Assembly: GCA_963770895.1 (NCBI GenBank)
Contig: CAVYRF010000001.1
Span: 2,008,712-2,072,711, forward strand
Length of the DNA stretch: 64,000 bases
Reading direction: 5' to 3'
Source of the DNA: an uncultured Acidobacteriota bacterium
Lineage (GTDB): Bacteria; Acidobacteriota; Thermoanaerobaculia; Multivoradales; UBA5704
In this document: positions 1 through 64,000 of the stretch, in pieces
How positions within the stretch are numbered: position 1 is the stretch's first letter
Layout of the letters: every line of letters begins with the position of its first letter
The notes under the pieces: model-generated
The model's input: the letters and a program-made list of their open reading frames with translations, nothing else
Database searches by the model: none
Told to the model about the DNA's origin: nothing
Translations under genes and position numbers: made by a program

Positions 1-3000
1 GGCGCCCGCGGGCTGCGGTTCGACGCGGAGGTAAGCCGGTCGCTTGCGGCGGTGGGCCGCGAGGTGGGGGCGACGCCGTTCATGACGCTGCTCGCGGTCT
101 ATGTGGCGCTGCTGCACCGGCTCAGCGGCACCGAGGACTTCTGGGTGGGGACCCCTGCCGCGGGGCGGCGGGACGCGGACCTGGACGGAGTCGTCGGCTA
201 CTTCGTCAACCCGGTCGCCGTGCATGCCAGGATCGGCGCCAGGCCGCGTTTCGAGGAGCTGCTGCGGCGCCAGCGCGCCGCGGCGCTGGCCGCCTTTGCC
301 CACCAGCGGCTGCCCTTCGCGCTGGCGGCGGCGGAAGTTGCGGGAGGGCACGACCCCAGCCGGTCGCCCGTCTTCCAGACGATGTTCGTGCTGTACCGCG
401 AGCGCGCCGGCGACCGGGGACTGGCCGCGCTGGCGATGGGCGAGGGCGATACGCCGCTCGACCTGGGCGGCGGCGTGGTGGTGCTGCGGCCGGCGCCGCT
501 CGAGCGGCGAGCGGCGCAGCTGGACCTCACGTTGCAAATGGCCGAGATCGACGGCTGCTATGCGGCATCGCTCGTCTATAGCGACGATCTGTTCGACGCC
601 GCGACCGCCGCGCGCATGCTGGGACAGCTGCGCAGCCTGGCGGAGGCGGTGGCCGCGCCGGGCGGCCGCACGGTGCGAGTGGCGGAGCTGCCGCTGCTGT
701 CGGCGGCCGAATCGCACCAGCTCATGGTCGAGTGGCAGGGCCAGGCCGGCGCCGAGCCGGCCGGCGACGGTCTGTGCCTGCACCAGCTGTTCGAGCGGCG
801 GGCGGCGCTGACGCCCGCCGCGGTGGCGCTGGTCTGCGAGGGCGCGGAGCTGACCTACGGCCAGCTGAGCCGCAGCGCCAACCGTCTGGCGCGGCACCTG
901 CGCCGCTTCGGGGTGGGGCCCGAGGTGCGGGTCGCGCTCTGCCTGGAGCGCGGTATCGACCTGGTCGTGGCGCTGCTCGCGGTGCTCAAGGCGGGCGGTG
1001 CCTACGTGCCGCTCGATCCTGGCTACCCTCGCGAGCGCCTGCGCTTCGTCGCCGCCGATGCCCTGGCGGACGTCGAACATCCGGTCCTGATCACCCGGCG
1101 ACAGCTTGCCGGCCTGTTCGCCCCCGCCGCCCCCGCCCCCGACGCTGCCGCACCCGGCGCTGCCGCACCCGGCGCCGCCGCACTCGATGCCGCTGCGTTC
1201 GACGCCGCGGCCCGGCGACCCTTCCGCCTGCTGCTGGTGGATGGAGACCGCCAGGCGATCGCCGCCGAAAGTGCCCAGGACCTGGCGGCCGGCGCGGCAC
1301 CCGCGGCTTTGGCCTACGTGATCTACACCTCGGGCTCGACGGGCCGGCCCAAGGGGGTGATGGTCAGCCATGCCAACGTGACTCGCCTGCTGCGCCAGAC
1401 CGAGCGGTGGTACGGCTTCGGCGCACGGGACGTCTGGCCGCTCTGCCATTCGGCGGCGTTCGACGTTTCGGTGTGGGAGATCTGGGGCGCCCTGCTCTAC
1501 GGCGGCCGCCTGGTGATCGTGCCGTATTGGGCCAGCCGCGCTCCCAACGCCCTGCATCGCCTGCTGGTGGAGCAGCGGGTGACGGTGCTCAACCAGACGC
1601 CGTCGGCATTCCGCCAGCTGATCGAAGCCGATGCCGCGGCGGACGCGGCGGCGCGGCGCGACCTGGCGCTGCGCTGGGTGATCTTTGCCGGCGAGGCGAT
1701 CGACCTGGCCTCGCTGCGGCCGTGGGTGGAGCGCCACGGCGAGGCGGCGCCGCGCCTGGCGAACATGTACGGCATCACCGAGACGACGGTCCATTCCACC
1801 TGGCGGGCGCTGACGGCGGCCGATCTGGACGATCCGGGGCGCAGTCCGATCGGCGTCGGCATCGCCGATCTGAGCCTCTACCTGCTGGACGCCGCGGCCC
1901 AACCGGTGCCGCTCGGCGTGCCCGGCGAGATCCACGTCGGGGGCGCGGGCGTGGCGCGCGGCTACCTGGCCCGCCCCGACCTGACCGCCGCGCGCTTCGT
2001 CCCCGACGCCTGGGCCGGCGCACCGGGCGGCGGGCGCCTCTACCGGTCGGGCGACCTGGCTCGCTGGCGGCCGGGGGGCGACCTTGAATACCTGGGCCGG
2101 ATGGATCACCAGGTCAAGATCCGCGGCTTCCGCGTCGAGCTGGGCGAGATCGAAGCCGCGCTGGCGGTGCAGCCGGGAGTGCGCGCCGCGGCGGTGACCC
2201 TGTGGTCGCCGCGCTCGGCCGGCCCCGCCGCCTCCGGCGTGAGCGGCGGCGCCGTCGCGGCCGGCGAAGACGCCCGCCTGGTGGCCTACGTGGTGATGGG
2301 CGAGGAGCGCGCCACCCAGGCCGACGGCGGCAGCGCTGCCAGGACGGCGACGGCGGTGTTGCCGCCCACGCCGGCGGGCCAGCTGCGGCAGGCCCTGGCT
2401 TCGCGCCTGCCGGAGCACATGGTGCCGGCCAGCTTCGTCTTCCTGGAGGCGTTCCCGGTGACGCCGAGCGGCAAGCTGGACCGCCGGGCGCTGCCGCCGC
2501 CGGCGTCGGACGGACGGATGGATGCGGCGGGCTGGGTGGCGCCGCGCACTGCCGCCGAAGAGCTGGTGGCGGACCTGTTCGCGGCGGTGCTGGCGGTCGG
2601 CCGGGTGGGCGCGCAGGACAGCTTCTTCGCCTTGGGCGGCCACTCCCTGCTGGCGACGCGCCTGGTGACGCGGGTGCGCGCGGTGTTCGGGGTGGATCTG
2701 GTGTTGCGCCAGGTCTTCGAGCACCCCACCGTGGCGGAGCTGGCGCGCCTGCTGACCGGCATGGCCCGCCTGGATCATCCGCGGGCGCCGCCGCTGCTGC
2801 CCGCGGCTCGCTCCGAATCGGCGCCGGGCGCGCCGGCGGTGGCCGGCCCGATCCCGCTGTCCTACGCGCAGGAACGGTTGTGGTTCCTGGACCGCCTGGT
2901 GCCGCGCGGGGCGGTGTACAACCTGCCGGGGGCGTTGCGCCTGCGCGGCCCGCTGGACGTGCCCGCCCTGGCCGCCAGTCTGCGCGCCATCGTGCGGCGG

Positions 3001-6000
3001 CACCAGGTGCTGCGCACGGTGTACCCGGCGGCGGCGGGGAATGCGCCGCGGCAGCAGGTGCTGGCCGATTTCACCCTGCCGATACCGCTGGTGGACCTGG
3101 CGGGCCTGGGCCTGGGAGGCGCCGACGACGGCAGCGATGCCCACGGGATGGGCGACGCGATCGGCGCTGCCGGCGCATCGGGCGGTACCGGCGACGGAGT
3201 GCCGGCCGCGCACCGCGTGCGCCAGGCCGCCGCCTGGCAGGTGGCTGTCTCCCTGGCGCGCGAGCCGTTCGACCTGGCGTGCGGGCCGCTGGTGCGCGTC
3301 CACCTGCTGCGCCTGGGCGCCGCGCATCACCTGCTGATCCTGACGCTGCATCACATCGTGGCGGACGGCTGGTCGGTCGGCATCTTCCTGCGCGAGTTGG
3401 CGGCGCTGTATGCAGCCTGCGTGGCGCCCGCGCGCCCGGCTTTGCCGGCGCTCGCGCCGCTGCCCATCGCCTACGCCGACTTTGCGCGCTGGCAGCGCGC
3501 CTGGATGGAGGGCGAGCGGCTGGCGGCGGAGCTGGCGCACTGGCGGCGGGTCCTGGCCGGGGCGCCGCCGCGCACCGAGCTGCCGGCGGACCGCCCGCGC
3601 CCGCCCGCGCCCAGCTATCGCGGCGGGCGCACGCACGTGCTGCTGCCGCCGGCGGCGCTGCGCGACCTGCGCGGCGTCGCGCGGCAGCAGGGTGCGACGC
3701 TCTTCATGGCGCTGCTGGCGGCGTTCGACGCCCTGATCGCCCGCCATGGCGGCCGCGAAGACCTGGTGGTGGGGACGCCGGTCGCCAACCGCGAGCGCAT
3801 CGAGACCGAGGGCTTGATCGGCTGCTTCGTCAACTCGCTGCCGCTGCGGGTCTCGCTCGCCGGCCGGCCGCACGCGGGCGAGCTGGTTGCCCGCGTGCGC
3901 CAGGCCAGCCTGGATGCGTTCGCGCACCAGGACCTGCCGTTCGAAAAGCTGGTCGAGTCGCTGTCGCCGGAGCGCGACCTGACGGCGCCGCCGGTGTTCC
4001 AGCTGATGCTGGTGGTGCAGAACGCCGGCGACCCGCACGACCCGCACGGTGGAGACGGCGGCCTGCGGCTGGAGCTGTGCGCGATCGACACCGCCACCGC
4101 CAAGTTCGACCTGCTGGTCGAAGCGGTGGAGGCGGCGGATGGCTTGCGCCTGGGCTTCGAGTTCAGCCGCGACCTGTTCGACGCGGTGACCGTCAAGCGC
4201 TTCGCGGCGCACTTTGTCACCCTCGCCGCGGCGCTCGGCGGCGAGCCGCCGCTGCCGATCGGCGAGCTGCCGCTGCTGACCGCCGGCGAGCGTCAGCAGC
4301 TGCGCGAGTGGAACGACACTGCCGCCGCCCCTCCGCGCCATCTCTGTCTGCACCAGCTGATCGAGCAGCAGGCCCGCCGCACGCCGGCGGCGGTCGCGGT
4401 GGTGGATGGGGAGGGCGGCAGCCTGACCTATGCGGCGCTCGACGCCGCCGCCAACCGCCTGGCGCGCCGCCTGCGGCACCTGGGCGCCGGCGCGGAGACG
4501 GTGGTCGCCGTCTGCGCCGAGCGATCGGTCGCCCTGGTGGTCGGGCTGCTCGCCATCCTCAAGGCGGGCGCCGCCTACCTGCCGCTCGATCCCGACTACC
4601 CGGCCGAACGCCTGCGCTTCATGCGCCAGGACGCGGGCGCCCCGCTGCTGCTCACCGAGCGCCGGGTCGCGGCGCGCCTGGGCGAGCCGCTGCCGCCGCC
4701 GGCGGCGGCGTCGGCGTCGGCGTCGGCGGGCACGGTGTGGCTGGACGACCTGGATAGCGACAGCGAACCGTGGGCGCCAGGCAAGGACCAGGCGGGACGG
4801 CCCGACGGCGGCCTGGGCGCGACCGCCGCCGCGGACAACCTGGCGTACGTGATCTATACGTCGGGTTCGACCGGCCGGCCCAAGGGCACGATGAATAGCC
4901 ACCGTGGCATCGTCAACCGCCTGCTGTGGATGCAGCAGCGCTACCGCCTGGCGGCCGACGACCGCGTGCTGCAGAAGACGCCGCTCAGCTTCGACGTCTC
5001 GGTGTGGGAGCTGTTCTGGCCGCTGCTCGCCGGCGCGCGGCTGGTCATGGCGCGCCCAGGCGGGCACCGCGATCCCGCGTACCTGCTCGCAGCCATCGCA
5101 GACCAGGCGATCACCACGGTGCACTTCGTGCCGGCGATGCTCGCCGCCTTTCTTGCCGCCGCCTCCGACGCGGTGGCGACGCCCGCCGGCCGCCGGCCCG
5201 ACCTTTCGTCGTTGCGGCGCGTCCTGGCGAGCGGCGAGGCGCTGCCGTACGAGCTGCAGCAGGAGCACGCGGCACGCATCGCCGCGCCGCTGCACAACCT
5301 CTACGGGCCGACCGAAGCGGCGGTGGACGTGACCAGCTGGCAGACGGACCCGGCCGGCGCCCGCCGCCTGGTGCCGATCGGCCGGCCGGTCGCCAACACC
5401 TCGATCCACCTGCTCGATCGCGACGGGCGGCAGGTGCCGGTCGGCGCGGCAGGGGAGCTGCACATCGGCGGCGTGCAGGTCGGCCGCGGCTACCTGGGCC
5501 GCCCCGACCTGACCGCGGAGCGCTTCGTGCCCGCCGCCGTGCCAGCTGTGGCCGGCGATCCGCACGGAGCGCGCCTCTATCGGACGGGCGACCTGGCGCG
5601 CCACCTGGCCGACGGCGCGATCGACTACCTGGGGCGCCTGGACGGCCAGGTGAAGATCCGCGGCCTGCGCGTCGAGCTGGGCGAGATCGAAGCGGCGCTC
5701 GCCGCCCATCCGGCGGTGCGCGCCGCCGCCGTGGCGCTGCGCCCGCTGGCCGCCGCCGCGGGCGCGCCGGTCGCCCTGGTGGGCTACCTGGTCGCCGCCG
5801 CCTCTCCGGCCGCCGCCGACCGTTCTGCCGCGGCTCCAGCCCCTGCCGCCGCGCAAGCGGTTGCGGCGCCGGCGGAGGCCGCCGCCCTGCGGCAGTTCCT
5901 GGCGGCGCGGCTGCCGCGCCACATGCTGCCGGCGGCCCTGGTCTGGCTCCCCCAGCTGCCGCTTTCGCCCAGCGGCAAGGTGGACCGGGGCGCTCTGCCG

Positions 6001-9000
6001 CCGCCGCACCTGGCTGGCGGACGGGACGCCGCGGCGGCGGCGGCGCGGCTGCCGGAGTCGCCGAGCGAGCAGCTGGTGGCGGCCTGTTTTGGCGAGCTGC
6101 TGGGGGTCGAGCCGATCGGCCTGGACGACGACTTCTTCGCCCGCGGCGGGCACTCCCTGCTGGCGACGCGGCTGGTGTCGCGCCTGCGCCAGCTGCTGGG
6201 CGTCGAAGTGCCGCTGCGCGAGGTCTTCGAAGGCCCGACCGTCGCCGCGCTGGCCCATCGCATCGACAGGCTGCTGGCGGGCGGCGACGCCGCGGCAGCT
6301 GCGCCGCCCATCCGCCCGGCGCCGCGCGACCTGCCGCTGCCGCTCTCCTTTGCGCAGCAGCGCCTGTGGTTCCTCGATCAGCTGCAACCCGGCAGCCCGC
6401 TGTACAACCTGCCGCTGGCGCTCGGCCTGGACGGGGAGCTGGCGATCGCCGGCCTGCGCGCCGCCCTGGCCGCGCTCGTCGCTCGCCAGGAAGCGCTGCG
6501 CACGGTGTTTGCGGTTCCGGCCGGCGGCGGCGATCCGTTCCAGCGGATCCTGCCCGCCGCGCCCCAGCCGCTGCCGCTGGTCGATCTCACCGGCCTGCCG
6601 GCGGCGCGGCGCGAGCCGCTGGCCCGCGAGCTTGCCGCGGCGACGGCGCTGCTGCCCTTCGACCTGGCGCGCGGACCTCTGGCGCGCGCCCGCCTGGTCC
6701 GCCTGGCGGAGCAGCGCCACGTGCTGCTCCTCGCCCTGCACCACATCGTCGGCGACGGCTGGTCGCTGGCGTTGATCGTCGACGAGATCGCCGCGCATTA
6801 CACCGCCGCCGTCGCCGCCGTCGCCGCCGTCGCCGGCGTCGCCGACGTGGCCCGCCCCCTGCCCGCCTTGCCGGTGCAGTACGGCGACTTCGCGGTCTGG
6901 CAGCGCCGCTGGCTGCAGGGCGACGTGCTGCAGCACCAGCTGGACTATTGGCGCCGCCACCTTGCCGGCGCGCCGGCGCAGCTGGACCTGCCCCTGGATC
7001 GCCCGCGCCCGCCGGTGCAGAGCGGCCGCGGCGGCACCCGGCGCGCCGCCTTCGACGCCCGCCTGACCGAGGCGCTGCGGTGCCGGTCGCGCGCCGGCGG
7101 CGGCACGCTGTTCATGACCCTGCTGGCCGCCTTCCAGCTGCTCCTGGCGCGCCACGCCGGCCAGGACGACGTGGTGGTCGGCACCCCGATCGCCAACCGC
7201 ACCCGCGGCGAGATCGAAGGCGTCGTCGGCATGTTCGTCAACACCCTGGCGCTGCGCACCCGGATCGCGCCCGAAGCCGGCTTCGGTCACCTCCTGGCGA
7301 GCGTCCGCGAGGTCACGCTGGGGGCCTTCGCGCGCCAGGACCTGCCGTTCGAAAGGTTGGTCGAGGAGCTGCGGCCGGAGCGCGCGCGGTCGCATTCGCC
7401 GCTGTTTCAGGTGATGTTCGCGCTGCAGGCCCCGACCGCGGCGCCGCCGCCCGCGGCGGGCGTCGCCTTGTCGCTCTTTGCCGAGCCGGGGACGGGGTCC
7501 AAGTTCGACCTGACGCTGTCCCTGCGCGAGGTTGAAGCCGGCCTGACCGGCTGCCTGGAGCACCGCCGCGACCTGTTCGACCCGGCCACAGCCGAGCGCC
7601 TGCTGGCGGCGTTCGGCAGCCTGCTCACGGCGGTGGCGCACGACGCCGGGAAGCCGCTGTTCGACCTGCCGCTGCTGGCCGACGCGCAGCGCCACCAGCT
7701 GGTCGCGGAGTGGGGCGCCGGCGCCGTCACGCCGCCGCCCGCCGCCGCCAGCCTGCACCACCGGTTCACCGACCAGGCGCGCCGCACGCCGCAGGCGGTG
7801 GCGGTGGTCCACGGCGGCGAGCACCTCACCTTCGGCGAGCTCGATCGCAGCGCCGACCGCCTGGCCCGGGAGCTGCGCCGCCTGGGCGTCGGCGCCGGCG
7901 CCATCGCCGGCATCTGCGCCCAACGGTCGCCGGCGATGATCGTCGCGCTGCTCGCGGTCCTCAAGGCCGGCGGCGCCTATCTGCCGCTCGATCCGGGGTA
8001 CCCGCCCGAGCGCCTGGCCTTCATGGCCGCCGACGCCGGCATCGCGGTGCTGCTGCACGACGCCGCCGCGGCGCCCGGCGGGCGCCTGGGCGGCCTCGCC
8101 CCTGGGGCCGCGCGGTTCGATCTCGCGGGTCTCCCCGAGCTTCGGCAGCTCCAGGATCTCCGGGGCCTCCCGCAACCCGACGCGCCGGCGCCGGCGGACG
8201 ACGACGGCGGCGGCGCGGCGAGCGCCGCCTACGTCATCTACACCTCGGGCTCGACCGGCACGCCCAAGGGCGTGGTGGTGTCGCACGGCGCGATCTGCAA
8301 CCACATGGCGTGGACCCTGCGCATCCTGGCGCCGGATGCGCGGGACGCCGTGCTGCAGCGCACCACCGCCAGCTTTGACGCCTCGGTGTGGGAGATCTTC
8401 CTGCCGCTGTGGAGCGGCGCGCGGCTGGTGCTCCTCGACGCTGCCGCGCAGGGCGACGCCGACCGCATGCTGCAAGCGATCGCCGTCCACGGCGTCACCA
8501 TCCTGCAGACCGTGCCGTCGCTGCTCGCCCTGCTCTGCGACCGGCCGCGCCTCCAGGAGCACTGCCGGTCGCTGCGCCGGGTGATCTGCGGCGGCGAAAC
8601 GCTCACCACAGACATCGCCAGCCGCTTCGAGCGCCAGCTGGGCGCGCCGCACGGCCCCCGGCTGCTCAACTTCTACGGCCCGACCGAGGCGGCGGTCGAC
8701 GCCTCCTGGTGGCCCTGCCAGCCCGGCGACGCGAGCGAGCGCGGCATGCCCATCGGACGGCCGATCGACAACCTCGACGTCGCGGTGCTCGACGCCACCG
8801 GGCGGATGGCGCCGATCGGCGCCATCGGCGAGCTGCACCTGGGCGGCGCCGGCCTGGCGCGCGGCTACCTGGCGCGCCCCGAGCTCACCGCGGCGCGCTT
8901 CGTCCCCGATCCGCGCCAGCGCCGCGCCGGCGGCCGCCTCTATCGTACCGGCGACCTGGCCCGCTTCCGCGCCGGCGGCCAGCTGGAGTATTGCGGCCGC

Positions 9001-12000
9001 ACCGATCACCAGGTGAAGGTGCGCGGCTTCCGCATCGAAACGGGTGAGATCGAGGCGGCCCTGCTGGCGCTGCCGGGCGTCGAGCAGGCGGCGGTGGCGG
9101 TCGTCGCGGCGGCGACGGGCGATCGCCGCCTGGTCGCCTACGTCGCGGCGCCGCCGGACGCCGCGCCGCCGGACCCCGCGGCGTTGCGCGCCGAGCTGCG
9201 CCGCCGGCTGCCCGAGTTCATGGTGCCGGCGGCCTGGGTCACCCTGCCGCGGCTGCCGCGCACCGCACAAGGCAAGCTCGACCGCCAGGCCCTGGCGCGG
9301 ATCGCGCCGCGGCCGGGCGCGGTGCTGTCGGGATCGCCAGCGTCGGGAGAGCCGCTGGAGCCGTGGGCGCCGGGCGGCGCGCTGCCGCGCAGCCCCGGCG
9401 AGGAGCTGATCGCCGGCGTGTGGCAGGAGGTGCTGAGCCTGGGCGACGCGCGTCCCGGCCCCGGCGACAACTTCTTCGAGCTGGGCGGCCACTCGCTGCT
9501 CGCCACGCAGGTGGTGTCGCGGCTCGCCGCGATGCTGCACGTCGACCTGCCGGTGGCGACGGTGTTCGAGTCGCCGACCCTGGCGGCCTTCGCCGCGGCG
9601 GTCGAAACGGCGCGCGGCGCGCGGCCGCGGCCGGCGATCCCGCGCGCGCCGCGCCGGGCGCCGCTGCCGCTCTCCTACGCGCAGGAGCGGCTGTGGTTCC
9701 TCGACCGCTTGCAGCCGGGCCAGGCCACCTACAACATGCCGGTCGCCTTCGCCGCCCGCGGCCACCTGGCGCCCGCCATCCTGGATGCCGCGCTGGGAGA
9801 GGTGCTGCGGCGCCACGAAGCGCTGCGCACCCGCTTCGTCGAGTTGGGCGACCGGCCCATGCAGCACTTCGACCCACCGCGGCCGCCGCGCCTGCCGCTG
9901 GTCGACCTGGCCGCGCTGCCCGGCGGGCGGCGGGCCGCCGAGGGCTTGCGCATCGCCCGCGCCGAGGCCGGCCGCCCCTTCGACCTGGCCGCCGGACCGC
10001 TGCTTCGCGGCCTGCTGGTGCGCCGCGGCGGCCCGGCGGAGCCCGCCGCCGCGGAGCACGTGGTGCTGCTCAACGTGCACCACATCGTCTCCGACGGCTG
10101 GTCGATGGGGGTGCTGGTGGCGGAGATCGGCGCCCTCTACCGGGCGGCGATCGCCGGCGCGCCCAGCCCGCTGCCGGAGCTGCCGGTGCAGTACGCCGAC
10201 TTCGCGGTCTGGCAACGCGGCTGGCTGGACGAGGCGGAGCTGGGCCGCCAGCTGGCCTGGTGGCGCCAGCGCCTGACCGGCGCGCCGGCGGCGGTCGAGC
10301 TGCCCACCGACCGCCCGCGGCCGATGGCGCAGAGCGGCCGCGGCGGCCTGGCGCGGCTGCACCTGGGAGCGGCGGCGACGGCGGCGCTGGCGGCGGCCGG
10401 GCGCCGGCGCGGCGTCACCCTCTTCATGGCGCTCTTCGCCGGCTGCGCCGCCCTGCTGGCCCGCCTGGGCCGGCAGGAAGACCTGGTGGTGGGGACGCCG
10501 ATCGCCAACCGCCACCACCTCGAAACCGAGCGCATGATCGGCTTCTTCGTCAACAGCCTGGCGCTGCGCTGCAACCTGGGCGGCGACCCGACGACCGCAG
10601 AGCTGTTCGGGCGCGTGCGGGAGACGGCGCTGGCCGCCTACGCGCACCAGGACCTGCCGTTCGAACGCCTGGTGGCGGAGCTGCGGCCCGAGCGGCTGCT
10701 CAGCCAGAACCCGATCTTCCAGGTGATGTGCGCCCTGCAGAACGCCCCCCTGGGGGCGCTCGACCTGCCCGGTCTGGACCTGGCGCCGCTGGCGCTCTCG
10801 GCCCCCACCGCCAAGTTCGATCTGGCGCTGTCGTGGAGCGAGCAGCCGGACGCCGGCGGGGCGCTGGCGTGCGAGCTGCGCTATGCCGCCGACCTGTTCG
10901 ACGCGCCGACCGCGGCCCGCCTGCTGGGTCACCTGCGCGAGCTGCTGGCCGGGCTCGCCGCGCAACCCGGCCGGCGCGTCGCGGAGCTGCCGCTGCTGGG
11001 CGCCGCCGAGCGCCATCAGGTGCTGTGCGAATGGAACGCCTCGACCTGGCAGACCGGCGGCGGCGACCCGACGCTGTTGCAGCTGGTGCATGCGCCGTTC
11101 GAGCGTCAGGCGGCGCGGGAGCCGGCGGCCGAAGCGGTGGTGGACGGCGACAGGACGGTTTCCTACGGCGAGCTGGCGGCGCTGGCGCGGCGCGCGGCGG
11201 CGCGCCTGCGCGCCGCGGGAGTGGGGCCGGACCGGCCGGTGGCGCTGTGCGCCTGGCCCTCGATCGAGCTGGTGGCGGCGCTCTTCGGCATCCTGCGGGC
11301 GGGCGGCGCCTACCTGCCGCTCGACCCGGCCCACCCGCGCGAGCGGCTGGCGCAGGTGCTCGCCGACTCGGGAGCGGCGGTGGTGGTGGCGGAACCGGCC
11401 ACCATCGACCGCCTGCCGCCGGCGGTGCGGCCCATGCTGCTGGCGCAGCTCGTCGCCGATCCCGACCCGGCGGACGGCTCGGCACCGGCGCCGGCACCGG
11501 GCTCACCTCCGGCGCCGGCGTTGCCGGCGGCGCTGGAGGACGTCCAGCCGGACCATGCCGCCTACGTGCTCTACACCTCGGGCTCGACCGGCATGCCCAA
11601 GGGCGTCGTCGTGTCCCACCGCGCGGTGTGCAACCGCCTGCGCTTCCAGGTGGAGGCGGACCTGGCGCCGGGCGCCCGCGTGCTGCAGCGGACGCGCCTG
11701 GGCTTCGACGTGTCGGTGATCGAGCTGTTCGCGCCGCTGTGGGCCGGAGCGGTGCTGGTGGTGGCGCCGCCGGCGCAGGCGCAGGACGCCGCCAGCCTGG
11801 CGCGCCTGGTCGTGGCGCAGCGCATCACCAACCTGACGGCGCCGCCGGGGCTCTTTCCGGCGCTCCTGGCGGAACCGGCGTTCTGCCGCTCCGGCTCGTT
11901 GCGCCGCCTGGTGACGGGCGGCGACAGGGTGCCTGCCGACCTGGCGCGGCGCCTTGCCGACGCCTTCGACGCGGCGCCGGTGCCGCCGCAGCTGTGGTCG

Positions 12001-15000
12001 CGCTACGGCCCGACCGAAGCCACCGTCTCGGTGAGCGAATGGGACTGCCGCCTGCCGGCCTCCGGCCCCACGGTGCCGCTCGGCCGGCCGCTCGCCGGCG
12101 CCCGCCTGTACGTGGTGGACCGCGCCCTCCAGCCGGTGCCGCCGGGAGTGCCGGGCGAGCTGTGCATCGCCGGCGTCTGCCTGGCGCGCGGCTATCACGG
12201 CCGCCCGGACCTCACCGCGGCGGCGTTCGTGCCCGACCCGCACGGCGCCGGCCCGAGGGCAGGCGGCAGGCTCTATCGCACCGGCGACCTGGTGCGCCGG
12301 CGCTCCGACGGGGTGGTGGAGTTCCTGGGCCGCCTCGACTGGCAGGTCAAGGTGCGCGGCTTCCGCATCGAAACCGGAGAGATCGAAAGCGTGCTCGCCG
12401 GCCATCCGGCGGTGCGCCAGGTGGTCGTGGTCGCCGTGGCGGAGGGCGGCGCCGCCGCCGACGCGGACGGGGCGCAGCAGCAGCTGGTCGCCTACGTCGT
12501 GCCTCGCGCTCAGGATGCCGGCGCTGGGGGGGAGCGCACGTTGCCATCCGCCGTCGCCGCCGTCACCGCCGTCACCGCGGACGAGCACGTCGCCGCCTGG
12601 AACGCGCTCTACGAAGAGGTGCATCCGCACCAGGAGACGGGCGATCCCGCGCTCGACTTCGCGGGCTGGAACAGCAGCTACGACGGCGCCCCCATCCCGG
12701 TCGCGGAGATGCGGGAGTGGGCCGACGCCGCGGCCCGGCTGGTGCTGTCGCTGGCGCCGCGGCGGCCCAGGGTGGTGGAGGTGGGCTGCGGCGCCGGCCT
12801 GCTGCTGCTGCGCGTGGCGCCGCACTGCGCCAGCTACCAGGGGGTCGACTTCTCGCGCTCGACGCTCGCCGTCCTGGCGGGCCGCCTGGCGCGGCCGGGC
12901 CACGAGCTGCCGCAGGTGACCCTGACCCACGCGCCGGCCGACCGCTGGCAGCCGCACGCGGAGGCGGGCGGCGGCGCTCGCCATGCGGACCTGGTGATCC
13001 TCAACTCGGTCGTGCAGTACTTCCCGAGCGTCGACTACCTGCTCCAGGTGCTCCGCCATGCCGCCGCCGTCGTCGTGCCGGGCGGCAGGATCTTCCTGGG
13101 CGACGTGCGCAGCCTCGACCTGGCCGAAGCGCTCTACACCTCGATCGAGCTCGCCGCGGCGCCCGACGACCTGGCGGTGGAGGAGCTGCGCCGGCGCGTT
13201 CTGGCGCGGCGCGACGACGACGAGGAGCTGCTGCTGGCGCCGCGCTTCTGGCACGCCCTGCGCCGCCACCTGCCGGCCGTGTCGCACGTCGATCTGCGGG
13301 TCAAGCGGGGGCGCGCGATCAACGAGCTGAGCGGCTACCGCTACGATGTGGTGCTGACGCTGGGGGGCCAGGTCGCCGCTGCTGGGCTGCCCCCCGAGCT
13401 CCTGGTGTTCGATGCCACCGCCGCGGCGTTCAACCTGGAGGTGGTCGGCGAACGCCTGGCCGCCGCCGCAGGTGCGCCCGCGGCCGACGCCGCGACGGCC
13501 GTGGTCGAGATCCAGGGCCTCCTCGACCGGCGCCTGGCGGCCGAGGCCGCGGCCATCGCCCTGCTGGCCCAGCCCGAGTCGGAACCGTGGACCGTGGGCG
13601 AGCTGCGCCGGGCGCTCGCGGCGCGGCTGGCGCGCGAACCGGGCGTGTCCGGCGAAGACGTCTGGCAGCTGGGCGCCAGCCTGGGCTACCAGGTCGAGCT
13701 GCTGGCGGGCGGCGCCGACAGCGCGGGAGGCTTCCGCTTCACGGCGCGGCTGCGGCGTCCGGGTCAGGCCGCTGCCGCGGCGGCGCCGCCCGCCATCGCG
13801 GCGAGCGCCGCCATCGCCGCGAGCGGCACCAGCGCCGCCAGCGGTGTGAGCGGCGCCACCGCCGCGGTGGAGCAGGAGCCGGGCGCCCTGGCCGCCCTGG
13901 CCAGCAATCCGCTGCGCGGCAGGCTCAACCGCGAGCTGGCGGCCGAGCTGCGGCGCCGCGTTGCGGCGCAGCTGCCGGACTACATGGTGCCCGCCGCCTT
14001 CGTGATGTTGGAGCGGCTGCCGATGACGGCGCACGGCAAGCTCGATCGCGCCGCCCTGCCGGCCCCCAAAGCGACGCGCCAGGCGGTGTCGCAGCGCTAC
14101 AGCGAGCCGCGCACGCCGCTCGAAAAGAGCCTGGCGGAGCTGTGGGGGGAGCTGCTGGGACGCGAACGGATCGGTCGGGAGGACAGCTTCTTCGAGCTCG
14201 GCGGCCACTCGCTGCTGGCCGTCCGCCTGATGGCACGGCTGCGCCAGCGCTTCGGCCGCGAGCTGCCGGTCGCGGCCCTCTTCCGCGCCGATACGGTCGA
14301 GCGCCTGGCGGCGCTGCTGTCCAGCGGGCGCGGCGCCGCCGTCACCAGGGCGCTGGTCGAGCTGACGCCGCCGCCCGCGGCCGGCCCCGCCGGCCCCGGC
14401 AGCGCCGGCCGGGTGCCGCCGCGGCCCTTGTTTTGCGTCCACCCGGCCGGTGGCAACGTCCTGTGCTACACCGCGCTGGCGCGCGCGCTCGGATCGCGCC
14501 AGCCGCTCTACGGTTTGCAGCTGCCGGACGCCGAAACGCTCGGGCCCGACCCCACGATCGAGGCCCTGGCAGCGCGCTACGTGACGGAGCTGACCGCGGT
14601 CGCTCCCGCCGGCCCCTACGCCCTGGGCGGCTGGTCGCTCGGCGGGGTGATCGCCTACGAGATGGCGCGGCAGCTGCGCGCGGCCGGCGCCCAGGTGGAT
14701 CTGCTCGCCCTCATCGACCCGTCGCCCGTGCGGCGCAACGGCGCCGCCCCCGCCCAGGCCGAGGATTCGCGCCTGCTGGCCGACTTCGGCTACGACCTGG
14801 TGGCGCTCGCCGGCAACGGCAGCGCGGTGCCGGCCGCAACCCTGCAGCGGCTCGACCGCGAGCTGACGCTGCCGCGGCTGGTGGCGGCCGCCCACGCCGC
14901 CGGTCTCCTGCCGCCCGAGCTGGAGGTGCCTGAAGTGGAGCGTCTGTTCGCTCTCTATCGCACCACCCGTCGGGCGCTGGACCGCTACCGGCCGCGGCCC

Positions 15001-15243
15001 ACCGCCGGTCCGCTGACCCTGCTGCTGGCCGGCCACCCACTGCCGGCGCCGCCGCTGCCGGCCGGCCTGGCACGCCGCAACGGCAGCACGTCGCCCCCCG
15101 TGCCGTTCTGGGCAGCCGTCGGCGGCGCCGGCACCGAGATCGAATCCCTGCCCGGCGACCACTATTCGATCGTGCGGCCGCCTGCCGTCGCCATCCTCGC
15201 CCGCAAGCTCCGGCGACGCCTTGCTGCCATATCGCTAACTTAG
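1..15243 (+). CDS. Non-ribosomal peptide synthetase, 5'-truncated by the window edge: C(tail)-A-T / C-A-T / C-A-T / C-A(MT)-T-TE
   Basis: The frame is open from nt 1; the GTG at 52 is only the first in-window start. Motifs read from the translation: adenylation core YTSGSTG[RTM]PKG at ~1325, ~4858, ~8243, ~11575; PCP GGHSLLA at ~2638, ~6148, ~9487, ~14203; condensation HHIV[AGS]DGWS at ~3349, ~6739, ~10078, plus a C-domain tail at 1-700; SAM motif VVEVGCGAG at ~12772; thioesterase GWSLGG at ~14629. Stop at 15241-15243. Confidence 0.97.
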   Translation, partial: GARGLRFDAEVSRSLAAVGREVGATPFMTLLAVYVALLHRLSGTEDFWVGTPAAGRRDADLDGVVGYFVNPVAVHARIGARPRFEELLRRQRAAALAAFAHQRLPFALAAAEVAGGHDPSRSPVFQTMFVLYRERAGDRGLAALAMGEGDTPLDLGGGVVVLRPAPLERRAAQLDLTLQMAEIDGCYAASLVYSDDLFDAATAARMLGQLRSLAEAVAAPGGRTVRVAELPLLSAAESHQLMVEWQGQAGAEPAGDGLCLHQLFERRAALTPAAVALVCEGAELTYGQLSRSANRLARHLRRFGVGPEVRVALCLERGIDLVVALLAVLKAGGAYVPLDPGYPRERLRFVAADALADVEHPVLITRRQLAGLFAPAAPAPDAAAPGAAAPGAAALDAAAFDAAARRPFRLLLVDGDRQAIAAESAQDLAAGAAPAALAYVIYTSGSTGRPKGVMVSHANVTRLLRQTERWYGFGARDVWPLCHSAAFDVSVWEIWGALLYGGRLVIVPYWASRAPNALHRLLVEQRVTVLNQTPSAFRQLIEADAAADAAARRDLALRWVIFAGEAIDLASLRPWVERHGEAAPRLANMYGITETTVHSTWRALTAADLDDPGRSPIGVGIADLSLYLLDAAAQPVPLGVPGEIHVGGAGVARGYLARPDLTAARFVPDAWAGAPGGGRLYRSGDLARWRPGGDLEYLGRMDHQVKIRGFRVELGEIEAALAVQPGVRAAAVTLWSPRSAGPAASGVSGGAVAAGEDARLVAYVVMGEERATQADGGSAARTATAVLPPTPAGQLRQALASRLPEHMVPASFVFLEAFPVTPSGKLDRRALPPPASDGRMDAAGWVAPRTAAEELVADLFAAVLAVGRVGAQDSFFALGGHSLLATRLVTRVRAVFGVDLVLRQVFEHPTVAELARLLTGMARLDHPRAPPLLPAARSESAPGAPAVAGPIPLSYAQERLWFLDRLVPRGAVYNLPGALRLRGPLDVPALAASLRAIVRRHQVLRTVYPAAAGNAPRQQVLADFTLPIPLVDLAGLGLGGADDGSDAHGMGDAIGAAGASGGTGDGVPAAHRVRQAAAWQVAVSLAREPFDLACGPLVRVHLLRLGAAHHLLILTLHHIVADGWSVGIFLRELAALYAACVAPARPALPALAPLPIAYADFARWQRAWMEGERLAAELAHWRRVLAGAPPRTELPADRPRPPAPSYRGGRTHVLLPPAALRDLRGVARQQGATLFMALLAAFDALIARHGGREDLVVGTPVANRERIETEGLIGCFVNSLPLRVSLAGRPHAGELVARVRQASLDAFAHQDLPFEKLVESLSPERDLTAPPVFQLMLVVQNAGDPHDPHGGDGGLRLELCAIDTATAKFDLLVEAVEAADGLRLGFEFSRDLFDAVTVKRFAAHFVTLAAALGGEPPLPIGELPLLTAGERQQLREWNDTAAAPPRHLCLHQLIEQQARRTPAAVAVVDGEGGSLTYAALDAAANRLARRLRHLGAGAETVVAVCAERSVALVVGLLAILKAGAAYLPLDPDYPAERLRFMRQDAGAPLLLTERRVAARLGEPLPPPAAASASASAGTVWLDDLDSDSEPWAPGKDQAGRPDGGLGATAAADNLAYVIYTSGSTGRPKGTMNSHRGIVNRLLWMQQRYRLAADDRVLQKTPLSFDVSVWELFWPLLAGARLVMARPGGHRDPAYLLAAIADQAITTVHFVPAMLAAFLAAASDAVATPAGRRPDLSSLRRVLASGEALPYELQQEHAARIAAPLHNLYGPTEAAVDVTSWQTDPAGARRLVPIGRPVANTSIHLLDRDGRQVPVGAAGELHIGGVQVGRGYLGRPDLTAERFVPAAVPAVAGDPHGARLYRTGDLARHLADGAIDYLGRLDGQVKIRGLRVELGEIEAALAAHPAVRAAAVALRPLAAAAGAPVALVGYLVAAASPAAADRSAAAPAPAAAQAVAAPAEAAALRQFLAARLPRHMLPAALVWLPQLPLSPSGKVDRGALPPPHLAGGRDAAAAAARLPESPSEQLVAACFGELLGVEPIGLDDDFFARGGHSLLATRLVSRLRQLLGVEVPLREVFEGPTVAALAHRIDRLLAGGDAAAAAPPIRPAPRDLPLPLSFAQQRLWFLDQLQPGSPLYNLPLALGLDGELAIAGLRAALAALVARQEALRTVFAVPAGGGDPFQRILPAAPQPLPLVDLTGLPAARREPLARELAAATALLPFDLARGPLARARLVRLAEQRHVLLLALHHIVGDGWSLALIVDEIAAHYTAAVAAVAAVAGVADVARPLPALPVQYGDFAVWQRRWLQGDVLQHQLDYWRRHLAGAPAQLDLPLDRPRPPVQSGRGGTRRAAFDARLTEALRCRSRAGGGTLFMTLLAAFQLLLARHAGQDDVVVGTPIANRTRGEIEGVVGMFVNTLALRTRIAPEAGFGHLLASVREVTLGAFARQDLPFERLVEELRPERARSHSPLFQVMFALQAPTAAPPPAAGVALSLFAEPGTGSKFDLTLSLREVEAGLTGCLEHRRDLFDPATAERLLAAFGSLLTAVAHDAGKPLFDLPLLADAQRHQLVAEWGAGAVTPPPAAASLHHRFTDQARRTPQAVAVVHGGEHLTFGELDRSADRLARELRRLGVGAGAIAGICAQRSPAMIVALLAVLKAGGAYLPLDPGYPPERLAFMAADAGIAVLLHDAAAAPGGRLGGLAPGAARFDLAGLPELRQLQDLRGLPQPDAPAPADDDGGGAASAAYVIYTSGSTGTPKGVVVSHGAICNHMAWTLRILAPDARDAVLQRTTASFDASVWEIFLPLWSGARLVLLDAAAQGDADRMLQAIAVHGVTILQTVPSLLALLCDRPRLQEHCRSLRRVICGGETLTTDIASRFERQLGAPHGPRLLNFYGPTEAAVDASWWPCQPGDASERGMPIGRPIDNLDVAVLDATGRMAPIGAIGELHLGGAGLARGYLARPELTAARFVPDPRQRRAGGRLYRTGDLARFRAGGQLEYCGRTDHQVKVRGFRIETGEIEAALLALPGVEQAAVAVVAAATGDRRLVAYVAAPPDAAPPDPAALRAELRRRLPEFMVPAAWVTLPRLPRTAQGKLDRQALARIAPRPGAVLSGSPASGEPLEPWAPGGALPRSPGEELIAGVWQEVLSLGDARPGPGDNFFELGGHSLLATQVVSRLAAMLHVDLPVATVFESPTLAAFAAAVETARGARPRPAIPRAPRRAPLPLSYAQERLWFLDRLQPGQATYNMPVAFAARGHLAPAILDAALGEVLRRHEALRTRFVELGDRPMQHFDPPRPPRLPLVDLAALPGGRRAAEGLRIARAEAGRPFDLAAGPLLRGLLVRRGGPAEPAAAEHVVLLNVHHIVSDGWSMGVLVAEIGALYRAAIAGAPSPLPELPVQYADFAVWQRGWLDEAELGRQLAWWRQRLTGAPAAVELPTDRPRPMAQSGRGGLARLHLGAAATAALAAAGRRRGVTLFMALFAGCAALLARLGRQEDLVVGTPIANRHHLETERMIGFFVNSLALRCNLGGDPTTAELFGRVRETALAAYAHQDLPFERLVAELRPERLLSQNPIFQVMCALQNAPLGALDLPGLDLAPLALSAPTAKFDLALSWSEQPDAGGALACELRYAADLFDAPTAARLLGHLRELLAGLAAQPGRRVAELPLLGAAERHQVLCEWNASTWQTGGGDPTLLQLVHAPFERQAAREPAAEAVVDGDRTVSYGELAALARRAAARLRAAGVGPDRPVALCAWPSIELVAALFGILRAGGAYLPLDPAHPRERLAQVLADSGAAVVVAEPATIDRLPPAVRPMLLAQLVADPDPADGSAPAPAPGSPPAPALPAALEDVQPDHAAYVLYTSGSTGMPKGVVVSHRAVCNRLRFQVEADLAPGARVLQRTRLGFDVSVIELFAPLWAGAVLVVAPPAQAQDAASLARLVVAQRITNLTAPPGLFPALLAEPAFCRSGSLRRLVTGGDRVPADLARRLADAFDAAPVPPQLWSRYGPTEATVSVSEWDCRLPASGPTVPLGRPLAGARLYVVDRALQPVPPGVPGELCIAGVCLARGYHGRPDLTAAAFVPDPHGAGPRAGGRLYRTGDLVRRRSDGVVEFLGRLDWQVKVRGFRIETGEIESVLAGHPAVRQVVVVAVAEGGAAADADGAQQQLVAYVVPRAQDAGAGGERTLPSAVAAVTAVTADEHVAAWNALYEEVHPHQETGDPALDFAGWNSSYDGAPIPVAEMREWADAAARLVLSLAPRRPRVVEVGCGAGLLLLRVAPHCASYQGVDFSRSTLAVLAGRLARPGHELPQVTLTHAPADRWQPHAEAGGGARHADLVILNSVVQYFPSVDYLLQVLRHAAAVVVPGGRIFLGDVRSLDLAEALYTSIELAAAPDDLAVEELRRRVLARRDDDEELLLAPRFWHALRRHLPAVSHVDLRVKRGRAINELSGYRYDVVLTLGGQVAAAGLPPELLVFDATAAAFNLEVVGERLAAAAGAPAADAATAVVEIQGLLDRRLAAEAAAIALLAQPESEPWTVGELRRALAARLAREPGVSGEDVWQLGASLGYQVELLAGGADSAGGFRFTARLRRPGQAAAAAAPPAIAASAAIAASGTSAASGVSGATAAVEQEPGALAALASNPLRGRLNRELAAELRRRVAAQLPDYMVPAAFVMLERLPMTAHGKLDRAALPAPKATRQAVSQRYSEPRTPLEKSLAELWGELLGRERIGREDSFFELGGHSLLAVRLMARLRQRFGRELPVAALFRADTVERLAALLSSGRGAAVTRALVELTPPPAAGPAGPGSAGRVPPRPLFCVHPAGGNVLCYTALARALGSRQPLYGLQLPDAETLGPDPTIEALAARYVTELTAVAPAGPYALGGWSLGGVIAYEMARQLRAAGAQVDLLALIDPSPVRRNGAAPAQAEDSRLLADFGYDLVALAGNGSAVPAATLQRLDRELTLPRLVAAAHAAGLLPPELEVPEVERLFALYRTTRRALDRYRPRPTAGPLTLLLAGHPLPAPPLPAGLARRNGSTSPPVPFWAAVGGAGTEIESLPGDHYSIVRPPAVAILARKLRRRLAAISLT
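12560..13940 (+). other. SAM-dependent methyltransferase domain inserted in the fourth adenylation domain, between core motifs A8 and A9
   Basis: The A8-like motif GRLDWQVKVRGFRIETGEIE (~12325-12390) and the A9/A10 motifs LPDYMVPAAF...GKLDRAALP (~13970-14060) are separated by ~450 aa. That insert contains the Rossmann SAM motif VVEVGCGAGLLLL. Domain boundaries are approximate. Confidence 0.8.
14400..15240 (+). other. Terminal thioesterase (alpha/beta hydrolase) domain of the NRPS
   Basis: The sequence LFCVHPAGGNVLCY ... GWSLGG (nucleophile elbow GxSxG) ... GDHYS follows the last PCP. The stop codon comes immediately after. Boundaries are approximate. Confidence 0.85.
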
Positions 15244-15253
15244 TTATTTGCTA

Positions 15254-15282
15254 TTGACACGATTGTTCGCAATCTCTACGAT
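15254..15282 (+). promoter_or_regulatory. Candidate sigma70-type promoter for the secreted-protein/MMPL pair
   Basis: TTGACA (15254-15259), a 17-nt spacer, then TACGAT (15277-15282). It lies in a short low-GC gap directly after the NRPS stop. Pattern match only. Confidence 0.4.
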
Positions 15283-15315
15283 ATCGGCGTGAGCGCTGAT
15301 ACCAGTGGAGGTGCT

Positions 15316-16068
15316 ATGAGCCCAAGCAGAGCACATGCAGGCATTCTTGCCGTACTCCTTGTCCTCACCCTGCCGGCCCTTCTGGCCGCGCAGACCATCC
15401 CCGCGGGAACCGATCTCTGGGCGACGCCGCGTGACGGCAATACCTCGTTCACGTTCCCCGCCGGCGACGTGGAGAGCTTGTGCGGCATGCCGCCCATCTC
15501 AAGCTGGAACCACACGGTCGCCCTGGGCGGCCCGGCCAACTCCGGCCCGGGGGGCGACACCGCGGTGGCGCGGCTCGACAACGCCACCTTCTCGGGCGGC
15601 AAGGCCACCACGCGTGTCCAGCTCGCCGCCCTGAACATGACCAACCTGGCGCCCCAGAACACGCCCTGCGGCCCCCTCAACTGGACGGTGGGGCTCTTCG
15701 GCAGTCAACCCATGACCATGATGACGATCACCCTGGGCAGCGGCTCCAGCGGCACCACGGGCAGCTCCACCGGCGGCACCTTCGCCGCCAACCTGCAGCT
15801 GAGCGCCAGGCTGGACGCCACCAACGCCGCTACCGGCTCGCCGGTCGGCAGCCTGTTCTACACGGTGACCCTGCCGGACCCGGGCGGCACCGCCTGGTCG
15901 CTCAGCTCGACGGGCCAGTTCCGGGCCGGCATGGATTCCAGCAACAACTGCCTTGAAACGCTGCGCGGCGAACAGAACACGACCGGCGGATCGGGTGAGC
16001 ACGCCTACTGCATCGCCGATGCGATCTCGCAGGGCAACTGCAACCTGCCCTGCCTGACGCAGAATTGA
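15316..16068 (+). CDS. Secreted hypothetical protein (250 aa), Ser/Thr/Gly-rich with several Cys
   Basis: ATG 15316 is preceded by GGAGG (15307-15311). The N-terminus AHAGILAVLLVLTLPALLAAQ looks like a signal peptide. No family was recognised. The ORF-track start (GTG 15289) is 9 codons upstream. Confidence 0.75.
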   Translation: MSPSRAHAGILAVLLVLTLPALLAAQTIPAGTDLWATPRDGNTSFTFPAGDVESLCGMPPISSWNHTVALGGPANSGPGGDTAVARLDNATFSGGKATTRVQLAALNMTNLAPQNTPCGPLNWTVGLFGSQPMTMMTITLGSGSSGTTGSSTGGTFAANLQLSARLDATNAATGSPVGSLFYTVTLPDPGGTAWSLSSTGQFRAGMDSSNNCLETLRGEQNTTGGSGEHAYCIADAISQGNCNLPCLTQN

Positions 16069-18659
16069 AGCCCCAACGCGGCCGGGCGGCGGCATCGCCG
16101 CCCGCGCCACCGTCGCTCCCGTGGGCCCTGTGGCTGGCGCAGGCCTCCGCCGCCCATCCCCGTCTGGCCCTGGGCCTGATGCTGGCGCTGGTGTCGGCCA
16201 TGGCGCCCGGCCTCTGGCGCATCCAGCTGCGCACCGACGGCCATTCGCTGGTGCCGCCGCACGATCCGGCGGTGACTGTCGACCGCCAGGCGCGGCAGGT
16301 TTTCGGCCTGCGTGACCCGCTGCTGGTGGCGATCGAAACCCCCACGCCCAACGGGATCTTCGACCCCCACACCCTGCAGCGCCTGCAGGCCCTGACCCAC
16401 GACCTGGCGGCGCTCCCCGGCATCGGCCCGGACCACGTGGTGAGCCTCGCCACGGAAAAGAGCCGGCGCTTTGCCGCCGACGGCTTCAACTTTCTGCCGC
16501 TGCTGGAGCCCTTGCCCTGGACGCCCGCCCGCCGCCGCCAGCTGCAGGAAGAGGTGCAGGCGGTCGACACCTTCCGCGGCACCCTGATTTCGTTCGACGG
16601 CCGAGCCGCGGCGGTGCTCGTCGGCGTGCCGGCGCCGGGACAGCTGGTAGACGGGCACGCCGTCGACCGCGTCCGCCTCTACCACCAGGTGGCCGCCATC
16701 GCACAACGGTACCAGCACGCGTCCGTGCGGCAAGCCGCAAACGATGCCGCGGCGCCACTTCCGGCCGCGGTCACCCCCGACCACCGTGCCCAGGGCTCCG
16801 CTCTGTCCGGCGGTGCCCAGGGCGGGACCACCGGCGATCGGCAACAGGGGGGCCAGGCGGCCAACCGCCCGGTGGGTGAGCGCATCTGGGTGGTGGGGGC
16901 GCCCGCCGCCGAAGCGCTGCTGGGTGAGCACGTGCTCGCCGACCTGGCCCTGCTGCTGCCGCTGGCCCTGATCACCATCGCCACCGTCCTGTGGGTGGCC
17001 TGCGGGCGCACCTGGGGCGCGGCGATCGGTCTGGCGAAGGTGGCCGGGGTGCAGGTCTTCACCCTGGGACTGATCGGCTGGAGCGGCCAGCCGGTCTACC
17101 TGACCACCGCCGTCATCCCGGTGTTGCTGACCACCGTCGGCCTGTCGGACGAGATCCACCTGCTGTGGCACTACCGCCACCGGCCGGCCGGGCAGCCGCC
17201 GGCGGTCGCCCTGGCGCGCGCGCTCCAGGACCGGGTGCCGCCGATCGTGCTGACCTCGCTCGCCACGGCGATCGGCTTCCTGTCGTTTCTGGCTTCGTCC
17301 ATTCCGGCGGTGTGGAGCTTCGGCCTCTTTGCCGGGATCGGCGTGCTGTTCTGCATCCTGTGGGCGCTGGTGGCGACGCCGGCGCTGATGGCACTACGGC
17401 CGGACGCCATTCCGGCGGCCGGTCCCGCCGCCGCCGACCTGCGGCGGGTCCACGCGGCCCTGGCCCGCCTGGCGCAGCCGCGCACGGCGCTGCCGGCGCT
17501 GGCGATCGCCACCATCCTGCTGGTGGCCGGCATCCCGCGCCTGGTCGTTCAGGACGGCTGGATCGACAACTTCGCGCCCGACAGCCCGCTGCGCCGCGCG
17601 TCGGCACGCATCGACCAGCTCTTCGCCGGCACCCACCAGCTGCTCGCCGTGCTCACCTTCGACCCGCCCGCCGCCCAGGTGCCGGCCGTCCCCGCCGCCC
17701 GCGGACCGCTCCTCGCCGGCTCGACGCTTGCCGCCGTCGGCCGCTTCGAACAGGCCCTGCGCGCCCAGCCCCAGGTCGGCGGCGTGCTGGGGCCGGCCGG
17801 CTACCTCACCACCACCGCCTACCTGTGGGCGGGGATGCGCCCGGAAAGCCGCGCGATCATCGACGATCCCGCCTGGATCTATCTCCATTTCTGCCGCATC
17901 GGCACGGTGCGCGGCATGGCGCGGCGGCGGGAGCTGATCGACGCCGGCTTCCGCCGCACCGTCGTCACCCTGCTGCTCAAGCGCGCCAACTACCAGGAGA
18001 CCGCGGCGCTCATCGCCACCATCCGCCAGCTTGAAAAAACCCAGCTCGCCCCGGTCTACGGACGCGTCGACCTGGCCGGCGACGTCGCCGTGTCGCAGGC
18101 GATGATCCCGGCGATCGTCCACACCCAGCTCGCCTCGCTAGCCCTGGCCCTGGCCGGCAGCCTGGCCGTCGTCATGCTGATCTTCCGCTCCGCCAGGATG
18201 GGTCTAGCGGCGGTCGCGCCCACCGCGCTGGCCGTCGCCTGGACCTTCGGCCTGATGGGCTGGCTGGCAATCCCGCTCGGCGTCGCCACCTCGATCTTCT
18301 GCGCCGTGACCCTCGGCATCGGCGTCGACTTCGGCATCCACCTGTTCCACCAGCTGCGCCGCGCCCAAGCGGCGGGGGAGCCACAGCCAGGCGCGGCCGC
18401 CCTGGCCGCTGCAGGACCCGCCATCCTGATCGACGCCGCCGCGATCACCCTGGGCTTCGGCCTGCTGGCCTTTTCGCGCGTCCCCGCCAACAGCCGCTTC
18501 GGCTTGCTGGTGGCGGCCGGCCTGTCCAGCGCCTGCCTGCTCACCCTGGCCGGCGCCGGCGCCGGCCTCCTGTTGCGCGACCGCCGTTACCAGCCAGCAC
18601 CGCTTCCGGCGCCTCACCCGCCGCCGCTGGCCGATCGGGCGATCCCCGCCAAACCGTGA
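16065..18659 (+). CDS. MMPL/RND-superfamily exporter (HpnN-like), 864 aa
   Basis: The TTG start overlaps the upstream stop (TTGA). Two clusters of hydrophobic helices (e.g. IVLTSLATAIGFLSFLASSIP, GVATSIFCAVTLGIGVDFGIHLFH) are separated by large soluble loops, as is typical of MMPL/RND transporters. The start codon is uncertain. Confidence 0.85.
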   Translation: MKPQRGRAAASPPAPPSLPWALWLAQASAAHPRLALGLMLALVSAMAPGLWRIQLRTDGHSLVPPHDPAVTVDRQARQVFGLRDPLLVAIETPTPNGIFDPHTLQRLQALTHDLAALPGIGPDHVVSLATEKSRRFAADGFNFLPLLEPLPWTPARRRQLQEEVQAVDTFRGTLISFDGRAAAVLVGVPAPGQLVDGHAVDRVRLYHQVAAIAQRYQHASVRQAANDAAAPLPAAVTPDHRAQGSALSGGAQGGTTGDRQQGGQAANRPVGERIWVVGAPAAEALLGEHVLADLALLLPLALITIATVLWVACGRTWGAAIGLAKVAGVQVFTLGLIGWSGQPVYLTTAVIPVLLTTVGLSDEIHLLWHYRHRPAGQPPAVALARALQDRVPPIVLTSLATAIGFLSFLASSIPAVWSFGLFAGIGVLFCILWALVATPALMALRPDAIPAAGPAAADLRRVHAALARLAQPRTALPALAIATILLVAGIPRLVVQDGWIDNFAPDSPLRRASARIDQLFAGTHQLLAVLTFDPPAAQVPAVPAARGPLLAGSTLAAVGRFEQALRAQPQVGGVLGPAGYLTTTAYLWAGMRPESRAIIDDPAWIYLHFCRIGTVRGMARRRELIDAGFRRTVVTLLLKRANYQETAALIATIRQLEKTQLAPVYGRVDLAGDVAVSQAMIPAIVHTQLASLALALAGSLAVVMLIFRSARMGLAAVAPTALAVAWTFGLMGWLAIPLGVATSIFCAVTLGIGVDFGIHLFHQLRRAQAAGEPQPGAAALAAAGPAILIDAAAITLGFGLLAFSRVPANSRFGLLVAAGLSSACLLTLAGAGAGLLLRDRRYQPAPLPAPHPPPLADRAIPAKP

Positions 18660-18699
18660 GCGGCCGGCAGGAGCCCCGCGCCTATGGGTGCTCCGGCCA

Positions 18700-18977
18700 G
18701 CCGCAGGCCGGATGCGCTGGGCCGCACGATAAGGCGTCCCTGCGCCCACCCGATCTCCTTCGAGTCTCCTGCCTCGCGCGCACTGCGGCCCCCGTGCGCT
18801 TCGCACCCCTGCCGATAGCGCCCACCCCATCCGCCTGCCCCACCCAGGGGAATTTGCCCACGCGACCGCGCACTCGCCAAACCCTGATCCCGCGGTGCGC
18901 GCTCCGGCAACAGCCAGCCCCGCGGACATGAATCGGACCGGTTTGCTCGTCCTCAACCCACCCCTGGCGCTGGCCTC
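18700..18977 (+). repeat. Repeat R, copy A (part B only)
   Basis: Near-identical to 28087-28375 and 34066-34365 (e.g. AAGGCGTCCCTGCGCCCACCCGATCTCCTTCGAGTCTCCTGCCTCGCGCGCAC...). Contains the 13-bp inverted pair 18776-18788 / 18890-18902. Confidence 0.9.
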
Positions 18978-19263
18978 ATGGCCGGCGCGGCCGACGACGG
19001 ATAGCTCGACGCGGGTGCCGGCCTGGTCGGTCTTGCTACGCCGCATGCGGAACCCACCCTCGACCGGCACCAGGTCCTCGACACGCGCCGCGGCGACCTC
19101 GGAAGGCTCGCGGCCGAGCCACTACAAGACGGCAAGACGCAAATGGGGGCCGCGAAACCACGTCGCCGAAAACGAACTGTCTCTAATTTGCGGTGTTGTG
19201 AAACTACCCTTATAGGAACCCCCAGCTATGCCTGCAACCTGGAGGGAGAAAGGGGTGAATGTG

Positions 19264-20397
19264 ATGAAGCGTCCGGTGGGCCTGGCCGCTCTGGCGGCCT
19301 TCACCTGTCTCGCGGTCTGTGCCGTCGCCTGGTGCGCCGAGGGCCAGCCGACCATGGCTGCTCTCCACATCGTGGCGGACCAGGAAATTCCGCTCGAGCC
19401 AAGCCAGGCGCTCAATGTGCGCTGGGCGAGCGACCAGACCGTCTACCTGAGCCGGCTCTATCACGGTGTCACGGAGGTATCCCTCGACGGCAAGCTGACG
19501 CAGCTGCGCCAGCCGGTTCCCGACCGGGCGACCCTTCATGTTCCAATGCATGGGTTCGAGCGCCTGGCCATGTCGCCGCAGTTCTTCCTCGTCGGCTCGC
19601 CGCTGACGGACTATGGCTTCCGGCCGCGGGCGGCCGATGCGGCAGGCACCTTCAAGTTCACCTGGCTGCGCGTCTCGTCGATCGGCGGCATCGACCTCTT
19701 CGGGAATCGCCTGCTCTTCCTGGGAGACCCGACACCCCGGCGCCTGGAGAGCCTTGAGCCGAGCGCGGGCATCGCCTGGATCGGCCGGCTCAGCAGCCAC
19801 CCCGAGCGGGACCTGAAGCCGTTCCTCTACGACATGGCAGGCGCACCGCCCAAGAGCCTCTTGAACTGCATGAACCTGGAGATGGGGGCGGTGCGCTTCC
19901 TGCCGAGCGGTTCCTACCTGGTGGTGCCCGGCTTTCAGGATGGGGTTTTCCTGTACAGCGCAGGCGGAGCGCTCCTCCATCGTTGGAACAACGCGGCCGT
20001 GGGTCTCGATGCCCCCGATTGCGCCAGCATGGAGCTGGCGCAGGCGCAGCTCTTCGCCGGCTCCTATCTCGCACGGTTTGAGTTTCTCAACCGGTACCGG
20101 GTGCTGGACGAGATCCTGCCGCTGGCCGAGGGCCCCGGCCTGCTGATCCGCAGCGTCGCGGACGGCGCGGTCCACTGGACGCTGAACGTCCTTCATGGCG
20201 ATCAGGTCGACACCTATCCGGTGCCCATCACCGGGAGCGTTCCCTTCGATCGCCTGCGGGCGGATGTGCGCGGCAACCGCATCGTGTTGCTCCGCACCTG
20301 GCACGGCTTTGGAGCCAATCCCACATTCCGCCCGGGGCGCCTCTACGTGGCCGAGATCACCACGCCGGCCAGGTCGGCCATGGAGGCGGCGCAATGA
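19264..20397 (+). CDS. Secreted hypothetical protein, 377 aa (cassette 1, large subunit)
   Basis: ATG 19264 lies after GGAGGGAGAAAGGGG. The signal-like N-terminus is MKRPVGLAALAAFTCLAVCAVAWCAEG. By eye ~60% identical to the 21243-22370 product. Repeated short beta-strand-like blocks suggest a propeller-like fold, which is inference. GC3 is high. Confidence 0.85.
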   Translation: MKRPVGLAALAAFTCLAVCAVAWCAEGQPTMAALHIVADQEIPLEPSQALNVRWASDQTVYLSRLYHGVTEVSLDGKLTQLRQPVPDRATLHVPMHGFERLAMSPQFFLVGSPLTDYGFRPRAADAAGTFKFTWLRVSSIGGIDLFGNRLLFLGDPTPRRLESLEPSAGIAWIGRLSSHPERDLKPFLYDMAGAPPKSLLNCMNLEMGAVRFLPSGSYLVVPGFQDGVFLYSAGGALLHRWNNAAVGLDAPDCASMELAQAQLFAGSYLARFEFLNRYRVLDEILPLAEGPGLLIRSVADGAVHWTLNVLHGDQVDTYPVPITGSVPFDRLRADVRGNRIVLLRTWHGFGANPTFRPGRLYVAEITTPARSAMEAAQ

Positions 20398-20957
20398 GGC
20401 GCCGACGCCGGCTTTCCGCGCTCATCCGGTGGGCATTTCTGGCGCTGCTACTGCTGGTCCAGGCACAGGTCAGGTCGCGCCCGGCCCTGGCTTCGGCGAG
20501 CGGCTGTGTGCTCGGATCGTTGCGCTGGGGTCCTGGTTACCAAGGGTCGGAGCCGGACTGCTCCGGGGGGAACGGTGGCTGTTACCTATGCAGCTACAGC
20601 AACACCGGCCAGGATGGTTACACCATCTGCTCCGAGCTTCCGGACGGCAGTGGTTCCTCCTACTGCTCCGACGTCAGTCAGATCCCGGATGATTGGCCCC
20701 CACCCAACCCGGATGAGCCAGATCCGGACCCGGGCGCGCCGCCACCCGATGCCCCGCCGCCCGACAGTCCGGGGACGGGAGGTGATGGTGGCGGAGGGGG
20801 TGGGGGAGGAGACTGCCTGCCGCCCAAATGCCATGAGGCTGATTGGGTGCACGTGCACACGGCGGTCTCGGCACATCCGTCAAAGCCGGGTGTGAACCTC
20901 TGGCTGGCCGTGGAGACGCTCGGTTCCAGTGACTTGCACCGGCAGCCTGACCGGTGA
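20394..20957 (+). CDS. Small secreted Cys-rich / Pro-Asp-rich / poly-Gly protein, 187 aa (cassette 1, small subunit)
   Basis: The ATG overlaps the upstream stop (ATGA). Signal peptide MRRRRRLSALIRWAFLALLLLVQAQ. A 6-Cys block (SGCVLG...DCSGGNGGCYLCSY...ICSE...YCSD), a PD-rich linker and a G8 run follow. The C-terminus carries the motif DCLPPKCHEADW...NLWL. Confidence 0.75.
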   Translation: MRRRRRLSALIRWAFLALLLLVQAQVRSRPALASASGCVLGSLRWGPGYQGSEPDCSGGNGGCYLCSYSNTGQDGYTICSELPDGSGSSYCSDVSQIPDDWPPPNPDEPDPDPGAPPPDAPPPDSPGTGGDGGGGGGGGDCLPPKCHEADWVHVHTAVSAHPSKPGVNLWLAVETLGSSDLHRQPDR

Positions 20958-21020
20958 CGGCAGGGCGGCGAGCGCCAGCCCCGCCGCCTGGGTGCCGCCG
21001 GCCAGGTGTTCGGAGATGTA

Positions 21021-21115
21021 GGCCGCTATGGGCTGGGCTGCAGCTTAAGGCGTCCCTGCGCCCACCCGATCTCCTTCGAGTCTCCTGCCTCGCGCGCACC
21101 GCGGCCCCCGTGCGC
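21021..21115 (+). repeat. Repeat R, copy B (truncated; first ~95 bp of part B)
   Basis: GGCCGCTATGGGCTGGGCTGCAGCTTAAGGCGTCCCTGCGCCCACCCGATCTCCTTCGAGTCTCCTGCCTCGCGCGCACCGCGGCCCCCGTGCGC matches the other copies, then diverges. Confidence 0.85.
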
Positions 21116-21242
21116 GCGGATCGTAGCCGGCGAGGGCGGCGGCGGCAAAGGATGGCATTTCGGCCTGTGACGGACCGGTGACGCCTGTCCCCGACTACGT
21201 CCACACGGCAACATAGTAAGTAGTGGAAGAAAGGGGAAAGTG

Positions 21243-22370
21243 ATGAAGCGTCCAATGGGCCGAGCTGCTTTGGCTTTGACGGTCCTCACCTGTCTTTCGA
21301 TGTGCGCCATCGCCTGGTGCCTGGAGGGCCAATCTCCGATGGCCCTCCGCATCCTGTCCACGCAGGAAGTCTCCGCACAACCCAGCCCGCCGTTGACGGT
21401 GCGCTGGGCAACCGACGACACGATCTATCTAAGCCGCCTTCATCATGGGGTGGCGGAAGTGACGCTGGACGGCAAGCTGACGGTCCTTCGCCAGCCGATT
21501 CCGGATCGCGAGACACTTCACGCTCATTTCCCGATGATGGAACGATTGGCGGTGTCGCCCCAATATGTCGCCGTCTCCTCGCTCATGGCGGACTATGGCT
21601 TCCGCCCGCGCGTCGCCACCCAGGGCGCCTACGGCTTCACTCACCTTGAGCTCTGGTCCGTCTACGGGTTCGATCTAGCGGGCGACCGCCTGCTTTTCCT
21701 GGGCGATCCGGTGCGCAGAGAAGCGGCCAGTTGGGAAGATTCAAAGGGGGGTATTGCGTGGATCGGCCCCGTAAGCGCTTACCCCGCAAGGGACCTGAAG
21801 CCCTTTCTTTTTGACGTGCCGGGTGCGCCGTCGCACGGCCTCTTCCATTGCATGAGCCTGGAGTTAGGGGCCGTGCGCTTCCTGCCCGACGGGTCCTATC
21901 TGGTCGTCCCCGGCTTCAAAGACGGCGTCTACCTGTACAGCCCCGGAGGCACGCTGCTCCGCACTTGGAAAAATGAAGCCGTCGGCTTTGACGCGCCCGA
22001 TTGTGCGGGCATGGATGAGAAGCAAATGGGCGAGTTCAACGGCTCCTATCCGGCGCGCTTTGACTTCCTCAACCGCCATCGGGTCCTGGACGAAATCCTG
22101 CCTCTCCAAGAGGGCCCCGGCCTGCTGATCCGATCCGTAGCGGATGGCAAGGTCGAATGGACCCTCAACGCCCTGCATGGGGATCAGATGGTGAAATACG
22201 CTGTCCCAATTTCCGGAGACCTCCCCTACGATCGGCTGCGCGCCGATGCCCGGGGCGGGCGCTTGGTCTTTCTTCGCACCTGGCACGGCTACGGCCCCGC
22301 CGCGGCCCATCGTCCGGGCTATCTCTATACAGCGGAACTGGCACCTGCGCGCCCTGCGGTGGTGCAATGA
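21243..22370 (+). CDS. Secreted hypothetical protein, 375 aa (cassette 2, paralog of 19264-20397)
   Basis: Same RBS/start context as cassette 1 (GGAAGAAAGGGGAAAGTGATGAAGCGTCC). Signal-like N-terminus. Collinear similarity to cassette 1 along the full length. Confidence 0.85.
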   Translation: MKRPMGRAALALTVLTCLSMCAIAWCLEGQSPMALRILSTQEVSAQPSPPLTVRWATDDTIYLSRLHHGVAEVTLDGKLTVLRQPIPDRETLHAHFPMMERLAVSPQYVAVSSLMADYGFRPRVATQGAYGFTHLELWSVYGFDLAGDRLLFLGDPVRREAASWEDSKGGIAWIGPVSAYPARDLKPFLFDVPGAPSHGLFHCMSLELGAVRFLPDGSYLVVPGFKDGVYLYSPGGTLLRTWKNEAVGFDAPDCAGMDEKQMGEFNGSYPARFDFLNRHRVLDEILPLQEGPGLLIRSVADGKVEWTLNALHGDQMVKYAVPISGDLPYDRLRADARGGRLVFLRTWHGYGPAAAHRPGYLYTAELAPARPAVVQ

Positions 22371-22707
22371 ATCGCGTCTGGTTGCGTCGCTTCGGCCAGG
22401 TGGGTGTCCTGGCCCTGACGCTCACTTTCCGTCTCGGCCTCTCCTCGGCCCCCGAGGCAGGCGCCACCGCGAGTGGTTGCGGGTTGTGGGGAAACAACCG
22501 GACGCCTGAGGCGCGCCGCCGCCAGACGCGCCGCCGCCGGATAGCCCTGGCGATGGTGGAGGAGGCGATGGAGGTGGGGGCGGGGATTGCCTGCCTCCGG
22601 AGTGCCACGAGGCCGACCTCGTGCCCAGGTTCGCCGTGACTTCGGCGCAGCGACAGCCGGCGACGAATCTTTGGTTGTCTTTGGTGCCTGTGCCCTTCCA
22701 CCAATAG
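22367..22707 (+). pseudogene. Decayed copy of the small Cys-rich partner gene (cassette 2)
   Basis: Start is ATGA-coupled, as in cassette 1. The signal peptide and ASGCGLWG are in frame 0. The GAPPPDAPPPDSPGDGGGGDGGGGGDCLPPECHEAD...NLWL part (22510-22707) sits in another frame behind an in-frame TGA (22507-22509). The central Cys-rich block is absent. Confidence 0.7.
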
Positions 22708-22904
22708 GCGAAGAGGTAGAAGCCCCGGTCGGAGGTGGCGAGCCGCGGGCGAAAGAGCGGGCCTTCGGTCAGGCCTGGAGGGCGCTGCGGCCGGCGGCTC
22801 ACCAACCGACCTCGACCCCCTACCCAGCCAGGGCGGGTGGGGGAACTCGGCAGGCCACGGGGGACTGTCGTAGGGCATTACAGCGCCCGCGGCAGCCGGT
22901 TAGT

Positions 22905-24146
22905 TTAGGACGTGCTGCGCTCTTCCGTGTCCTGGGCGGCGGCTTCAGTGCTCACCTGTGGCACCGGCTTCCATCGCTCGTCCAGCTGATCCCAGGAGAT
23001 CTCCCATACCGGCTCGCCCAGCCCACGACCAGCGATGTAAAGGCCGCTGTGGCCGGCGGCGACGGAAAGGCGGCGGTTGCCCGAGGAGATTTCGCCCAGC
23101 AGCACGCGGTTCAGCTGTTGGGCGGTATGGTCCCAGCAGTCCACGGCCAGTCCCTGAGAGGTCTCCACCACGAGATAGACGCGGTTACCCTGTGCGGTCA
23201 TGCCGCGTACCACCCGCACCGCCTGCGAGGCACCCAGCGCAGCGCGGTCGAGCTTGATCCCTTCGGCCTGCGCCCGCTTTTCCATTGCTTGCCACTCGTC
23301 CGCGGAGCGTTCAGCCCAGCGCACCTGGCCGCCGCCCACCGTCACCGACTCCTTGACAGCGCCGGCGGCTGAATACATCTTCAGCGCGTAGGCATTTTGC
23401 TGTGCTACCCAGATCGCACCGTCGCGGCCGGCTGTAAGCCGAGTGTCGCGTTCGGCCTTGGTTTTGAGGAACGAGCCGGGGGAAGGGAGATCCGTGCTTT
23501 TGTTCTGGTCAAAGCGCAGCGATGGCTGCACTGCCAGGGTTCGCCAGCCCTGATCGTCGAACTGCAAAAGCAACGGTGGCGTGTCCCAGGTCGGGTCCTT
23601 GAAGTTCGAGGATGCGCCGGCGTTCCGGTTGCTGTCGCGCGCCGGTACCACCGCCACGACAGGACCGCTTCTGGTATACGTCAGCGCCGAAATCATCCAG
23701 CCCGCCGCCGGCACTGGCCGGCGTTCGTTACCCCGCAACAGCGATAGATGGCCGTCCGGCGCACTTTCCAGGAGCCAAGCATCGCCGTCCGGGCTCATCG
23801 CCGCATCAGCCACCCAATCCACCGCCACTGCACCCCCGGCAGGCACCGCAGCATGCGCAACCACGATCTTGCCAGAAGGCAGGATCTGGTCGATCTGCAG
23901 GCGATCGCCATGCAGCAGAAAGACCCGCCCTTCGGTGTCCGCCTGCATGAACTGCAACGCCTGGTTGTTTTCAAGCGCCGGATCGCCACCGATCTTGACC
24001 GGCGCCACACGGTGAAACGAACCCGCGGCTCCCGAGTCCGTGGCTCCCACCGCGGGGAGGGCGATCAGCAGCAACCCGAACCCTATCCTTGTCCACCCAA
24101 TGGTGCTGTTCTGGCAGCGCACAGGACGATCGCTCTGTTTATTCAT
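22905..24146 (-). CDS. Secreted hypothetical protein, 413 aa (paralog of 32664-33815)
   Basis: ATG at 24146 gives MNKQSDRPVRCQNSTIGWTRIGFGLLLIALPAVGA (signal-like). The 52 codons upstream in the track ORF belong to a gene remnant. Shares blocks with the 383-aa paralog (AIWVAQQNAYALKMYS vs ALWSASQNSYRLQKLS). Confidence 0.8.
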   Translation of the reverse strand: MNKQSDRPVRCQNSTIGWTRIGFGLLLIALPAVGATDSGAAGSFHRVAPVKIGGDPALENNQALQFMQADTEGRVFLLHGDRLQIDQILPSGKIVVAHAAVPAGGAVAVDWVADAAMSPDGDAWLLESAPDGHLSLLRGNERRPVPAAGWMISALTYTRSGPVVAVVPARDSNRNAGASSNFKDPTWDTPPLLLQFDDQGWRTLAVQPSLRFDQNKSTDLPSPGSFLKTKAERDTRLTAGRDGAIWVAQQNAYALKMYSAAGAVKESVTVGGGQVRWAERSADEWQAMEKRAQAEGIKLDRAALGASQAVRVVRGMTAQGNRVYLVVETSQGLAVDCWDHTAQQLNRVLLGEISSGNRRLSVAAGHSGLYIAGRGLGEPVWEISWDQLDERWKPVPQVSTEAAAQDTEERSTS

Positions 24147-24156
24147 ATGGGGCCAG

Positions 24157-24308
24157 AGGCTAGGCCTAAAAGAGCGGCTTACCGTCCGCGGTTGCGTCCT
24201 GCACGGGCTTCCAATGCGCAACCGCCAGGGGTTTTCAACGGGAATCCGCCAAATCCCATCTGTTGCGAGCCGCCCACCAAGCCAGAGCTGATCCGGCGCC
24301 ACCGCGGC
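24157..24308 (-). pseudogene. 3'-terminal fragment of a third paralog of the 383/413-aa secreted protein family
   Basis: ~150 bp nearly identical to 32655-32805, the 3' end of the 32664-33815 gene. It encodes ...APDQLWLGGRLA[TA]DGIWRIPVE... and keeps the TAG stop (24166-24168). It has a 1-nt indel and no 5' part. Confidence 0.8.
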
Positions 24309-24436
24309 TCAGCCGCCCGGTTGTTCCCTATAGGTTGTGTTGCCGCAAGGCGCAAATTACGGACATGGCCTCGGCGAGCGGCTGTGCGCTCAGATCGTTG
24401 CGCTGGGGTGGGCCGCAGGCCGCAATATGTGCTGGG
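24301..24436 (+). repeat. Repeat R, copy C, left half (part A), separated from its right half by the transposon
   Basis: Matches 33931-34070 of the uninterrupted copy, up to and including CTGGG (24432-24436). Confidence 0.9.
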
Positions 24437-24461
24437 TGAGAGCGGTCGCGGTAAACGATGG
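24437..24461 (+). repeat. Transposon left terminal inverted repeat
   Basis: TGAGAGCGGTCGCGGTAAACGATGG. Further ACCATC/GATGG-containing subterminal motifs occur at ~24486-24500 and ~24519-24532. Confidence 0.9.
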
Positions 24462-24597
24462 AAGGCGGGCGTTGGTTGATCAAGATAAGCGATGGTCGTG
24501 GGGTGGCGACCATCAAGTAGCGTGATCGGCAGGGTAGGTCAGCATCATCGGCGCCCGCAGGGCGCCATCCGCTCAAAACAAGGAAGCCCTCCAGGGG

Positions 24598-25242
24598 TTG
24601 ACGCCACCCCCGGAGGGCTTGTCTGCTTTCGTTGTCGACGCGAAAGGAGACGATCCCTTGTACCAGACCTTGCTGCGAGATTCCAGCTTGTTCGAGCTAC
24701 TGCTGCGCTTCGACGCCGATCTGGCGGCAATGGTTCGCGAGGGCGGATGCGCCGTCTGCGGAGGGGCGCTGCACAGCGCTCGCTACCGGCGCAAGCCACG
24801 GGGCGGTCCCCTGGGGCTCGGGGCCGAGTACGCCTTGCGGCAGAGCTTCTGCTGCGCCACCGAGGGCTGCCGGCGGCGAGCGACGCCACCGTCGGTACGG
24901 TTCCTCGGCCGCAAGGTGTTCTTCGGTCTCTGGGTGCTGCTGCTGCCGGTGCTTCGGGAAGGGCCGACAGCCGAGCGCCTGCACCGTCTGGAGGAGGTTT
25001 TTAGAGTGAGCCGGCGGACCCTGTTGCGCTGGCGGCGGTGGTGGCGCGAGGTCGTGCCACGGAGCCGATTCTGGCAGTCGCGGCGCGGCGACTGGGCTTC
25101 GCCAGTGCCGCCGGCGGCGCTACCGAGCTCCCTGCTGGCCGGGTTCGAGCACCTTGCCGGGATCGCCGAGCAGGCGTTGTCGGCGCTGCGCTGGCTGGCG
25201 CCGCTCGGCGCCACCGGCAGCTTCTTGGATCACGCTCGGTGA
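24598..25242 (+). CDS. Transposon ORF1: Cys-rich (zinc-ribbon-like) hypothetical protein
   Basis: Contains CAVCGG...FCCATEGC cysteine clusters. The TTG at 24658, preceded by AAAGGAGA, is a more convincing start than TTG 24598. No family was recognised. Confidence 0.6.
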   Translation: MTPPPEGLSAFVVDAKGDDPLYQTLLRDSSLFELLLRFDADLAAMVREGGCAVCGGALHSARYRRKPRGGPLGLGAEYALRQSFCCATEGCRRRATPPSVRFLGRKVFFGLWVLLLPVLREGPTAERLHRLEEVFRVSRRTLLRWRRWWREVVPRSRFWQSRRGDWASPVPPAALPSSLLAGFEHLAGIAEQALSALRWLAPLGATGSFLDHAR

Positions 25243-25350
25243 GGTCCGACGCCGACCCGCAGAAGATGCGTCTGGCGGTCGTCGGGCAACCGCCGTAGCC
25301 TCGGCTTCGCCGGCGAGAAACCCCAGGACGCCGGTTCCGGGAGGCGCGCG

Positions 25351-26805
25351 ATGCCGCACGAGCACGAGGTGCGCTCTCACGAGCGCTGGGCGCATCTGCG
25401 CTTTGCTGTTGTCGGGCCGCTGCTGGCCTCGCCGCCGGCAGCCGGCGAGCTCCAGACGGAGCTGTCCCGTCTGGCGTCGAGACTCTGGCAGCATCCGGTC
25501 TCCGGTCAGCCGGTGCGCTTTGCCGTCTCGACGATCGAGCGCTGGTACTACCAGGCCCGACACGGCAACGACCCGGTGGCCGTCTTGCGCCGCAAGATCC
25601 GCAGCGACAGCGGCCAGCAGCAGGCCCTCAGCGCTGAGCTCGGAGAGGCGCTGCGACGCCAGCATGCAGCCCATCCGAGCTGGAGCTACCAGCTGCACCT
25701 CGACAATCTGGCCGTCCTGGTCGCCGAGCAGTCGAACTGGGGTCCACTGCCGTCCTACGCCAGCCTGCGGCGCTACATGGTGGTGCATGGCTGGCTGCGA
25801 CGCCGGCGAGTGCCGCGTGGCCAGCGCCCGGGAGAGCGCCTGGCCGAAGAGCGCCGAGAGGCGCGCGAGACGCGCAGCTACGAGGCTGAGTACGTCGGCG
25901 GCCTCTGGCATCTGGACTTCCATCACGGATCGCTGAAGATCCTCAATGCGCAGGGCGAGTGGGTGCAGCCGGTGCTGCTGGCGATCCTCGACGATCGATC
26001 GCGACTGCTCTGCCACGCCCAGTGGTATCTGAGCGAAACCGCCGCGAGTCTGGTGCACGGCCTGGTGCAGGCCTTTCAAAAGCGCGGTCTGCCGCGGGCG
26101 CTGCTGACCGACAACGGCGGCCCGATGCTTGCGGCCGAAACCACCCAAGGTCTACAACGCCTCGCCGTCGTCCACTCCACCACGCTCTCGTACTCCCCGC
26201 ATCAGAACGGCAAGCAAGAGGTGTTCTGGGTGCAGGTCGAAGGCCGGCTGCTGGCCATGCTCGAAGATCAGCCTGACCTGACGCTGGGCCTGCTCAACGA
26301 GGCCACGCTCGCCTGGGTGGAGATGGAGTACCAGCGGACCCGGCACTCCGAGACCGGCCAGGCCCCGCTGACGCGCTGGCTCGATGGCCCCACGGTGATC
26401 CGTCCTTGTCCAGAGACCAACGACCTCCGCTTCGCCTTCACCGCTGCGGCCGAACGCACTCAGCGTCAGAGCGACGGCACCCTCAGCCTCGACGGCACCC
26501 GCTTCGAGGTCCCCGGCCGCTTTCGCCACCTGCGGCGGCTGGCGCTACGGTATGCGAGCTGGGATCTGCGCTCGGTCTGGCTCGTCGACCCACGCACCGG
26601 CGTCGCTCTCGAGCGGCTCTATCCTCTCGACCGCACCCGAAACTCCGAGGGCGTAAGACGCCCGCTCGCACCGCCGTCGCTACCGACCGCGGAGATCACT
26701 GCCCAGCCCGGCGGCATCGCGCCGCTGCTGCGCCAGCTCATGGCCGACTACGCCGCCACCGGCCTGCCTCCCGCTTACATCGCCTACGACGAGGAGCACA
26801 CATGA
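25351..26805 (+). CDS. DDE transposase, rve/Mu-A/TniA type, 484 aa
   Basis: The catalytic triad is readable: WHLDFH, LLTDNGG, then NGKQE with exactly 35 residues between the second D and the E. N-terminal HTH-like region. C-terminal Mu-transposase-like beta domain (LSLDGTRFEVP). Confidence 0.92.
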   Translation: MPHEHEVRSHERWAHLRFAVVGPLLASPPAAGELQTELSRLASRLWQHPVSGQPVRFAVSTIERWYYQARHGNDPVAVLRRKIRSDSGQQQALSAELGEALRRQHAAHPSWSYQLHLDNLAVLVAEQSNWGPLPSYASLRRYMVVHGWLRRRRVPRGQRPGERLAEERREARETRSYEAEYVGGLWHLDFHHGSLKILNAQGEWVQPVLLAILDDRSRLLCHAQWYLSETAASLVHGLVQAFQKRGLPRALLTDNGGPMLAAETTQGLQRLAVVHSTTLSYSPHQNGKQEVFWVQVEGRLLAMLEDQPDLTLGLLNEATLAWVEMEYQRTRHSETGQAPLTRWLDGPTVIRPCPETNDLRFAFTAAAERTQRQSDGTLSLDGTRFEVPGRFRHLRRLALRYASWDLRSVWLVDPRTGVALERLYPLDRTRNSEGVRRPLAPPSLPTAEITAQPGGIAPLLRQLMADYAATGLPPAYIAYDEEHT

Positions 26806-27662
26806 TGACCCGCAACCTGCTGGCCCTATTCGGCGTCAAGTGGAATCCGTTCTCACCCGACATTCCGATCGAGGCGCTTTGGCGCACCCCCAAGATCGAG
26901 CACTTCTGCTGGCGGCTCGAAAACCTGGCGCGCGAGGGCGGCTTCGCCCTGATCACCGGCGATCCCGGAACGGGCAAGTCCGTCGCCCTCCGCGCTCTCG
27001 CCCACCATCTCGCCGCGCTGCCCGACGTCACCATCGGTGTCCTCAGCCGGCCGCAGAGCGCTCTCGGTGACTTCTACCGCGAGATGGGACAGCTCTTCGG
27101 CCTCGCGCTCTCTCCCCACAACCGCTGGGGCGGCTTCAAGATCCTCCGGGAAAGCTGGCTTGCCCACGTCGAAGCCACCCGCTGCCGCCCCGTGCTGCTC
27201 GTCGACGAAGCTCAGGAGATGCCCGCTGCCGTCCTCGCCGAAATCCGCATCCTTGCCGCCACCGAGTTTGATTCGCGCTCGATCCTCACCGTCGTGCTCT
27301 GCGGCGACAGCCGCCTAACGCAACAATTCCGCAGTGATGAGCTGCTGCCCATCGCCAGCCGCATCCGCGCTCGCTTGACGCTCGACTATCTCACTCCCAA
27401 GGAGCTGCTCGATTGGCTCCAGCACGCCCTCGCCCAGGCCGGCAATCCCCAGCTGCTCACCTCCGAGGTCAAGACCACCTTGGCCGAACACGCGGCCGGC
27501 AACCTGCGCGTCCTCACCACCCTGGGCAATGAGCTGCTCGCACTCGCCGCTCACCGACAGCTCGCCCAGATCGATCAAAAACTCTATCTCGAAGTCTTCG
27601 CCTCGCAACCCCGACCCAAACTCAAAGCCCAAACCCCAGGCAGCAAGCACCCTCGCGCCTGA
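26802..27662 (+). CDS. AAA+ ATPase transposition helper (TniB/MuB/ExeA-like), 286 aa
   Basis: Walker A GDPGTGKS and Walker B LLVDEAQE. The ATG overlaps the transposase stop (ATGA). Confidence 0.9.
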   Translation: MMTRNLLALFGVKWNPFSPDIPIEALWRTPKIEHFCWRLENLAREGGFALITGDPGTGKSVALRALAHHLAALPDVTIGVLSRPQSALGDFYREMGQLFGLALSPHNRWGGFKILRESWLAHVEATRCRPVLLVDEAQEMPAAVLAEIRILAATEFDSRSILTVVLCGDSRLTQQFRSDELLPIASRIRARLTLDYLTPKELLDWLQHALAQAGNPQLLTSEVKTTLAEHAAGNLRVLTTLGNELLALAAHRQLAQIDQKLYLEVFASQPRPKLKAQTPGSKHPRA

Positions 27663-27705
27663 ACCTTGGCCGGCTCTCGGCTCTCCCGCCTTCCCGAGAA
27701 CCACC

Positions 27706-28053
27706 ATGCTCGCTGACGCCTATATCCGCTGCATACTCGACCTCTACCGCAGCACTCCCGATACCCCGGGGCGTGCCCGCCCCGCCGACCGCCAACTCGC
27801 CGCCTCACTCCACCAACTCGAAATCCCTCTCGATCTTGTCGCCGCCGCGCTCGTCCTTGCCACCGCCCGGCGCAGACACCGCCATCCCCAAACTCCGCCT
27901 CTTCGCCCAATACGCTCGCTTCACTACTTTCTGCCCGTCATCGACGAGCTGATCAACGATCCGCCTCCACGCGCATATTGCGACTACCTCCGCCGAAGGC
28001 TCGAAACCTCTGCCCCCAAACTCATCGCCACGATCGACCATCAAATACCATGA
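27706..28053 (+). CDS. Transposon ORF4: small hypothetical protein, 115 aa
   Basis: ATG 27706. Same strand as the transposition genes; it ends inside the right subterminal region. No motif was recognised. Confidence 0.5.
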   Translation: MLADAYIRCILDLYRSTPDTPGRARPADRQLAASLHQLEIPLDLVAAALVLATARRRHRHPQTPPLRPIRSLHYFLPVIDELINDPPPRAYCDYLRRRLETSAPKLIATIDHQIP

Positions 28054-28061
28054 CCGAACCG

Positions 28062-28086
28062 CCATCAAATACCGCGACCGCTCTCA
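28062..28086 (-). repeat. Transposon right terminal inverted repeat
   Basis: The reverse complement reads TGAGAGCGGTCGCGGTATTTGATGG. The CCATCAAATACC motif is repeated at 28039-28050 and 28062-28073. Confidence 0.9.
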
Positions 28087-28375
28087 CTGGGCCGCAGCTT
28101 AAGGCGTCCCTGCGCCCGCCCGATCTCCTTCGAGTTTCTTGCCTCGCGCGCACCGCGGCCCCCGTGCGCTTCGCACCCCTGCCGATAGCGGCCACTCCAT
28201 CCATCTGCCCTACCAGGGGAATTTGCCCACTCGACCGCGCACTCGCCAAACCCTGAGCCCGCGGTGCGCGCTCGCGCAACAGCCACCCCTTCGGACACGA
28301 ACCGGACCGGTTTGCTCCTCCTCACCCTACCCCTGGCGCTGGCCTCCCCGCCAGAACGTCACCGGCGTCGCCGAC
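28087..28375 (+). repeat. Repeat R, copy C, right half (part B)
   Basis: Starts with the duplicated CTGGG. Collinear with 18700-18977 and 34066-34365. Inverted pair at 28146-28158 / 28259-28271. Confidence 0.9.
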
Positions 28376-28655
28376 CAGACAGGAACCAGTTGCCACGCGG
28401 CAGGCTGCGCCCCCGCTACCTGCCTGCCGTAGCCCCCGCTAGCCCGGATCAGATATCCGCAAAATGGAAACTTCTTGGCAAAACCGGGGCACTGCTGGGC
28501 ATTCCAGGTAACCGACATTGCGCAAGCAAAGTGTTGGCGTAAAATCACCGGCGCTGACAGCGACAACGAATGTTTCCTCGAACGGCGACAGCCCCGCATG
28601 GGCGACCCAAAAATCTTCTGATGGTGACCACAAACCCGATTGCCGAGGTGCCCTG

Positions 28656-30329
28656 ATGCCCAGGCCCGTTCCGTCGCCGCTCGCGATCGCCCTCACCTGG
28701 TTGCGCGAGCGCTCGGCCTGGACCCAGCGGGATCTCGCGTTGGCAGTCGGCGGGAGCTCGGTCAGTATCAGCAAGTACGAGAACGGTCAGCAGACGCTGA
28801 AACGTGAGCGGCTCGACCAGCTGGCAGCCGCCCTGGGCTACGGCCTTGCCGACGTCGATCTAGCGCTTCTCACCGTCACCGCGCTCGACCCCGCCGCCGC
28901 AGCTACGCCCCAGGCCACTCACCCCCAACTGACCAGCCGCCAACACGGGGTCAGGGTTCGGCTCACCAAGTACGAGAGGGGCCAACGGCCGCTGAAGCGT
29001 GAGCGGCTCGATCAGCTGGCAGCCACCCTGGGCCACGACCCTGCCGACGTCGATCTGGCGCTCCTCACCATAGCCGCGCTCGACCCTACCGCCGCGGCCG
29101 CGCCGCAGGCTCCACTGGAACATCCGGGCGCCATTCCCCCCCTGCTGGCCCGCCTCAGCCGCCGGGCCGGGGTCCGCTTTGCCATCGAAGCCGCCACTCT
29201 GGCCCAGTCATGCTGGCAGCCTCAGCTGGCCGCCCGTCGCATCGCCCAGGACCGAGCCCAGGCCGGCGACCTGTGGCAGCAGCTGGCGCGCGTCACCCCC
29301 GCGCAGCGCCGCCTCCTGGTCGAGCGCACCCTGGAGTTCCAAGGCTGGGCGCTCGCCGAGCGCCTGGCCGAGGAGAGCCGGCGTGCTGCGCCCAAGAACG
29401 CCGCTACCGCGCTGGAGCTGGCGCAGCTCGCCGTGGCGGCGGCCCGTCGCGCCGGCGGGTCCGACGCCTGGCTCAGCCGTCTGGAGGGCTACATCCGGGC
29501 GTTCCTGGCCAACGCCCTGCGTGTCCAGGGGAGCCTGTCCAGCGCCGGCGCCGAGTGGCAGACCGTCTGGCGCCTCTGGCACGCCGGCACCGCGGGCGAC
29601 CCCGCCGCCGTGCTACCGGAGTGGCGCCTGCTCGACCTGGAGGCTTCCCTGCGTCGCGATGCGCGCCAGTTTGCCGCCGCCCTGGACCTACTCGATCGCG
29701 CCGCCGCGGCGGCTCCCAGCTCCGCAGCGGGGCGTATCTTGGTGAATCGCGCTTCGACCCTGGAACAGGCGGGCGACCTTCGGGGCGCCGTGGCCACGTT
29801 GCGGCAAGCTGAACCTATCGTTAATGAGACGCGCGAGCCGCGTCTGCAATGGCTGCTTGCGTTCAATTTCAGCGTCAACCTCTGTCATCTCGGTGGCTTC
29901 GCCGAGGCGGCATTGCAGCTGCCCAAGCTGCGGCAGCTCACGCTCAACCTCGGCAATGACTTGGACCTGGTGCGCGTCGTTTGGTTGAGCGGTCGTGTTG
30001 CGGCCGGCATGGGCAGCAGGCAGGATGCATGCGTCGCCTTTGAGGAAGTGCGGGACCAGCTGGCGGCGCGCCGCGATGGCTTCGGCACCGCCATGGTATC
30101 GCTTGAGCTGGCAGTTCTCTACTTGGAAGACGGGCGTCTTGGCGAGGTGCGCCGCCTCGCCATGCAGATGAGCTGGATCCTCGCCGCCGAGGGATTGGAG
30201 CGCGAGGTCCTCGCCGGCCTGCAGCTCTTCTGCGAGGCGGCCCGCCGCGAGGCCGCCACGATCGAGCAAGCGCGCACGGTGCTGTGCCAGCTTGGCCCCG
30301 CACCCCATTTTGGCGCCGGTGCGCTGTGA
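28656..30329 (+). CDS. XRE-family HTH + TPR-like helical-repeat regulator, 557 aa (paralog 1)
   Basis: Cro/C1-type HTH (WTQRDLALAVGGSSVSISKYENG). An in-frame 65-codon partial duplication follows it. The long C-terminus of amphipathic helical repeats is shared with 31011-32528. ATG 28656 was chosen; the track start 28518 lies in low-GC, non-coding-looking sequence. Confidence 0.85.
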   Translation: MPRPVPSPLAIALTWLRERSAWTQRDLALAVGGSSVSISKYENGQQTLKRERLDQLAAALGYGLADVDLALLTVTALDPAAAATPQATHPQLTSRQHGVRVRLTKYERGQRPLKRERLDQLAATLGHDPADVDLALLTIAALDPTAAAAPQAPLEHPGAIPPLLARLSRRAGVRFAIEAATLAQSCWQPQLAARRIAQDRAQAGDLWQQLARVTPAQRRLLVERTLEFQGWALAERLAEESRRAAPKNAATALELAQLAVAAARRAGGSDAWLSRLEGYIRAFLANALRVQGSLSSAGAEWQTVWRLWHAGTAGDPAAVLPEWRLLDLEASLRRDARQFAAALDLLDRAAAAAPSSAAGRILVNRASTLEQAGDLRGAVATLRQAEPIVNETREPRLQWLLAFNFSVNLCHLGGFAEAALQLPKLRQLTLNLGNDLDLVRVVWLSGRVAAGMGSRQDACVAFEEVRDQLAARRDGFGTAMVSLELAVLYLEDGRLGEVRRLAMQMSWILAAEGLEREVLAGLQLFCEAARREAATIEQARTVLCQLGPAPHFGAGAL

Positions 30330-30402
30330 AGCACCCAGCCCGAGCGGCGGAGTTCACGTCTACTCTCACTGCTGACCCGCTGCAACAGGCGATACCGCCC
30401 GT

Positions 30403-30616
30403 TCAGTGCGGCGTAACTACGTTCGTGCAACGCCCATCAGGTGGCGGGCGGCGTGACCGCGTTGATGCAGCGCCCATCTGGATCCGCCGTGCAGGTTGCT
30501 TGCGGCTTAACCACGTTCGTGCAGAGGCCGTTCGGGTCTCCCGTGCAAGTTGCCTGCGGCTTAACCGCGCTCGTGCAGAGGCTGCTCGGGTCCATTCCGC
30601 AGGTGGCCTGCGGCCT
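30403..30616 (-). repeat. 54-bp tandem repeat (3 intact units plus 1 decayed unit) encoding the Cys-loop motif
   Basis: Units at 30455-30616 are in frame. A fourth unit (30403-30454) has an 11-nt deletion, which creates the TGA at 30437; read in the +1 frame it still encodes PDGRCTNVVTPH*. Confidence 0.8.
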
Positions 30617-30862
30617 CACCCGCGAGGGCGAGCGCCGCAGTGGCAGTTGGGCGCTGCTGGAGGGCCGCCCCGCCCACGGCCAAATTGCGCTCAGCCACCG
30701 GCCCAACTGGGCCACGACATCGACACCAGGGCCACCTGGGGAGCCAGGAAAGCTGAGGCCGGCAGCCGAAGTGGCTGCTACGGAGCTGGATACGTTCGTC
30801 CAACCTGCCACAGCAAGGACGGCGGCCGCGACGGCAATGCGACGGGGGATTCTTGGACGCAT
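30437..30862 (-). CDS. Candidate secreted repeat-peptide precursor, 141 aa (three 18-aa Cys-loop repeats)
   Basis: RBS GAAAGGA lies 7 nt before ATG 30862. Signal-like MRPRIPRRIAVAAAVLAVAG. The C-terminal repeats are RPQATCGMDPSSLCTSAV / KPQATCTGDPNGLCTNVV / KPQATCTADPDGRCINAV. Codon-position GC bias is weak and a shadow ORF exists on the + strand, so coding status is uncertain. Confidence 0.45.
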   Translation of the reverse strand: MRPRIPRRIAVAAAVLAVAGWTNVSSSVAATSAAGLSFPGSPGGPGVDVVAQLGRWLSAIWPWAGRPSSSAQLPLRRSPSRVRPQATCGMDPSSLCTSAVKPQATCTGDPNGLCTNVVKPQATCTADPDGRCINAVTPPAT

Positions 30863-31010
30863 AGGGAAGTCCTTTCGTGGGGCGCTGCCGCTCGCGGCCG
30901 GAATTGGCCGGGGGCGGCCCGCGTCCCTGACAATCCGCTGCCGGTACGATTGTCGAGGTTAAAAATATACTTTTTCCGAGTACGGTATTCACGCGGGGAG
31001 GATTGCACGC

Positions 31011-32528
31011 ATGGCATCGCCAGGGCTTGACGACCAAGGGTTGCTTCTCCAGTGGCTGCGCGCAGTCCGGGGCTGGGACCAAAGCCAGCTTGGAGCGGCG
31101 GTCGGCATCTCGCAAGCCTCGATCTCTCGCTACGAGAAAGGAGAGGTGCCAGTACGGCCAGAAGCGCTGGAGCGCATCACCGCCGCCGTAGGACTGCCGG
31201 TCTGGTTCGTGAAGCGCTACTTGGTGCCCGTTTTTCGTGCCACCCGCAGTCTTTCGGCGACCGTGGCGACCAGCCCCTCATCGGGTGCCCACCCCCCGCT
31301 TGCCCAAGACCATAAACCCCTCGACGGGGGCGTCCTGGAGGCGGCTCTACGCGCGATGCTTGACGGGGCGCTGGCCGAGGTCGAGGCGGCGGCCATAGCT
31401 GCGGCAAACCAGAGAAGCACCCCCCGGCCCTTGCCGTCGCCGCGCGACCGCGAGGACGCCGCGCGCGCCTGGGACCGTCTGGCGCCCTGCGCCGCGGCTG
31501 ACCGCCAATGGCTGGTTGAGCGGTGCGCCGAGTTCCACCTGTGGGCGCTGGCCGAGCGGCTCTGTGACGAGAGCGCGCGAGCGGCGCCCCAAGAGGCGGC
31601 AGCAGCCCTCGACCTGGCCCGCCTCGCCCTTACCGTGGCGCAGCGCACCGGCGGTGCTGAGCCCTGGCGCCGGCGCTTGCAAGGTTACGCGCGGGCCTTC
31701 CTGGCCAACGTATTGCGCGTCACCGGTGAGCTGGTGGCGGCCGGAGCTGAATTCGCAAAGGCTTGGGAGCTGTGGCGCTCCAGCGGCGAGGGCGACCCCG
31801 CCGGCCTGCTGGAAGAGTGGCGCCTGCTCGACCTGGAAGCCTCCCTGCGGCGCGACGCCCGGCAATTCCACGACGCGCTCGATCTGTTGGAGCGCGCCGC
31901 GGCCGTAGCGCCGCCGCGCGCCCTTGGCGGCATCCTGCTCAACAAGGCGTCCACCCTGGAGCAGGCAGGCGACCCGGCGGGCGCTCTCGCCGTCCTGCGG
32001 CAGGCCGCGCCGCTGGTCGCGAGCAGCGACGCACCCCGCCTGCACTGGATATTGGACTTCAACCTGTGCGTCAACCTCTGCCATCTCCGCCAATTCGCCG
32101 AGGCCGAGGCACAGCTGCCGCGCCTCCGCCAGCTCGCCCTGGACCTGGGCAACGACCTGGACCTGGTGCGTGTCGTCTGGCTGAGCGGCCGCACGGCCGC
32201 GGGCTCCGGCCGCCGCGCCGAGGCGTGCGCCGCCTTCGAGCAGGTGCGCGGGGAGCTCACGATCAGGAAGGACGCCTTCGGCACCGCCATGGTCTCGCTG
32301 GAGCTGGCGCAGCTCTACCTGGACGAGGGCCGCACCGCCGAAGTGCGCGAGCTCGCCGCGGAAATGGCGTGGGTCCTTGCCGCCAAAGGCCTGGAGCGCG
32401 AAGCGTTGGCCGCCCTGCGCCTGTTCTGCGATGCCGCCCAGCGTGAGGCGGCGACCCTCGATCAGGTGCGGCGGGTGCTGGGCCAGCTGGAGCGCACCGC
32501 CGTCCTGCCGCGTCCCGCCGCTCTCTGA
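31011..32528 (+). CDS. XRE-family HTH + TPR-like helical-repeat regulator, 505 aa (paralog 2)
   Basis: ATG 31011 follows GGGGAGGA. HTH WDQSQLGAAVGISQASISRYEKG. The C-terminal repeats are collinear with paralog 1 (LLDLEASLRRDARQF, GNDLDLVRVVWLSGR, FGTAMVSLELA.LYL). Confidence 0.88.
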   Translation: MASPGLDDQGLLLQWLRAVRGWDQSQLGAAVGISQASISRYEKGEVPVRPEALERITAAVGLPVWFVKRYLVPVFRATRSLSATVATSPSSGAHPPLAQDHKPLDGGVLEAALRAMLDGALAEVEAAAIAAANQRSTPRPLPSPRDREDAARAWDRLAPCAAADRQWLVERCAEFHLWALAERLCDESARAAPQEAAAALDLARLALTVAQRTGGAEPWRRRLQGYARAFLANVLRVTGELVAAGAEFAKAWELWRSSGEGDPAGLLEEWRLLDLEASLRRDARQFHDALDLLERAAAVAPPRALGGILLNKASTLEQAGDPAGALAVLRQAAPLVASSDAPRLHWILDFNLCVNLCHLRQFAEAEAQLPRLRQLALDLGNDLDLVRVVWLSGRTAAGSGRRAEACAAFEQVRGELTIRKDAFGTAMVSLELAQLYLDEGRTAEVRELAAEMAWVLAAKGLEREALAALRLFCDAAQREAATLDQVRRVLGQLERTAVLPRPAAL

Positions 32529-32663
32529 CGGCCGCCGCCGGCCCGTTCTCTCCAGTTACAGGGGAGAGCACGACGGCCGTGGTGCGTGCGAAATCGGCCG
32601 CCCCCGTTCCGCCGGCGGCCCGCTCGCGGGCGATCGCCGGCGGGACGGGGGCAAAGGCTAGGC

Positions 32664-33815
32664 CTAGAAGAGCGGCTTACCGTCCGCGGTTGCGTCCTGC
32701 ACGGGCTTCCAATGCGCAACCGCCAGGGTTTCAACGGGAATCCGCCAAATCCCGTCTGCTGCGAGCCGTCCACCAAGCCAGAGCTGATCCGGCGCCAGCG
32801 CGGCCGACATGGGGCCGGATGAAACCGTCACTCCTTCGAGCAACACCCGCTCCAAAGTGTTCTGCGAAGGGTTGAAGCGGTCCAGGGCCATCCCTTCGGG
32901 GCTGGAAACCACCAGGTAGACATAACCATCCCGGCCGCAGACCAGAGCCCGTACGACCCCACGGGCAATCCCAGCAGGGGATTCGGGTGAGGCGGCGCGG
33001 TTCGCACCTTGCGCTGCGCGGTTCCGCCATTCCCGTTCCTGATCCTGCTTTCCAAGCTTCTGCCACTGCAGGTCACCGCTGCCAACCACGATTTCATGCT
33101 CGGGGGTCTCGGACGAAGAGGAGAGCTTCTGCAAGCGATAGCTGTTCTGCGAAGCGCTCCAGAGCGCCCCACCTTGGCCTGCGCACAGGAGCGTCTCCGT
33201 CTGCGCCCTACCTGCAGCCATCATCTCGAAGGCGCTTGCAGGCTTCTCTTTGAACTGGACAATTGGAGCCGAGACGACGGGCTGCCAGCGTCCATTCGTG
33301 AGAGCGAAAACCCGCGGGACCGTTTTCTTGAAACGATCTGCAGCGTCAGGGGGAGGCCCCAGCGATGTGACGCTGACCAGGGGACCAGAGGCTGAATAGG
33401 CCGCGGAAGAGATGACCCATCGAAGATCGGGAAAGCTCTCTTGCCTGCTGAAATCGCACACCGCCACTTCGCGGGGCGAACTCACGACCCAGGTCTGTCC
33501 TGCCGGATCCTTGGCGGCGGCATAGGCGGGAGCCAGCTGGTGGTCGCAAGCCAGCACACCCAGGCGATGGTCGAAACCTTCATCGGCTCCCAGGCCGAAA
33601 ACTTCAAAGGAATCTCCGCGCAGGAGCCAGGGCCGCCCTTGGACATCCGTGGCAAGAAACTGCGTCGTCTCGGCCTTTTCGAGGGCAGGCGCCGCGACCC
33701 GGAGCACTCGCACCCTGGCATACCCAGAAGCATCCTTTGGGGACTGTGGGAGGGCTGCCGCAGGGAGCACCAAGAATATGAAAAAACTAGCGCTTACGAT
33801 TCGCATACGTGTCAC
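32664..33815 (-). CDS. Secreted hypothetical protein, 383 aa (paralog of 22905-24146)
   Basis: GTG 33815 is preceded by GAGG (an alternative ATG is at 33806). Signal-like MRIVSASFFIFLVLPAAALPQ. The C-terminus LAPDQLWLGGRLAADGIWRIPVE is duplicated at 24157-24308. Confidence 0.82.
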   Translation of the reverse strand: MTRMRIVSASFFIFLVLPAAALPQSPKDASGYARVRVLRVAAPALEKAETTQFLATDVQGRPWLLRGDSFEVFGLGADEGFDHRLGVLACDHQLAPAYAAAKDPAGQTWVVSSPREVAVCDFSRQESFPDLRWVISSAAYSASGPLVSVTSLGPPPDAADRFKKTVPRVFALTNGRWQPVVSAPIVQFKEKPASAFEMMAAGRAQTETLLCAGQGGALWSASQNSYRLQKLSSSSETPEHEIVVGSGDLQWQKLGKQDQEREWRNRAAQGANRAASPESPAGIARGVVRALVCGRDGYVYLVVSSPEGMALDRFNPSQNTLERVLLEGVTVSSGPMSAALAPDQLWLGGRLAADGIWRIPVETLAVAHWKPVQDATADGKPLF

Positions 33816-33930
33816 CTTGCCTCATGCCTATTTTTGGATCTCCTATCGAAAGAGGTGCGGGTAGTCCCTGGGGCCAATGCTGCCGGCGCTATCAGTCACG
33901 AAGCCGTGAAGTCATGGCTTCGCGCCGCAC

Positions 33931-34365
33931 ACCGCGACCCGGCCGCCCGGTTGTTCCCTATATGCAGTGTTGCCGCAAGGCGCAAATTACGGACAGGGGC
34001 GGCTCGCGGCGAGTGGCTGTGTGCTCAGATCGTTGCGCTGGGTGGGCCGCAGGCCGCAATATGTGCTGGGCTGCAGGTTAAGGCGTTCCAGGCGCCCACC
34101 CGATCTCCTTCGAATCTCTTGCCTCGCGCGCACCGCGGCCCCCGTGCGCTTCGCACCCCTGCCGATAGCGCCCGCTCCAGCCATCTGCCGCACCAGGGGA
34201 ATTTGCCCACTCGACCGCGCACTCGCCAAACCCTGAGCCCGCGGTGCGCGCTCGGGCGACAGCCAGCCCTGCGGACATGAACCAGACCGGCTTGCTCCTC
34301 CTCGCGCTACCCCTGCCGCTGGCCCCCCGGCCAGAACTTGACCGCCGGCGCCGATCCGATTGCCG
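33931..34365 (+). repeat. Repeat R, copy E (only uninterrupted full copy: part A + part B)
   Basis: 33931-34070 matches 24301-24436 and 34066-34365 matches 28087-28375. Inverted pair at 34126-34138 / 34239-34251. Confidence 0.9.
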
Positions 34366-34429
34366 CCCGTCGCCGCGTGCGCGCGACGACGGGCGGAATC
34401 ACTCGGCCAACGGCGGCGGCGCCGGCGGC

Positions 34430-36256
34430 TTACTTTTTGGCGTCGGCCAGGATCACGTCGGTGGCTTTTTCCGAGATCATGTAGGTCGGCGTGACGATGA
34501 AGAAGCCGGGGATGCGGGGGAAGACCGAGGCGTCGACGATGCGCAGGTTTTGCGTGCCGATGACGCGGAAGTTGCTGTCGACGACGGCGTTGGGGTCGGT
34601 GGCGGCGCCCATGGGGTTGGTGCACGAGGCGTGGTGGCCCCAGGCGTTGTCCTTGACGAACTGCACGATCTGGTCGTGGGTCGCGACGGCCGGTCCGGGG
34701 ACCGTCTCCTGCTGGATCGCGCCGTTGTGCCGCGAGATCTGGCGCACGAATTCGACGCCGTTGGCGACCGACTCGGCGTCGGTGCCCTGGGTGTCGTTGC
34801 CGTCGTCGAAGTAGCGGAAGTTGATGTCCGGCGGGTCCAGCGGGCTGGCCGAGCGCAGGCGGACGGAGCCGGCGGTGTTGTTGGTGTGGGCCTTGAGGAT
34901 CGCCCAGGTGAGGAAGTTCTTGGTGCGCTCGACTTCCTGCGAATAGCCGGGGAAGTAGCCGTAGAACTTGCCGGGCAGGGCGAAGATGAACAGGTCGGGA
35001 TCGGGGCGCTCCGGCGCCGATTTCTTGATCACCCCCAGGACCGCGCCGCCGGTCGTGTAGACCCCCTTGCCGTTCTGCCAGTCCGTGTAGCAAGGGTCGC
35101 CCGGCTGGTTGGGGAGCGGCGGAGCGAAGGTCGCGCCGGCCAGCACCTTCCAGTCCTGCTTCATCTCGGTGACGACGCCGATTTCGTAGCGGTCCTGCAG
35201 GTTGCTGCCGACTCCCGGCCGGTCCAGCAGGCAGGCGATGCCGAACTGTTCGAGGTGCGCCCGCGGCCCGATGCCGGACAGCATCAGCAGCTGCGGCGAA
35301 TTGAAGGCGCCGCCGGCGAGGATCACTTCCCGCGCGCAGTAGTACTGCACCACGTCGTAGTCGTTGCCGGCCTGCGGGTTGTCGACGGCCTGCGGGTCGG
35401 CTTTGTACAGGTGCTGGCCTTCCCAGCATTCGACGCCGATGGCACGCTTGTCGGCGTCGAAGAGGACCTTGGTCGCCAAGGTGCTCATCTTGATCACCAG
35501 GTTCTGCGGCAGGGCGGCACGCGTGCCGTCGATCAGCTCGCGCGTGCTTTCGCGGCGGCCGCTCAAGGTGGCGGACGGGGCGAAGCAGATGCCCTCGAAC
35601 TGCGGCGTGCGCCAGTCGTTGGGGTCCTGCGGCAGGAGCTGCGGCAGCGGCCCGCTCAGCCCCTCTTTCCACGCCCCCAGGATGGCGCCCAGGATGGTCT
35701 GGATCAGCGCCGGATCGCCGAACACCAGCGACAGCTCGGGGCCGGTGGTGTTCAGCCAGCCGTCCCAACCGTGGCGCGTCGGGTTGGGCTGGCCGGCGCC
35801 GGGATTGGCGACGTAGCCGCACCGTTCCAGGCGCTCGAAGTAGCCGCGCATCTTGTCGGACGACCACGACGCATCGCCGGTCAGCTGGGCGATGTGGTCC
35901 CAATCGCTGTTGTGACCATAGACGGTGATCATCGCGTTGTGCGACGTGCAGCCGCCCAGGGTGCCGGCGCGGGGATAGAAGATGCCGCCCTTGTCGGCGG
36001 CGTACTTGGAGTCGCGTTGCGGATTTTCGCCGTAATGTTTGACGAAGAACTCCCACGACATTTCCGGATCTTCGCTGGCGTAGGAGTTGAACACCGGCAC
36101 CGGGTAGGAGGTGGTGTCGGGCTCCTGGCCGGCCTCGATCAGGCCGACCTTGTAGCCGGCCTTGGCCAGGTTGCAGGCCAGCGGCCCGCCCCCGGCGCCG
36201 GAGCCGACGATGATGTAGTCGAAATCTGGGTGTTGCGGATCGTTCGGCATGCCCAC
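34430..36256 (-). CDS. GMC-family FAD-dependent oxidoreductase, 608 aa
   Basis: N-terminal FAD fold DYIIVGSGAGGGPLACNLAKAGYKVGLIEAG. GMC signatures (GGCTSHNAMI, ILAGGAFNSPQLLMLSGIG). C-terminal HHASCTNPMG active-site region. Confidence 0.93.
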   Translation of the reverse strand: MGMPNDPQHPDFDYIIVGSGAGGGPLACNLAKAGYKVGLIEAGQEPDTTSYPVPVFNSYASEDPEMSWEFFVKHYGENPQRDSKYAADKGGIFYPRAGTLGGCTSHNAMITVYGHNSDWDHIAQLTGDASWSSDKMRGYFERLERCGYVANPGAGQPNPTRHGWDGWLNTTGPELSLVFGDPALIQTILGAILGAWKEGLSGPLPQLLPQDPNDWRTPQFEGICFAPSATLSGRRESTRELIDGTRAALPQNLVIKMSTLATKVLFDADKRAIGVECWEGQHLYKADPQAVDNPQAGNDYDVVQYYCAREVILAGGAFNSPQLLMLSGIGPRAHLEQFGIACLLDRPGVGSNLQDRYEIGVVTEMKQDWKVLAGATFAPPLPNQPGDPCYTDWQNGKGVYTTGGAVLGVIKKSAPERPDPDLFIFALPGKFYGYFPGYSQEVERTKNFLTWAILKAHTNNTAGSVRLRSASPLDPPDINFRYFDDGNDTQGTDAESVANGVEFVRQISRHNGAIQQETVPGPAVATHDQIVQFVKDNAWGHHASCTNPMGAATDPNAVVDSNFRVIGTQNLRIVDASVFPRIPGFFIVTPTYMISEKATDVILADAKK

Positions 36257-36262
36257 GTCCCC

Positions 36263-38422
36263 TTAAAAGGTTTTGATGAACTCGATGAGCGCGCGCTTGT
36301 CGCGGTCGGGCAGGGAGGTGGCGAAGTAGTGGCCTTCGTCCTCGATGAAGTCAGGGCATGAGTTGAGCGCATAGAAGTCGGGAACCAGCGACAGCAGCCG
36401 CTGCGTCGCCGCGTCGCCGGTCAGCCCCTGGTCCTTGACGTCCTTGAGCGCCTTGATCGTGCGGATCAGCAGGCGCGCCAGGCGTACCTTCTTGCCCAGG
36501 CCCTTGAGCTCCAGATTGGTGTTGGCGATCAGGTTGATCGGCGTCCCCTTGGGGATGGGGCCGATGTGGATGAACCCGTCGGCGCTGGCCGCACTGCTCA
36601 GCCACGGCGCGTACGACACCGGGATCTGCAGGCTGCTTTCCACCGTGGTGCGCCAGATCGATTCCTTGCCCAGGCGTTTTTCGGACCAGAACATCTTTTC
36701 GATCGCGTCGTTGAACGCCTCCATCCGCGAATCGACGTCCACCGCGTGCACGTGCTTGCCGAGCGCGTTGTTATGCAGGAACGGCGCGCTATACCAAACG
36801 TTGACCAGCGATGGCGGCCGGTAGTAACCGCGGCCGTCGCCCGGTACCTCCCACGGCCGATCCTGGCCGGTGAACGGGTCCCACACCCGGATCGAGCCGA
36901 CCTTCGGCAGCGTCTTGTAGGTTTCCGAAGAGAAGTTGTCCCACACGTGATCGCGCAGGGCGTTGGCGGCGACGGCGCGGGTGGCGTTGGTCTTGACCTC
37001 GGTGACCGGTACGCGGATCTCGGCGCTCAAGAAGTTGCCGTCCAGGAAGTCGGGCTTCATCACCTCCTGCTCGAACCACTTCTGTCCTTCCGGCGAGTTG
37101 GGCTGCATCGGCGGCGGCGGCTGCTTGCTCGAATGGCAGCGCGCGCAGTTCTGCGCGAACATGACCTTGCCGCGGTTGAGCACCTGCGTGTCGGTGGTCA
37201 GGTACTTCTGGCCGCCGGGCGCGTCGGCAAGCTTGAGCGGCCGGGCGATGTCGACGAAGTACTGGGCCAGCGCCGGCGAGTGCTGCTCGCTCCAATTCCA
37301 GTGCGGCGACAGCTTTTGCGCGTCCTTGACCCGGATCGGCGACTGCTGCTTGATACCGACCAACGGATTGAAATGACGCAGCCACTCTTCCCAATATTCG
37401 CCGATGTTGAGGTAGACGCGGGAGAGCGCCGCGTCGAAGCCCACCGAGTCCGCGCCCTCCTTGAGCACGCGCGGCGTGAGCTGCGGATCGTGGACGCCGC
37501 GCAGGTCGAGCGCGCCGCCGGTGACATGCTCGTTGGCCGCCACCTGCAAGCGGCCGGCGACGTTGAAGATGCCGTTCATCGTGCCGGGATTGTTCAAGTA
37601 GTCGGTGGCGATGAACGAGGTGTCGAGCGTCCCCGCCGGATTGCTGTGCAGCAGCTGCCAGACGAAGTTGTCTTCGGGCAGATTGTTGCCGAACACCTCC
37701 CACACCTTGAAGAAGTGCTGTCCCACGTAGTCGTTGAGGTTGGCGTATTCGGCCTCGTTGGGATCGGCGGGAGGGTTGACCGGGTCGGCGCCCAGGTGGC
37801 AGAAGGAGCAGGCCATGCCGACGACGTACGGGCGCACCAGCTTCTGGTCCGTGTAGTAGCGGGGATCGTTGTAGTACCGCGCCGGGTCCCAGCGGGCCTT
37901 GGCGGCGGCGTCGAAGTTGGGGTTGGGGAACAGGCGCAGCCCCATGATGCCGCTCGACTTGCCATAGGTGTAGGTGTCGATCTTGCTGTCCAGGTCGTAC
38001 TTGGCTTCGCGCGGCACGTCGATGTAAAGACCGTAGGCATCGGGCTGCGCAGGCCGCACAAAGCCGGGCTGATTGAAGATGCCGTACTTTTGGAAGCGCT
38101 GGTCGCGCGGCGAATTGACGATCTTGAGCAGGTCGGCGGTGCCGAAACCGTGATTGGCCAGCCAGTCCCAGAACGAGCCGTTGTCGCCCGACCAGAGGTT
38201 CCAGATCACGCGGCCCTTGAGATCGTCGTCGCTCAGCTTGAGCGCGTGGCCCTGGGAGTCCATGCCGGGGAACGGATCGAAGCTGACCTCCTTGAAGTCG
38301 CTGTACTTCCAGCTTGGCGCCACCGGCTGCTGCGAGCAGCCCGCCAGCAACGCCAGCAGCGCGGCGAGCAGCAGCAGGATCACCAGCAGGTGGGGGAGGC
38401 GGGCACTGCGGCCTGTCTTCAT
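36263..38422 (-). CDS. Dihaem cytochrome c family lipoprotein, ~719 aa
   Basis: Two CxxCH motifs (MACSFCH, NCARCH). The lipoprotein-type signal LLAALLALLAGC follows MKTGRSARLPH. ATG 38422 lies 6 nt after AAAGGG; the track start 38551 is upstream. Its stop is 7 nt from the GMC start codon. Confidence 0.85.
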   Translation of the reverse strand: MKTGRSARLPHLLVILLLLAALLALLAGCSQQPVAPSWKYSDFKEVSFDPFPGMDSQGHALKLSDDDLKGRVIWNLWSGDNGSFWDWLANHGFGTADLLKIVNSPRDQRFQKYGIFNQPGFVRPAQPDAYGLYIDVPREAKYDLDSKIDTYTYGKSSGIMGLRLFPNPNFDAAAKARWDPARYYNDPRYYTDQKLVRPYVVGMACSFCHLGADPVNPPADPNEAEYANLNDYVGQHFFKVWEVFGNNLPEDNFVWQLLHSNPAGTLDTSFIATDYLNNPGTMNGIFNVAGRLQVAANEHVTGGALDLRGVHDPQLTPRVLKEGADSVGFDAALSRVYLNIGEYWEEWLRHFNPLVGIKQQSPIRVKDAQKLSPHWNWSEQHSPALAQYFVDIARPLKLADAPGGQKYLTTDTQVLNRGKVMFAQNCARCHSSKQPPPPMQPNSPEGQKWFEQEVMKPDFLDGNFLSAEIRVPVTEVKTNATRAVAANALRDHVWDNFSSETYKTLPKVGSIRVWDPFTGQDRPWEVPGDGRGYYRPPSLVNVWYSAPFLHNNALGKHVHAVDVDSRMEAFNDAIEKMFWSEKRLGKESIWRTTVESSLQIPVSYAPWLSSAASADGFIHIGPIPKGTPINLIANTNLELKGLGKKVRLARLLIRTIKALKDVKDQGLTGDAATQRLLSLVPDFYALNSCPDFIEDEGHYFATSLPDRDKRALIEFIKTF

Positions 38423-38736
38423 CGTCATCCCTTTCGCAATCGCCGGCAGGGTCTGCCCGCCGGCCCCTGGACCGCAGGGTTGCGCCGCCCGCGACGGGCA
38501 GCCCAGGCCATCGCCACCCACACGGCGGCAGGCCTTCGCCAGCGGCGGCAAACGCCTCTGGCGGCCCCTGGGGACCTTGCTCTTAATCGCTCAATCGAAT
38601 GTTAACTTGCGGCCTCGGCGACCGTCAAGACCCAACGTGAGCGCGCTCGCCAAACGTCACCGGCATGTTGCGCATACGTTGATATGTGTATTCGTGTTGA
38701 CGGTGCGGTGATGGATTCTCGCGGCCGCGCGGCAGG

Positions 38737-38769
38737 GCGGTGCGGCCACCTGGGCGGGGGCCGCACCGC
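38737..38769 (-). terminator. GC-rich hairpin downstream of the AhpD-like gene (possible terminator, no U-tract)
   Basis: GCGGTGCGGCC (38737-38747) pairs perfectly with GGCCGCACCGC (38759-38769) around an 11-nt loop, 11 nt past the stop at 38780. Confidence 0.3.
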
Positions 38770-38779
38770 GGAACGGAGG

Positions 38780-39256
38780 TCACCGCGCGACGGCGGCGGC
38801 GGGCTGGTAGGTGCCGGGCACGATGCGGGCGGCGATCGAAAGCCGATTCCAGGCATTGATCGCGGCCACGGCCAGCGTCAGGTCGGCCAGCTCCTTGTCG
38901 GTGAACGCCGGCTTCACCTGCTGGTACACCTCGTCGGCGGCGTGCCCCTGGGCGATCTGCGTCACCGCCTCGGTCCACGCCAGGGCGGCGCGTTCGCGCT
39001 CGCTGTAGTACGGGCATTCGCGCCAGGCGTCCAGCGAGTACAGCCGCTGCTCGCTTTCGCCGCGCGCCCGCAGGTCCTTCCAGTGCATGTCCAGGCAGTA
39101 GGCGCAGCCGTTGAGCTGCGAGGCGCGCAGCTGCGCCAGCATCACCAGCGACGGCTCCAGACCGCTGCTCTGCACGTAGCGGTCGAGGCTGTCCATGGCG
39201 TCGAAGACGCCGGGGGCGGCTTTGGCATAGTCGATACGAGCTTTCTGGGCGGGCAT
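38780..39256 (-). CDS. Carboxymuconolactone decarboxylase / AhpD-like family protein, 158 aa
   Basis: AhpD-type CxxC..H motif (LNGCAYCLDMH). ATG 39256 is preceded by GGAAGGAGA. Confidence 0.88.
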   Translation of the reverse strand: MPAQKARIDYAKAAPGVFDAMDSLDRYVQSSGLEPSLVMLAQLRASQLNGCAYCLDMHWKDLRARGESEQRLYSLDAWRECPYYSERERAALAWTEAVTQIAQGHAADEVYQQVKPAFTDKELADLTLAVAAINAWNRLSIAARIVPGTYQPAAAVAR

Positions 39257-39411
39257 GCGATCTCCTTCCGAAGGTGCGACGTTGGGCGCTTTCAAAGCGG
39301 CTTGCTGGAGGGTTCCGCCAGCACCGCGCGGTTCTCGAGCACGGGACCAGCCTACGTCCGATTGGACTTGTCGCCCAGATCCATTTACGATATTTGCGCT
39401 AGACCACTTTC

Positions 39412-40905
39412 ATGCCCAGGCAGACCACCCAGCTGGCGCTCCTGCTGCCGCCCCGTCCGCCCGGCGCCGCGGCCGGACGCTGGCTCTACGACGCGCTGCG
39501 GGCGGCGATCCTGGAAGGGCGCCTGCGCCCGGGCGCGCGGCTGCCGGCAAGCCGCGACCTGGCGGCGCACCACGCCCTGTCGCGCGGCACGATCGTCACG
39601 GCGTTCGACCAGCTGAAGGCGGAGGGCTACCTGGAAGGGAAAACCGGGTCGGGCACCTACGTGACGCGCGTGCTGCCCGATGCCCTGCTGGCGGTGGCAG
39701 GCCCCCAGCCGCGGCGCTTCGCGGCGGAACGACGCCTGCCGCGGCAGCTTTCGGACTACGGCCGCCGGGTGCAGGACTTCGGCAACCACCAGCCCGGCCC
39801 GGTGCGGGCCTTTCGCGCCAATCAACCCGCGCTCGACCTGTTTCCCACCACGCTGTGGGCGCAGGTGGCGGCGCGCCGCCTGCGGCGGGCCTCGGCCAGC
39901 CTGCTGCTGAGCTGCGATTCGCTCGGCCATCGCCCGCTGCAGGAGCAGGTGGCGGACTACCTGACGACCTCCCGCGGCGTCCGCTGCGCCGCCGAGCAGG
40001 TGGCGATCGTCTCCGGCACCCAGGAAGCCCTGGACCTGACGGCGCGCCTGCTGCTCAACCCCGGCGATCGCGTGGCGATCGAAAATCCCGGCTACGTCGG
40101 CGCCACGCTGGTCTTCGAAGCCCTGGGCGCCACCATCGTGCCGCTGCCCCTGGACGACCAGGGCATGACCCTCCCCGGCCGCGAGCTGGCCGGTGTGCGG
40201 CTGGTCTACGTCACCCCGGCGCACCAGTTCCCGGTCGGCGTCGGCATGAGCCTGGCCCGGCGCCTGGCCCTGCTCGACTGGGCGCGCCAGACCGGCGCGC
40301 TGATCTTCGAAGACGACTACGACAGCGAATACCGCTACGCCGGCCGCCCCCTGCCGGCCCTCCAGGGCCTGGACCGCCACGGCCAGGTGCTCTACGCCGG
40401 CAGCTTCAGCAAGGTGCTGTTCCCCTCCCTGCGCCTGGGCTACCTGGTCATCCCCGCCGATCTTCTCGACCGCTTCGCCGCCGCGCAGTCGGTCACCAAC
40501 CGCCACGCCCCGCTGCTCGAGCAGGCCGTCCTGGCCGACTTCCTGGCCGCCGGCCACTTCGGCCGCCACGTCCGCCGCATGCGGGAGATCTACGCCCAGC
40601 GCCTCGCCGTGCTGCTGGCCGGCGCCCGCCAGCACCTCGCCGGCCTGCTCGACATCTCGCCGGTCGAAGCGGGCCTGCAAACCGCCGGCTGGCTGTGCAA
40701 CGGCCTGGACGGCGAAACCGCCGCCGCCGCCGCCGCCCGCCGCAACGTCCAGGTTCTGCCCCTGGGCCGCTACGGCTGGCACGGCGCCGCCGCCGCCGGC
40801 CTCCAGCTGGGCTTCGCCGCCGTCGACACCCAGGAGATCCGCCGCGGCGTCCGCGACCTGGCCGCCGCCCTGGAATCGGCAACCCCCGCCGCTCCCGATC
40901 GCTGA
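39412..40905 (+). CDS. MocR/PdxR-type GntR-family regulator fused to a PLP aminotransferase-like domain, 497 aa
   Basis: GntR winged HTH (LPASRDLAAHHALSRGTIVTAFDQLKAEGYL). A fold-type I aminotransferase domain carries the PLP-lysine context SFSKVLFPSLRLGYLV. Divergent from the AhpD-like gene. Confidence 0.92.
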   Translation: MPRQTTQLALLLPPRPPGAAAGRWLYDALRAAILEGRLRPGARLPASRDLAAHHALSRGTIVTAFDQLKAEGYLEGKTGSGTYVTRVLPDALLAVAGPQPRRFAAERRLPRQLSDYGRRVQDFGNHQPGPVRAFRANQPALDLFPTTLWAQVAARRLRRASASLLLSCDSLGHRPLQEQVADYLTTSRGVRCAAEQVAIVSGTQEALDLTARLLLNPGDRVAIENPGYVGATLVFEALGATIVPLPLDDQGMTLPGRELAGVRLVYVTPAHQFPVGVGMSLARRLALLDWARQTGALIFEDDYDSEYRYAGRPLPALQGLDRHGQVLYAGSFSKVLFPSLRLGYLVIPADLLDRFAAAQSVTNRHAPLLEQAVLADFLAAGHFGRHVRRMREIYAQRLAVLLAGARQHLAGLLDISPVEAGLQTAGWLCNGLDGETAAAAAARRNVQVLPLGRYGWHGAAAAGLQLGFAAVDTQEIRRGVRDLAAALESATPAAPDR

Positions 40906-40912
40906 GGCGGCT

Positions 40913-41494
40913 TCAAGGATGGATCTTGCCGCCCTCGGCCAGCATGGCGACGAACTTGGCGATGCGCTGCGCGCGGGTCGCGGGCCGCTTGGCTTCGTGG
41001 ACGCGATAGAGGATCGCGTAGCGGTTGGCGCGGTCGAGCGTGGCAAAGAACTGCCGCGCGCGGTCGTTGGCGTCGAGCGCCTGCCGCAGGTCGTCGGGAA
41101 CGTCCGCCGACGCCTGCCCCGCGTACGCCGCCTCCCAGCGGCCGTCCGCCTTGGCGCGCTCGATCTCGCGCATCCCCCCCGGCTGCATCTGGCCGTCGGC
41201 GATCAGCTCTTCCGCCCGCCGGCAGTTGCGCTGCGACCACTTGCCGCGCGGCAGCCGCGGCGTGAACCGCTGCAGCCAGAACTGCTCGTCCAGCTTGTCC
41301 TTCTGGCCGTCGATCCAGCCGAAGCACAGCGCCGCGTCCAGCGCCTCGGGATAGGTGACGCTCGCCACCCCCGACTCCTTCTTGGCGATCTTGAGCCAGA
41401 TCCCCCGCGCCTCCGCCCCCTGCGCCGCAAGCCACGTCTCCATCGCCCGCCGCGACGCGAACGCAACCACCGGCAGATCGCTCTTCTTGTCCAT
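40913..41494 (-). CDS. YdeI/OmpD-associated family protein, 193 aa
   Basis: The GIWLKIAKK...ALCFGWIDGQK...WLQRFTPR...SQRN pattern and a C-terminal ANRYAILYR block are characteristic of this family. Confidence 0.85.
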   Translation of the reverse strand: MDKKSDLPVVAFASRRAMETWLAAQGAEARGIWLKIAKKESGVASVTYPEALDAALCFGWIDGQKDKLDEQFWLQRFTPRLPRGKWSQRNCRRAEELIADGQMQPGGMREIERAKADGRWEAAYAGQASADVPDDLRQALDANDRARQFFATLDRANRYAILYRVHEAKRPATRAQRIAKFVAMLAEGGKIHP

Positions 41495-41545
41495 GGTCCG
41501 GGAGGGGTGGGGGGGCAGATTCTTGGCGCCGGCGGGATCGATCCA

Positions 41546-42199
41546 TCAATCCTTGAGGAAGAAGGCCAGCTCTTCGAGGTTGATGCGCAGGTCGACGTTT
41601 TTGAGCGGCACGCCGCGCCGGGGCTTGACGCGCAGGGCGGCGAAGTTGAGGACGCCGCGCACGCCGGCGTCGGCCAGGGCGTCGTAGTAGTCCTGGGCGA
41701 CCTGGTTGGGGACGGTGAGGACGCCGATCATTGCGCCGGTGTCGCGCACCACCTGGGCCAGCTCGCTGGCGGGGCGGACGGTGAAGTCGGCGACCCGGCT
41801 ACCGATCTTGGCCGGATCGTTGTCGACGCCGGCGACGACGTGGAAGGCGCCGTGGTTGAAGCCCAGGTAGCGGGCCAGGGCGCTGCCCAGGTTGCCCATG
41901 CCGACGATCACCATCGGGTGTCTGCGGTCCAGTCCCAGCAGGGCGTCCAGGTGCTCGGCCAGCTCGTCGATGCGGTAGCCGACGCCGCGGATGCCGAACT
42001 CGCCGAACTGCGCCAGGTCCTTGCGGATCTGGGTGGCGGACAGGTGGTAGCGCTGCGCCATCTCCTGCGACGAGATGCGCGAAAAACCCAGCTCTTGCAG
42101 CTGGCGCAGACAGCGTAGATAGAACGACAGGCGATTGAGGGTGAGCGGGGAGATTTCCTCCTGCTGGCTCACCTCACGCCGGTTGCCGCGATCAGCCAT
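41546..42199 (-). CDS. rex: Redox-sensing transcriptional repressor Rex
   Basis: N-terminal winged helix (LNRLSFYLRCLRQLQELGFSRISSQEMA) and the Rossmann motif VIVGMGNLGSALA. ATG 42199 overlaps nuoN by 31 nt. The alternative GTG 42172 overlaps the nuoN stop as GTGA and may be the true start. Confidence 0.92.
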   Translation of the reverse strand: MADRGNRREVSQQEEISPLTLNRLSFYLRCLRQLQELGFSRISSQEMAQRYHLSATQIRKDLAQFGEFGIRGVGYRIDELAEHLDALLGLDRRHPMVIVGMGNLGSALARYLGFNHGAFHVVAGVDNDPAKIGSRVADFTVRPASELAQVVRDTGAMIGVLTVPNQVAQDYYDALADAGVRGVLNFAALRVKPRRGVPLKNVDLRINLEELAFFLKD

Positions 42200-43632
42200 T
42201 GCAAGAGGTCCGAGGGCCACAGGCCAAGAACCAGGGTGGCCAATGCTGCGATCAGCACCGCGGCGCGGCCCCAGCCGTCGATCAGCAAGCCCTCGGGCTG
42301 ACGCCGCTCGGCGCGCATGTAGAGCACGTAGACCACCCGCAGGTAGTAGAACACGCCCACCAGGCTGGCCAGCACGCCCAGCACGGCCAGGTGGACGTGG
42401 CCGGCGGCGACCGCCTGCTGGAACACCAGGTATTTGCCCAGGAAGCCCAGAGTCGGCGGAATGCCGCCGAGCGACAGCATGCAGATCGCCAGGCACCCGG
42501 CGATCAGCGGGTAGCGATAGCCCCAGCCGGCCAGCTCGTCGATCTCGTGGCGCGACCCCGGCCGGCTGTACAGCACGCTCACCGCGGCAAAGGCGCCGGC
42601 GTTCATCAGCACGTAGGCGAGCAGGTAGACCGCGACCGGCGCCAGGCTGGCGCGATCGAAGGTGACCAGGGCCAGCAGCAGGTACCCCATGTGGGCGACG
42701 CCCGAATACGCCAGCATGCGCTTCAGGTCGGTCTGCGCCAGGGCCAGGAAGTTGCCCACCAGCATCGACAGCGCCGCCAGCACGCCGACGACGTTTTCCC
42801 ACCGCGACGCGGTGGCGCCCTGGGCGGCCAGCTGCAGCAGCCGGAAGAGCACCAGGGCGCTGGCCACCTTGGGTGCCACCGACAGGAAGGCGACAAAGGG
42901 CGACGGCGCCCCCTGGTAGGTGTCGGGGGACCAGGCGTGGAAGGGCGCCAGGCTCATCTTGAACCCGAAGCCGCACACCAGCAGCAGCAGCCCCAAGGTG
43001 GCGCCGACGGTGCCCTGGCCGGCGGTGAAGGCGCGCTCGATGACGTCCAGCCGCGTGCTGCCGGTGGCGCCGTAGAGGAGAGCGATGCCCAGCAGCACGA
43101 AGGCGCTGACGAAGGCGCCCATCAGGAAGTACTTGATCGCCGCTTCGACGGCGACGCTCACCCGCCGGTGATAGGCGGCCAGGGCGTAGAGGCTGAGCGA
43201 CAGCAGCTCCAGCGACAGGAACAGGGTGAGCAGCTCGGTCGAGCGCAGCATGAGCAGCATGCCGGTGGCGCACCACAGCAGCAGCGCGTAGTACTCACCG
43301 CCCTGGATGCGCTCGCGCCGCAGGTAGTTGTCCGAGGCCAGCACGCACAGGCCGGTCGCCAGCAGCACCAGCAGCGAGAAGGCGAAGGTGATGCGGCTGG
43401 TCTCCAGCATGCCGTTGCAGCTCTTGAAGCTGGCGTTGGGATCGCCGGGGCCGCCCGCCAGCGTCAACCAGGCGCTGCACGCTCCCCAGCCGGCCAGCGC
43501 GGTCACCACCAGCGCCACCGCCGTCCAGGCCCGCCGCAGCCCCGGCGCCACCGCGTCGGCCAGCAGGATCAGCACGCCGCCGCCGCACAGGATCAGCTCG
43601 GGCAGCAGGCTTATCAGGTCGTTGCGGGTCAT
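42169..43632 (-). CDS. nuoN: NADH-quinone oxidoreductase subunit N
   Basis: 487-aa polytopic antiporter-like subunit. Last nuo gene, overlapping nuoM by 4 nt. Confidence 0.93.
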   Translation of the reverse strand: MTRNDLISLLPELILCGGGVLILLADAVAPGLRRAWTAVALVVTALAGWGACSAWLTLAGGPGDPNASFKSCNGMLETSRITFAFSLLVLLATGLCVLASDNYLRRERIQGGEYYALLLWCATGMLLMLRSTELLTLFLSLELLSLSLYALAAYHRRVSVAVEAAIKYFLMGAFVSAFVLLGIALLYGATGSTRLDVIERAFTAGQGTVGATLGLLLLVCGFGFKMSLAPFHAWSPDTYQGAPSPFVAFLSVAPKVASALVLFRLLQLAAQGATASRWENVVGVLAALSMLVGNFLALAQTDLKRMLAYSGVAHMGYLLLALVTFDRASLAPVAVYLLAYVLMNAGAFAAVSVLYSRPGSRHEIDELAGWGYRYPLIAGCLAICMLSLGGIPPTLGFLGKYLVFQQAVAAGHVHLAVLGVLASLVGVFYYLRVVYVLYMRAERRQPEGLLIDGWGRAAVLIAALATLVLGLWPSDLLQWLIAATGVR

Positions 43633-45452
43633 CGCACCTCTCCCACGGCAAGAGTCTGCGCCGGTCTGCCGCCGCCGGCGCCGCCGCCGCCCCTGGCGCT
43701 CCCAGCCCCTCCGACCACCCCGGCGACCCCGGTAACCCCGGTGCTCATCGCGCCGTCAAGGCGCAGTGCAGCCAGGCGCGCGCCCGCGGCAGCCCGCGGC
43801 GAGCCGGCCGGCGGGAGCGCCATTGCGGCGGCCGCAGCCACCGCGGGCGTCGTCGGCAGGGGGGCATGCAGGCTGGGCAGCGTGCGCAGGCTGGCGGCGC
43901 GCACTTCTGGCCCGCTCAGCCGGTTCCGGTAGTCGGTCAGCGTCGCCGCCAGCGCCTGCTCGCTCGGCTTGAGGAAGGTGGCGGGGGCGACGCCGATCCA
44001 CAGCATCAGGATGCACAGCGGCAGCAGCGCCACGATCTCGCGCCCGGACAGGTCGGAGAGCGTGCGATTTTCGTCCTTGGTGAGCGGCCCCCAGACCAGG
44101 CTGCCGATGAGCTTGAGCAGGTAGATCGCCGCCAGCACGACGCCGAAGGTGGCGACCGCCGCCGGCCAGCCCAGCGCGCGGTAGCTGCCGGCCAGGATGA
44201 GGAATTCGCCGACGAAGCCGTTGAGCGCCGGCAGGCCCACCGACGCCAGCGACGAAAAGATCAGGAAGAAGGCAAACAGCGGCATCACCTTGGCCAGGCC
44301 GCCGAACTGGTCGAACGCCTTGGTGTGACGGCGGTCGTAGATCATGCCCACCAGCAGGAAGAGCGCGCCGGTCGACAGCCCATGGTTGACCATCTGCAAC
44401 AGCGCCCCCTGCCAGGCGATCATGTCGGCGGCCAGCAGCCCCAGCATGACGAAGCCCAGGTGGGCGATGGAGGAGTAGGCGACCAGCTTCTTGGCGTCGG
44501 CCTGCACCCACGACACCATCGCGCCGTACAGGATGCCCACCAGGGCGAACCCCAGCAGCAGCGGCGTCGCGGTGTGGCTGGCGCGCGGAAACAGCGGCAT
44601 GGCGAAGCGCAGGTAGCCGTAGGTGCCCAGCTTGAGCAGGATGCCGGCGAGCAGCACCGAGCCGCCGGTCGGCGCCTCCACGTGGGCGTCCGGCAGCCAG
44701 GTATGGAACGGGAACATCGGCACCTTGATCAGGAACGCCAGGGCGAACGCCCCGAACAGCCACAGCTGGGCGTGCGCCGGCAGATCCAGGCGCAGCATGT
44801 CGGTGTAGGCGAAGCTCCAGACGCCGCCGCTCGCCGTCTTGTAGGTCCAGGCCAGCCACAGGATGGCGACCAGCATCAGCAGGCTGCCCGCCATGGTGAA
44901 CAGGAAGAACTTGATCGCCGCGTAGATGCGCCGCTCGCCGCCCCAGATGCCGATGAGCAGGTACATCGGCACCAGCATCACTTCCCAGAAGACGTAGAAC
45001 AGGAACAGGTCGAACGCCAGGAGCGTCCCCAGCACCCCCGTCGTCATCAGCAGGAGCGATGCGGCATAGGCGCCCCAGTGGCGATCGATGCCGCGCCACG
45101 AACCGAGCACCACGATCGGCACCAGCAGCACCGCCAGCAGCACCAGCGGCATCGAGATGCCGTCCATGCGCAGGTCGTAGCGGATGCCGTAGCCGGCGAT
45201 CCAGCTGCAGCGCGGATCGGCGAGGACCGCGAAGCTTCCTCCCGCCGCCAGCCGCCCGCCCACCAGCGCCACGGCCAGGGCCACCTCGATCAGCGAGACG
45301 ACCAGGGTATAGATCTTGACCACGCGCCAGGAGTCCGTCCCCGGCGCCGCGCTGCCGCGGCCCAGGAACAGCAGCGGGATGCAGGCGACGGCGGGGAAGA
45401 ACACCAGCCGGGTCAGCGTGTTGCCGAGCAGGAGATCGAGCATCGTTTGCAT
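43629..45452 (-). CDS. nuoM: NADH-quinone oxidoreductase subunit M (with ~100-aa Ala/Gly/Pro-rich C-terminal extension)
   Basis: Antiporter-like subunit motifs (KVPMFPFHTWLPDAHVEAPT). The low-complexity tail occupies 43629-~43950. Confidence 0.93.
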   Translation of the reverse strand: MQTMLDLLLGNTLTRLVFFPAVACIPLLFLGRGSAAPGTDSWRVVKIYTLVVSLIEVALAVALVGGRLAAGGSFAVLADPRCSWIAGYGIRYDLRMDGISMPLVLLAVLLVPIVVLGSWRGIDRHWGAYAASLLLMTTGVLGTLLAFDLFLFYVFWEVMLVPMYLLIGIWGGERRIYAAIKFFLFTMAGSLLMLVAILWLAWTYKTASGGVWSFAYTDMLRLDLPAHAQLWLFGAFALAFLIKVPMFPFHTWLPDAHVEAPTGGSVLLAGILLKLGTYGYLRFAMPLFPRASHTATPLLLGFALVGILYGAMVSWVQADAKKLVAYSSIAHLGFVMLGLLAADMIAWQGALLQMVNHGLSTGALFLLVGMIYDRRHTKAFDQFGGLAKVMPLFAFFLIFSSLASVGLPALNGFVGEFLILAGSYRALGWPAAVATFGVVLAAIYLLKLIGSLVWGPLTKDENRTLSDLSGREIVALLPLCILMLWIGVAPATFLKPSEQALAATLTDYRNRLSGPEVRAASLRTLPSLHAPLPTTPAVAAAAAMALPPAGSPRAAAGARLAALRLDGAMSTGVTGVAGVVGGAGSARGGGGAGGGRPAQTLAVGEVR

Positions 45453-45498
45453 GGCGCGTGGGTGGTCCTTGCGGAAAGTGGCGCTGGCGTGCCGAAAG

Positions 45499-47484
45499 CT
45501 AGCGCACGATCCACCAGAAGAGCACGATCACTCCGACGAAGAAGTAGAGCGCGTAGTTGCGGACGTTGCCGGTGGTCGACAGGCTGCCCAGGTCGCCGCT
45601 GGCGCGCGTCACCGCGGCGCCGGCGCGCACCGAGCCGTCGATGACCAGGGCGTCGACGACGCGATAGAACACCCACGACAGGCCGTACAGCGGCTTGACC
45701 ACCAGGGCGTCGTAGATCTCGTCGACGTACCACTTGTTGGCGAGCAGCCGGTGGAGCGTCGGGAACCGCGCTTCGAAGCGGGCTCCCCGCTCGAAACCAT
45801 TGGCGCCGCCGTCGCCGCCGTAGATCGACCGGGCCAGCAGGATGCCGCCGACGGCCAGGCCGACCGACAGCAGGATCAGCACCAGGTCGGTCGCCATGCC
45901 CATCTCGGGCTCGGCGGCGGTCACCGCCTCGCCGACGCGCGCCACGATCGGCGCCAGGAACTGGTGGAACCAGTCGGTGCCGCGCAGCAGCGGCAGCTCC
46001 ACCCAGCCCGACACCACGGCGCCGACCGCCAGGATGACCAAAGGCACGGTCATCACCGGCGGCGATTCGTGCAGGTGGTGCTCCTGCTCGTGGGTGCCGC
46101 GGAAGGTGCCGTTGAAGGTCAGGTTGACGGCGCGGAACATGTAGAACGCCGTCAGGCCGGCGGTGATCCAGCCCACCCCCCAGAACAGCCAGTGCAGCGG
46201 CATGCCCGAGGCCGCCGCCGACGCCAGGATCTCGTCCTTGCTGAAGAAGCCGGCGAACACCGGGATGCCGGCCAGCGCCAGCGAACCGATCACGAACGTG
46301 CGATAGGTGATCGGCATGTGTTTCTTGAGGCCGCCCATCTTCTGCATGTCCTGCTCGCCGCCCATGGCATGGATCACCGACCCGGACCCCAGGAAGAGCA
46401 GCGCCTTGAAGAAGGCGTGGGTCATGACGTGGAAGAGCGCCGCCGAAAAGGCGCCGACGCCCACCGCCAGGAACATGTAGCCCAGCTGCGACACCGTCGA
46501 GTAGGCGAGCACCTTCTTGATGTCGTTCTGCGCCATGCCGATGGTGGCGGCGAGCAGCGCCGTGGCGGTGCCGATGATCGCCACGAACAGCGACACGCCG
46601 GGCGCCAGCTGGAAGATGACGTTGGCGCGCACCGCCATGTAGACGCCGGCGGTGACCATCGTCGCGGCATGGATCAGCGCCGACACCGGCGTCGGGCCGG
46701 CCATCGCGTCAGGCAGCCAGACGTAGAGCGGGATCTGGGCGCTCTTGCCCATCGCCCCGACGAAGAAGCAGATGGCGACGAAGGCGGCGAACGACAGGCC
46801 GCCGGCGTAGGCCGCCGTGCCGATCGCGGGATCCGCCGCCAGGCGCGGGAAGATGCCGCTGAAGTCGAGCGTGCCGAAGCGCGAGATCAGCGCGAACATG
46901 CCGATGAGAAAGGCGAAGTCGCCCACCCGGTTGACGATGAACGCCTTCTTGCCGGCGTAGGGCGGGAACTCCTGGTCGTAATAGAAACCGATCAGCAGGT
47001 AGGAGCACAGCCCCACCCCTTCCCAGCCGACGAACATGACCAGGAAGTTGTTGCCCAGAACCAGCGTCAGCATCGCCGACATGAACAGGTTGAGGTAGCA
47101 GAAAAAGCGCGCGTAGCCTTCGTCGTGGCTCATGTAGCCGACGGAGTAGACGTGGATCAGGAAGCCGACGAAGGTGACGATTCCCAGCATGACAGCCGAC
47201 AGCGGATCGAGCAGGAACGCGACGTTGATCGCCAGGCCGCCGCCCCCCTGCGCCGCCGCGGTCGTCCACGCGTAGGCGATCTTTTCGACCGCGTGCGGAT
47301 ACAGACCGCCGCCCAGGTACTGCCACAGGCAGGCCGCGGTGACCAGGAGCGATCCCAGCGGCGCGCCCAGCGCGATCGCCGTGATCAGCGTCCTGGGCTG
47401 CCCGCGCCGCGCCAGCAGGCCGTTGATCGCGGCGCCGGCGAAGGGCAGGAAGGGGATGAGCCAGAGATAGTCGAGTGCTTGCAT
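45499..47484 (-). CDS. nuoL: NADH-quinone oxidoreductase subunit L
   Basis: 661 aa. N-terminus LIPFLPFAGAAINGL, and the motif GKSAQIPLYVWLPDAMAGPTPVSALIHAATMV. Confidence 0.95.
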   Translation of the reverse strand: MQALDYLWLIPFLPFAGAAINGLLARRGQPRTLITAIALGAPLGSLLVTAACLWQYLGGGLYPHAVEKIAYAWTTAAAQGGGGLAINVAFLLDPLSAVMLGIVTFVGFLIHVYSVGYMSHDEGYARFFCYLNLFMSAMLTLVLGNNFLVMFVGWEGVGLCSYLLIGFYYDQEFPPYAGKKAFIVNRVGDFAFLIGMFALISRFGTLDFSGIFPRLAADPAIGTAAYAGGLSFAAFVAICFFVGAMGKSAQIPLYVWLPDAMAGPTPVSALIHAATMVTAGVYMAVRANVIFQLAPGVSLFVAIIGTATALLAATIGMAQNDIKKVLAYSTVSQLGYMFLAVGVGAFSAALFHVMTHAFFKALLFLGSGSVIHAMGGEQDMQKMGGLKKHMPITYRTFVIGSLALAGIPVFAGFFSKDEILASAAASGMPLHWLFWGVGWITAGLTAFYMFRAVNLTFNGTFRGTHEQEHHLHESPPVMTVPLVILAVGAVVSGWVELPLLRGTDWFHQFLAPIVARVGEAVTAAEPEMGMATDLVLILLSVGLAVGGILLARSIYGGDGGANGFERGARFEARFPTLHRLLANKWYVDEIYDALVVKPLYGLSWVFYRVVDALVIDGSVRAGAAVTRASGDLGSLSTTGNVRNYALYFFVGVIVLFWWIVR

Positions 47485-47503
47485 GGTGGTCGGCGTCCAG
47501 GCG

Positions 47504-47833
47504 TCAGTGGCGCATCAAGTTGATGCGGTTGATGTCGATGGTGCGCCGCTGGCGGTAGACGGCGATGAAGAGCGCCAGGCCCACCGCGGCTTCGGCGGCG
47601 GCGACGGCCATGACGAAGAACACCAGGATCTGGCCGGTGCGCTGGTCGAGCTGCCGCGAGTAGGCGACGAGCGTCAGGTTGGCGGCGTTCAACATCAGCT
47701 CGATCGACAAAAAGATGCTGATGCCGTTGCGCCGGGTGAGCGCTCCGACGGTGCCGATGCCGAACAGGATCACGGCCAGCAGCAGGTACCAGCTGACCGG
47801 CACCGGCATGAACAGCGGGCTGATCGGGCTCAT
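47504..47833 (-). CDS. nuoK: NADH-quinone oxidoreductase subunit K
   Basis: 109 aa with three TM helices. The SIELMLNAANL motif is present. Confidence 0.93.
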   Translation of the reverse strand: MSPISPLFMPVPVSWYLLLAVILFGIGTVGALTRRNGISIFLSIELMLNAANLTLVAYSRQLDQRTGQILVFFVMAVAAAEAAVGLALFIAVYRQRRTIDINRINLMRH

Positions 47834-48525
47834 CGCGCGTCTCCCCTGGTGGCGCCGGTGGCGCCGGTTGCGCCCGTGGCGCCGCCGGCGACAAGGCCGC
47901 CGCGGACCATCGCCGGCGTCGCTCCACCCGCCGCCCGCTCGTCGTCTTCAGCCCAGGCGGCATGCGTCGCCGCGGCCTCTTCGGAGCTGGTCGCGTGCGG
48001 CGGGCCGGCGGCGGCGACCTCTTCGGTGGTGGCGCGGCGCGCCACCACGGTGGCGCCAATGACCGCGACCAGCAGCAGCAGGCCGACGATCTCGAACGGC
48101 AGCAGGTAGGAAGCGAACATCTCCTGCGCCAGGCCGGCCAGCGACACCAGCTCTTCGGTGAGCGGCGGCGGCTTCACGCCGGCGCCCAGCCCCTGCCGCA
48201 GCAGCAGCACCAGCATGCCGGAAAACACCAGGGCGCCGACGATCGCCGTCACCAGCTGCATGCGATGGCCGCCCGGCAGCCCTTCCTCGCGGCCGACGTT
48301 GAGCAGCATGATGACGAACAGGAAGAGCACCAGGATCGCGCCGGCATAGATCAGCAGCTGCAGGGTGGCGATGAACGGCGCGCCCAGCAGGACGAACAGC
48401 ACCGCCACCGAAAACAGCGTCAGCACCAGGCTGAGCGTCGAATAGATCGGGCTGTGGTGAGCGATCACCACCAGCGACGAGCCGATCGCCAGCAGCGCGA
48501 ACAGGCCGAAGATCGCCATTTCCAT
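47830..48525 (-). CDS. nuoJ: NADH-quinone oxidoreductase subunit J (Ala/Gly-rich C-terminal extension)
   Basis: MEMAIFGLFALLAIGSSLVVI... is typical of NuoJ. Candidate ATGs are at 48525 and 48519; the track start 48564 is upstream. Confidence 0.9.
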   Translation of the reverse strand: MEMAIFGLFALLAIGSSLVVIAHHSPIYSTLSLVLTLFSVAVLFVLLGAPFIATLQLLIYAGAILVLFLFVIMLLNVGREEGLPGGHRMQLVTAIVGALVFSGMLVLLLRQGLGAGVKPPPLTEELVSLAGLAQEMFASYLLPFEIVGLLLLVAVIGATVVARRATTEEVAAAGPPHATSSEEAAATHAAWAEDDERAAGGATPAMVRGGLVAGGATGATGATGATRGDAR

Positions 48526-48574
48526 AGCTAGTGCATTCTCCCGTGTCCCCCGCGTGGTGCGCACCGCGGCACGC

Positions 48575-49594
48575 CTAAAGGACGCCCGCCAGCGTCAGCA
48601 CGGCCATCAGCAGCAGGTTGAAGATCGCGAGCGGCAACAGCACTTTCCATCCCAGCCGCATGAGCTGGTCGTAGCGGAAGCGCGGGAACGTCCAGCGCAC
48701 CCAGACGAAGAAGGCGAGGAAGGCGCCGACCTTGGCGAACAGCACGGCGATGCCGACGGCGGCGCCGACGAAACCGTTCAGATCCAGCCACGGCAGCCGC
48801 CAGCCGCCGAAGTAGAGCGTCACGCCGAGCGCCGACAGCGACGTCATGGCGATGTATTCCGACATGAAAAACGTCGCGAAGCGCATGGCGCTGTATTCGG
48901 TGTGGAACCCCGCCACCAGTTCCGACTCCGCTTCCGGCAGGTCGAACGGCAGGCGGTTGGTTTCGGCGAAGGCGGCGATCAGGAACACCAGGAAGCCCAG
49001 GATCTGCGGCACGAAGTTCCACACGTGGTGGCGCTGGTATTCGACGATGTCCGACAGCTGAAACGAGCCGACCGGCAGGATCACGGCGAGCACCGCCAGC
49101 GTCAGCGCCAGCTCGTAGCTGATCAGCTGCGACGAGGCGCGGATCGAACCGAGCAGCGAATATTTGTTGTTGGAGGCGTAGCCCGCCATCACCAGCGAGT
49201 AGACGCCCAGGCTGGCCAGGGCCAGGAACAGCAGCACGCCGGTCTGCGCCGGCGCGATCACCATCTGGAACAGGCGCCCGCGGTACACCACGTCGGGGCC
49301 GAAGGGGACGACGCAGAAGGTGGCGAGCGCCGGCAGCAGGCCCAGCACCGGCGCCATCAGGTAGAGCGGGCGATCCACCGAGGACGGCGTGACGTCCTCT
49401 TTGAACATGAACTTGACGGCGTCCGCCAGCGCCTGAAACAGGCCCAGCGGCCCCAGGCGATTGGGTCCTGGGCGGTCCTGCATCAGCGCGCTGCCGCGCC
49501 GTTCGACCCACACCATGACCGGCACGACGTTGAGCAGGATGCCCAGCGCCACCGCCAGCTTGACCGCCGTCCCGATCAGATCGGCCACCATCAC
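48575..49594 (-). CDS. nuoH: NADH-quinone oxidoreductase subunit H
   Basis: 339 aa. Contains WVERRGSALMQDRPGPNRLGPLGLFQ and AETNRLPFDLPEAESELVAGFHTEYS. Confidence 0.95.
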   Translation of the reverse strand: MMVADLIGTAVKLAVALGILLNVVPVMVWVERRGSALMQDRPGPNRLGPLGLFQALADAVKFMFKEDVTPSSVDRPLYLMAPVLGLLPALATFCVVPFGPDVVYRGRLFQMVIAPAQTGVLLFLALASLGVYSLVMAGYASNNKYSLLGSIRASSQLISYELALTLAVLAVILPVGSFQLSDIVEYQRHHVWNFVPQILGFLVFLIAAFAETNRLPFDLPEAESELVAGFHTEYSAMRFATFFMSEYIAMTSLSALGVTLYFGGWRLPWLDLNGFVGAAVGIAVLFAKVGAFLAFFVWVRWTFPRFRYDQLMRLGWKVLLPLAIFNLLLMAVLTLAGVL

Positions 49595-49646
49595 GCGAGT
49601 CCCCCGTTGCCCTTTCCGTCGATCCCGGCCGCGAACGCGAAGCCGC

Positions 49647-51341
49647 TCAGATGCCCGCCGCCGTGTCTTCCGGCCCGCTCACCTGCGGCTCCTTCCAGGC
49701 GCGCGCCGCGTCCAGGTCCAGCTGCGCGCCGGTCGCCGCCAGGTGCTGCCAGGTGAGGCCGCGGAACGCCGGGATTTCCCCCGCCAGCAGATCGAAGACC
49801 GCCGGCTCGGAGAGGTTGGCCCAGCTGGTGTCGTAGCGCGCCAGCAGCTCGCACAGCACGTCGGCCGCCGGGCGCGCCTGGCCGGTCGGCGGGAAGGCGC
49901 GCTCGAAGCGCTGCACGCGCCATTCGACGTTGACGAAGGTGCCCGCCTTTTCGGCGTGGGTCGCGGTCGGTATCGCCACGTCGGCCGCCTGCGCCAGCGG
50001 CGAGTCGGCCCAACCGAAGACGATCAGCACGCGCGCCCGGCGCAGCCGCTCGACCGTCGCCGGATCCCAGGCGCCGCGGCCGAAGTCGCTGTCGCAGACG
50101 ACCAGCACCGAACAGAGCGCCGCGGCGTCGCCGTCGAGCAGCGCCGCCGCGTCCAGGCTGGCGCCGCCGGTGCCCGAGGCGCCGTCCACCTTGCCGGCGG
50201 CCAGGCCGGCGAGTTCCGCGCCGCGCCGGTTGGGCGCCGCCTCGCGGCCGTCGATGCCGCCCTGCAGGTTGGGGATGTGCCGCTCGCGGCCGATGTCCAC
50301 GGCCACCGACCGGTGCGGCGTGCCGGCCACGTCGGCCAGCTGCGCAAAGAGATACGCCTCTTCGGTGGTGAGGAATCCCGAGCCCAGCATCGCCACGGCG
50401 CCGTCCGAGCTCTTGCTGCGCAGGTGGCGCGCCACGACGTCCAGCGCTTCCTTCCACGACACCGCCTCCGCGGTCGCGGCGCCGTCGCGGCGCAGGCGCG
50501 GCGAGGCAAGGCGCGGCACCGTGCGGTAGCGCTCGTGCGAGGCGCGCCCGTCGTCGCACATCCAGTAGTCGTTGACGTCGGGGTTGAAGCGCGGCTTGTA
50601 GCGCTTGATCGCGCCGTGACGGTGCTCGATCGTGATGTTGCAGCCGACCTCGCAGCCGGTGCACAGCGACGGCGCCTTGGCCAGGTAGAAGACGCGCTCG
50701 GCGAAGCGGAAGCGGGTGGAGGTCAGGGCGCCCACCGGGCAGATGTCGACGACGCAGGTCGCCAGCTGGTTGTCCAGCTGCTTGCCCGGAAAGGTGCCGA
50801 TCTCGGTGCGCGCGCCGCGGTTGAAGAAGCCCAGCTCGGCGGTGCCGGCGACCTCTTCGGTGAAGCGGATGCAGCGCGTGCACTGGATGCAGCGGTTCAT
50901 GTTGAGCATGACGTTGCCGCCCAGCGGGATGCGCTCGCGCCCCGGATAGGTGCGCTTGTCTTCGAACTGGAAGCGCGAAAACGACACGCCGTGCTTGAAG
51001 GCGTAGTCCTGCAGGCCGCATTCGCCCGCCTGGTCGCAGATCGGGCAGTCGAGCGGGTGGTTGATCAGCAGGAACTCCATCATCCCCTTTTGCGCTTCGC
51101 GCACTTCGGGGATGTTGGTGTGCACCACCATGCCGTCCTTGGTGACCGGCGTCGAGCAGCCGGCCTGGAGCTTGCCCATGCCGTCGATCTTGACCAGACA
51201 CATGCGGCACTGGCCGACGATCGACAGCCGCGGGTGGTAGCAGTAGTGCGGAATCTGCACGCCGACCTTGAAGGCGGCTTCGATGAGATTGGTGCCGGCC
51301 GCGACTTCCACGGTGCGGTCGTCGATGGTGACTTTGGGCAC
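49647..51341 (-). CDS. nuoG: NADH-quinone oxidoreductase subunit G (short form, 564 aa)
   Basis: N-terminal 2Fe-2S/4Fe-4S cysteine patterns (CYHPRLSIVGQCRMCLV, CPICDQAGECGLQD, CIQCTRCIRF). Confidence 0.93.
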   Translation of the reverse strand: MPKVTIDDRTVEVAAGTNLIEAAFKVGVQIPHYCYHPRLSIVGQCRMCLVKIDGMGKLQAGCSTPVTKDGMVVHTNIPEVREAQKGMMEFLLINHPLDCPICDQAGECGLQDYAFKHGVSFSRFQFEDKRTYPGRERIPLGGNVMLNMNRCIQCTRCIRFTEEVAGTAELGFFNRGARTEIGTFPGKQLDNQLATCVVDICPVGALTSTRFRFAERVFYLAKAPSLCTGCEVGCNITIEHRHGAIKRYKPRFNPDVNDYWMCDDGRASHERYRTVPRLASPRLRRDGAATAEAVSWKEALDVVARHLRSKSSDGAVAMLGSGFLTTEEAYLFAQLADVAGTPHRSVAVDIGRERHIPNLQGGIDGREAAPNRRGAELAGLAAGKVDGASGTGGASLDAAALLDGDAAALCSVLVVCDSDFGRGAWDPATVERLRRARVLIVFGWADSPLAQAADVAIPTATHAEKAGTFVNVEWRVQRFERAFPPTGQARPAADVLCELLARYDTSWANLSEPAVFDLLAGEIPAFRGLTWQHLAATGAQLDLDAARAWKEPQVSGPEDTAAGI

Positions 51342-51346
51342 GGTGA

Positions 51347-52638
<1,292 letters not shown>

Positions 52639-52639
<1 letters not shown>

Positions 52640-53259
52640 CAGGGCAGCTCCTCGACGATGCGGCGCACCGCGTCGGGGGTCAGGTTCTCGTGGTAGGTGT
52701 CGTCGATCATCATCATCGGCGCGGTGTCGCACGAGCCGAGGCATTCGAAATGGACGTAGGAGCAGCGGCCGTCCGGGGTGACTTCGTTCTCGCCGACGGC
52801 GAGCTGCCGGCGCAGCGTCTCCATGATCTCGTCGGAGCCGCGCAGCATGCACGGCAGGTTGGTGCACACGCGGATGCGGTGGCGCCCGACCTGGTGCTGG
52901 TGCAGCAGGTCGTAAAACGTCACCACGCCGTAGACCTTGGCCGGCGGCAGCTCCAGCTCGCGCGCCACGGCGGCGATCGCGGCGTCGGGCAGCCAGCCGC
53001 CCCATTCGCGCTGGGCGATGTGCAGCGCCGGGATGAGCGCCGCTTCGCGGGTCGGGTAGCGCTTCAGCAGCTGCTGCACCTGGTCGCGCGCCGCCGGGCT
53101 CCAGTCTGCGGGCGCTGCGGGATCGGTGGCGCTGGCGGCGGGGGCGGTGGCGACCTGGGTGGGTGCCGCGGCGGGCGGACCGCCGGCCGGCGGCGAGCCT
53201 GCCTTTTCAGCCGGCGTCGTGGCGCGGGCCGTCGGGTCGACGGGAGTCGGATCGCTCAT
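52639..53259 (-). CDS. nuoE: NADH-quinone oxidoreductase subunit E (Ala/Pro-rich N-terminal extension)
   Basis: 2Fe-2S pattern VCTNLPCMLRG...CLGSCDTAPMM. The ATG overlaps the nuoA stop. Confidence 0.93.
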
Positions 53260-53708
53260 GCATGCCCCTTGAGCGGGCGGGCCGGCGTCGGTCGCCCGGC
53301 GAAGGTCAGCGAAGAGGGCCGGCGGCGCTGCTCGCGCAGCGGTCCCAGGTCCAGGCCGCCCTTGATCCAGATGTAGGCGTAGCCGACCAGGATCAGGAAC
53401 ACGAACACCATCACCGCGGCGAACAGCTCCCAGCCGCCCTGCTTGAGCACCAGCGCCCAGGGATACAGGAATGCGGCTTCCAGGTCGAAGACGATGAAGT
53501 CGATCGCCACCAGGAAGAAGACGATCGAGATGCGCTTGTGGGAGCGGTCGAGCAGCGGCATTCCGGACTCGTACGGGGTGCCCTTGATGCGGCCGCCGAT
53601 CTGGTTGCCGCCGAGCTTCCCGACGAGATAGGAGAGCAGGAGGATCACGGTGCCGATGACGATCGCGATCCCGAGAGTCAGCAGGACAGGGTAGTATTGC
53701 TGAGGCAA
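53256..53708 (-). CDS. nuoA: NADH-quinone oxidoreductase subunit A
   Basis: 150 aa. YESGMPLL...VAIDFIVFDLEAAFLYPWA is characteristic of NuoA. Confidence 0.93.
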   Translation of the reverse strand: MPQQYYPVLLTLGIAIVIGTVILLLSYLVGKLGGNQIGGRIKGTPYESGMPLLDRSHKRISIVFFLVAIDFIVFDLEAAFLYPWALVLKQGGWELFAAVMVFVFLILVGYAYIWIKGGLDLGPLREQRRRPSSLTFAGRPTPARPLKGHA

Positions 53709-53875
53709 CGGGGCCTTTCCTCCGCTCGGCAGATCATTGGAATCCGCACTTGCCCTGGGCTAGTGCGGGCCGCCCGCGCAGTCGATCCGCGGCACCTTCG
53801 GGTGTCCCCCGGGTGCCCCGGAACCCCCGGCTGACAAACGGTCCGGGGCTGCTTCGGGGGCGCTTCTCTCGGGCT

Positions 53876-53891
53876 CGTGAAGAATGTCACA
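53876..53891. promoter_or_regulatory. Candidate Rex operator upstream of the nuo-rex operon
   Basis: CGTGAAGAATGTCACA matches the TGTGAA-N4-TTCACA Rex box arrangement at 5/6 + 5/6 half-site positions. It lies 168 nt upstream of the nuoA start. Confidence 0.45.
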
Positions 53892-54119
53892 AGCTCCGTC
53901 GCGATGACAAGGCGGAAGGGTATCCTCTCCGCGGCCGGCCGCTCGCACAGAGGGAGCGGCCGGGGCGAGCGCCTGCGCGGGCAGGCAGGATCGCAGCAGC
54001 GCGCCGGGTGACGGAGGATCACGGAGGAGCGGGCCAGGCATGCCGCCGCCCGCAGCCGGTTGGCTGACGGGACGACAGACTGGGAAGGGAAGGGGAAAAA
54101 CTGGATCAGCAGGAAGCGT

Positions 54120-54206
54120 TGGTGCGAAAGGGGGGACTCGAACCCCCACGACCTTGCGGCCACAAGATCCTGAATCTTGCGCGTCTACCAATTCCGCCAC
54201 TTTCGC
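54120..54206 (-). tRNA. tRNA-Leu (anticodon CAG), 87 nt with encoded CCA
   Basis: The reverse complement folds by hand: acceptor GCGAAAG/CTTTCGC, anticodon stem CAAGA/TCTTG with loop TTCAGGA, a long variable arm, T-arm GGGGG-TTCGAGT-CCCCC, and 3' ACCA. Confidence 0.93.
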
Positions 54207-54238
54207 GCGGCGGTGATTCTAGGGAGAGTTGAGCCAAG

Positions 54239-56302
54239 GTGTCAAATTCAGCGTTGGAAGAGGAACCGTCCGGGGACAAACCGGGCGAAACGATGGTCGG
54301 CACGATCGAGGCCGGCCCTGAGGCAGTGCGCGGGCGCAGCCGGAGGCGATGGGTGGTACCGTTCGACCCCAAGCTGACGGTCGACCTGCTGGTGGACGGG
54401 GCGGCGGACGTGCCGGCCGGGCAGTTCGTGGTGGTCGCGGTGGAACGGCCGCGGCGGCGAGCCGGCAGCAAGGCGGCGGCGGCTCCGTCGGCGTCGGCAG
54501 GGGGAGCGGGGGCGGCGGCGGGGGAGCTGCGCGGGCGCCTGGTCGAAGTGCTGGGCGATCTGGAGACGCCAGGGGTCGATGCCACGGTGGTGCTGCGCCA
54601 CTACGGCATTCCCGAAGCCTTCCCCGAAGAAGTGCTGGCGGCGGCGGCGGCCCTGCCCCAGGACCCGCCGGAAGCCGACTGGCGCGGGCGCCTGGACCTG
54701 CGCGACCGGGTGGTGGTGACGATCGACGGCGACAACGCGCGCGACTTCGACGACGCGGTGTCGGTCGAGCGCCGTCCGGACGGGTTGTACCGCCTGGGGG
54801 TCCACATCGCCGACGTCTCCCACTACGTGACCGACGGCAGCCCGCTGGACCGCGAAGCCTACCGGCGCGGCACCAGCGTCTACTACCCCGAGCGCGTCAT
54901 CCCGATGCTCCCCGAAGGCCTGTCCAACGGCCTCTGCTCGCTGCGGCCGGGGGTGCCGCGCCTGACGCTGTCGGCTTTTCTGGACGTCGACAGCGACGGC
55001 CAGGTGCGGGGGCGGCACTTTGCCGAGACGGTGATCCGCAGCGCCCGGCGCCTGACCTACGACGAGGTGCGGCGGGTGCTCCAGGAGCCGCGTCCCGGCG
55101 ACGACGCCGCATACGGGCCGGTCCTGGGCGCGCTGCGTGACCTGGGCGAGCTGGCGGCGGTGCTGCGCGGCGCGCGGGAGCGCCTCGGCTCGCTCGATTT
55201 CGACCTGCCCGAAGGCAACGTCGAGCTGGACACCGACGGCACCGTCGTGGGCATCCTGCCCCACGAGCGCAACGTCGCCCACCGCCTGATCGAAGAGCTG
55301 ATGGTCGCCGCCAACGAAGCCGTCGCCTACGAGCTGGCGCGGCGAGAGACCCCGGCGCTCTTTCGGGTGCACGACCCGCCCGCGCGCGAGCGACTGGAAG
55401 AGCTGGCCGAGCTGCTGCGGCCGTTGGGCATCGCCATCCAAGGCGACTTCGACGAGCTGCCGCCGGCGGCGCTGCAGGCGGTGCTGCACCAGGCCGACCA
55501 GCGCCCCGACGGCGCGCTGCTGTCGGCGCTCGTGCTGCGCACCCAGCAGCGCGCCGTGTACAGCCCCGAGTGCCGCGGCCACTACGCGCTCGCGGCGCCG
55601 TTCTACACCCACTTCACCTCGCCCATCAGGCGCTATCCCGACCTGCTGGTACACCGGCGCCTGAAGCTGCTGCTGGCCGGGCGGCACGATGCGGAGGCCG
55701 ACCGCGAGCTGGCGGCGCGCCTGCCCGAGATCGCCGACCACTGCAGCGCCACGGAGCGCCGGGCCGAGCAGTCCGAGCGCGACCTGCTGCAGTGGAAGAA
55801 GGTGCGCTTCCTGGCCGGTCGCACCGGCGAAACCTTCGCCGGACACATCACCGGCGTACAGCCGTTCGGCCTCTTCGTGCAGCTCGACCAGTTCCACGTC
55901 GACGGCCTGGTGCCGATCCGCACCCTGGCCGACGACTTCTACGTCTACGAGCCGGAATCGCACCGCCTGGTGGGGGAGCGGCGGCGGCGCGTCTTCCAGC
56001 TCGCGGACCAGGTGGACATCGTCCTCACCGGGGCCGACCTGCGCCATCGCGGCCTGGACCTGGCGATCGCCGGCATGCCGGCGCCGCCGGAACGCGCGGG
56101 CGGCGGCGCGCGCCGTGGCAGCGGCGCAGCGGGCCGGAGTGGCGGGGGCGGGGGCGGGGGCGCAAAGCGCGGCGGTGGAGGAGCCAGCCGCGGCGGTGGA
56201 GGAGCCAGCCGCGGCGGTGGAGGAGCGAGCCGCGCCGGCGGCGGAGCGAGCAGCGCCGGCGGGGGTGCCGCCCCGCGCGGGCGGTCCAGGCGGCAGCCAT
56301 GA
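54239..56302 (+). CDS. rnr: Ribonuclease R (RNB family 3'-5' exoribonuclease) with Gly/Arg-rich repeat tail
   Basis: RNB catalytic motif IDGDNARDFDDAVSV. S1 domain GHITGVQPFGLFVQLD. C-terminal GGGGASR x4-5 repeats. The start (GTG 54239 or ATG 54293) is uncertain. Confidence 0.92.
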   Translation: MSNSALEEEPSGDKPGETMVGTIEAGPEAVRGRSRRRWVVPFDPKLTVDLLVDGAADVPAGQFVVVAVERPRRRAGSKAAAAPSASAGGAGAAAGELRGRLVEVLGDLETPGVDATVVLRHYGIPEAFPEEVLAAAAALPQDPPEADWRGRLDLRDRVVVTIDGDNARDFDDAVSVERRPDGLYRLGVHIADVSHYVTDGSPLDREAYRRGTSVYYPERVIPMLPEGLSNGLCSLRPGVPRLTLSAFLDVDSDGQVRGRHFAETVIRSARRLTYDEVRRVLQEPRPGDDAAYGPVLGALRDLGELAAVLRGARERLGSLDFDLPEGNVELDTDGTVVGILPHERNVAHRLIEELMVAANEAVAYELARRETPALFRVHDPPARERLEELAELLRPLGIAIQGDFDELPPAALQAVLHQADQRPDGALLSALVLRTQQRAVYSPECRGHYALAAPFYTHFTSPIRRYPDLLVHRRLKLLLAGRHDAEADRELAARLPEIADHCSATERRAEQSERDLLQWKKVRFLAGRTGETFAGHITGVQPFGLFVQLDQFHVDGLVPIRTLADDFYVYEPESHRLVGERRRRVFQLADQVDIVLTGADLRHRGLDLAIAGMPAPPERAGGGARRGSGAAGRSGGGGGGGAKRGGGGASRGGGGASRGGGGASRAGGGASSAGGGAAPRGRSRRQP

Positions 56303-57630
56303 GCCTGACTCCCACCGTGGCCATCGTCGGCAGGCCCAACGTCGGCAAGTCGACCCTGTTCAACCGGCTCCTGGGGCGCCGCCAGGCGATCGTGCACGAC
56401 CTGCCGGGGGTGACGCGCGACCGCATCACCGGCCTGGCCGAGATCGCCGACGAGCGCCACATCCAGATCATCGACACCGGCGGCCTGGTGGTGGGCGACG
56501 ACCCGCTCGGTCTGTCGAAGCAGGTCTTCCTGGCGGTCGACGAAAGCGACCTGCTGATCTTCCTGGTCGACGGCCGCGACGGCCTGGTGGCCGCCGACCA
56601 GTCCGTATGGCAACGCCTGCGGCCCACCGGCAAGCCCGCCATCCTGGTGGTCAACAAGGGTGACACCCGCGAAGGGCGCAGCCGCTTCCCCGAGTTCTAC
56701 AGCCTGGGCATCGACCCGCAGCTGCTCATCTCCGCCGAACACGGCTCGGGCATCGGCGAGCTGCGCGAAGCGCTCGCCCTGGCGCTGCCGCAGGTCGCCG
56801 CCGAACCGCGCCCCGACGCCCCTGCCATCGCCATCGTCGGCCGCCCCAACGTCGGCAAGTCGTCCCTGCTCAACTGCATCGCCGGCCAGCCGCGGGCGCT
56901 GGTCTCGCCGGTCGCCGGCACCACCCGCGACCCCCTGGACACCCTCATCCAGCGCGGCGACCGCTCCTACCTGCTCATCGACACCGCCGGCATCCGCCGC
57001 CGCAGCCAGATCTCGGGCGCCCCTGAAGAGCTGGCGGTGATGATGGCGCGCCGCCAGATCGAGCGCGCCGAGCTCGCCGTGCTGGTCATCGACGCCACCC
57101 AGGGCGTCACCAGCGGCGACCTCGCCATCGCCGGCAGCATCTGGGAGCTGGGCCGCGCCGCCGTCCTGGCCATCAACAAGTGGGACCTCCTGGACGAAGA
57201 GTCGCGAGTGCGCCTGGAAAGCTCCCTGGAACGGCTCGAAGAGCACCTGGCGGCGCCCCTGCGCGTCAACGAATCGGCGCTCACCGGCCGCAACGTCGAC
57301 AAGCTCTTTCCCGCCATCGACCGCGCCCTGGCCGGCTACCGCACCAAGCTCACCACCGGCGAAGTCAACCGCTTCTTCGCCGCGGCGCTGGAGCAGGTCG
57401 CCCCGCCCAACCTCGGCGGCCACCCCTGGAAGCTCTACTACGCCACCCAGGTCGCCAGCGAGCCCCCCACCTTCATGCTCTTCTGCAATCGCCCCCTGCC
57501 CCGCAACCACCACTACCGCCGCTACCTGGAAAACCGCCTGCGCGAACACCTCGACGTCCCCGGCGTCCCCCTGCGCCTGGTCGTCCGCCGCCGCGCCACC
57601 GACGAAGCCAAGCGCCGGGGAGCCCGATGA
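56299..57630 (+). CDS. der: Ribosome-associated GTPase Der/EngA (double G-domain)
   Basis: Two P-loops (GRPNVGKSTLFN, GRPNVGKSSLLN) and two NKxD motifs (NKGD, NKWD), followed by a KH-like C-terminus. The ATG overlaps the rnr stop. Confidence 0.95.
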   Translation: MSLTPTVAIVGRPNVGKSTLFNRLLGRRQAIVHDLPGVTRDRITGLAEIADERHIQIIDTGGLVVGDDPLGLSKQVFLAVDESDLLIFLVDGRDGLVAADQSVWQRLRPTGKPAILVVNKGDTREGRSRFPEFYSLGIDPQLLISAEHGSGIGELREALALALPQVAAEPRPDAPAIAIVGRPNVGKSSLLNCIAGQPRALVSPVAGTTRDPLDTLIQRGDRSYLLIDTAGIRRRSQISGAPEELAVMMARRQIERAELAVLVIDATQGVTSGDLAIAGSIWELGRAAVLAINKWDLLDEESRVRLESSLERLEEHLAAPLRVNESALTGRNVDKLFPAIDRALAGYRTKLTTGEVNRFFAAALEQVAPPNLGGHPWKLYYATQVASEPPTFMLFCNRPLPRNHHYRRYLENRLREHLDVPGVPLRLVVRRRATDEAKRRGAR

Positions 57631-57961
57631 ACCCACCCCGCCGCCCCGTCGGAGCCCCACCGGTCCCGGCTCCAGTAAGGCCAGCACGCAGCGGCGCCAG
57701 CGCCGGCGTGGAGGCGGCATGGCACCGATAGCCGGTCCGCGGCGCCGGCGCAGCCGCGTCGCCGCAGGCGATCAGAGCGGCATGCGGCGCATCGCCGACC
57801 GCCTGGCTCGCCGAATCGCGGGCGCCACCGGGAGGCCCGACAGGCCGTCGATCCACTCGCGCCCCGAACCGCGGTCGCACGCGAGAGCCCTGACCGCCAC
57901 GGGGAAGGCAGTCCAATCGCGCGCGGAAGCCCTGACCTGCATGGGAGGCGGCCGAGAGGTG

Positions 57962-58210
57962 AGCCCAGGCGTCGCTTGCCGCAGGTCTCGCCGCATGGGG
58001 ATGGCGGCCTGGGACAGCCTGGGCGCCGTTGCCCGCGAGTCTCGCCGCATGGGGATGGTGGCCGGGGACAGCCTGGGCGCCGTTGCCCGCGGGTGTCGCC
58101 GCATGGGGATGGTGGCCGGGGACAGCCTATGTGCTGTTCCCGGCAGGTCACACCGCACCGGCATGGCGGCCTGGGACAGCCTGGGCGCCGTTGCCCGCGG
58201 GTGTCGCCGG
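57962..58210 (+). repeat. 54-bp tandem repeat, ~4.6 units, spanning the 5' end of the lipoprotein gene
   Basis: Units start at 57985, 58039, 58093 and 58147 (GTCTCGCCGCATGGGGATGG[CT]GGCC[TG]GGGACAGCCTGGGCGCCGTTGCCCGCG.). A partial unit precedes them and another follows. Confidence 0.9.
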
Positions 58211-59026
58211 CAGTGGATATGGCGCTTCGGCCTGCTCGCGATAGCCGGCATGCTGGCCTTTGGCGCGGGATGTCGGCGCGCCGACGATCGCGCTGCGATC
58301 CAGGATCGCCTGCGCACCAAGGGCAGCGCCGAAGTGGTGCGCGAGGCCGCCGCCGCGCAGCGCTACACGCCGCCCGCCAACGGCCGCCTGACCGAGGCCC
58401 AGGTCCGCATGTACCTCAAAGTGCGGGAGCGCGAAGACCGCATCCGCGAGGCCGCGGCACAGGAATCCCTGCGCCGGGACACACACGCCGACGCCGCCGG
58501 GCAACCGCCGGCAGGGGAGCGCACGCCGGAGTCGCCGGCAGACCGCGCGGCAGACCGTGCCGCGCCGGCGTCCGGCAGCGCCCCAAGCGGCGCCGACACC
58601 CCGCCCGCGGACTCGGGCCTGGCCGCGGCCGACCTGCGAGCCGCCCAGGAGCTGCACGTCAACCCGCGCGAATACTCCTGGGTGCGAGAACGCGTGCTGG
58701 AAGCTCAGACCGCCGCCACCACCCTAGCCCTCTTCCAAAAGATGGCCGCCGGCCGCGAACAGCTCCTCACCCACATGCGGCGCGACCTGGAAGCCCAGAC
58801 CGACCCCGCCAAGCGCGCCGCCGCCGCCCGCGACATCGAAGACTGGAAGCGAGGCCTGCAGTCCACCGAACCCACCGTCCCGCCCGCCGTCCGCGCCAAC
58901 GTCGCCCTCCTGGCCCGCTTCCGCGAACCCCTGGCCCGCCTCGCCGTCCTGGAAGACCAAACCCTGGCCACCAGCGCCGGCCTGGAAACCCCGCCCCCCG
59001 CCCCCACCCCCAAGCCAGCCCACTAA
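58163..59026 (+). CDS. Hypothetical lipoprotein, ~287 aa
   Basis: ATG 58163 lies in the last repeat unit and gives MAAWDSLGAVARGCRRQWIWRFGLLAIAGMLAFGAGC, an n-region, h-region and Cys. The rest is charged and helical with a Pro-rich tail. The track ORF start 57719 would add a non-coding-looking Arg-rich N-terminus. Confidence 0.65.
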   Translation: MAAWDSLGAVARGCRRQWIWRFGLLAIAGMLAFGAGCRRADDRAAIQDRLRTKGSAEVVREAAAAQRYTPPANGRLTEAQVRMYLKVREREDRIREAAAQESLRRDTHADAAGQPPAGERTPESPADRAADRAAPASGSAPSGADTPPADSGLAAADLRAAQELHVNPREYSWVRERVLEAQTAATTLALFQKMAAGREQLLTHMRRDLEAQTDPAKRAAAARDIEDWKRGLQSTEPTVPPAVRANVALLARFREPLARLAVLEDQTLATSAGLETPPPAPTPKPAH

Positions 59027-59322
59027 AACTCGCCGCCCCGCAGCGGCTGAGAAGCCGCCCCTGCCTCCAAGTCAGCCCACAAACCCCGCTGGCCGCACCG
59101 GCCGGGAAACCGCTCCCCGCCGGGACCTCAAGCCAACCCACGAAACCCGTTGCCCGGCGCCGGCCTGGACACCGCCGCCCCCACCCCCATCGCCAAGACA
59201 ACCCATTGAAACCGCTGCCCGCATCGGCCGGGAAACCGCTCCCCCTCCCAATCCAAGGCGGCCCGTCAACACCCGCTGGTTCGCGCCGATGGGGAAGCCG
59301 CACCTCGCCCCACAAGACTGCG
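59018..59322 (+). repeat. Five degenerate ~60-65-bp tandem units in the lipoprotein/Uma2 intergenic region
   Basis: Units start at 59018, 59075, 59136, 59201 and 59261. The shared pattern is CCCAc.AAaCCCGCTG.CCGC..CGGCCGGGAAACCGCTCCCC...CAAG. Confidence 0.7.
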
Positions 59323-59895
59323 CTAGTGTTCTTCGAACACTTCGCGGACGGAGATCTCCAATCCGGGCAGGAGCGGCGTGGTCAGCGTGTCGTCGCTGGC
59401 CGCGAAAAGCTCGCCTGCCTCGCTGAAGCCCGGCCCCTCCAGCCGGCGGAGGATGCGGATCGCCTTGCGGCGCGGATCGACCAGCCAGTACTCCGCGACG
59501 CCGCCCTCCTCATAGCGGCGACGCTTGAGCGTCTCGTCCCGGCGCCGGGTCGAGGGGGAGAGGATCTCGATCACCAGGTCGGGAGCACCCTGGATGTTGG
59601 GTTCCGTCAGGATCTGGCGGCGCTGGTTCGAGACGAACAGAATGTCGGGTTGGACGATGTCGTGCGCCGACAGCACCACGCCGATCGGCGGATACAGGAC
59701 GCTCCCCAGCTTGTGCTCCCGCACGAACGTTGCTAGCAGAAGGAACAAGTTGGCGGAAATTTCTTGATGGAACACGACCGATGGAGGAGTCACGTAATGT
59801 ACCCCGTCCAGGATCTCGTGGCGATCCCGATCGTCGGGGATCTGCACGAAATCCTGGTAGGTGAGCTTGCGGCGGCCGGTGCTGTGGACTGCCAT
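59323..59895 (-). CDS. Uma2-family (DUF820) putative endonuclease, 190 aa
   Basis: HEILDG...FHQEISANL...VQPDILFV...APDLVIEILSPST...KRRRYEEGGVAEYWLVDP matches the PD-(D/E)xK Uma2 pattern. Confidence 0.88.
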   Translation of the reverse strand: MAVHSTGRRKLTYQDFVQIPDDRDRHEILDGVHYVTPPSVVFHQEISANLFLLLATFVREHKLGSVLYPPIGVVLSAHDIVQPDILFVSNQRRQILTEPNIQGAPDLVIEILSPSTRRRDETLKRRRYEEGGVAEYWLVDPRRKAIRILRRLEGPGFSEAGELFAASDDTLTTPLLPGLEISVREVFEEH

Positions 59896-60078
59896 GGTTG
59901 CGTCTCCTCAAGGCTGTTCTGAAATCGTAGCACTGCGATTTTCCCCCGTCCGGCCCTCTCATAGAGATAGACGCAAACGAAGTCCGTTCCTGTGCATCGG
60001 CAGCGATCTTTTTCACGTGCGATCCGTAAAGCCTGCCGGAGAGATACGATCTCGGCTGGTGACCAGAGAGGTGCCGCG

Positions 60079-61398
60079 ATGGAAAGTCCCAAATCCGCAG
60101 ACGCCCGGCTGCCCGCGCAGGCAGACCAGGGGGTAGACGACGGCCCGCTTCAAGCGGCGACGCGGGCAGGCGCAAAGGCCGACGCAGACCGCGGCCTCCT
60201 TGAGGCGGCCACGCGGGCAGCCGGCGGGGAAGGCGACGCCCTCCTGGGTCGACGCTGGGCCACCGGCCTGGTCTGCTCGCGCACCGGTGCCGCGGCACCG
60301 CTCGACCAGCCCGCCTTCCTGTCACCCGCGGGGGCGCCGTGGCTGGTCCAGTACGACCTCGATCGCGAGCGCGGCCAGCAGCTGCGCCAGGCGCTTCCAG
60401 CCCGCCCCTGGTCGCTGTGGCGCTATCGCGAGCTGCTCCCCGTGGCGGATTTTGAGCGGCGCATCGACCTCGGCGAGGGCGCCACGCCCCTGCGCCGCCT
60501 GCATCGCACGCCCCTGGCCGGAGCCGACCTCTGGATCAAGGACGAAGCCCTCAATCCCACCGGCTCCTTCAAGGCGCGCGGCATGTCGCTGGCGGTCAAC
60601 CGAGCCCGCGAGCTGGGCGCCCCCGGCGTGCAGCTGGCAAGCGCCGGCAACGCCGCCCTGGCCCTGACCGCCTACGCCGCCGCCGCCGGCCTGCCGGCGC
60701 GCGTCGCGCTGCCCGAAGACACCCCGCCGGGCATCGCCGCCCGCTGCCGCGACCACGGCGCCCAGGTCTACACCGCCCCCGGCACCCTGCTCGACGCCGC
60801 CCGCCAGCTCGAGGCCGCCGGCGGCGGGTACTGGAACCTGTCCACCCTGCGCGAGCCCTACCGCGCCGAAGGCAAGAAGACCATGGGCTTCGAGCTGGCC
60901 GAGCAGTTCCACTGGCGCCTCCCGGATTGGATCATCTACCCCCTGGGCGGCGGCACCGGCATCGTCGGCATGCACAAAGCCTTCGCCGAGCTGCGCCAGC
61001 TGGGGCTGGTGGGCGACGCCAGGCCCCACTTCGTCGCCGTCCAGATGGCCGGCTGCGCGCCCATCGTCCGCGCCTTCGAACAGGGCCAGACCGTCGCCGC
61101 CCCCTGGGAAAACCCCCACACCAACGTCTGGGGCCTCCGCGTCCCCAAAGCCCTGGGCGACTTCCTGGTCCTGGCAGCCCTGCGTGAATCCGACGGCCGC
61201 GCCGTCGCCGTCGAAGAATCCCGCCTCCCCGGCATCACCGCCACCGCCGCCCGCCAGGAGGGCCTCCGCCTGGGCCCCGAAGGCGCCGCCGCCCTGGCCG
61301 CCGCCCACGACCTCGCCGCCGCCGGCGCCTTCGCCGAAGGCGACCAGGTCGTGGTCTTCCAAACCGGCGACCCCGCCAACTACCTCTCTCCGCGGTAG
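60079..61398 (+). CDS. Threonine synthase-like fold-type II PLP enzyme
   Basis: YRELLPV...LGEGATPL...NPTGSFKARGMS (PLP lysine) ...ASAGNAA. ATG 60079 follows AGAGAGG. The start is uncertain (track start 59992). ThrC versus a related family cannot be resolved by eye. Confidence 0.8.
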   Translation: MESPKSADARLPAQADQGVDDGPLQAATRAGAKADADRGLLEAATRAAGGEGDALLGRRWATGLVCSRTGAAAPLDQPAFLSPAGAPWLVQYDLDRERGQQLRQALPARPWSLWRYRELLPVADFERRIDLGEGATPLRRLHRTPLAGADLWIKDEALNPTGSFKARGMSLAVNRARELGAPGVQLASAGNAALALTAYAAAAGLPARVALPEDTPPGIAARCRDHGAQVYTAPGTLLDAARQLEAAGGGYWNLSTLREPYRAEGKKTMGFELAEQFHWRLPDWIIYPLGGGTGIVGMHKAFAELRQLGLVGDARPHFVAVQMAGCAPIVRAFEQGQTVAAPWENPHTNVWGLRVPKALGDFLVLAALRESDGRAVAVEESRLPGITATAARQEGLRLGPEGAAALAAAHDLAAAGAFAEGDQVVVFQTGDPANYLSPR

Positions 61399-61435
61399 GT
61401 CAAGTCAACCTGACGGTGACGAAGGGAGGTAAACG

Positions 61436-63874
61436 ATGCTGCGCGATCTGATCCAGGCCTGGCGCTCGTTGCGCCGCAGCAAGGAATACGCCCTGGCGGC
61501 GATCCTGACGCTGGCGCTCGGGCTGGGGGCCAATGCGGCGATCTTCACCGCGGTGCTGGGGGCGGTGCTGCGGCCGCTGCCGCTGCCGGATTCCGAGCGC
61601 CTGATGTGGGTGGGGCACGCGCACCGCGAAAGCGGCGTCGTCGCGGCCTTCTCGCCGCAGGATTTCGACGATCTGGCGCGCGCCACGAACGGTCGCGTCT
61701 TCAGCGATATCGCGGACTACGCGTTCTTTCCGCGCCTGAGCGGCATGAACCTGACCGGCACCGGCGCGCCGCTGCGAGTGCCGGTGGCGAACGTCTCCGG
61801 TGCCTGGTTCCGCACCCTGGGAGCGGCGGCGGAGCTGGGGCGGGCGCTGCAGCCGGACGACGACCGCCTGGGCGGCGACCACGTGGTGGTGTTGAGCCAC
61901 GCCCTGTGGCGCAGCCGCTTCGCCCACGATCGGGCGATCGTCGGGCGCAAGGTGGTGCTCGACGGCGAACCGTTCGTGATCGCCGGCGTCATGCCGGCGG
62001 GGTTCACCCTGCCGGACCGCCAGGTGGGCCTGTGGGCGCCGCTGTCGCTGGTGGGCGACGCCAAGGTGCCCCATCGCCGCGAAGTGCGCTGGCTTTCGGT
62101 CGTCGGCCGCCTGGCGCCAGGGGTGACGCAGCAGGCTGCCGCGGCGCACGTCGGGACGGTGCTGGCCAGCCTGGAGCGGCAGTTCCCGGACAGCAACAAG
62201 GGCTGGGGCAGGGCGGCGCTGCGCCCGCTGCACGACGTGATCGTCGGCGACGTGCGCCCGCTGTTCACCGTGCTGGCCGCGGCGGCCGGCGCGGTGCTGC
62301 TGATCGTCTGCGTCAACCTGGCCAACCTGACTCTGGCGCGAGCGACGGGGCGCAGCCGCGAGATGGCGATCCGGGCGGCGGTCGGCGCCACGCCGATGCG
62401 CCTGACGCGCCAGCTGATGGCCGAGAGCCTGGCCCTGGCACTGGCCGGCGGCGCGCTGGGGCTGCTGCTGGCGCACTGGGGGGTGGCGGCGCTGCGTGAG
62501 TCCGCCGCCGATTTCGTGCCGCGCGCGGGCGAAATGCGTCTGGACGGCATCGTGGCGGTGTTCACCCTGGCGCTGGCGCTCGCCGCCGGCATCGGCTTCG
62601 GCCTGGCGCCGGCGCTGTCGGCCGCCGCCTCCAGCCTGCGGGAGGCCCTGCAGCAGTTCGGCAGCGCTGCCGGCGCCGGCGGAACCCGGCGCCGGCGATC
62701 GGCCCGCAGCCTTGGGGGGAGCAGCCTGGTGGTGCTCGAAACCGCCCTGGCCACGGTGCTGCTGCTGGGCGCCAGCCTGCTGCTGCGCAGCTTCTGGCAG
62801 CTGCTGCACGTCGAACCCGGCTTCGACAGCGCCAGCGTGCTCAGCCTGAGCATCAGCGTTCCCGAGCGGGCGCTCAATCCCACCGACAACGGCATGCGCT
62901 ATGTCGACGCCATCCTGGACCGCCTGCGCGCCCTGCCCGGAGTGGTGGCGGCGGGCGCCAGCCACACCTTGCCCCTGGCCGGCGGCGCCGATACCTACAA
63001 GTTCACCACCGAAGGCGACGCGTCCCCCCGCGAGGTGATGCCGGCCGGAGGGGTGCTGACCGCCACGTCCGGCTACTTCCGCGCGCTCGGCATTCCGCTC
63101 GTCGTCGGGCGCGACTTCGACCGCCGCGACGACGACGGCAAGGCGCCGCCGGCGATCGTCGTCAACCAGGCGCTGGCGCGCCAGCTGTGGCCCGGCCAGA
63201 GCCCGCTCGGCAGGCGGCTGCGCAGCGGCGAGCTGAGCATGCAGATCGTCGGCGTGGTCGCCGACGTGCACAACGACGGTCTGGCCAAGCCGGTCGCGCC
63301 GGCGGTCTACGGGCCGCCCTTCCTGTTCACGCGCTCGACCCTGAAGCTGTTCGTGCGCACCGTCGGAGCCCCGCTGGCCACCCTGGGGGCGGCGCGGCGC
63401 GCGATCTGGGACGTCGACCACGATCTGCCGATCGCCGAGGAGGTCACCATGCAGGACGTGGTGGATTCCAGCGTCGCCCTGCCGCGGCTGCTGAGCTGGC
63501 TGGTGGGCGCCTTCGGCGGCCTGGCGGCGCTGCTCGCCGCCCTGGGCACCTACGGCGTGATCGCCTACGGCGTGCGCCGCCGCACGCGCGAGATCGGCGT
63601 GCGCATGGCGCTCGGCGCCGACCGTACCGGCGTCATCGGCCTGGTGGTGCGCCAGGGGCTGGGGCTGTGTCTGTGCGGCCTCGCCTGCGGCCTGCTGGCC
63701 GGCCTTGCCGGCGCGCCGCTCCTGGGCAGCCTGCTTTTCCAGGTGAAGCCGTTCGATCCGGTCGCCTGTGCCGCCGCGGCGCTGGTCGTCGTCGCCTCCG
63801 CGCTGGCCGCCAGCTATTTCCCGGCGCGCGAGGCGGCGAGCGTCGACCCGCTGCTGGCGATCCGCAGCGAGTGA
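61436..63874 (+). CDS. ADOP-family duplicated FtsX/MacB-type ABC permease, 812 aa
   Basis: RBS GGGAGG. N-terminus MLRDLIQAWRSLRRSKEYALAAILTLALGLGANAAIFTAV. There are two MacB-periplasmic + FtsX 4-TM halves (second half from ~aa 420). Confidence 0.92.
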   Translation: MLRDLIQAWRSLRRSKEYALAAILTLALGLGANAAIFTAVLGAVLRPLPLPDSERLMWVGHAHRESGVVAAFSPQDFDDLARATNGRVFSDIADYAFFPRLSGMNLTGTGAPLRVPVANVSGAWFRTLGAAAELGRALQPDDDRLGGDHVVVLSHALWRSRFAHDRAIVGRKVVLDGEPFVIAGVMPAGFTLPDRQVGLWAPLSLVGDAKVPHRREVRWLSVVGRLAPGVTQQAAAAHVGTVLASLERQFPDSNKGWGRAALRPLHDVIVGDVRPLFTVLAAAAGAVLLIVCVNLANLTLARATGRSREMAIRAAVGATPMRLTRQLMAESLALALAGGALGLLLAHWGVAALRESAADFVPRAGEMRLDGIVAVFTLALALAAGIGFGLAPALSAAASSLREALQQFGSAAGAGGTRRRRSARSLGGSSLVVLETALATVLLLGASLLLRSFWQLLHVEPGFDSASVLSLSISVPERALNPTDNGMRYVDAILDRLRALPGVVAAGASHTLPLAGGADTYKFTTEGDASPREVMPAGGVLTATSGYFRALGIPLVVGRDFDRRDDDGKAPPAIVVNQALARQLWPGQSPLGRRLRSGELSMQIVGVVADVHNDGLAKPVAPAVYGPPFLFTRSTLKLFVRTVGAPLATLGAARRAIWDVDHDLPIAEEVTMQDVVDSSVALPRLLSWLVGAFGGLAALLAALGTYGVIAYGVRRRTREIGVRMALGADRTGVIGLVVRQGLGLCLCGLACGLLAGLAGAPLLGSLLFQVKPFDPVACAAAALVVVASALAASYFPAREAASVDPLLAIRSE

Positions 63875-63889
63875 AAGCCACCCCTCCTC

Positions 63890-64000
63890 ATGGCCCTCAC
63901 CGCGACCGTCTACAACTTCGACGTCGAGCTCGCCGACAGCGACCGCGCCGTCTACGAAAGCCTGGCGCTGCGTCTGGCGCTCCACCCTTCCGAGTCGATC
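63890..64000 (+). CDS. yaeQ: YaeQ-family protein, 5' part only (runs off the window)
   Basis: MALTATVYNFDVELADSDRAVYESLALRLALHPSESI parallels the E. coli YaeQ N-terminus (MALKATIYKATVNVADLDR...LTLARHPSET). Not in the ORF track because no stop lies in the window. Confidence 0.75.
   Translation, partial: MALTATVYNFDVELADSDRAVYESLALRLALHPSESI

Follow-up and report, generated by a model that had tools for sequence, protein, structure and literature searches.

Does the small gene that lies between two paralogous regulators of an acidobacterium encode a peptide that one of the regulators senses? The question is raised by three genes in a 64,000-nucleotide stretch of DNA (the window) from an uncultured bacterium, in which an earlier sequence-only reading had suggested a possible RRNPP-like peptide-sensing circuit of an Acidobacteria-like organism. 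The organism does belong to the Acidobacteriota, with relatives among the Thermoanaerobaculia. To our knowledge, peptide cell-to-cell signaling of this type is known so far only from Gram-positive bacteria. The trio, which resembles such signaling, was found to recur across one class of soil Acidobacteria.

The two regulators are paralogs, as had been proposed. The first (reg1, of the "regA" type) is a full-length protein of 557 residues encoded at 28656–30329 on the plus strand, and the second (reg2, of the "regB" type) is a protein of 505 residues encoded at 31011–32528 on the same strand. Each combines an XRE-type HTH with ~9 TPR-like helix pairs. They are 54% identical over 461 residues (E = 5e-134), and the three motifs that had been quoted for them are common to both. 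The Pfam HTH_3/HTH_31 models score above the cut-off in both proteins (residues ~9–68), and the TPR matches are sub-threshold only (TPR_12, E = 1e-4 to 3e-6). The AlphaFold2 model of reg2 (pLDDT 90.4) consists of the HTH, two long helices, and 18 more helices that make up the ~9 TPR-like pairs. No transmembrane segment was found in the regulators. The start of reg1 was placed at the ATG at 28656; the TTG at 28518 was ruled out by comparison with the ortholog P0017 of locus L001, which is 64% identical to reg1. The same identity (64%) was determined for reg2 and its ortholog P0004. The A lineage, to which reg1 belongs, is distinct from the B lineage of reg2, and at other loci the position of reg2 is taken by an HTH protein of one of three length classes, full at ~490 aa, medium at ~260 aa, or short at ~130–150 aa. 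Homologs of both regulators carry the public names "helix-turn-helix transcriptional regulator" or "tetratricopeptide repeat protein". Generic XRE-family HTH-TPR regulators (HTH_3/HTH_31 with TPR_12) share with reg1 and reg2 an HTH membership above the Pfam cut-off, but this annotation does not capture that the module has an obligatory secreted repeat-peptide partner, paralogs of an A and a B type, and cis elements that are conserved.

The gene between the regulators (30437–30862, minus strand) is convergent with reg1 across a spacer of 107 nt and divergent from reg2. Its ATG is preceded at 6 nt by the ribosome-binding sequence AAGGA (centre-to-start distance 11 nt), and the 141-residue product comprises a predicted signal peptide, a Trp-rich helix, a Pro/Arg linker, and three Cys-loop units. 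The predicted Sec-type signal peptide (30773–30862, minus strand; residues ~1–30) has a positively charged n-region (MRPRIPRR), a hydrophobic h-region (AVAAAVLAVAG), and a c-region of small residues. The call for this protein and its family is based on heuristics, which detected an h-region in 74 of 74 precursors, a net-positive n-region in 72, and an AxA-like site in all 74. The amphipathic Trp-rich helix (30683–30724, minus strand; residues 47–60, VDVVAQLGRWLSAI) runs on into WPW and is the best-conserved element of the precursor outside the cores; W54 and L57 are nearly invariant (alignment A3), and a strict regular expression recovered the motif in 51 of the 74 precursors. The three cores (30467–30601, minus strand) lie in 18-residue units of a 54-nt tandem repeat (TRF period 54) and have the sequences CGMDPSSLC (C88–C96, 30575–30601), CTGDPNGLC (C106–C114, 30521–30547), and CTADPDGRC (C124–C132, 30467–30493). 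Residues C88, D91, P92, C106, P110, G112, and C114 are invariant in the alignment. The ribosome-binding site, the signal peptide (by heuristics), and the three repeats of the sequence-only reading were thus recovered, with the reservation that the first repeat is degenerate, with DPSS in place of DPxG. Three-frame translation revealed what remains of a fourth half-repeat, out of frame (PPDGRCTNVVTPH, followed by a stop), at 30403–30446 (minus strand), which overlaps and follows the stop codon of the small ORF; the DNA repeat family D1 has a copy at this remnant (30408–30441). In the AlphaFold2 model of the 141-residue protein (pLDDT 59.7), only the signal (7–23) and the Trp-rich segment (47–60) are predicted to be helical, and the protein looks like a processed pro-peptide rather than a folded protein.

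A skeptic might take the small ORF for a frame that happens to be open in GC-rich DNA, and the regulators for a mere tandem duplicate pair. The GC3 contrast of the ORF is indeed weak overall (0.63/0.69/0.74), and three other ORFs of 173–248 aa overlap it. Such an artefact is nevertheless refuted, and we attach practically no weight to it: orthologs were found (P0001, 51% identical, E = 5e-27, and a further one in locus L081), their indels are in multiples of three, dN/dS is 0.54, 79 loci share the frame-specific motif, the ribosome-binding site is conserved at the correct distance, and a profile search returned at least 2,141 clusters of the peptide family at 50% identity. The family had no match among the Pfam and NCBIfam models. 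Judged by its conservation, the ORF is a real, conserved gene for a protein of the exported type.

In the 79 loci, from MAGs of Thermoanaerobaculia/Holophagales, a full-length HTH-TPR gene is almost always followed by a convergent peptide gene on the opposite strand. The peptide genes encode 2–4 copies of the motif [DKE][EAT]G-C-x-[ILAM]-D-P-[NDS]-G-x-C, together with a Trp-rich helix and a predicted Sec signal peptide. The 79 in-frame motif clusters were obtained from 73 of 81 sources and are all opposite in strand to the regulators; a single spurious cluster was found elsewhere in 812 kb × 6 frames. Within the set thresholds, 77 of the 79 loci have a convergent A-type regulator, and no fewer than 68 have a divergent HTH gene, often truncated (130–260 aa). 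It is thus the convergent regulator, of the reg1 type, that accompanies the peptide gene as its invariant partner, and not the divergent one. When the search was reversed and begun from four peptides on long contigs, an HTH-TPR regulator was adjacent in 4 of 4 cases, and the co-occurrence in related genomes is near-universal in both directions, the opposite of the lack of conservation beside orthologous regulators that the sequence-only reading had named as a refutation. The stop codons of regulator and peptide genes are often 4–8 nt apart or overlapping. The median length of the precursors is 101 aa, compared with 141 aa for the one in the window; their cores are conserved and their linkers variable, and 66 of 79 end 1–4 residues past the last Cys. 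Cys-less cores (GPGxDPxG) occur in four loci, and the Cys loop is therefore not essential. Several diverged modules are found per genome, each with its own regulator, in addition to tandem arrays of regulator-peptide units. The flanks of the orthologous trios in L001 and L081 are different, and no other neighboring gene family is conserved, the next best occurring at 9 of 81 loci. Control of the neighboring secreted-protein cassettes, which had been suggested for the circuit, finds no backing here, as conservation between loci stops at the trio. By this comparison of sequences, the trio is a self-contained cassette with a wide distribution among the Thermoanaerobaculia and Holophagae of the Acidobacteriota.

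A precursor with several cores, each preceded by a conserved, recognition-like [DKE][EAT]G motif, is also the architecture of a RiPP, that is, a natural-product precursor whose modifying enzymes would be encoded elsewhere, with the HTH-TPR proteins as pathway regulators. The window does contain a large NRPS (52–15243), a sign of secondary-metabolite capacity, but this gene is more than 13 kb distant and is missing from the orthologous loci. No co-occurring family of modifying enzymes, proteases, or transporters was found in the 81 loci. RiPP leaders differ from classical Sec signal peptides, and cytoplasmic tailoring is disfavored because the predicted signal is of the latter kind. We consider a RiPP to be very improbable.

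The cores vary in a manner that bears on whether the peptide is a signal. The first variable loop residue (x1) is identical in 64% of core pairs within a precursor compared with 13–14% between loci, and the value within precursors is still 0.64 where the flanking linkers are dissimilar (n = 55). For regA, a correlation of shared x1 was found with identity in the TPR domain (partial r = 0.20, permutation p < 0.0005) but none with identity in the HTH; for regB, it was the HTH that correlated with shared x1 (partial r = 0.14, p = 0.02), and the TPR domain did not. Shared ancestry and the difference in length between the HTH and TPR segments confound this test. The variation of x1 appears to track the TPR domain of the convergent regulator and is pherotype-like.

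The Cys-loop repeat protein could instead be the output of the system, a regulated secreted effector without feedback from the peptide, such as an antimicrobial or bacteriocin-like peptide, a metal- or Ca-binding protein, or a surface/adhesion or periplasmic factor. Both XRE-TPR proteins would then control its expression through another ligand or protein partner on their TPR domains. Loops stapled by disulfides and export through Sec are typical traits of effectors that act outside the cell, and the peptide has weak, sub-threshold Pfam similarity to the Defensin_5, Bacteriocin_II, and conotoxin models. The TPR fold is as close to the scaffold TPRs LGN, OGT, and TTC7, the envelope is diderm, and no importer gene, indeed no permease or protease gene, was found linked to the module in 81 loci. 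The peptide profile also matches a 2,005-aa YD-repeat protein through the IDPxGR turn of the structural YD/RHS beta-hairpin (xIDPxGRxT), a match that suggests a tight beta-turn in the core. However, YD repeats lack Cys brackets and the small peptides lack the YD shell context, and the similarity, of ~6 residues only, may be convergent. An effector is made rather unlikely by the dedicated regulator of each of several diverged modules per genome, by the variable residues that are kept identical across the copies in a precursor although the linkers have diverged, by the fact that x1 goes with the TPR domain, and not the HTH, of the convergent regulator, and by the lack of a predicted folded domain in the peptide protein; immunity, export, and maturation genes linked to the module were not found either.

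Using the model of reg2 as the query, the best Foldseek matches in the PDB were LGN/Pins (E = 2e-5) and RapJ-PhrC (4gyo; E = 4e-5, TM 0.66), followed by RapH, RapF, RapI, phi3T Rap with pheromone, and, weakly, PlcR. The LGN- and Rap-type matches have E-values of 2e-5 to 1e-3 and target-normalized TM scores of 0.56–0.68. These superhelices hold extended peptides in a concave channel, but they are only 10–17% identical in sequence to reg2 (rmsd 5.5–8 Å), and neither LGN, which is eukaryotic, nor Rap has the HTH carried by reg1 and reg2. Because the E-values are modest and LGN scores as high as Rap, the fold is described here as a peptide-binding-type TPR and not as RRNPP. A profile search against PDB sequences returned HTH proteins and generic TPRs only, with no RRNPP receptor, and none of 63 members of the regulator family matched an RRNPP-specific Pfam model. 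At the sequence level, the regulators are not demonstrably members of the RRNPP family.

The module nevertheless resembles the RRNPP/RRNPPA systems of Bacillota (Rap-Phr, NprR-NprX, PlcR-PapR, Rgg-SHP, PrgX-PrgQ, and AimR-AimP) in its cytoplasmic XRE-HTH and TPR-superhelix receptor, in the directly adjoining gene for a small pro-peptide with predicted Sec export and a C-terminal candidate mature part, in its stand-alone organization without conserved neighbors, in the several diverged cassettes per genome, in peptide variation that seems to track the TPR domain, and in the structural matches to Rap-peptide complexes. Some Rgg/SHP pairs and prgX/prgQ also have the convergent orientation of receptor and peptide genes. 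The ~9 TPR repeats are those of the HTH-9TPR architectures discussed in PMC12700828. Of the five criteria in an operational RRNPP signature (PMC10075063), TPR content, adjacency, and a Sec-type signal were found in the module, and the two length criteria are borderline. In contrast to the systems of Bacillota, the module resides in a diderm phylum and has no detectable sequence homology to them; its pro-peptide is longer than is typical and has a conserved Trp-rich helix with no RRNPP counterpart; 2–4 tandem Cys-bracketed loops replace one linear, unmodified peptide; and there is a second, often truncated HTH paralog together with a conserved GC-rich hairpin at the ribosome-binding site of the peptide gene. 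The sequence-only interpretation as a whole is thus partly supported: an RRNPP-like circuit agrees with part of the signature, the Rap-Phr-like fold, and the x1-TPR co-variation, and a sequence relation to PlcR, NprR, Rgg, or AimR did not emerge.

The spacer between the peptide gene and reg2 (30863–31010, 148 nt) had been described as lower in GC within the convergent/divergent layout, and both descriptions are accurate: its GC content is 61.5% (43% in its core) compared with 71% for the window. It is 71% identical to the spacer of L001, which is of equal length, and is conserved as much as the coding regions. An A5-N5-T5 near-palindrome (AAAAATATACTTTTT, 30961–30975), 36 nt upstream of the reg2 start, is a candidate operator- or promoter-like element; it is kept in L001, and different short palindromes occupy the same place at other loci. 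Folding identified a GC-rich hairpin (30879–30927, minus strand; loop AAUUCC) between the promoter region and the ribosome-binding site of the peptide gene. A leader hairpin of at least 14 pairs is present in 54 of 74 leaders, 77% of the cells of the consensus 19-bp stem are paired compared with 35–53% in shifted controls, and double changes occur at 17 of the 19 pairs. The hairpin had no match in Rfam.

This hairpin, which could pair with the Shine-Dalgarno sequence, suggests tight translational control of the precursor, as might be expected if the TPR regulator bound the unexported precursor in the cytoplasm, for example via the Trp-rich amphipathic helix. The level of cytoplasmic precursor would then report the capacity for Sec export or periplasmic oxidation, and the exported product would be secondary. 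Such a sensor of the secretion or envelope state would give a role to the most conserved non-core element, which is predicted to be helical and has none in the RRNPP-like model; helices and extended segments of partner proteins are common ligands of TPR grooves, the LGN complexes that top the fold search being an example; and outer-membrane exit and re-import would be avoided. It leaves unexplained the multi-copy cores, their pherotype-like variation, and the short C-terminus past the last core, and the x1-TPR association points to the cores. We know of no precedent for an XRE-TPR regulator that senses an unexported precursor, and we regard this mechanism as improbable.

We tentatively favor the view that the trio is an autonomous cassette that senses a peptide in an RRNPP-like manner, in a diderm phylum, a reading that we hold to be quite possible, if somewhat short of an even chance. 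The precursor would be exported by Sec, its signal peptide removed, and the Cys pairs of the cores oxidized in the periplasm. Proteolysis at the [DKE][EAT]G junctions, which are conserved, would release several copies of one ~9-residue loop peptide, whose identity ("pherotype") would be set mainly by the residue following the first Cys. The peptide would build up extracellularly, be re-imported, and bind to the convergent regulator, in the concave groove of its TPR superhelix. The divergent HTH protein would bind the intergenic palindrome, and the convergent regulator, with or against it, would switch transcription of the peptide gene and of distal targets, much as Gram-positive RRNPP systems operate. 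Further objections apply to this RRNPP-like scheme. Acidobacteria are diderm, and a Sec-exported peptide ends in the periplasm, which makes outer-membrane exit and re-import an obstacle; in addition, a loop closed by a disulfide would be opened by reduction once in the cytoplasm.

Within reg1 itself, a repeat search located an in-frame, 195-nt tandem duplication (28751–29110, plus strand), the copies of which (28751–28915 and 28946–29110) are 81% identical. It is absent from the ortholog P0017, and it repeats the second half of the HTH and the linker, giving reg1 a second stretch of Pfam HTH similarity.

The two regulators of the window, encoded on the + strand at 28656-30329 (reg1) and 31011-32528 (reg2), were found to be paralogs, as the sequence-only reading had proposed, with 54% identity over 461 residues (E 5e-134). 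The three motifs quoted in that reading are common to both. The open reading frame of reg1 encodes 557 amino acids from the ATG at 28656, or 603 from an upstream TTG, and that of reg2 encodes 505. The Cro/C1-type helix-turn-helix (HTH) assigned to them was confirmed at both N-termini above the curated Pfam cut-offs, with HTH_3 at 48.9 bits (cut-off 23) in reg1 and HTH_31 at 45.5 bits (cut-off 27) in reg2, and HTH_3/HTH_31 is above its cut-off in all 63 members of the regulator family that were scanned. The scan of reg1 and reg2 against NCBIfam returned generic HTH similarity and nothing further. The TPR matches of the two proteins lie below the Pfam gathering score; across the family, TPR_12 was detected at E ≤ 0.1 in 52 of the 63 members, with a best E-value of 4e-14. 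The AlphaFold2 model of reg2, computed with 63 homologs as input, has a mean pLDDT of 90.4. It consists of a five-helix HTH, two long helices with disordered linkers between, and 18 more helices spanning residues 146-497, which form approximately nine TPR-like pairs. Neither protein contains a transmembrane-like segment, and both are therefore taken to be cytoplasmic. The typical length of a convergent-type regulator (regA) is 486-505 aa, and the two regulators of the window are 505 and 557 aa long. LLDLEASLRRD, N233 and R236 form a surface of the regA TPR domain that hardly varies. The length of reg1 is inflated by an internal duplication, an in-frame 195-nt tandem repeat (28751-28915 and 28946-29110, 81% identity) that covers the second half of the HTH and the linker; the ortholog in the related locus L001 is without it.

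The peptide gene lies between the two regulators on the - strand at 30437-30862, with the ribosome-binding site AAGGA located 6 nt 5' of its ATG. The encoded 141-aa protein begins with RPRIPRR followed by a hydrophobic stretch. The Sec-type signal peptide claimed for it is in agreement with heuristic h-region, n-region and AxA features and with a helix at residues 7-23 of the AlphaFold2 model. Three Cys-loop repeats had been described as well; three 18-aa units, arising from a 54-nt tandem repeat in the DNA, are indeed present, with the first one degenerate (DPSS). The core PQATC(G/T)xDPxGxC is a divergent sub-type that is common to L001 and to the further locus L081, and is similar to the cores of L002. 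The model, built from 106 aligned sequences, has a mean pLDDT of 59.7 and contains helices only at the signal (7-23) and at a Trp-rich segment (47-60), and it fits a processed pro-peptide better than it would a folded domain. Just past the stop codon, at 30403-30446 (-), a fourth half-repeat, PPDGRCTNVVTPH*, is found out of frame, and this suggests that the 3' end of the gene has recently gained or lost a repeat or undergone a frameshift.

A single-sequence search of 5.8 billion proteins returned one homolog, P0001 (137 aa, 51% identity, E 5e-27), from which the 141-aa ORF could have been read as a rare orphan. That reading was overturned by a six-frame motif scan and by a profile search (both described below); only one homolog was recovered because the word-index search misses this fast-evolving family. 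P0001 is flanked by P0004, the ortholog of reg2, and by P0017, the ortholog of reg1 (approximately 64% identity each), with the orientation of the window retained and with entirely different flanking genes. L081 is a third instance of the same trio. The small ORF shows little GC3 contrast and is overlapped by three other long ORFs, features that a chance reading frame would share. The chance reading is nevertheless refuted by the ortholog, by a frame-specific motif across loci, and by a dN/dS of 0.54 between the window and L001, and its probability is practically nil. The ortholog, the dN/dS and the trio in L001 and L081 thus establish the small ORF as a real gene.

The distribution of the module was determined with a regulator profile run against a single genome from each GTDB species. 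The survey returned 79 loci, all of them from Thermoanaerobaculia, Holophagales or unclassified Acidobacteriota MAGs; the locus L044 belongs to a MAG of Thermoanaerobaculum sp., a genus with a cultured species, Thermoanaerobaculum aquaticum. Most contain two paralogs on one strand, 400-630 nt apart, and the gap is nearly always filled by a protein of about 100 aa on the opposite strand. All six frames were scanned for [CP]xxDPxG, with two or more in-frame copies inside 200 nt counted as a cluster, and 80 clusters were obtained in 73 of 81 sources; 79 of these lie opposite to the regulator strand, directly after the regulator stop codon, and one is spurious. The peptide gene is convergent with an HTH-TPR gene in 77/79 cases within the thresholds used, and the other two are just outside; the convergent regulator is full length in 71/79. 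The stop-to-stop distance ranges from -23 to +139 nt, often with a 4-nt overlap or a gap of 4-8 nt. At least 68 of the 79 peptide genes are also divergent from a second HTH gene, the product of which may be full (~490 aa), medium (~260 aa, the HTH with roughly the first three repeats) or short (~130-150 aa, the HTH and linker helices). In tandem arrays of the form regulator-peptide-regulator-peptide, the last unit is without the divergent HTH gene. The best cross-locus match of a convergent-type regulator is convergent-type in 70/71 cases and that of a divergent-type regulator is divergent-type in 51/62; on these sequence comparisons the two types are separate lineages. When four peptides on long contigs were used as the starting point, all four were flanked by both regulators, the divergent HTH gene encoding 141-501 aa and the convergent HTH/TPR gene 487-529 aa. 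The proposed co-occurrence of this HTH-TPR family with an adjacent small Cys-repeat ORF is thus borne out in both directions (77/79 and 4/4). Several modules are found per genome, with seven paralogs on a single 5.8-Mb contig and up to four loci from one MAG. The module itself is certain, and it is large.

Weak profile matches covering positions ~130-450 were also obtained for HTH-less, TPR-only relatives of the regulators (L001 4409-7861, L007 2902-4902, L036/L041 3384-4589, and others). Like separate small HTH proteins, they often lie nearby on the opposite strand, and both may represent the regulator in split or accessory form. In L001 they adjoin a 203-aa protein that, judged by eye, is similar to an ECF sigma factor.

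The precursors of the peptide family share a classical signal peptide (for example, M..S.RRK..LLLL..LA.PWASAA), a Trp-rich amphipathic helix (L..W.FL...W), and two to four copies of the Cys-bracketed loop, with a single core in L003 and L004. A heuristic scan detected a hydrophobic h-region in 74/74 precursors, a net-positive n-region in 72/74, and an AxA-like site in 74/74. The consensus of 199 cores is [DKE][EAT]-G-C-x1-[ILAM]-D-P-[NDS]-G-x-C, where x1 is the variable residue after the first Cys, and 66 of the 79 precursors end 1-4 residues past the last Cys. The median length is 101 aa, with a range of approximately 69-141 aa for well-delimited starts. In four loci (L058, L071, L074 and L079) the cores are Cys-less, of the form GPGxDPxG with the second Cys also absent, beside otherwise normal regulators; some lineages thus do without the disulfide. 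A profile built from 70 precursors matched at least 756 proteins among 90%-identity clusters, and one built from 106 matched the representatives of at least 2,141 clusters formed at 50% identity (E ≤ 0.001; 994 at E ≤ 1e-10), which with few exceptions are 90-150 aa long. Among the matches listed, all are called "hypothetical protein" in their sources, and those with a named organism come from Thermoanaerobaculia; no model for the family was found in Pfam or NCBIfam. The sole long protein among these matches is P0364, a metagenomic YD/RHS-repeat protein of 2,005 aa that was recovered via its repeated xIDPxGR turn, which suggests that the Cys-loop core may form a tight beta-turn like that of the YD-repeat hairpin.

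Beyond the trio, no conserved gene family was found at these loci, the next most frequent real family occurring in 9/81, and no protease, permease or Dsb gene recurs around the module. A RiPP locus was rejected as a candidate since no tailoring enzyme, protease or transporter family is linked to the module. The short core-bearing precursor could itself be that of a RiPP, but its Sec signal and the absence of enzymes linked to it both speak against this, and we consider it very unlikely. An anti-phage defence system was likewise considered and rejected. The PADLOC matches are restricted to the HTH (RmrA and the N-terminal ~50 residues of capH), and none involves the peptide.

The mode of action of the module would be most like that of the RRNPP/RRNPPA systems, in which the receptor/pro-peptide logic is alike. 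The operational signature of RRNPP (Bernard et al. 2023, PMC10075063) is a Sec-exported pro-peptide of 10-100 aa and a TPR receptor of 250-500 aa encoded by adjacent genes. The TPRs, the direct adjacency and a heuristically detected Sec-type signal are all found in the module, and both lengths are borderline: the 141-aa ORF of the window exceeds the range for the pro-peptide, within which about half of the family falls, and the receptors, at 486-505 aa for regA and 505 and 557 aa for the window, straddle the upper limit. The kinship with PlcR, NprR, Rgg and AimR that had been suggested does not extend to the level of sequence. When the 63-member profile was compared with all PDB sequences, no RRNPP protein appeared among the best 60 of 129 matches at E ≤ 10, those listed being HTH proteins and generic or designed TPRs, and the 25 Pfam families with the most matches across the 63 members include none specific to RRNPP. 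Homology to RRNPPA is thus not demonstrated. Among PDB structures, the reg2 model is most similar to TPR superhelices in whose concave channel a peptide is bound. These include the LGN/Pins complexes (E 2e-5) and RapJ-PhrC (4gyo; E 4e-5, TM 0.66, rmsd 5.5 A), followed by RapH, RapF, RapI, the phage phi3T Rap with its pheromone and, weakly, PlcR-PapR-DNA; the structural score of the eukaryotic LGN/Pins proteins is equal to or better than that of Rap. A Foldseek search against viral structures returned generic TPR or HTH proteins only. The hosts also differ. The RRNPP systems belong to Bacillota and their mobile elements, whereas the named relatives of the module are all from Thermoanaerobaculia, Holophagales or unclassified Acidobacteriota MAGs. 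Because neither homology nor host range agrees, the module is not filed as a member of RRNPPA.

What is shown is the arrangement of the genes and its conservation, the exported-type N-terminus, the regulator fold and the way in which the cores vary. The series of biochemical steps that we propose, for an autonomous peptide-sensing cassette working like the RRNPP systems, is inferred. The precursor would be exported by Sec, its signal peptide cleaved, and its disulfides formed in the periplasm. Proteolysis would then free several copies of one loop peptide, which would accumulate outside the cell, be taken up, and bind in the TPR groove of the convergent regulator. Transcription would shift at an intergenic operator, with the divergent HTH protein acting either together with this regulator or against it. 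We hold this reading to be a little short of an even chance. It is not explained how the peptide would exit and re-enter through a diderm envelope, no importer or protease is linked to the module, the disulfide would be reduced in the cytoplasm, and the conserved Trp-rich helix is given no role. If that helix were instead the means by which the precursor is sensed within the cytoplasm, it would be accounted for; this alternative is speculative and improbable. The main rival is a regulated secreted effector without feedback, for which neither re-entry nor an importer would be needed, and which we judge to be unlikely, if a serious contender. A signalling function for the module is plausible, and surprising for a diderm phylum.

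The variation within the cores bears on the peptide-sensing cassette. The residue x1 is identical in 63-64% of core pairs within a precursor, compared with 13-14% between loci. The identity is still 0.64 (n = 55) where the flanking linkers of both cores are dissimilar, so the sharing of x1 is not just the result of recent repeat duplication. The partial correlations of regulator similarity with shared x1 were determined to be 0.20 for the TPR region (permutation p < 0.0005) and -0.03 for the HTH (p 0.83) of 69 convergent regulators, and 0.02 (p 0.34) and 0.14 (p 0.02), respectively, for 28 full-length divergent regulators. It appears that x1 tracks the TPR region of the convergent regulator; the correlation is suggestive only, being confounded by shared ancestry and unequal segment lengths. 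For re-import of the mature peptide (via Opp in the RRNPPA systems), its binding in the TPR groove and a resulting switch of the receptor, this association is the sole evidence, and it is indirect.

The divergent spacer between the peptide gene and reg2 had been described as 148 nt of lower GC, and was found to contain 61.5% GC, with a core of 43%, the window as a whole having 71%. It is 148 nt long in both the window and L001. The identity between the two is 71% in this intergenic region, 70-72% in the regulator genes, 64% in the peptide gene, and 47-58% in the outer flanks. A short palindrome occupies a fixed place just 5' of the start of the divergent regulator, and its sequence varies by sub-group of the family: GACATAGCCTATGTC in L053, GTGGATTAATCCAC in L010, GTGAACAAATTCAC in L039, and AAAAATATACTTTTT at 30961-30975 of the window, the last being retained in L001. 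This palindrome is probably an operator and/or a promoter core, and the differences between sub-groups are as would be expected of co-diverging operators. No obvious copy of the intergenic palindrome was seen upstream of reg1. A scan for sigma-70 consensus promoters gave no sites, and a terminator scan gave no more than shuffled sequences; neither is informative for this phylum.

A GC-rich hairpin or inverted repeat (30879-30927, -) is located between the palindrome region and the ribosome-binding site of the peptide gene. Hairpins of at least 14 pairs are present in 54 of 74 peptide leaders. With RNAalifold on MAFFT leader alignments, two runs were without structure, and a consensus was obtained only after outliers were dropped and the penalty for non-canonical pairs was relaxed. 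The consensus 19-bp stem is 77% paired, compared with 35-53% with slid partners, and 17 of its 19 pairs carry double changes. The loops are mostly AUGGN, and at the base of the stem in many loci UUUCC pairs with the Shine-Dalgarno GGGAG. The folding z-scores of the leaders relative to shuffles are modest (median -1.1). This element may act either as an mRNA structure on the peptide strand or as a DNA palindrome, the excess of G-U (86) over A-C (53) being only slight. No Rfam match was found within 28000-33000.

Peptide signalling through cytoplasmic HTH-TPR proteins has been described as a Gram-positive (Bacillota) trait (PMC10075063, PMC12700828, PMC12998947), and quorum sensing in Gram-negative bacteria is described in the literature as based on small molecules. 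In the literature searched, neither this module nor any peptide quorum sensing by Acidobacteria is described. The workflow of the tool that applies the RRNPP signature was illustrated on genomes of Firmicutes and viruses (PMC10075063), and this may be why the family has so far gone unreported. The logic of a receptor with its pro-peptide is a familiar one. New are its occurrence in this phylum, the peptide family with its multiple Cys-loop copies, the pairing of A and B regulators, and the hairpin close to the RBS. Whatever the mechanism, a large secreted peptide family (at least 2,141 clusters at 50% identity) is now defined by a simple signature, hundreds of "XRE/TPR" regulators acquire a functional partner, and a conserved hairpin is revealed at the ribosome-binding site of the peptide gene. 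We put forward, as a tentative and somewhat doubtful conjunction, that this is genuine peptide quorum sensing of Thermoanaerobaculia/Holophagae, with an HTH-9TPR receptor, stapled nonapeptides and pherotypes set by x1. If so, RRNPP-type systems would for the first time be known from a phylum that is diderm and lies outside Bacillota, and the HTH-TPR paradigm of peptide signalling would be extended to a diderm phylum of the soil. From every precursor, two to four copies of the nonapeptide C-x-[IL]-D-P-x-G-x-C would be released, stapled by a disulfide and with the pherotype set by the residue that follows the first Cys, and soil metagenomes would contain thousands of such pherotypes. The receptors would then either branch off as a deep outgroup of RRNPPA, of the kind that according to PMC12700828 would help in rooting that family, or have arisen independently, as a clear case of convergence. 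The question of transport is also raised, namely how a Sec-exported peptide would exit and re-enter across two membranes. Given their short length, the multi-copy core peptides can be synthesized, and the signalling hypothesis is therefore directly testable.

The surroundings of the trio in the window are chromosomal, and include an NRPS, an MMPL transporter, the nuo operon (42-53 kb), RNase R/II and a MacB-type permease. The NRPS is a single ORF of 5,063 aa (52-15243, +), with condensation, adenylation and PCP domains assigned from its first 1,000 residues, and is followed by the MMPL/RND-type transporter at 16065-18659. Segmental direct repeats bracket the trio together with a 383-aa gene. 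The segment 28107-28397 is repeated at 34087-34377 (88%) and, in part, a third time at 21033-21115 (95% to the first), and 24149-24368 is repeated at 32647-32804 and 33930-33998 (90-95%). Between the copies, just upstream of reg1, are an rve-family transposase and an AAA_22 ATPase that resemble an IS21- or Tn-like pair (25351-26805 and 26406-27662), preceded by a 214-aa ORF at 24598-25242. The region looks rearranged, with probable remnants of a duplicated secreted-protein gene. Control of the neighboring secreted-protein cassettes (383 and 465 aa) by the regulators had been proposed; these genes are absent from the orthologous loci and are part of the local segmental repeat, and the proposal was abandoned as unsupported. 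The two genes, on the - strand at 22905-24302 and 32664-33815, encode paralogous proteins with signal-peptide-like N-termini and no match in Pfam or NCBIfam. The upstream open-frame extension of 22905-24302 repeats the C-terminal motif APDQLWLGGRLA.DGIWRIPVE of the 32664-33815 protein, indicating a broken tandem array.
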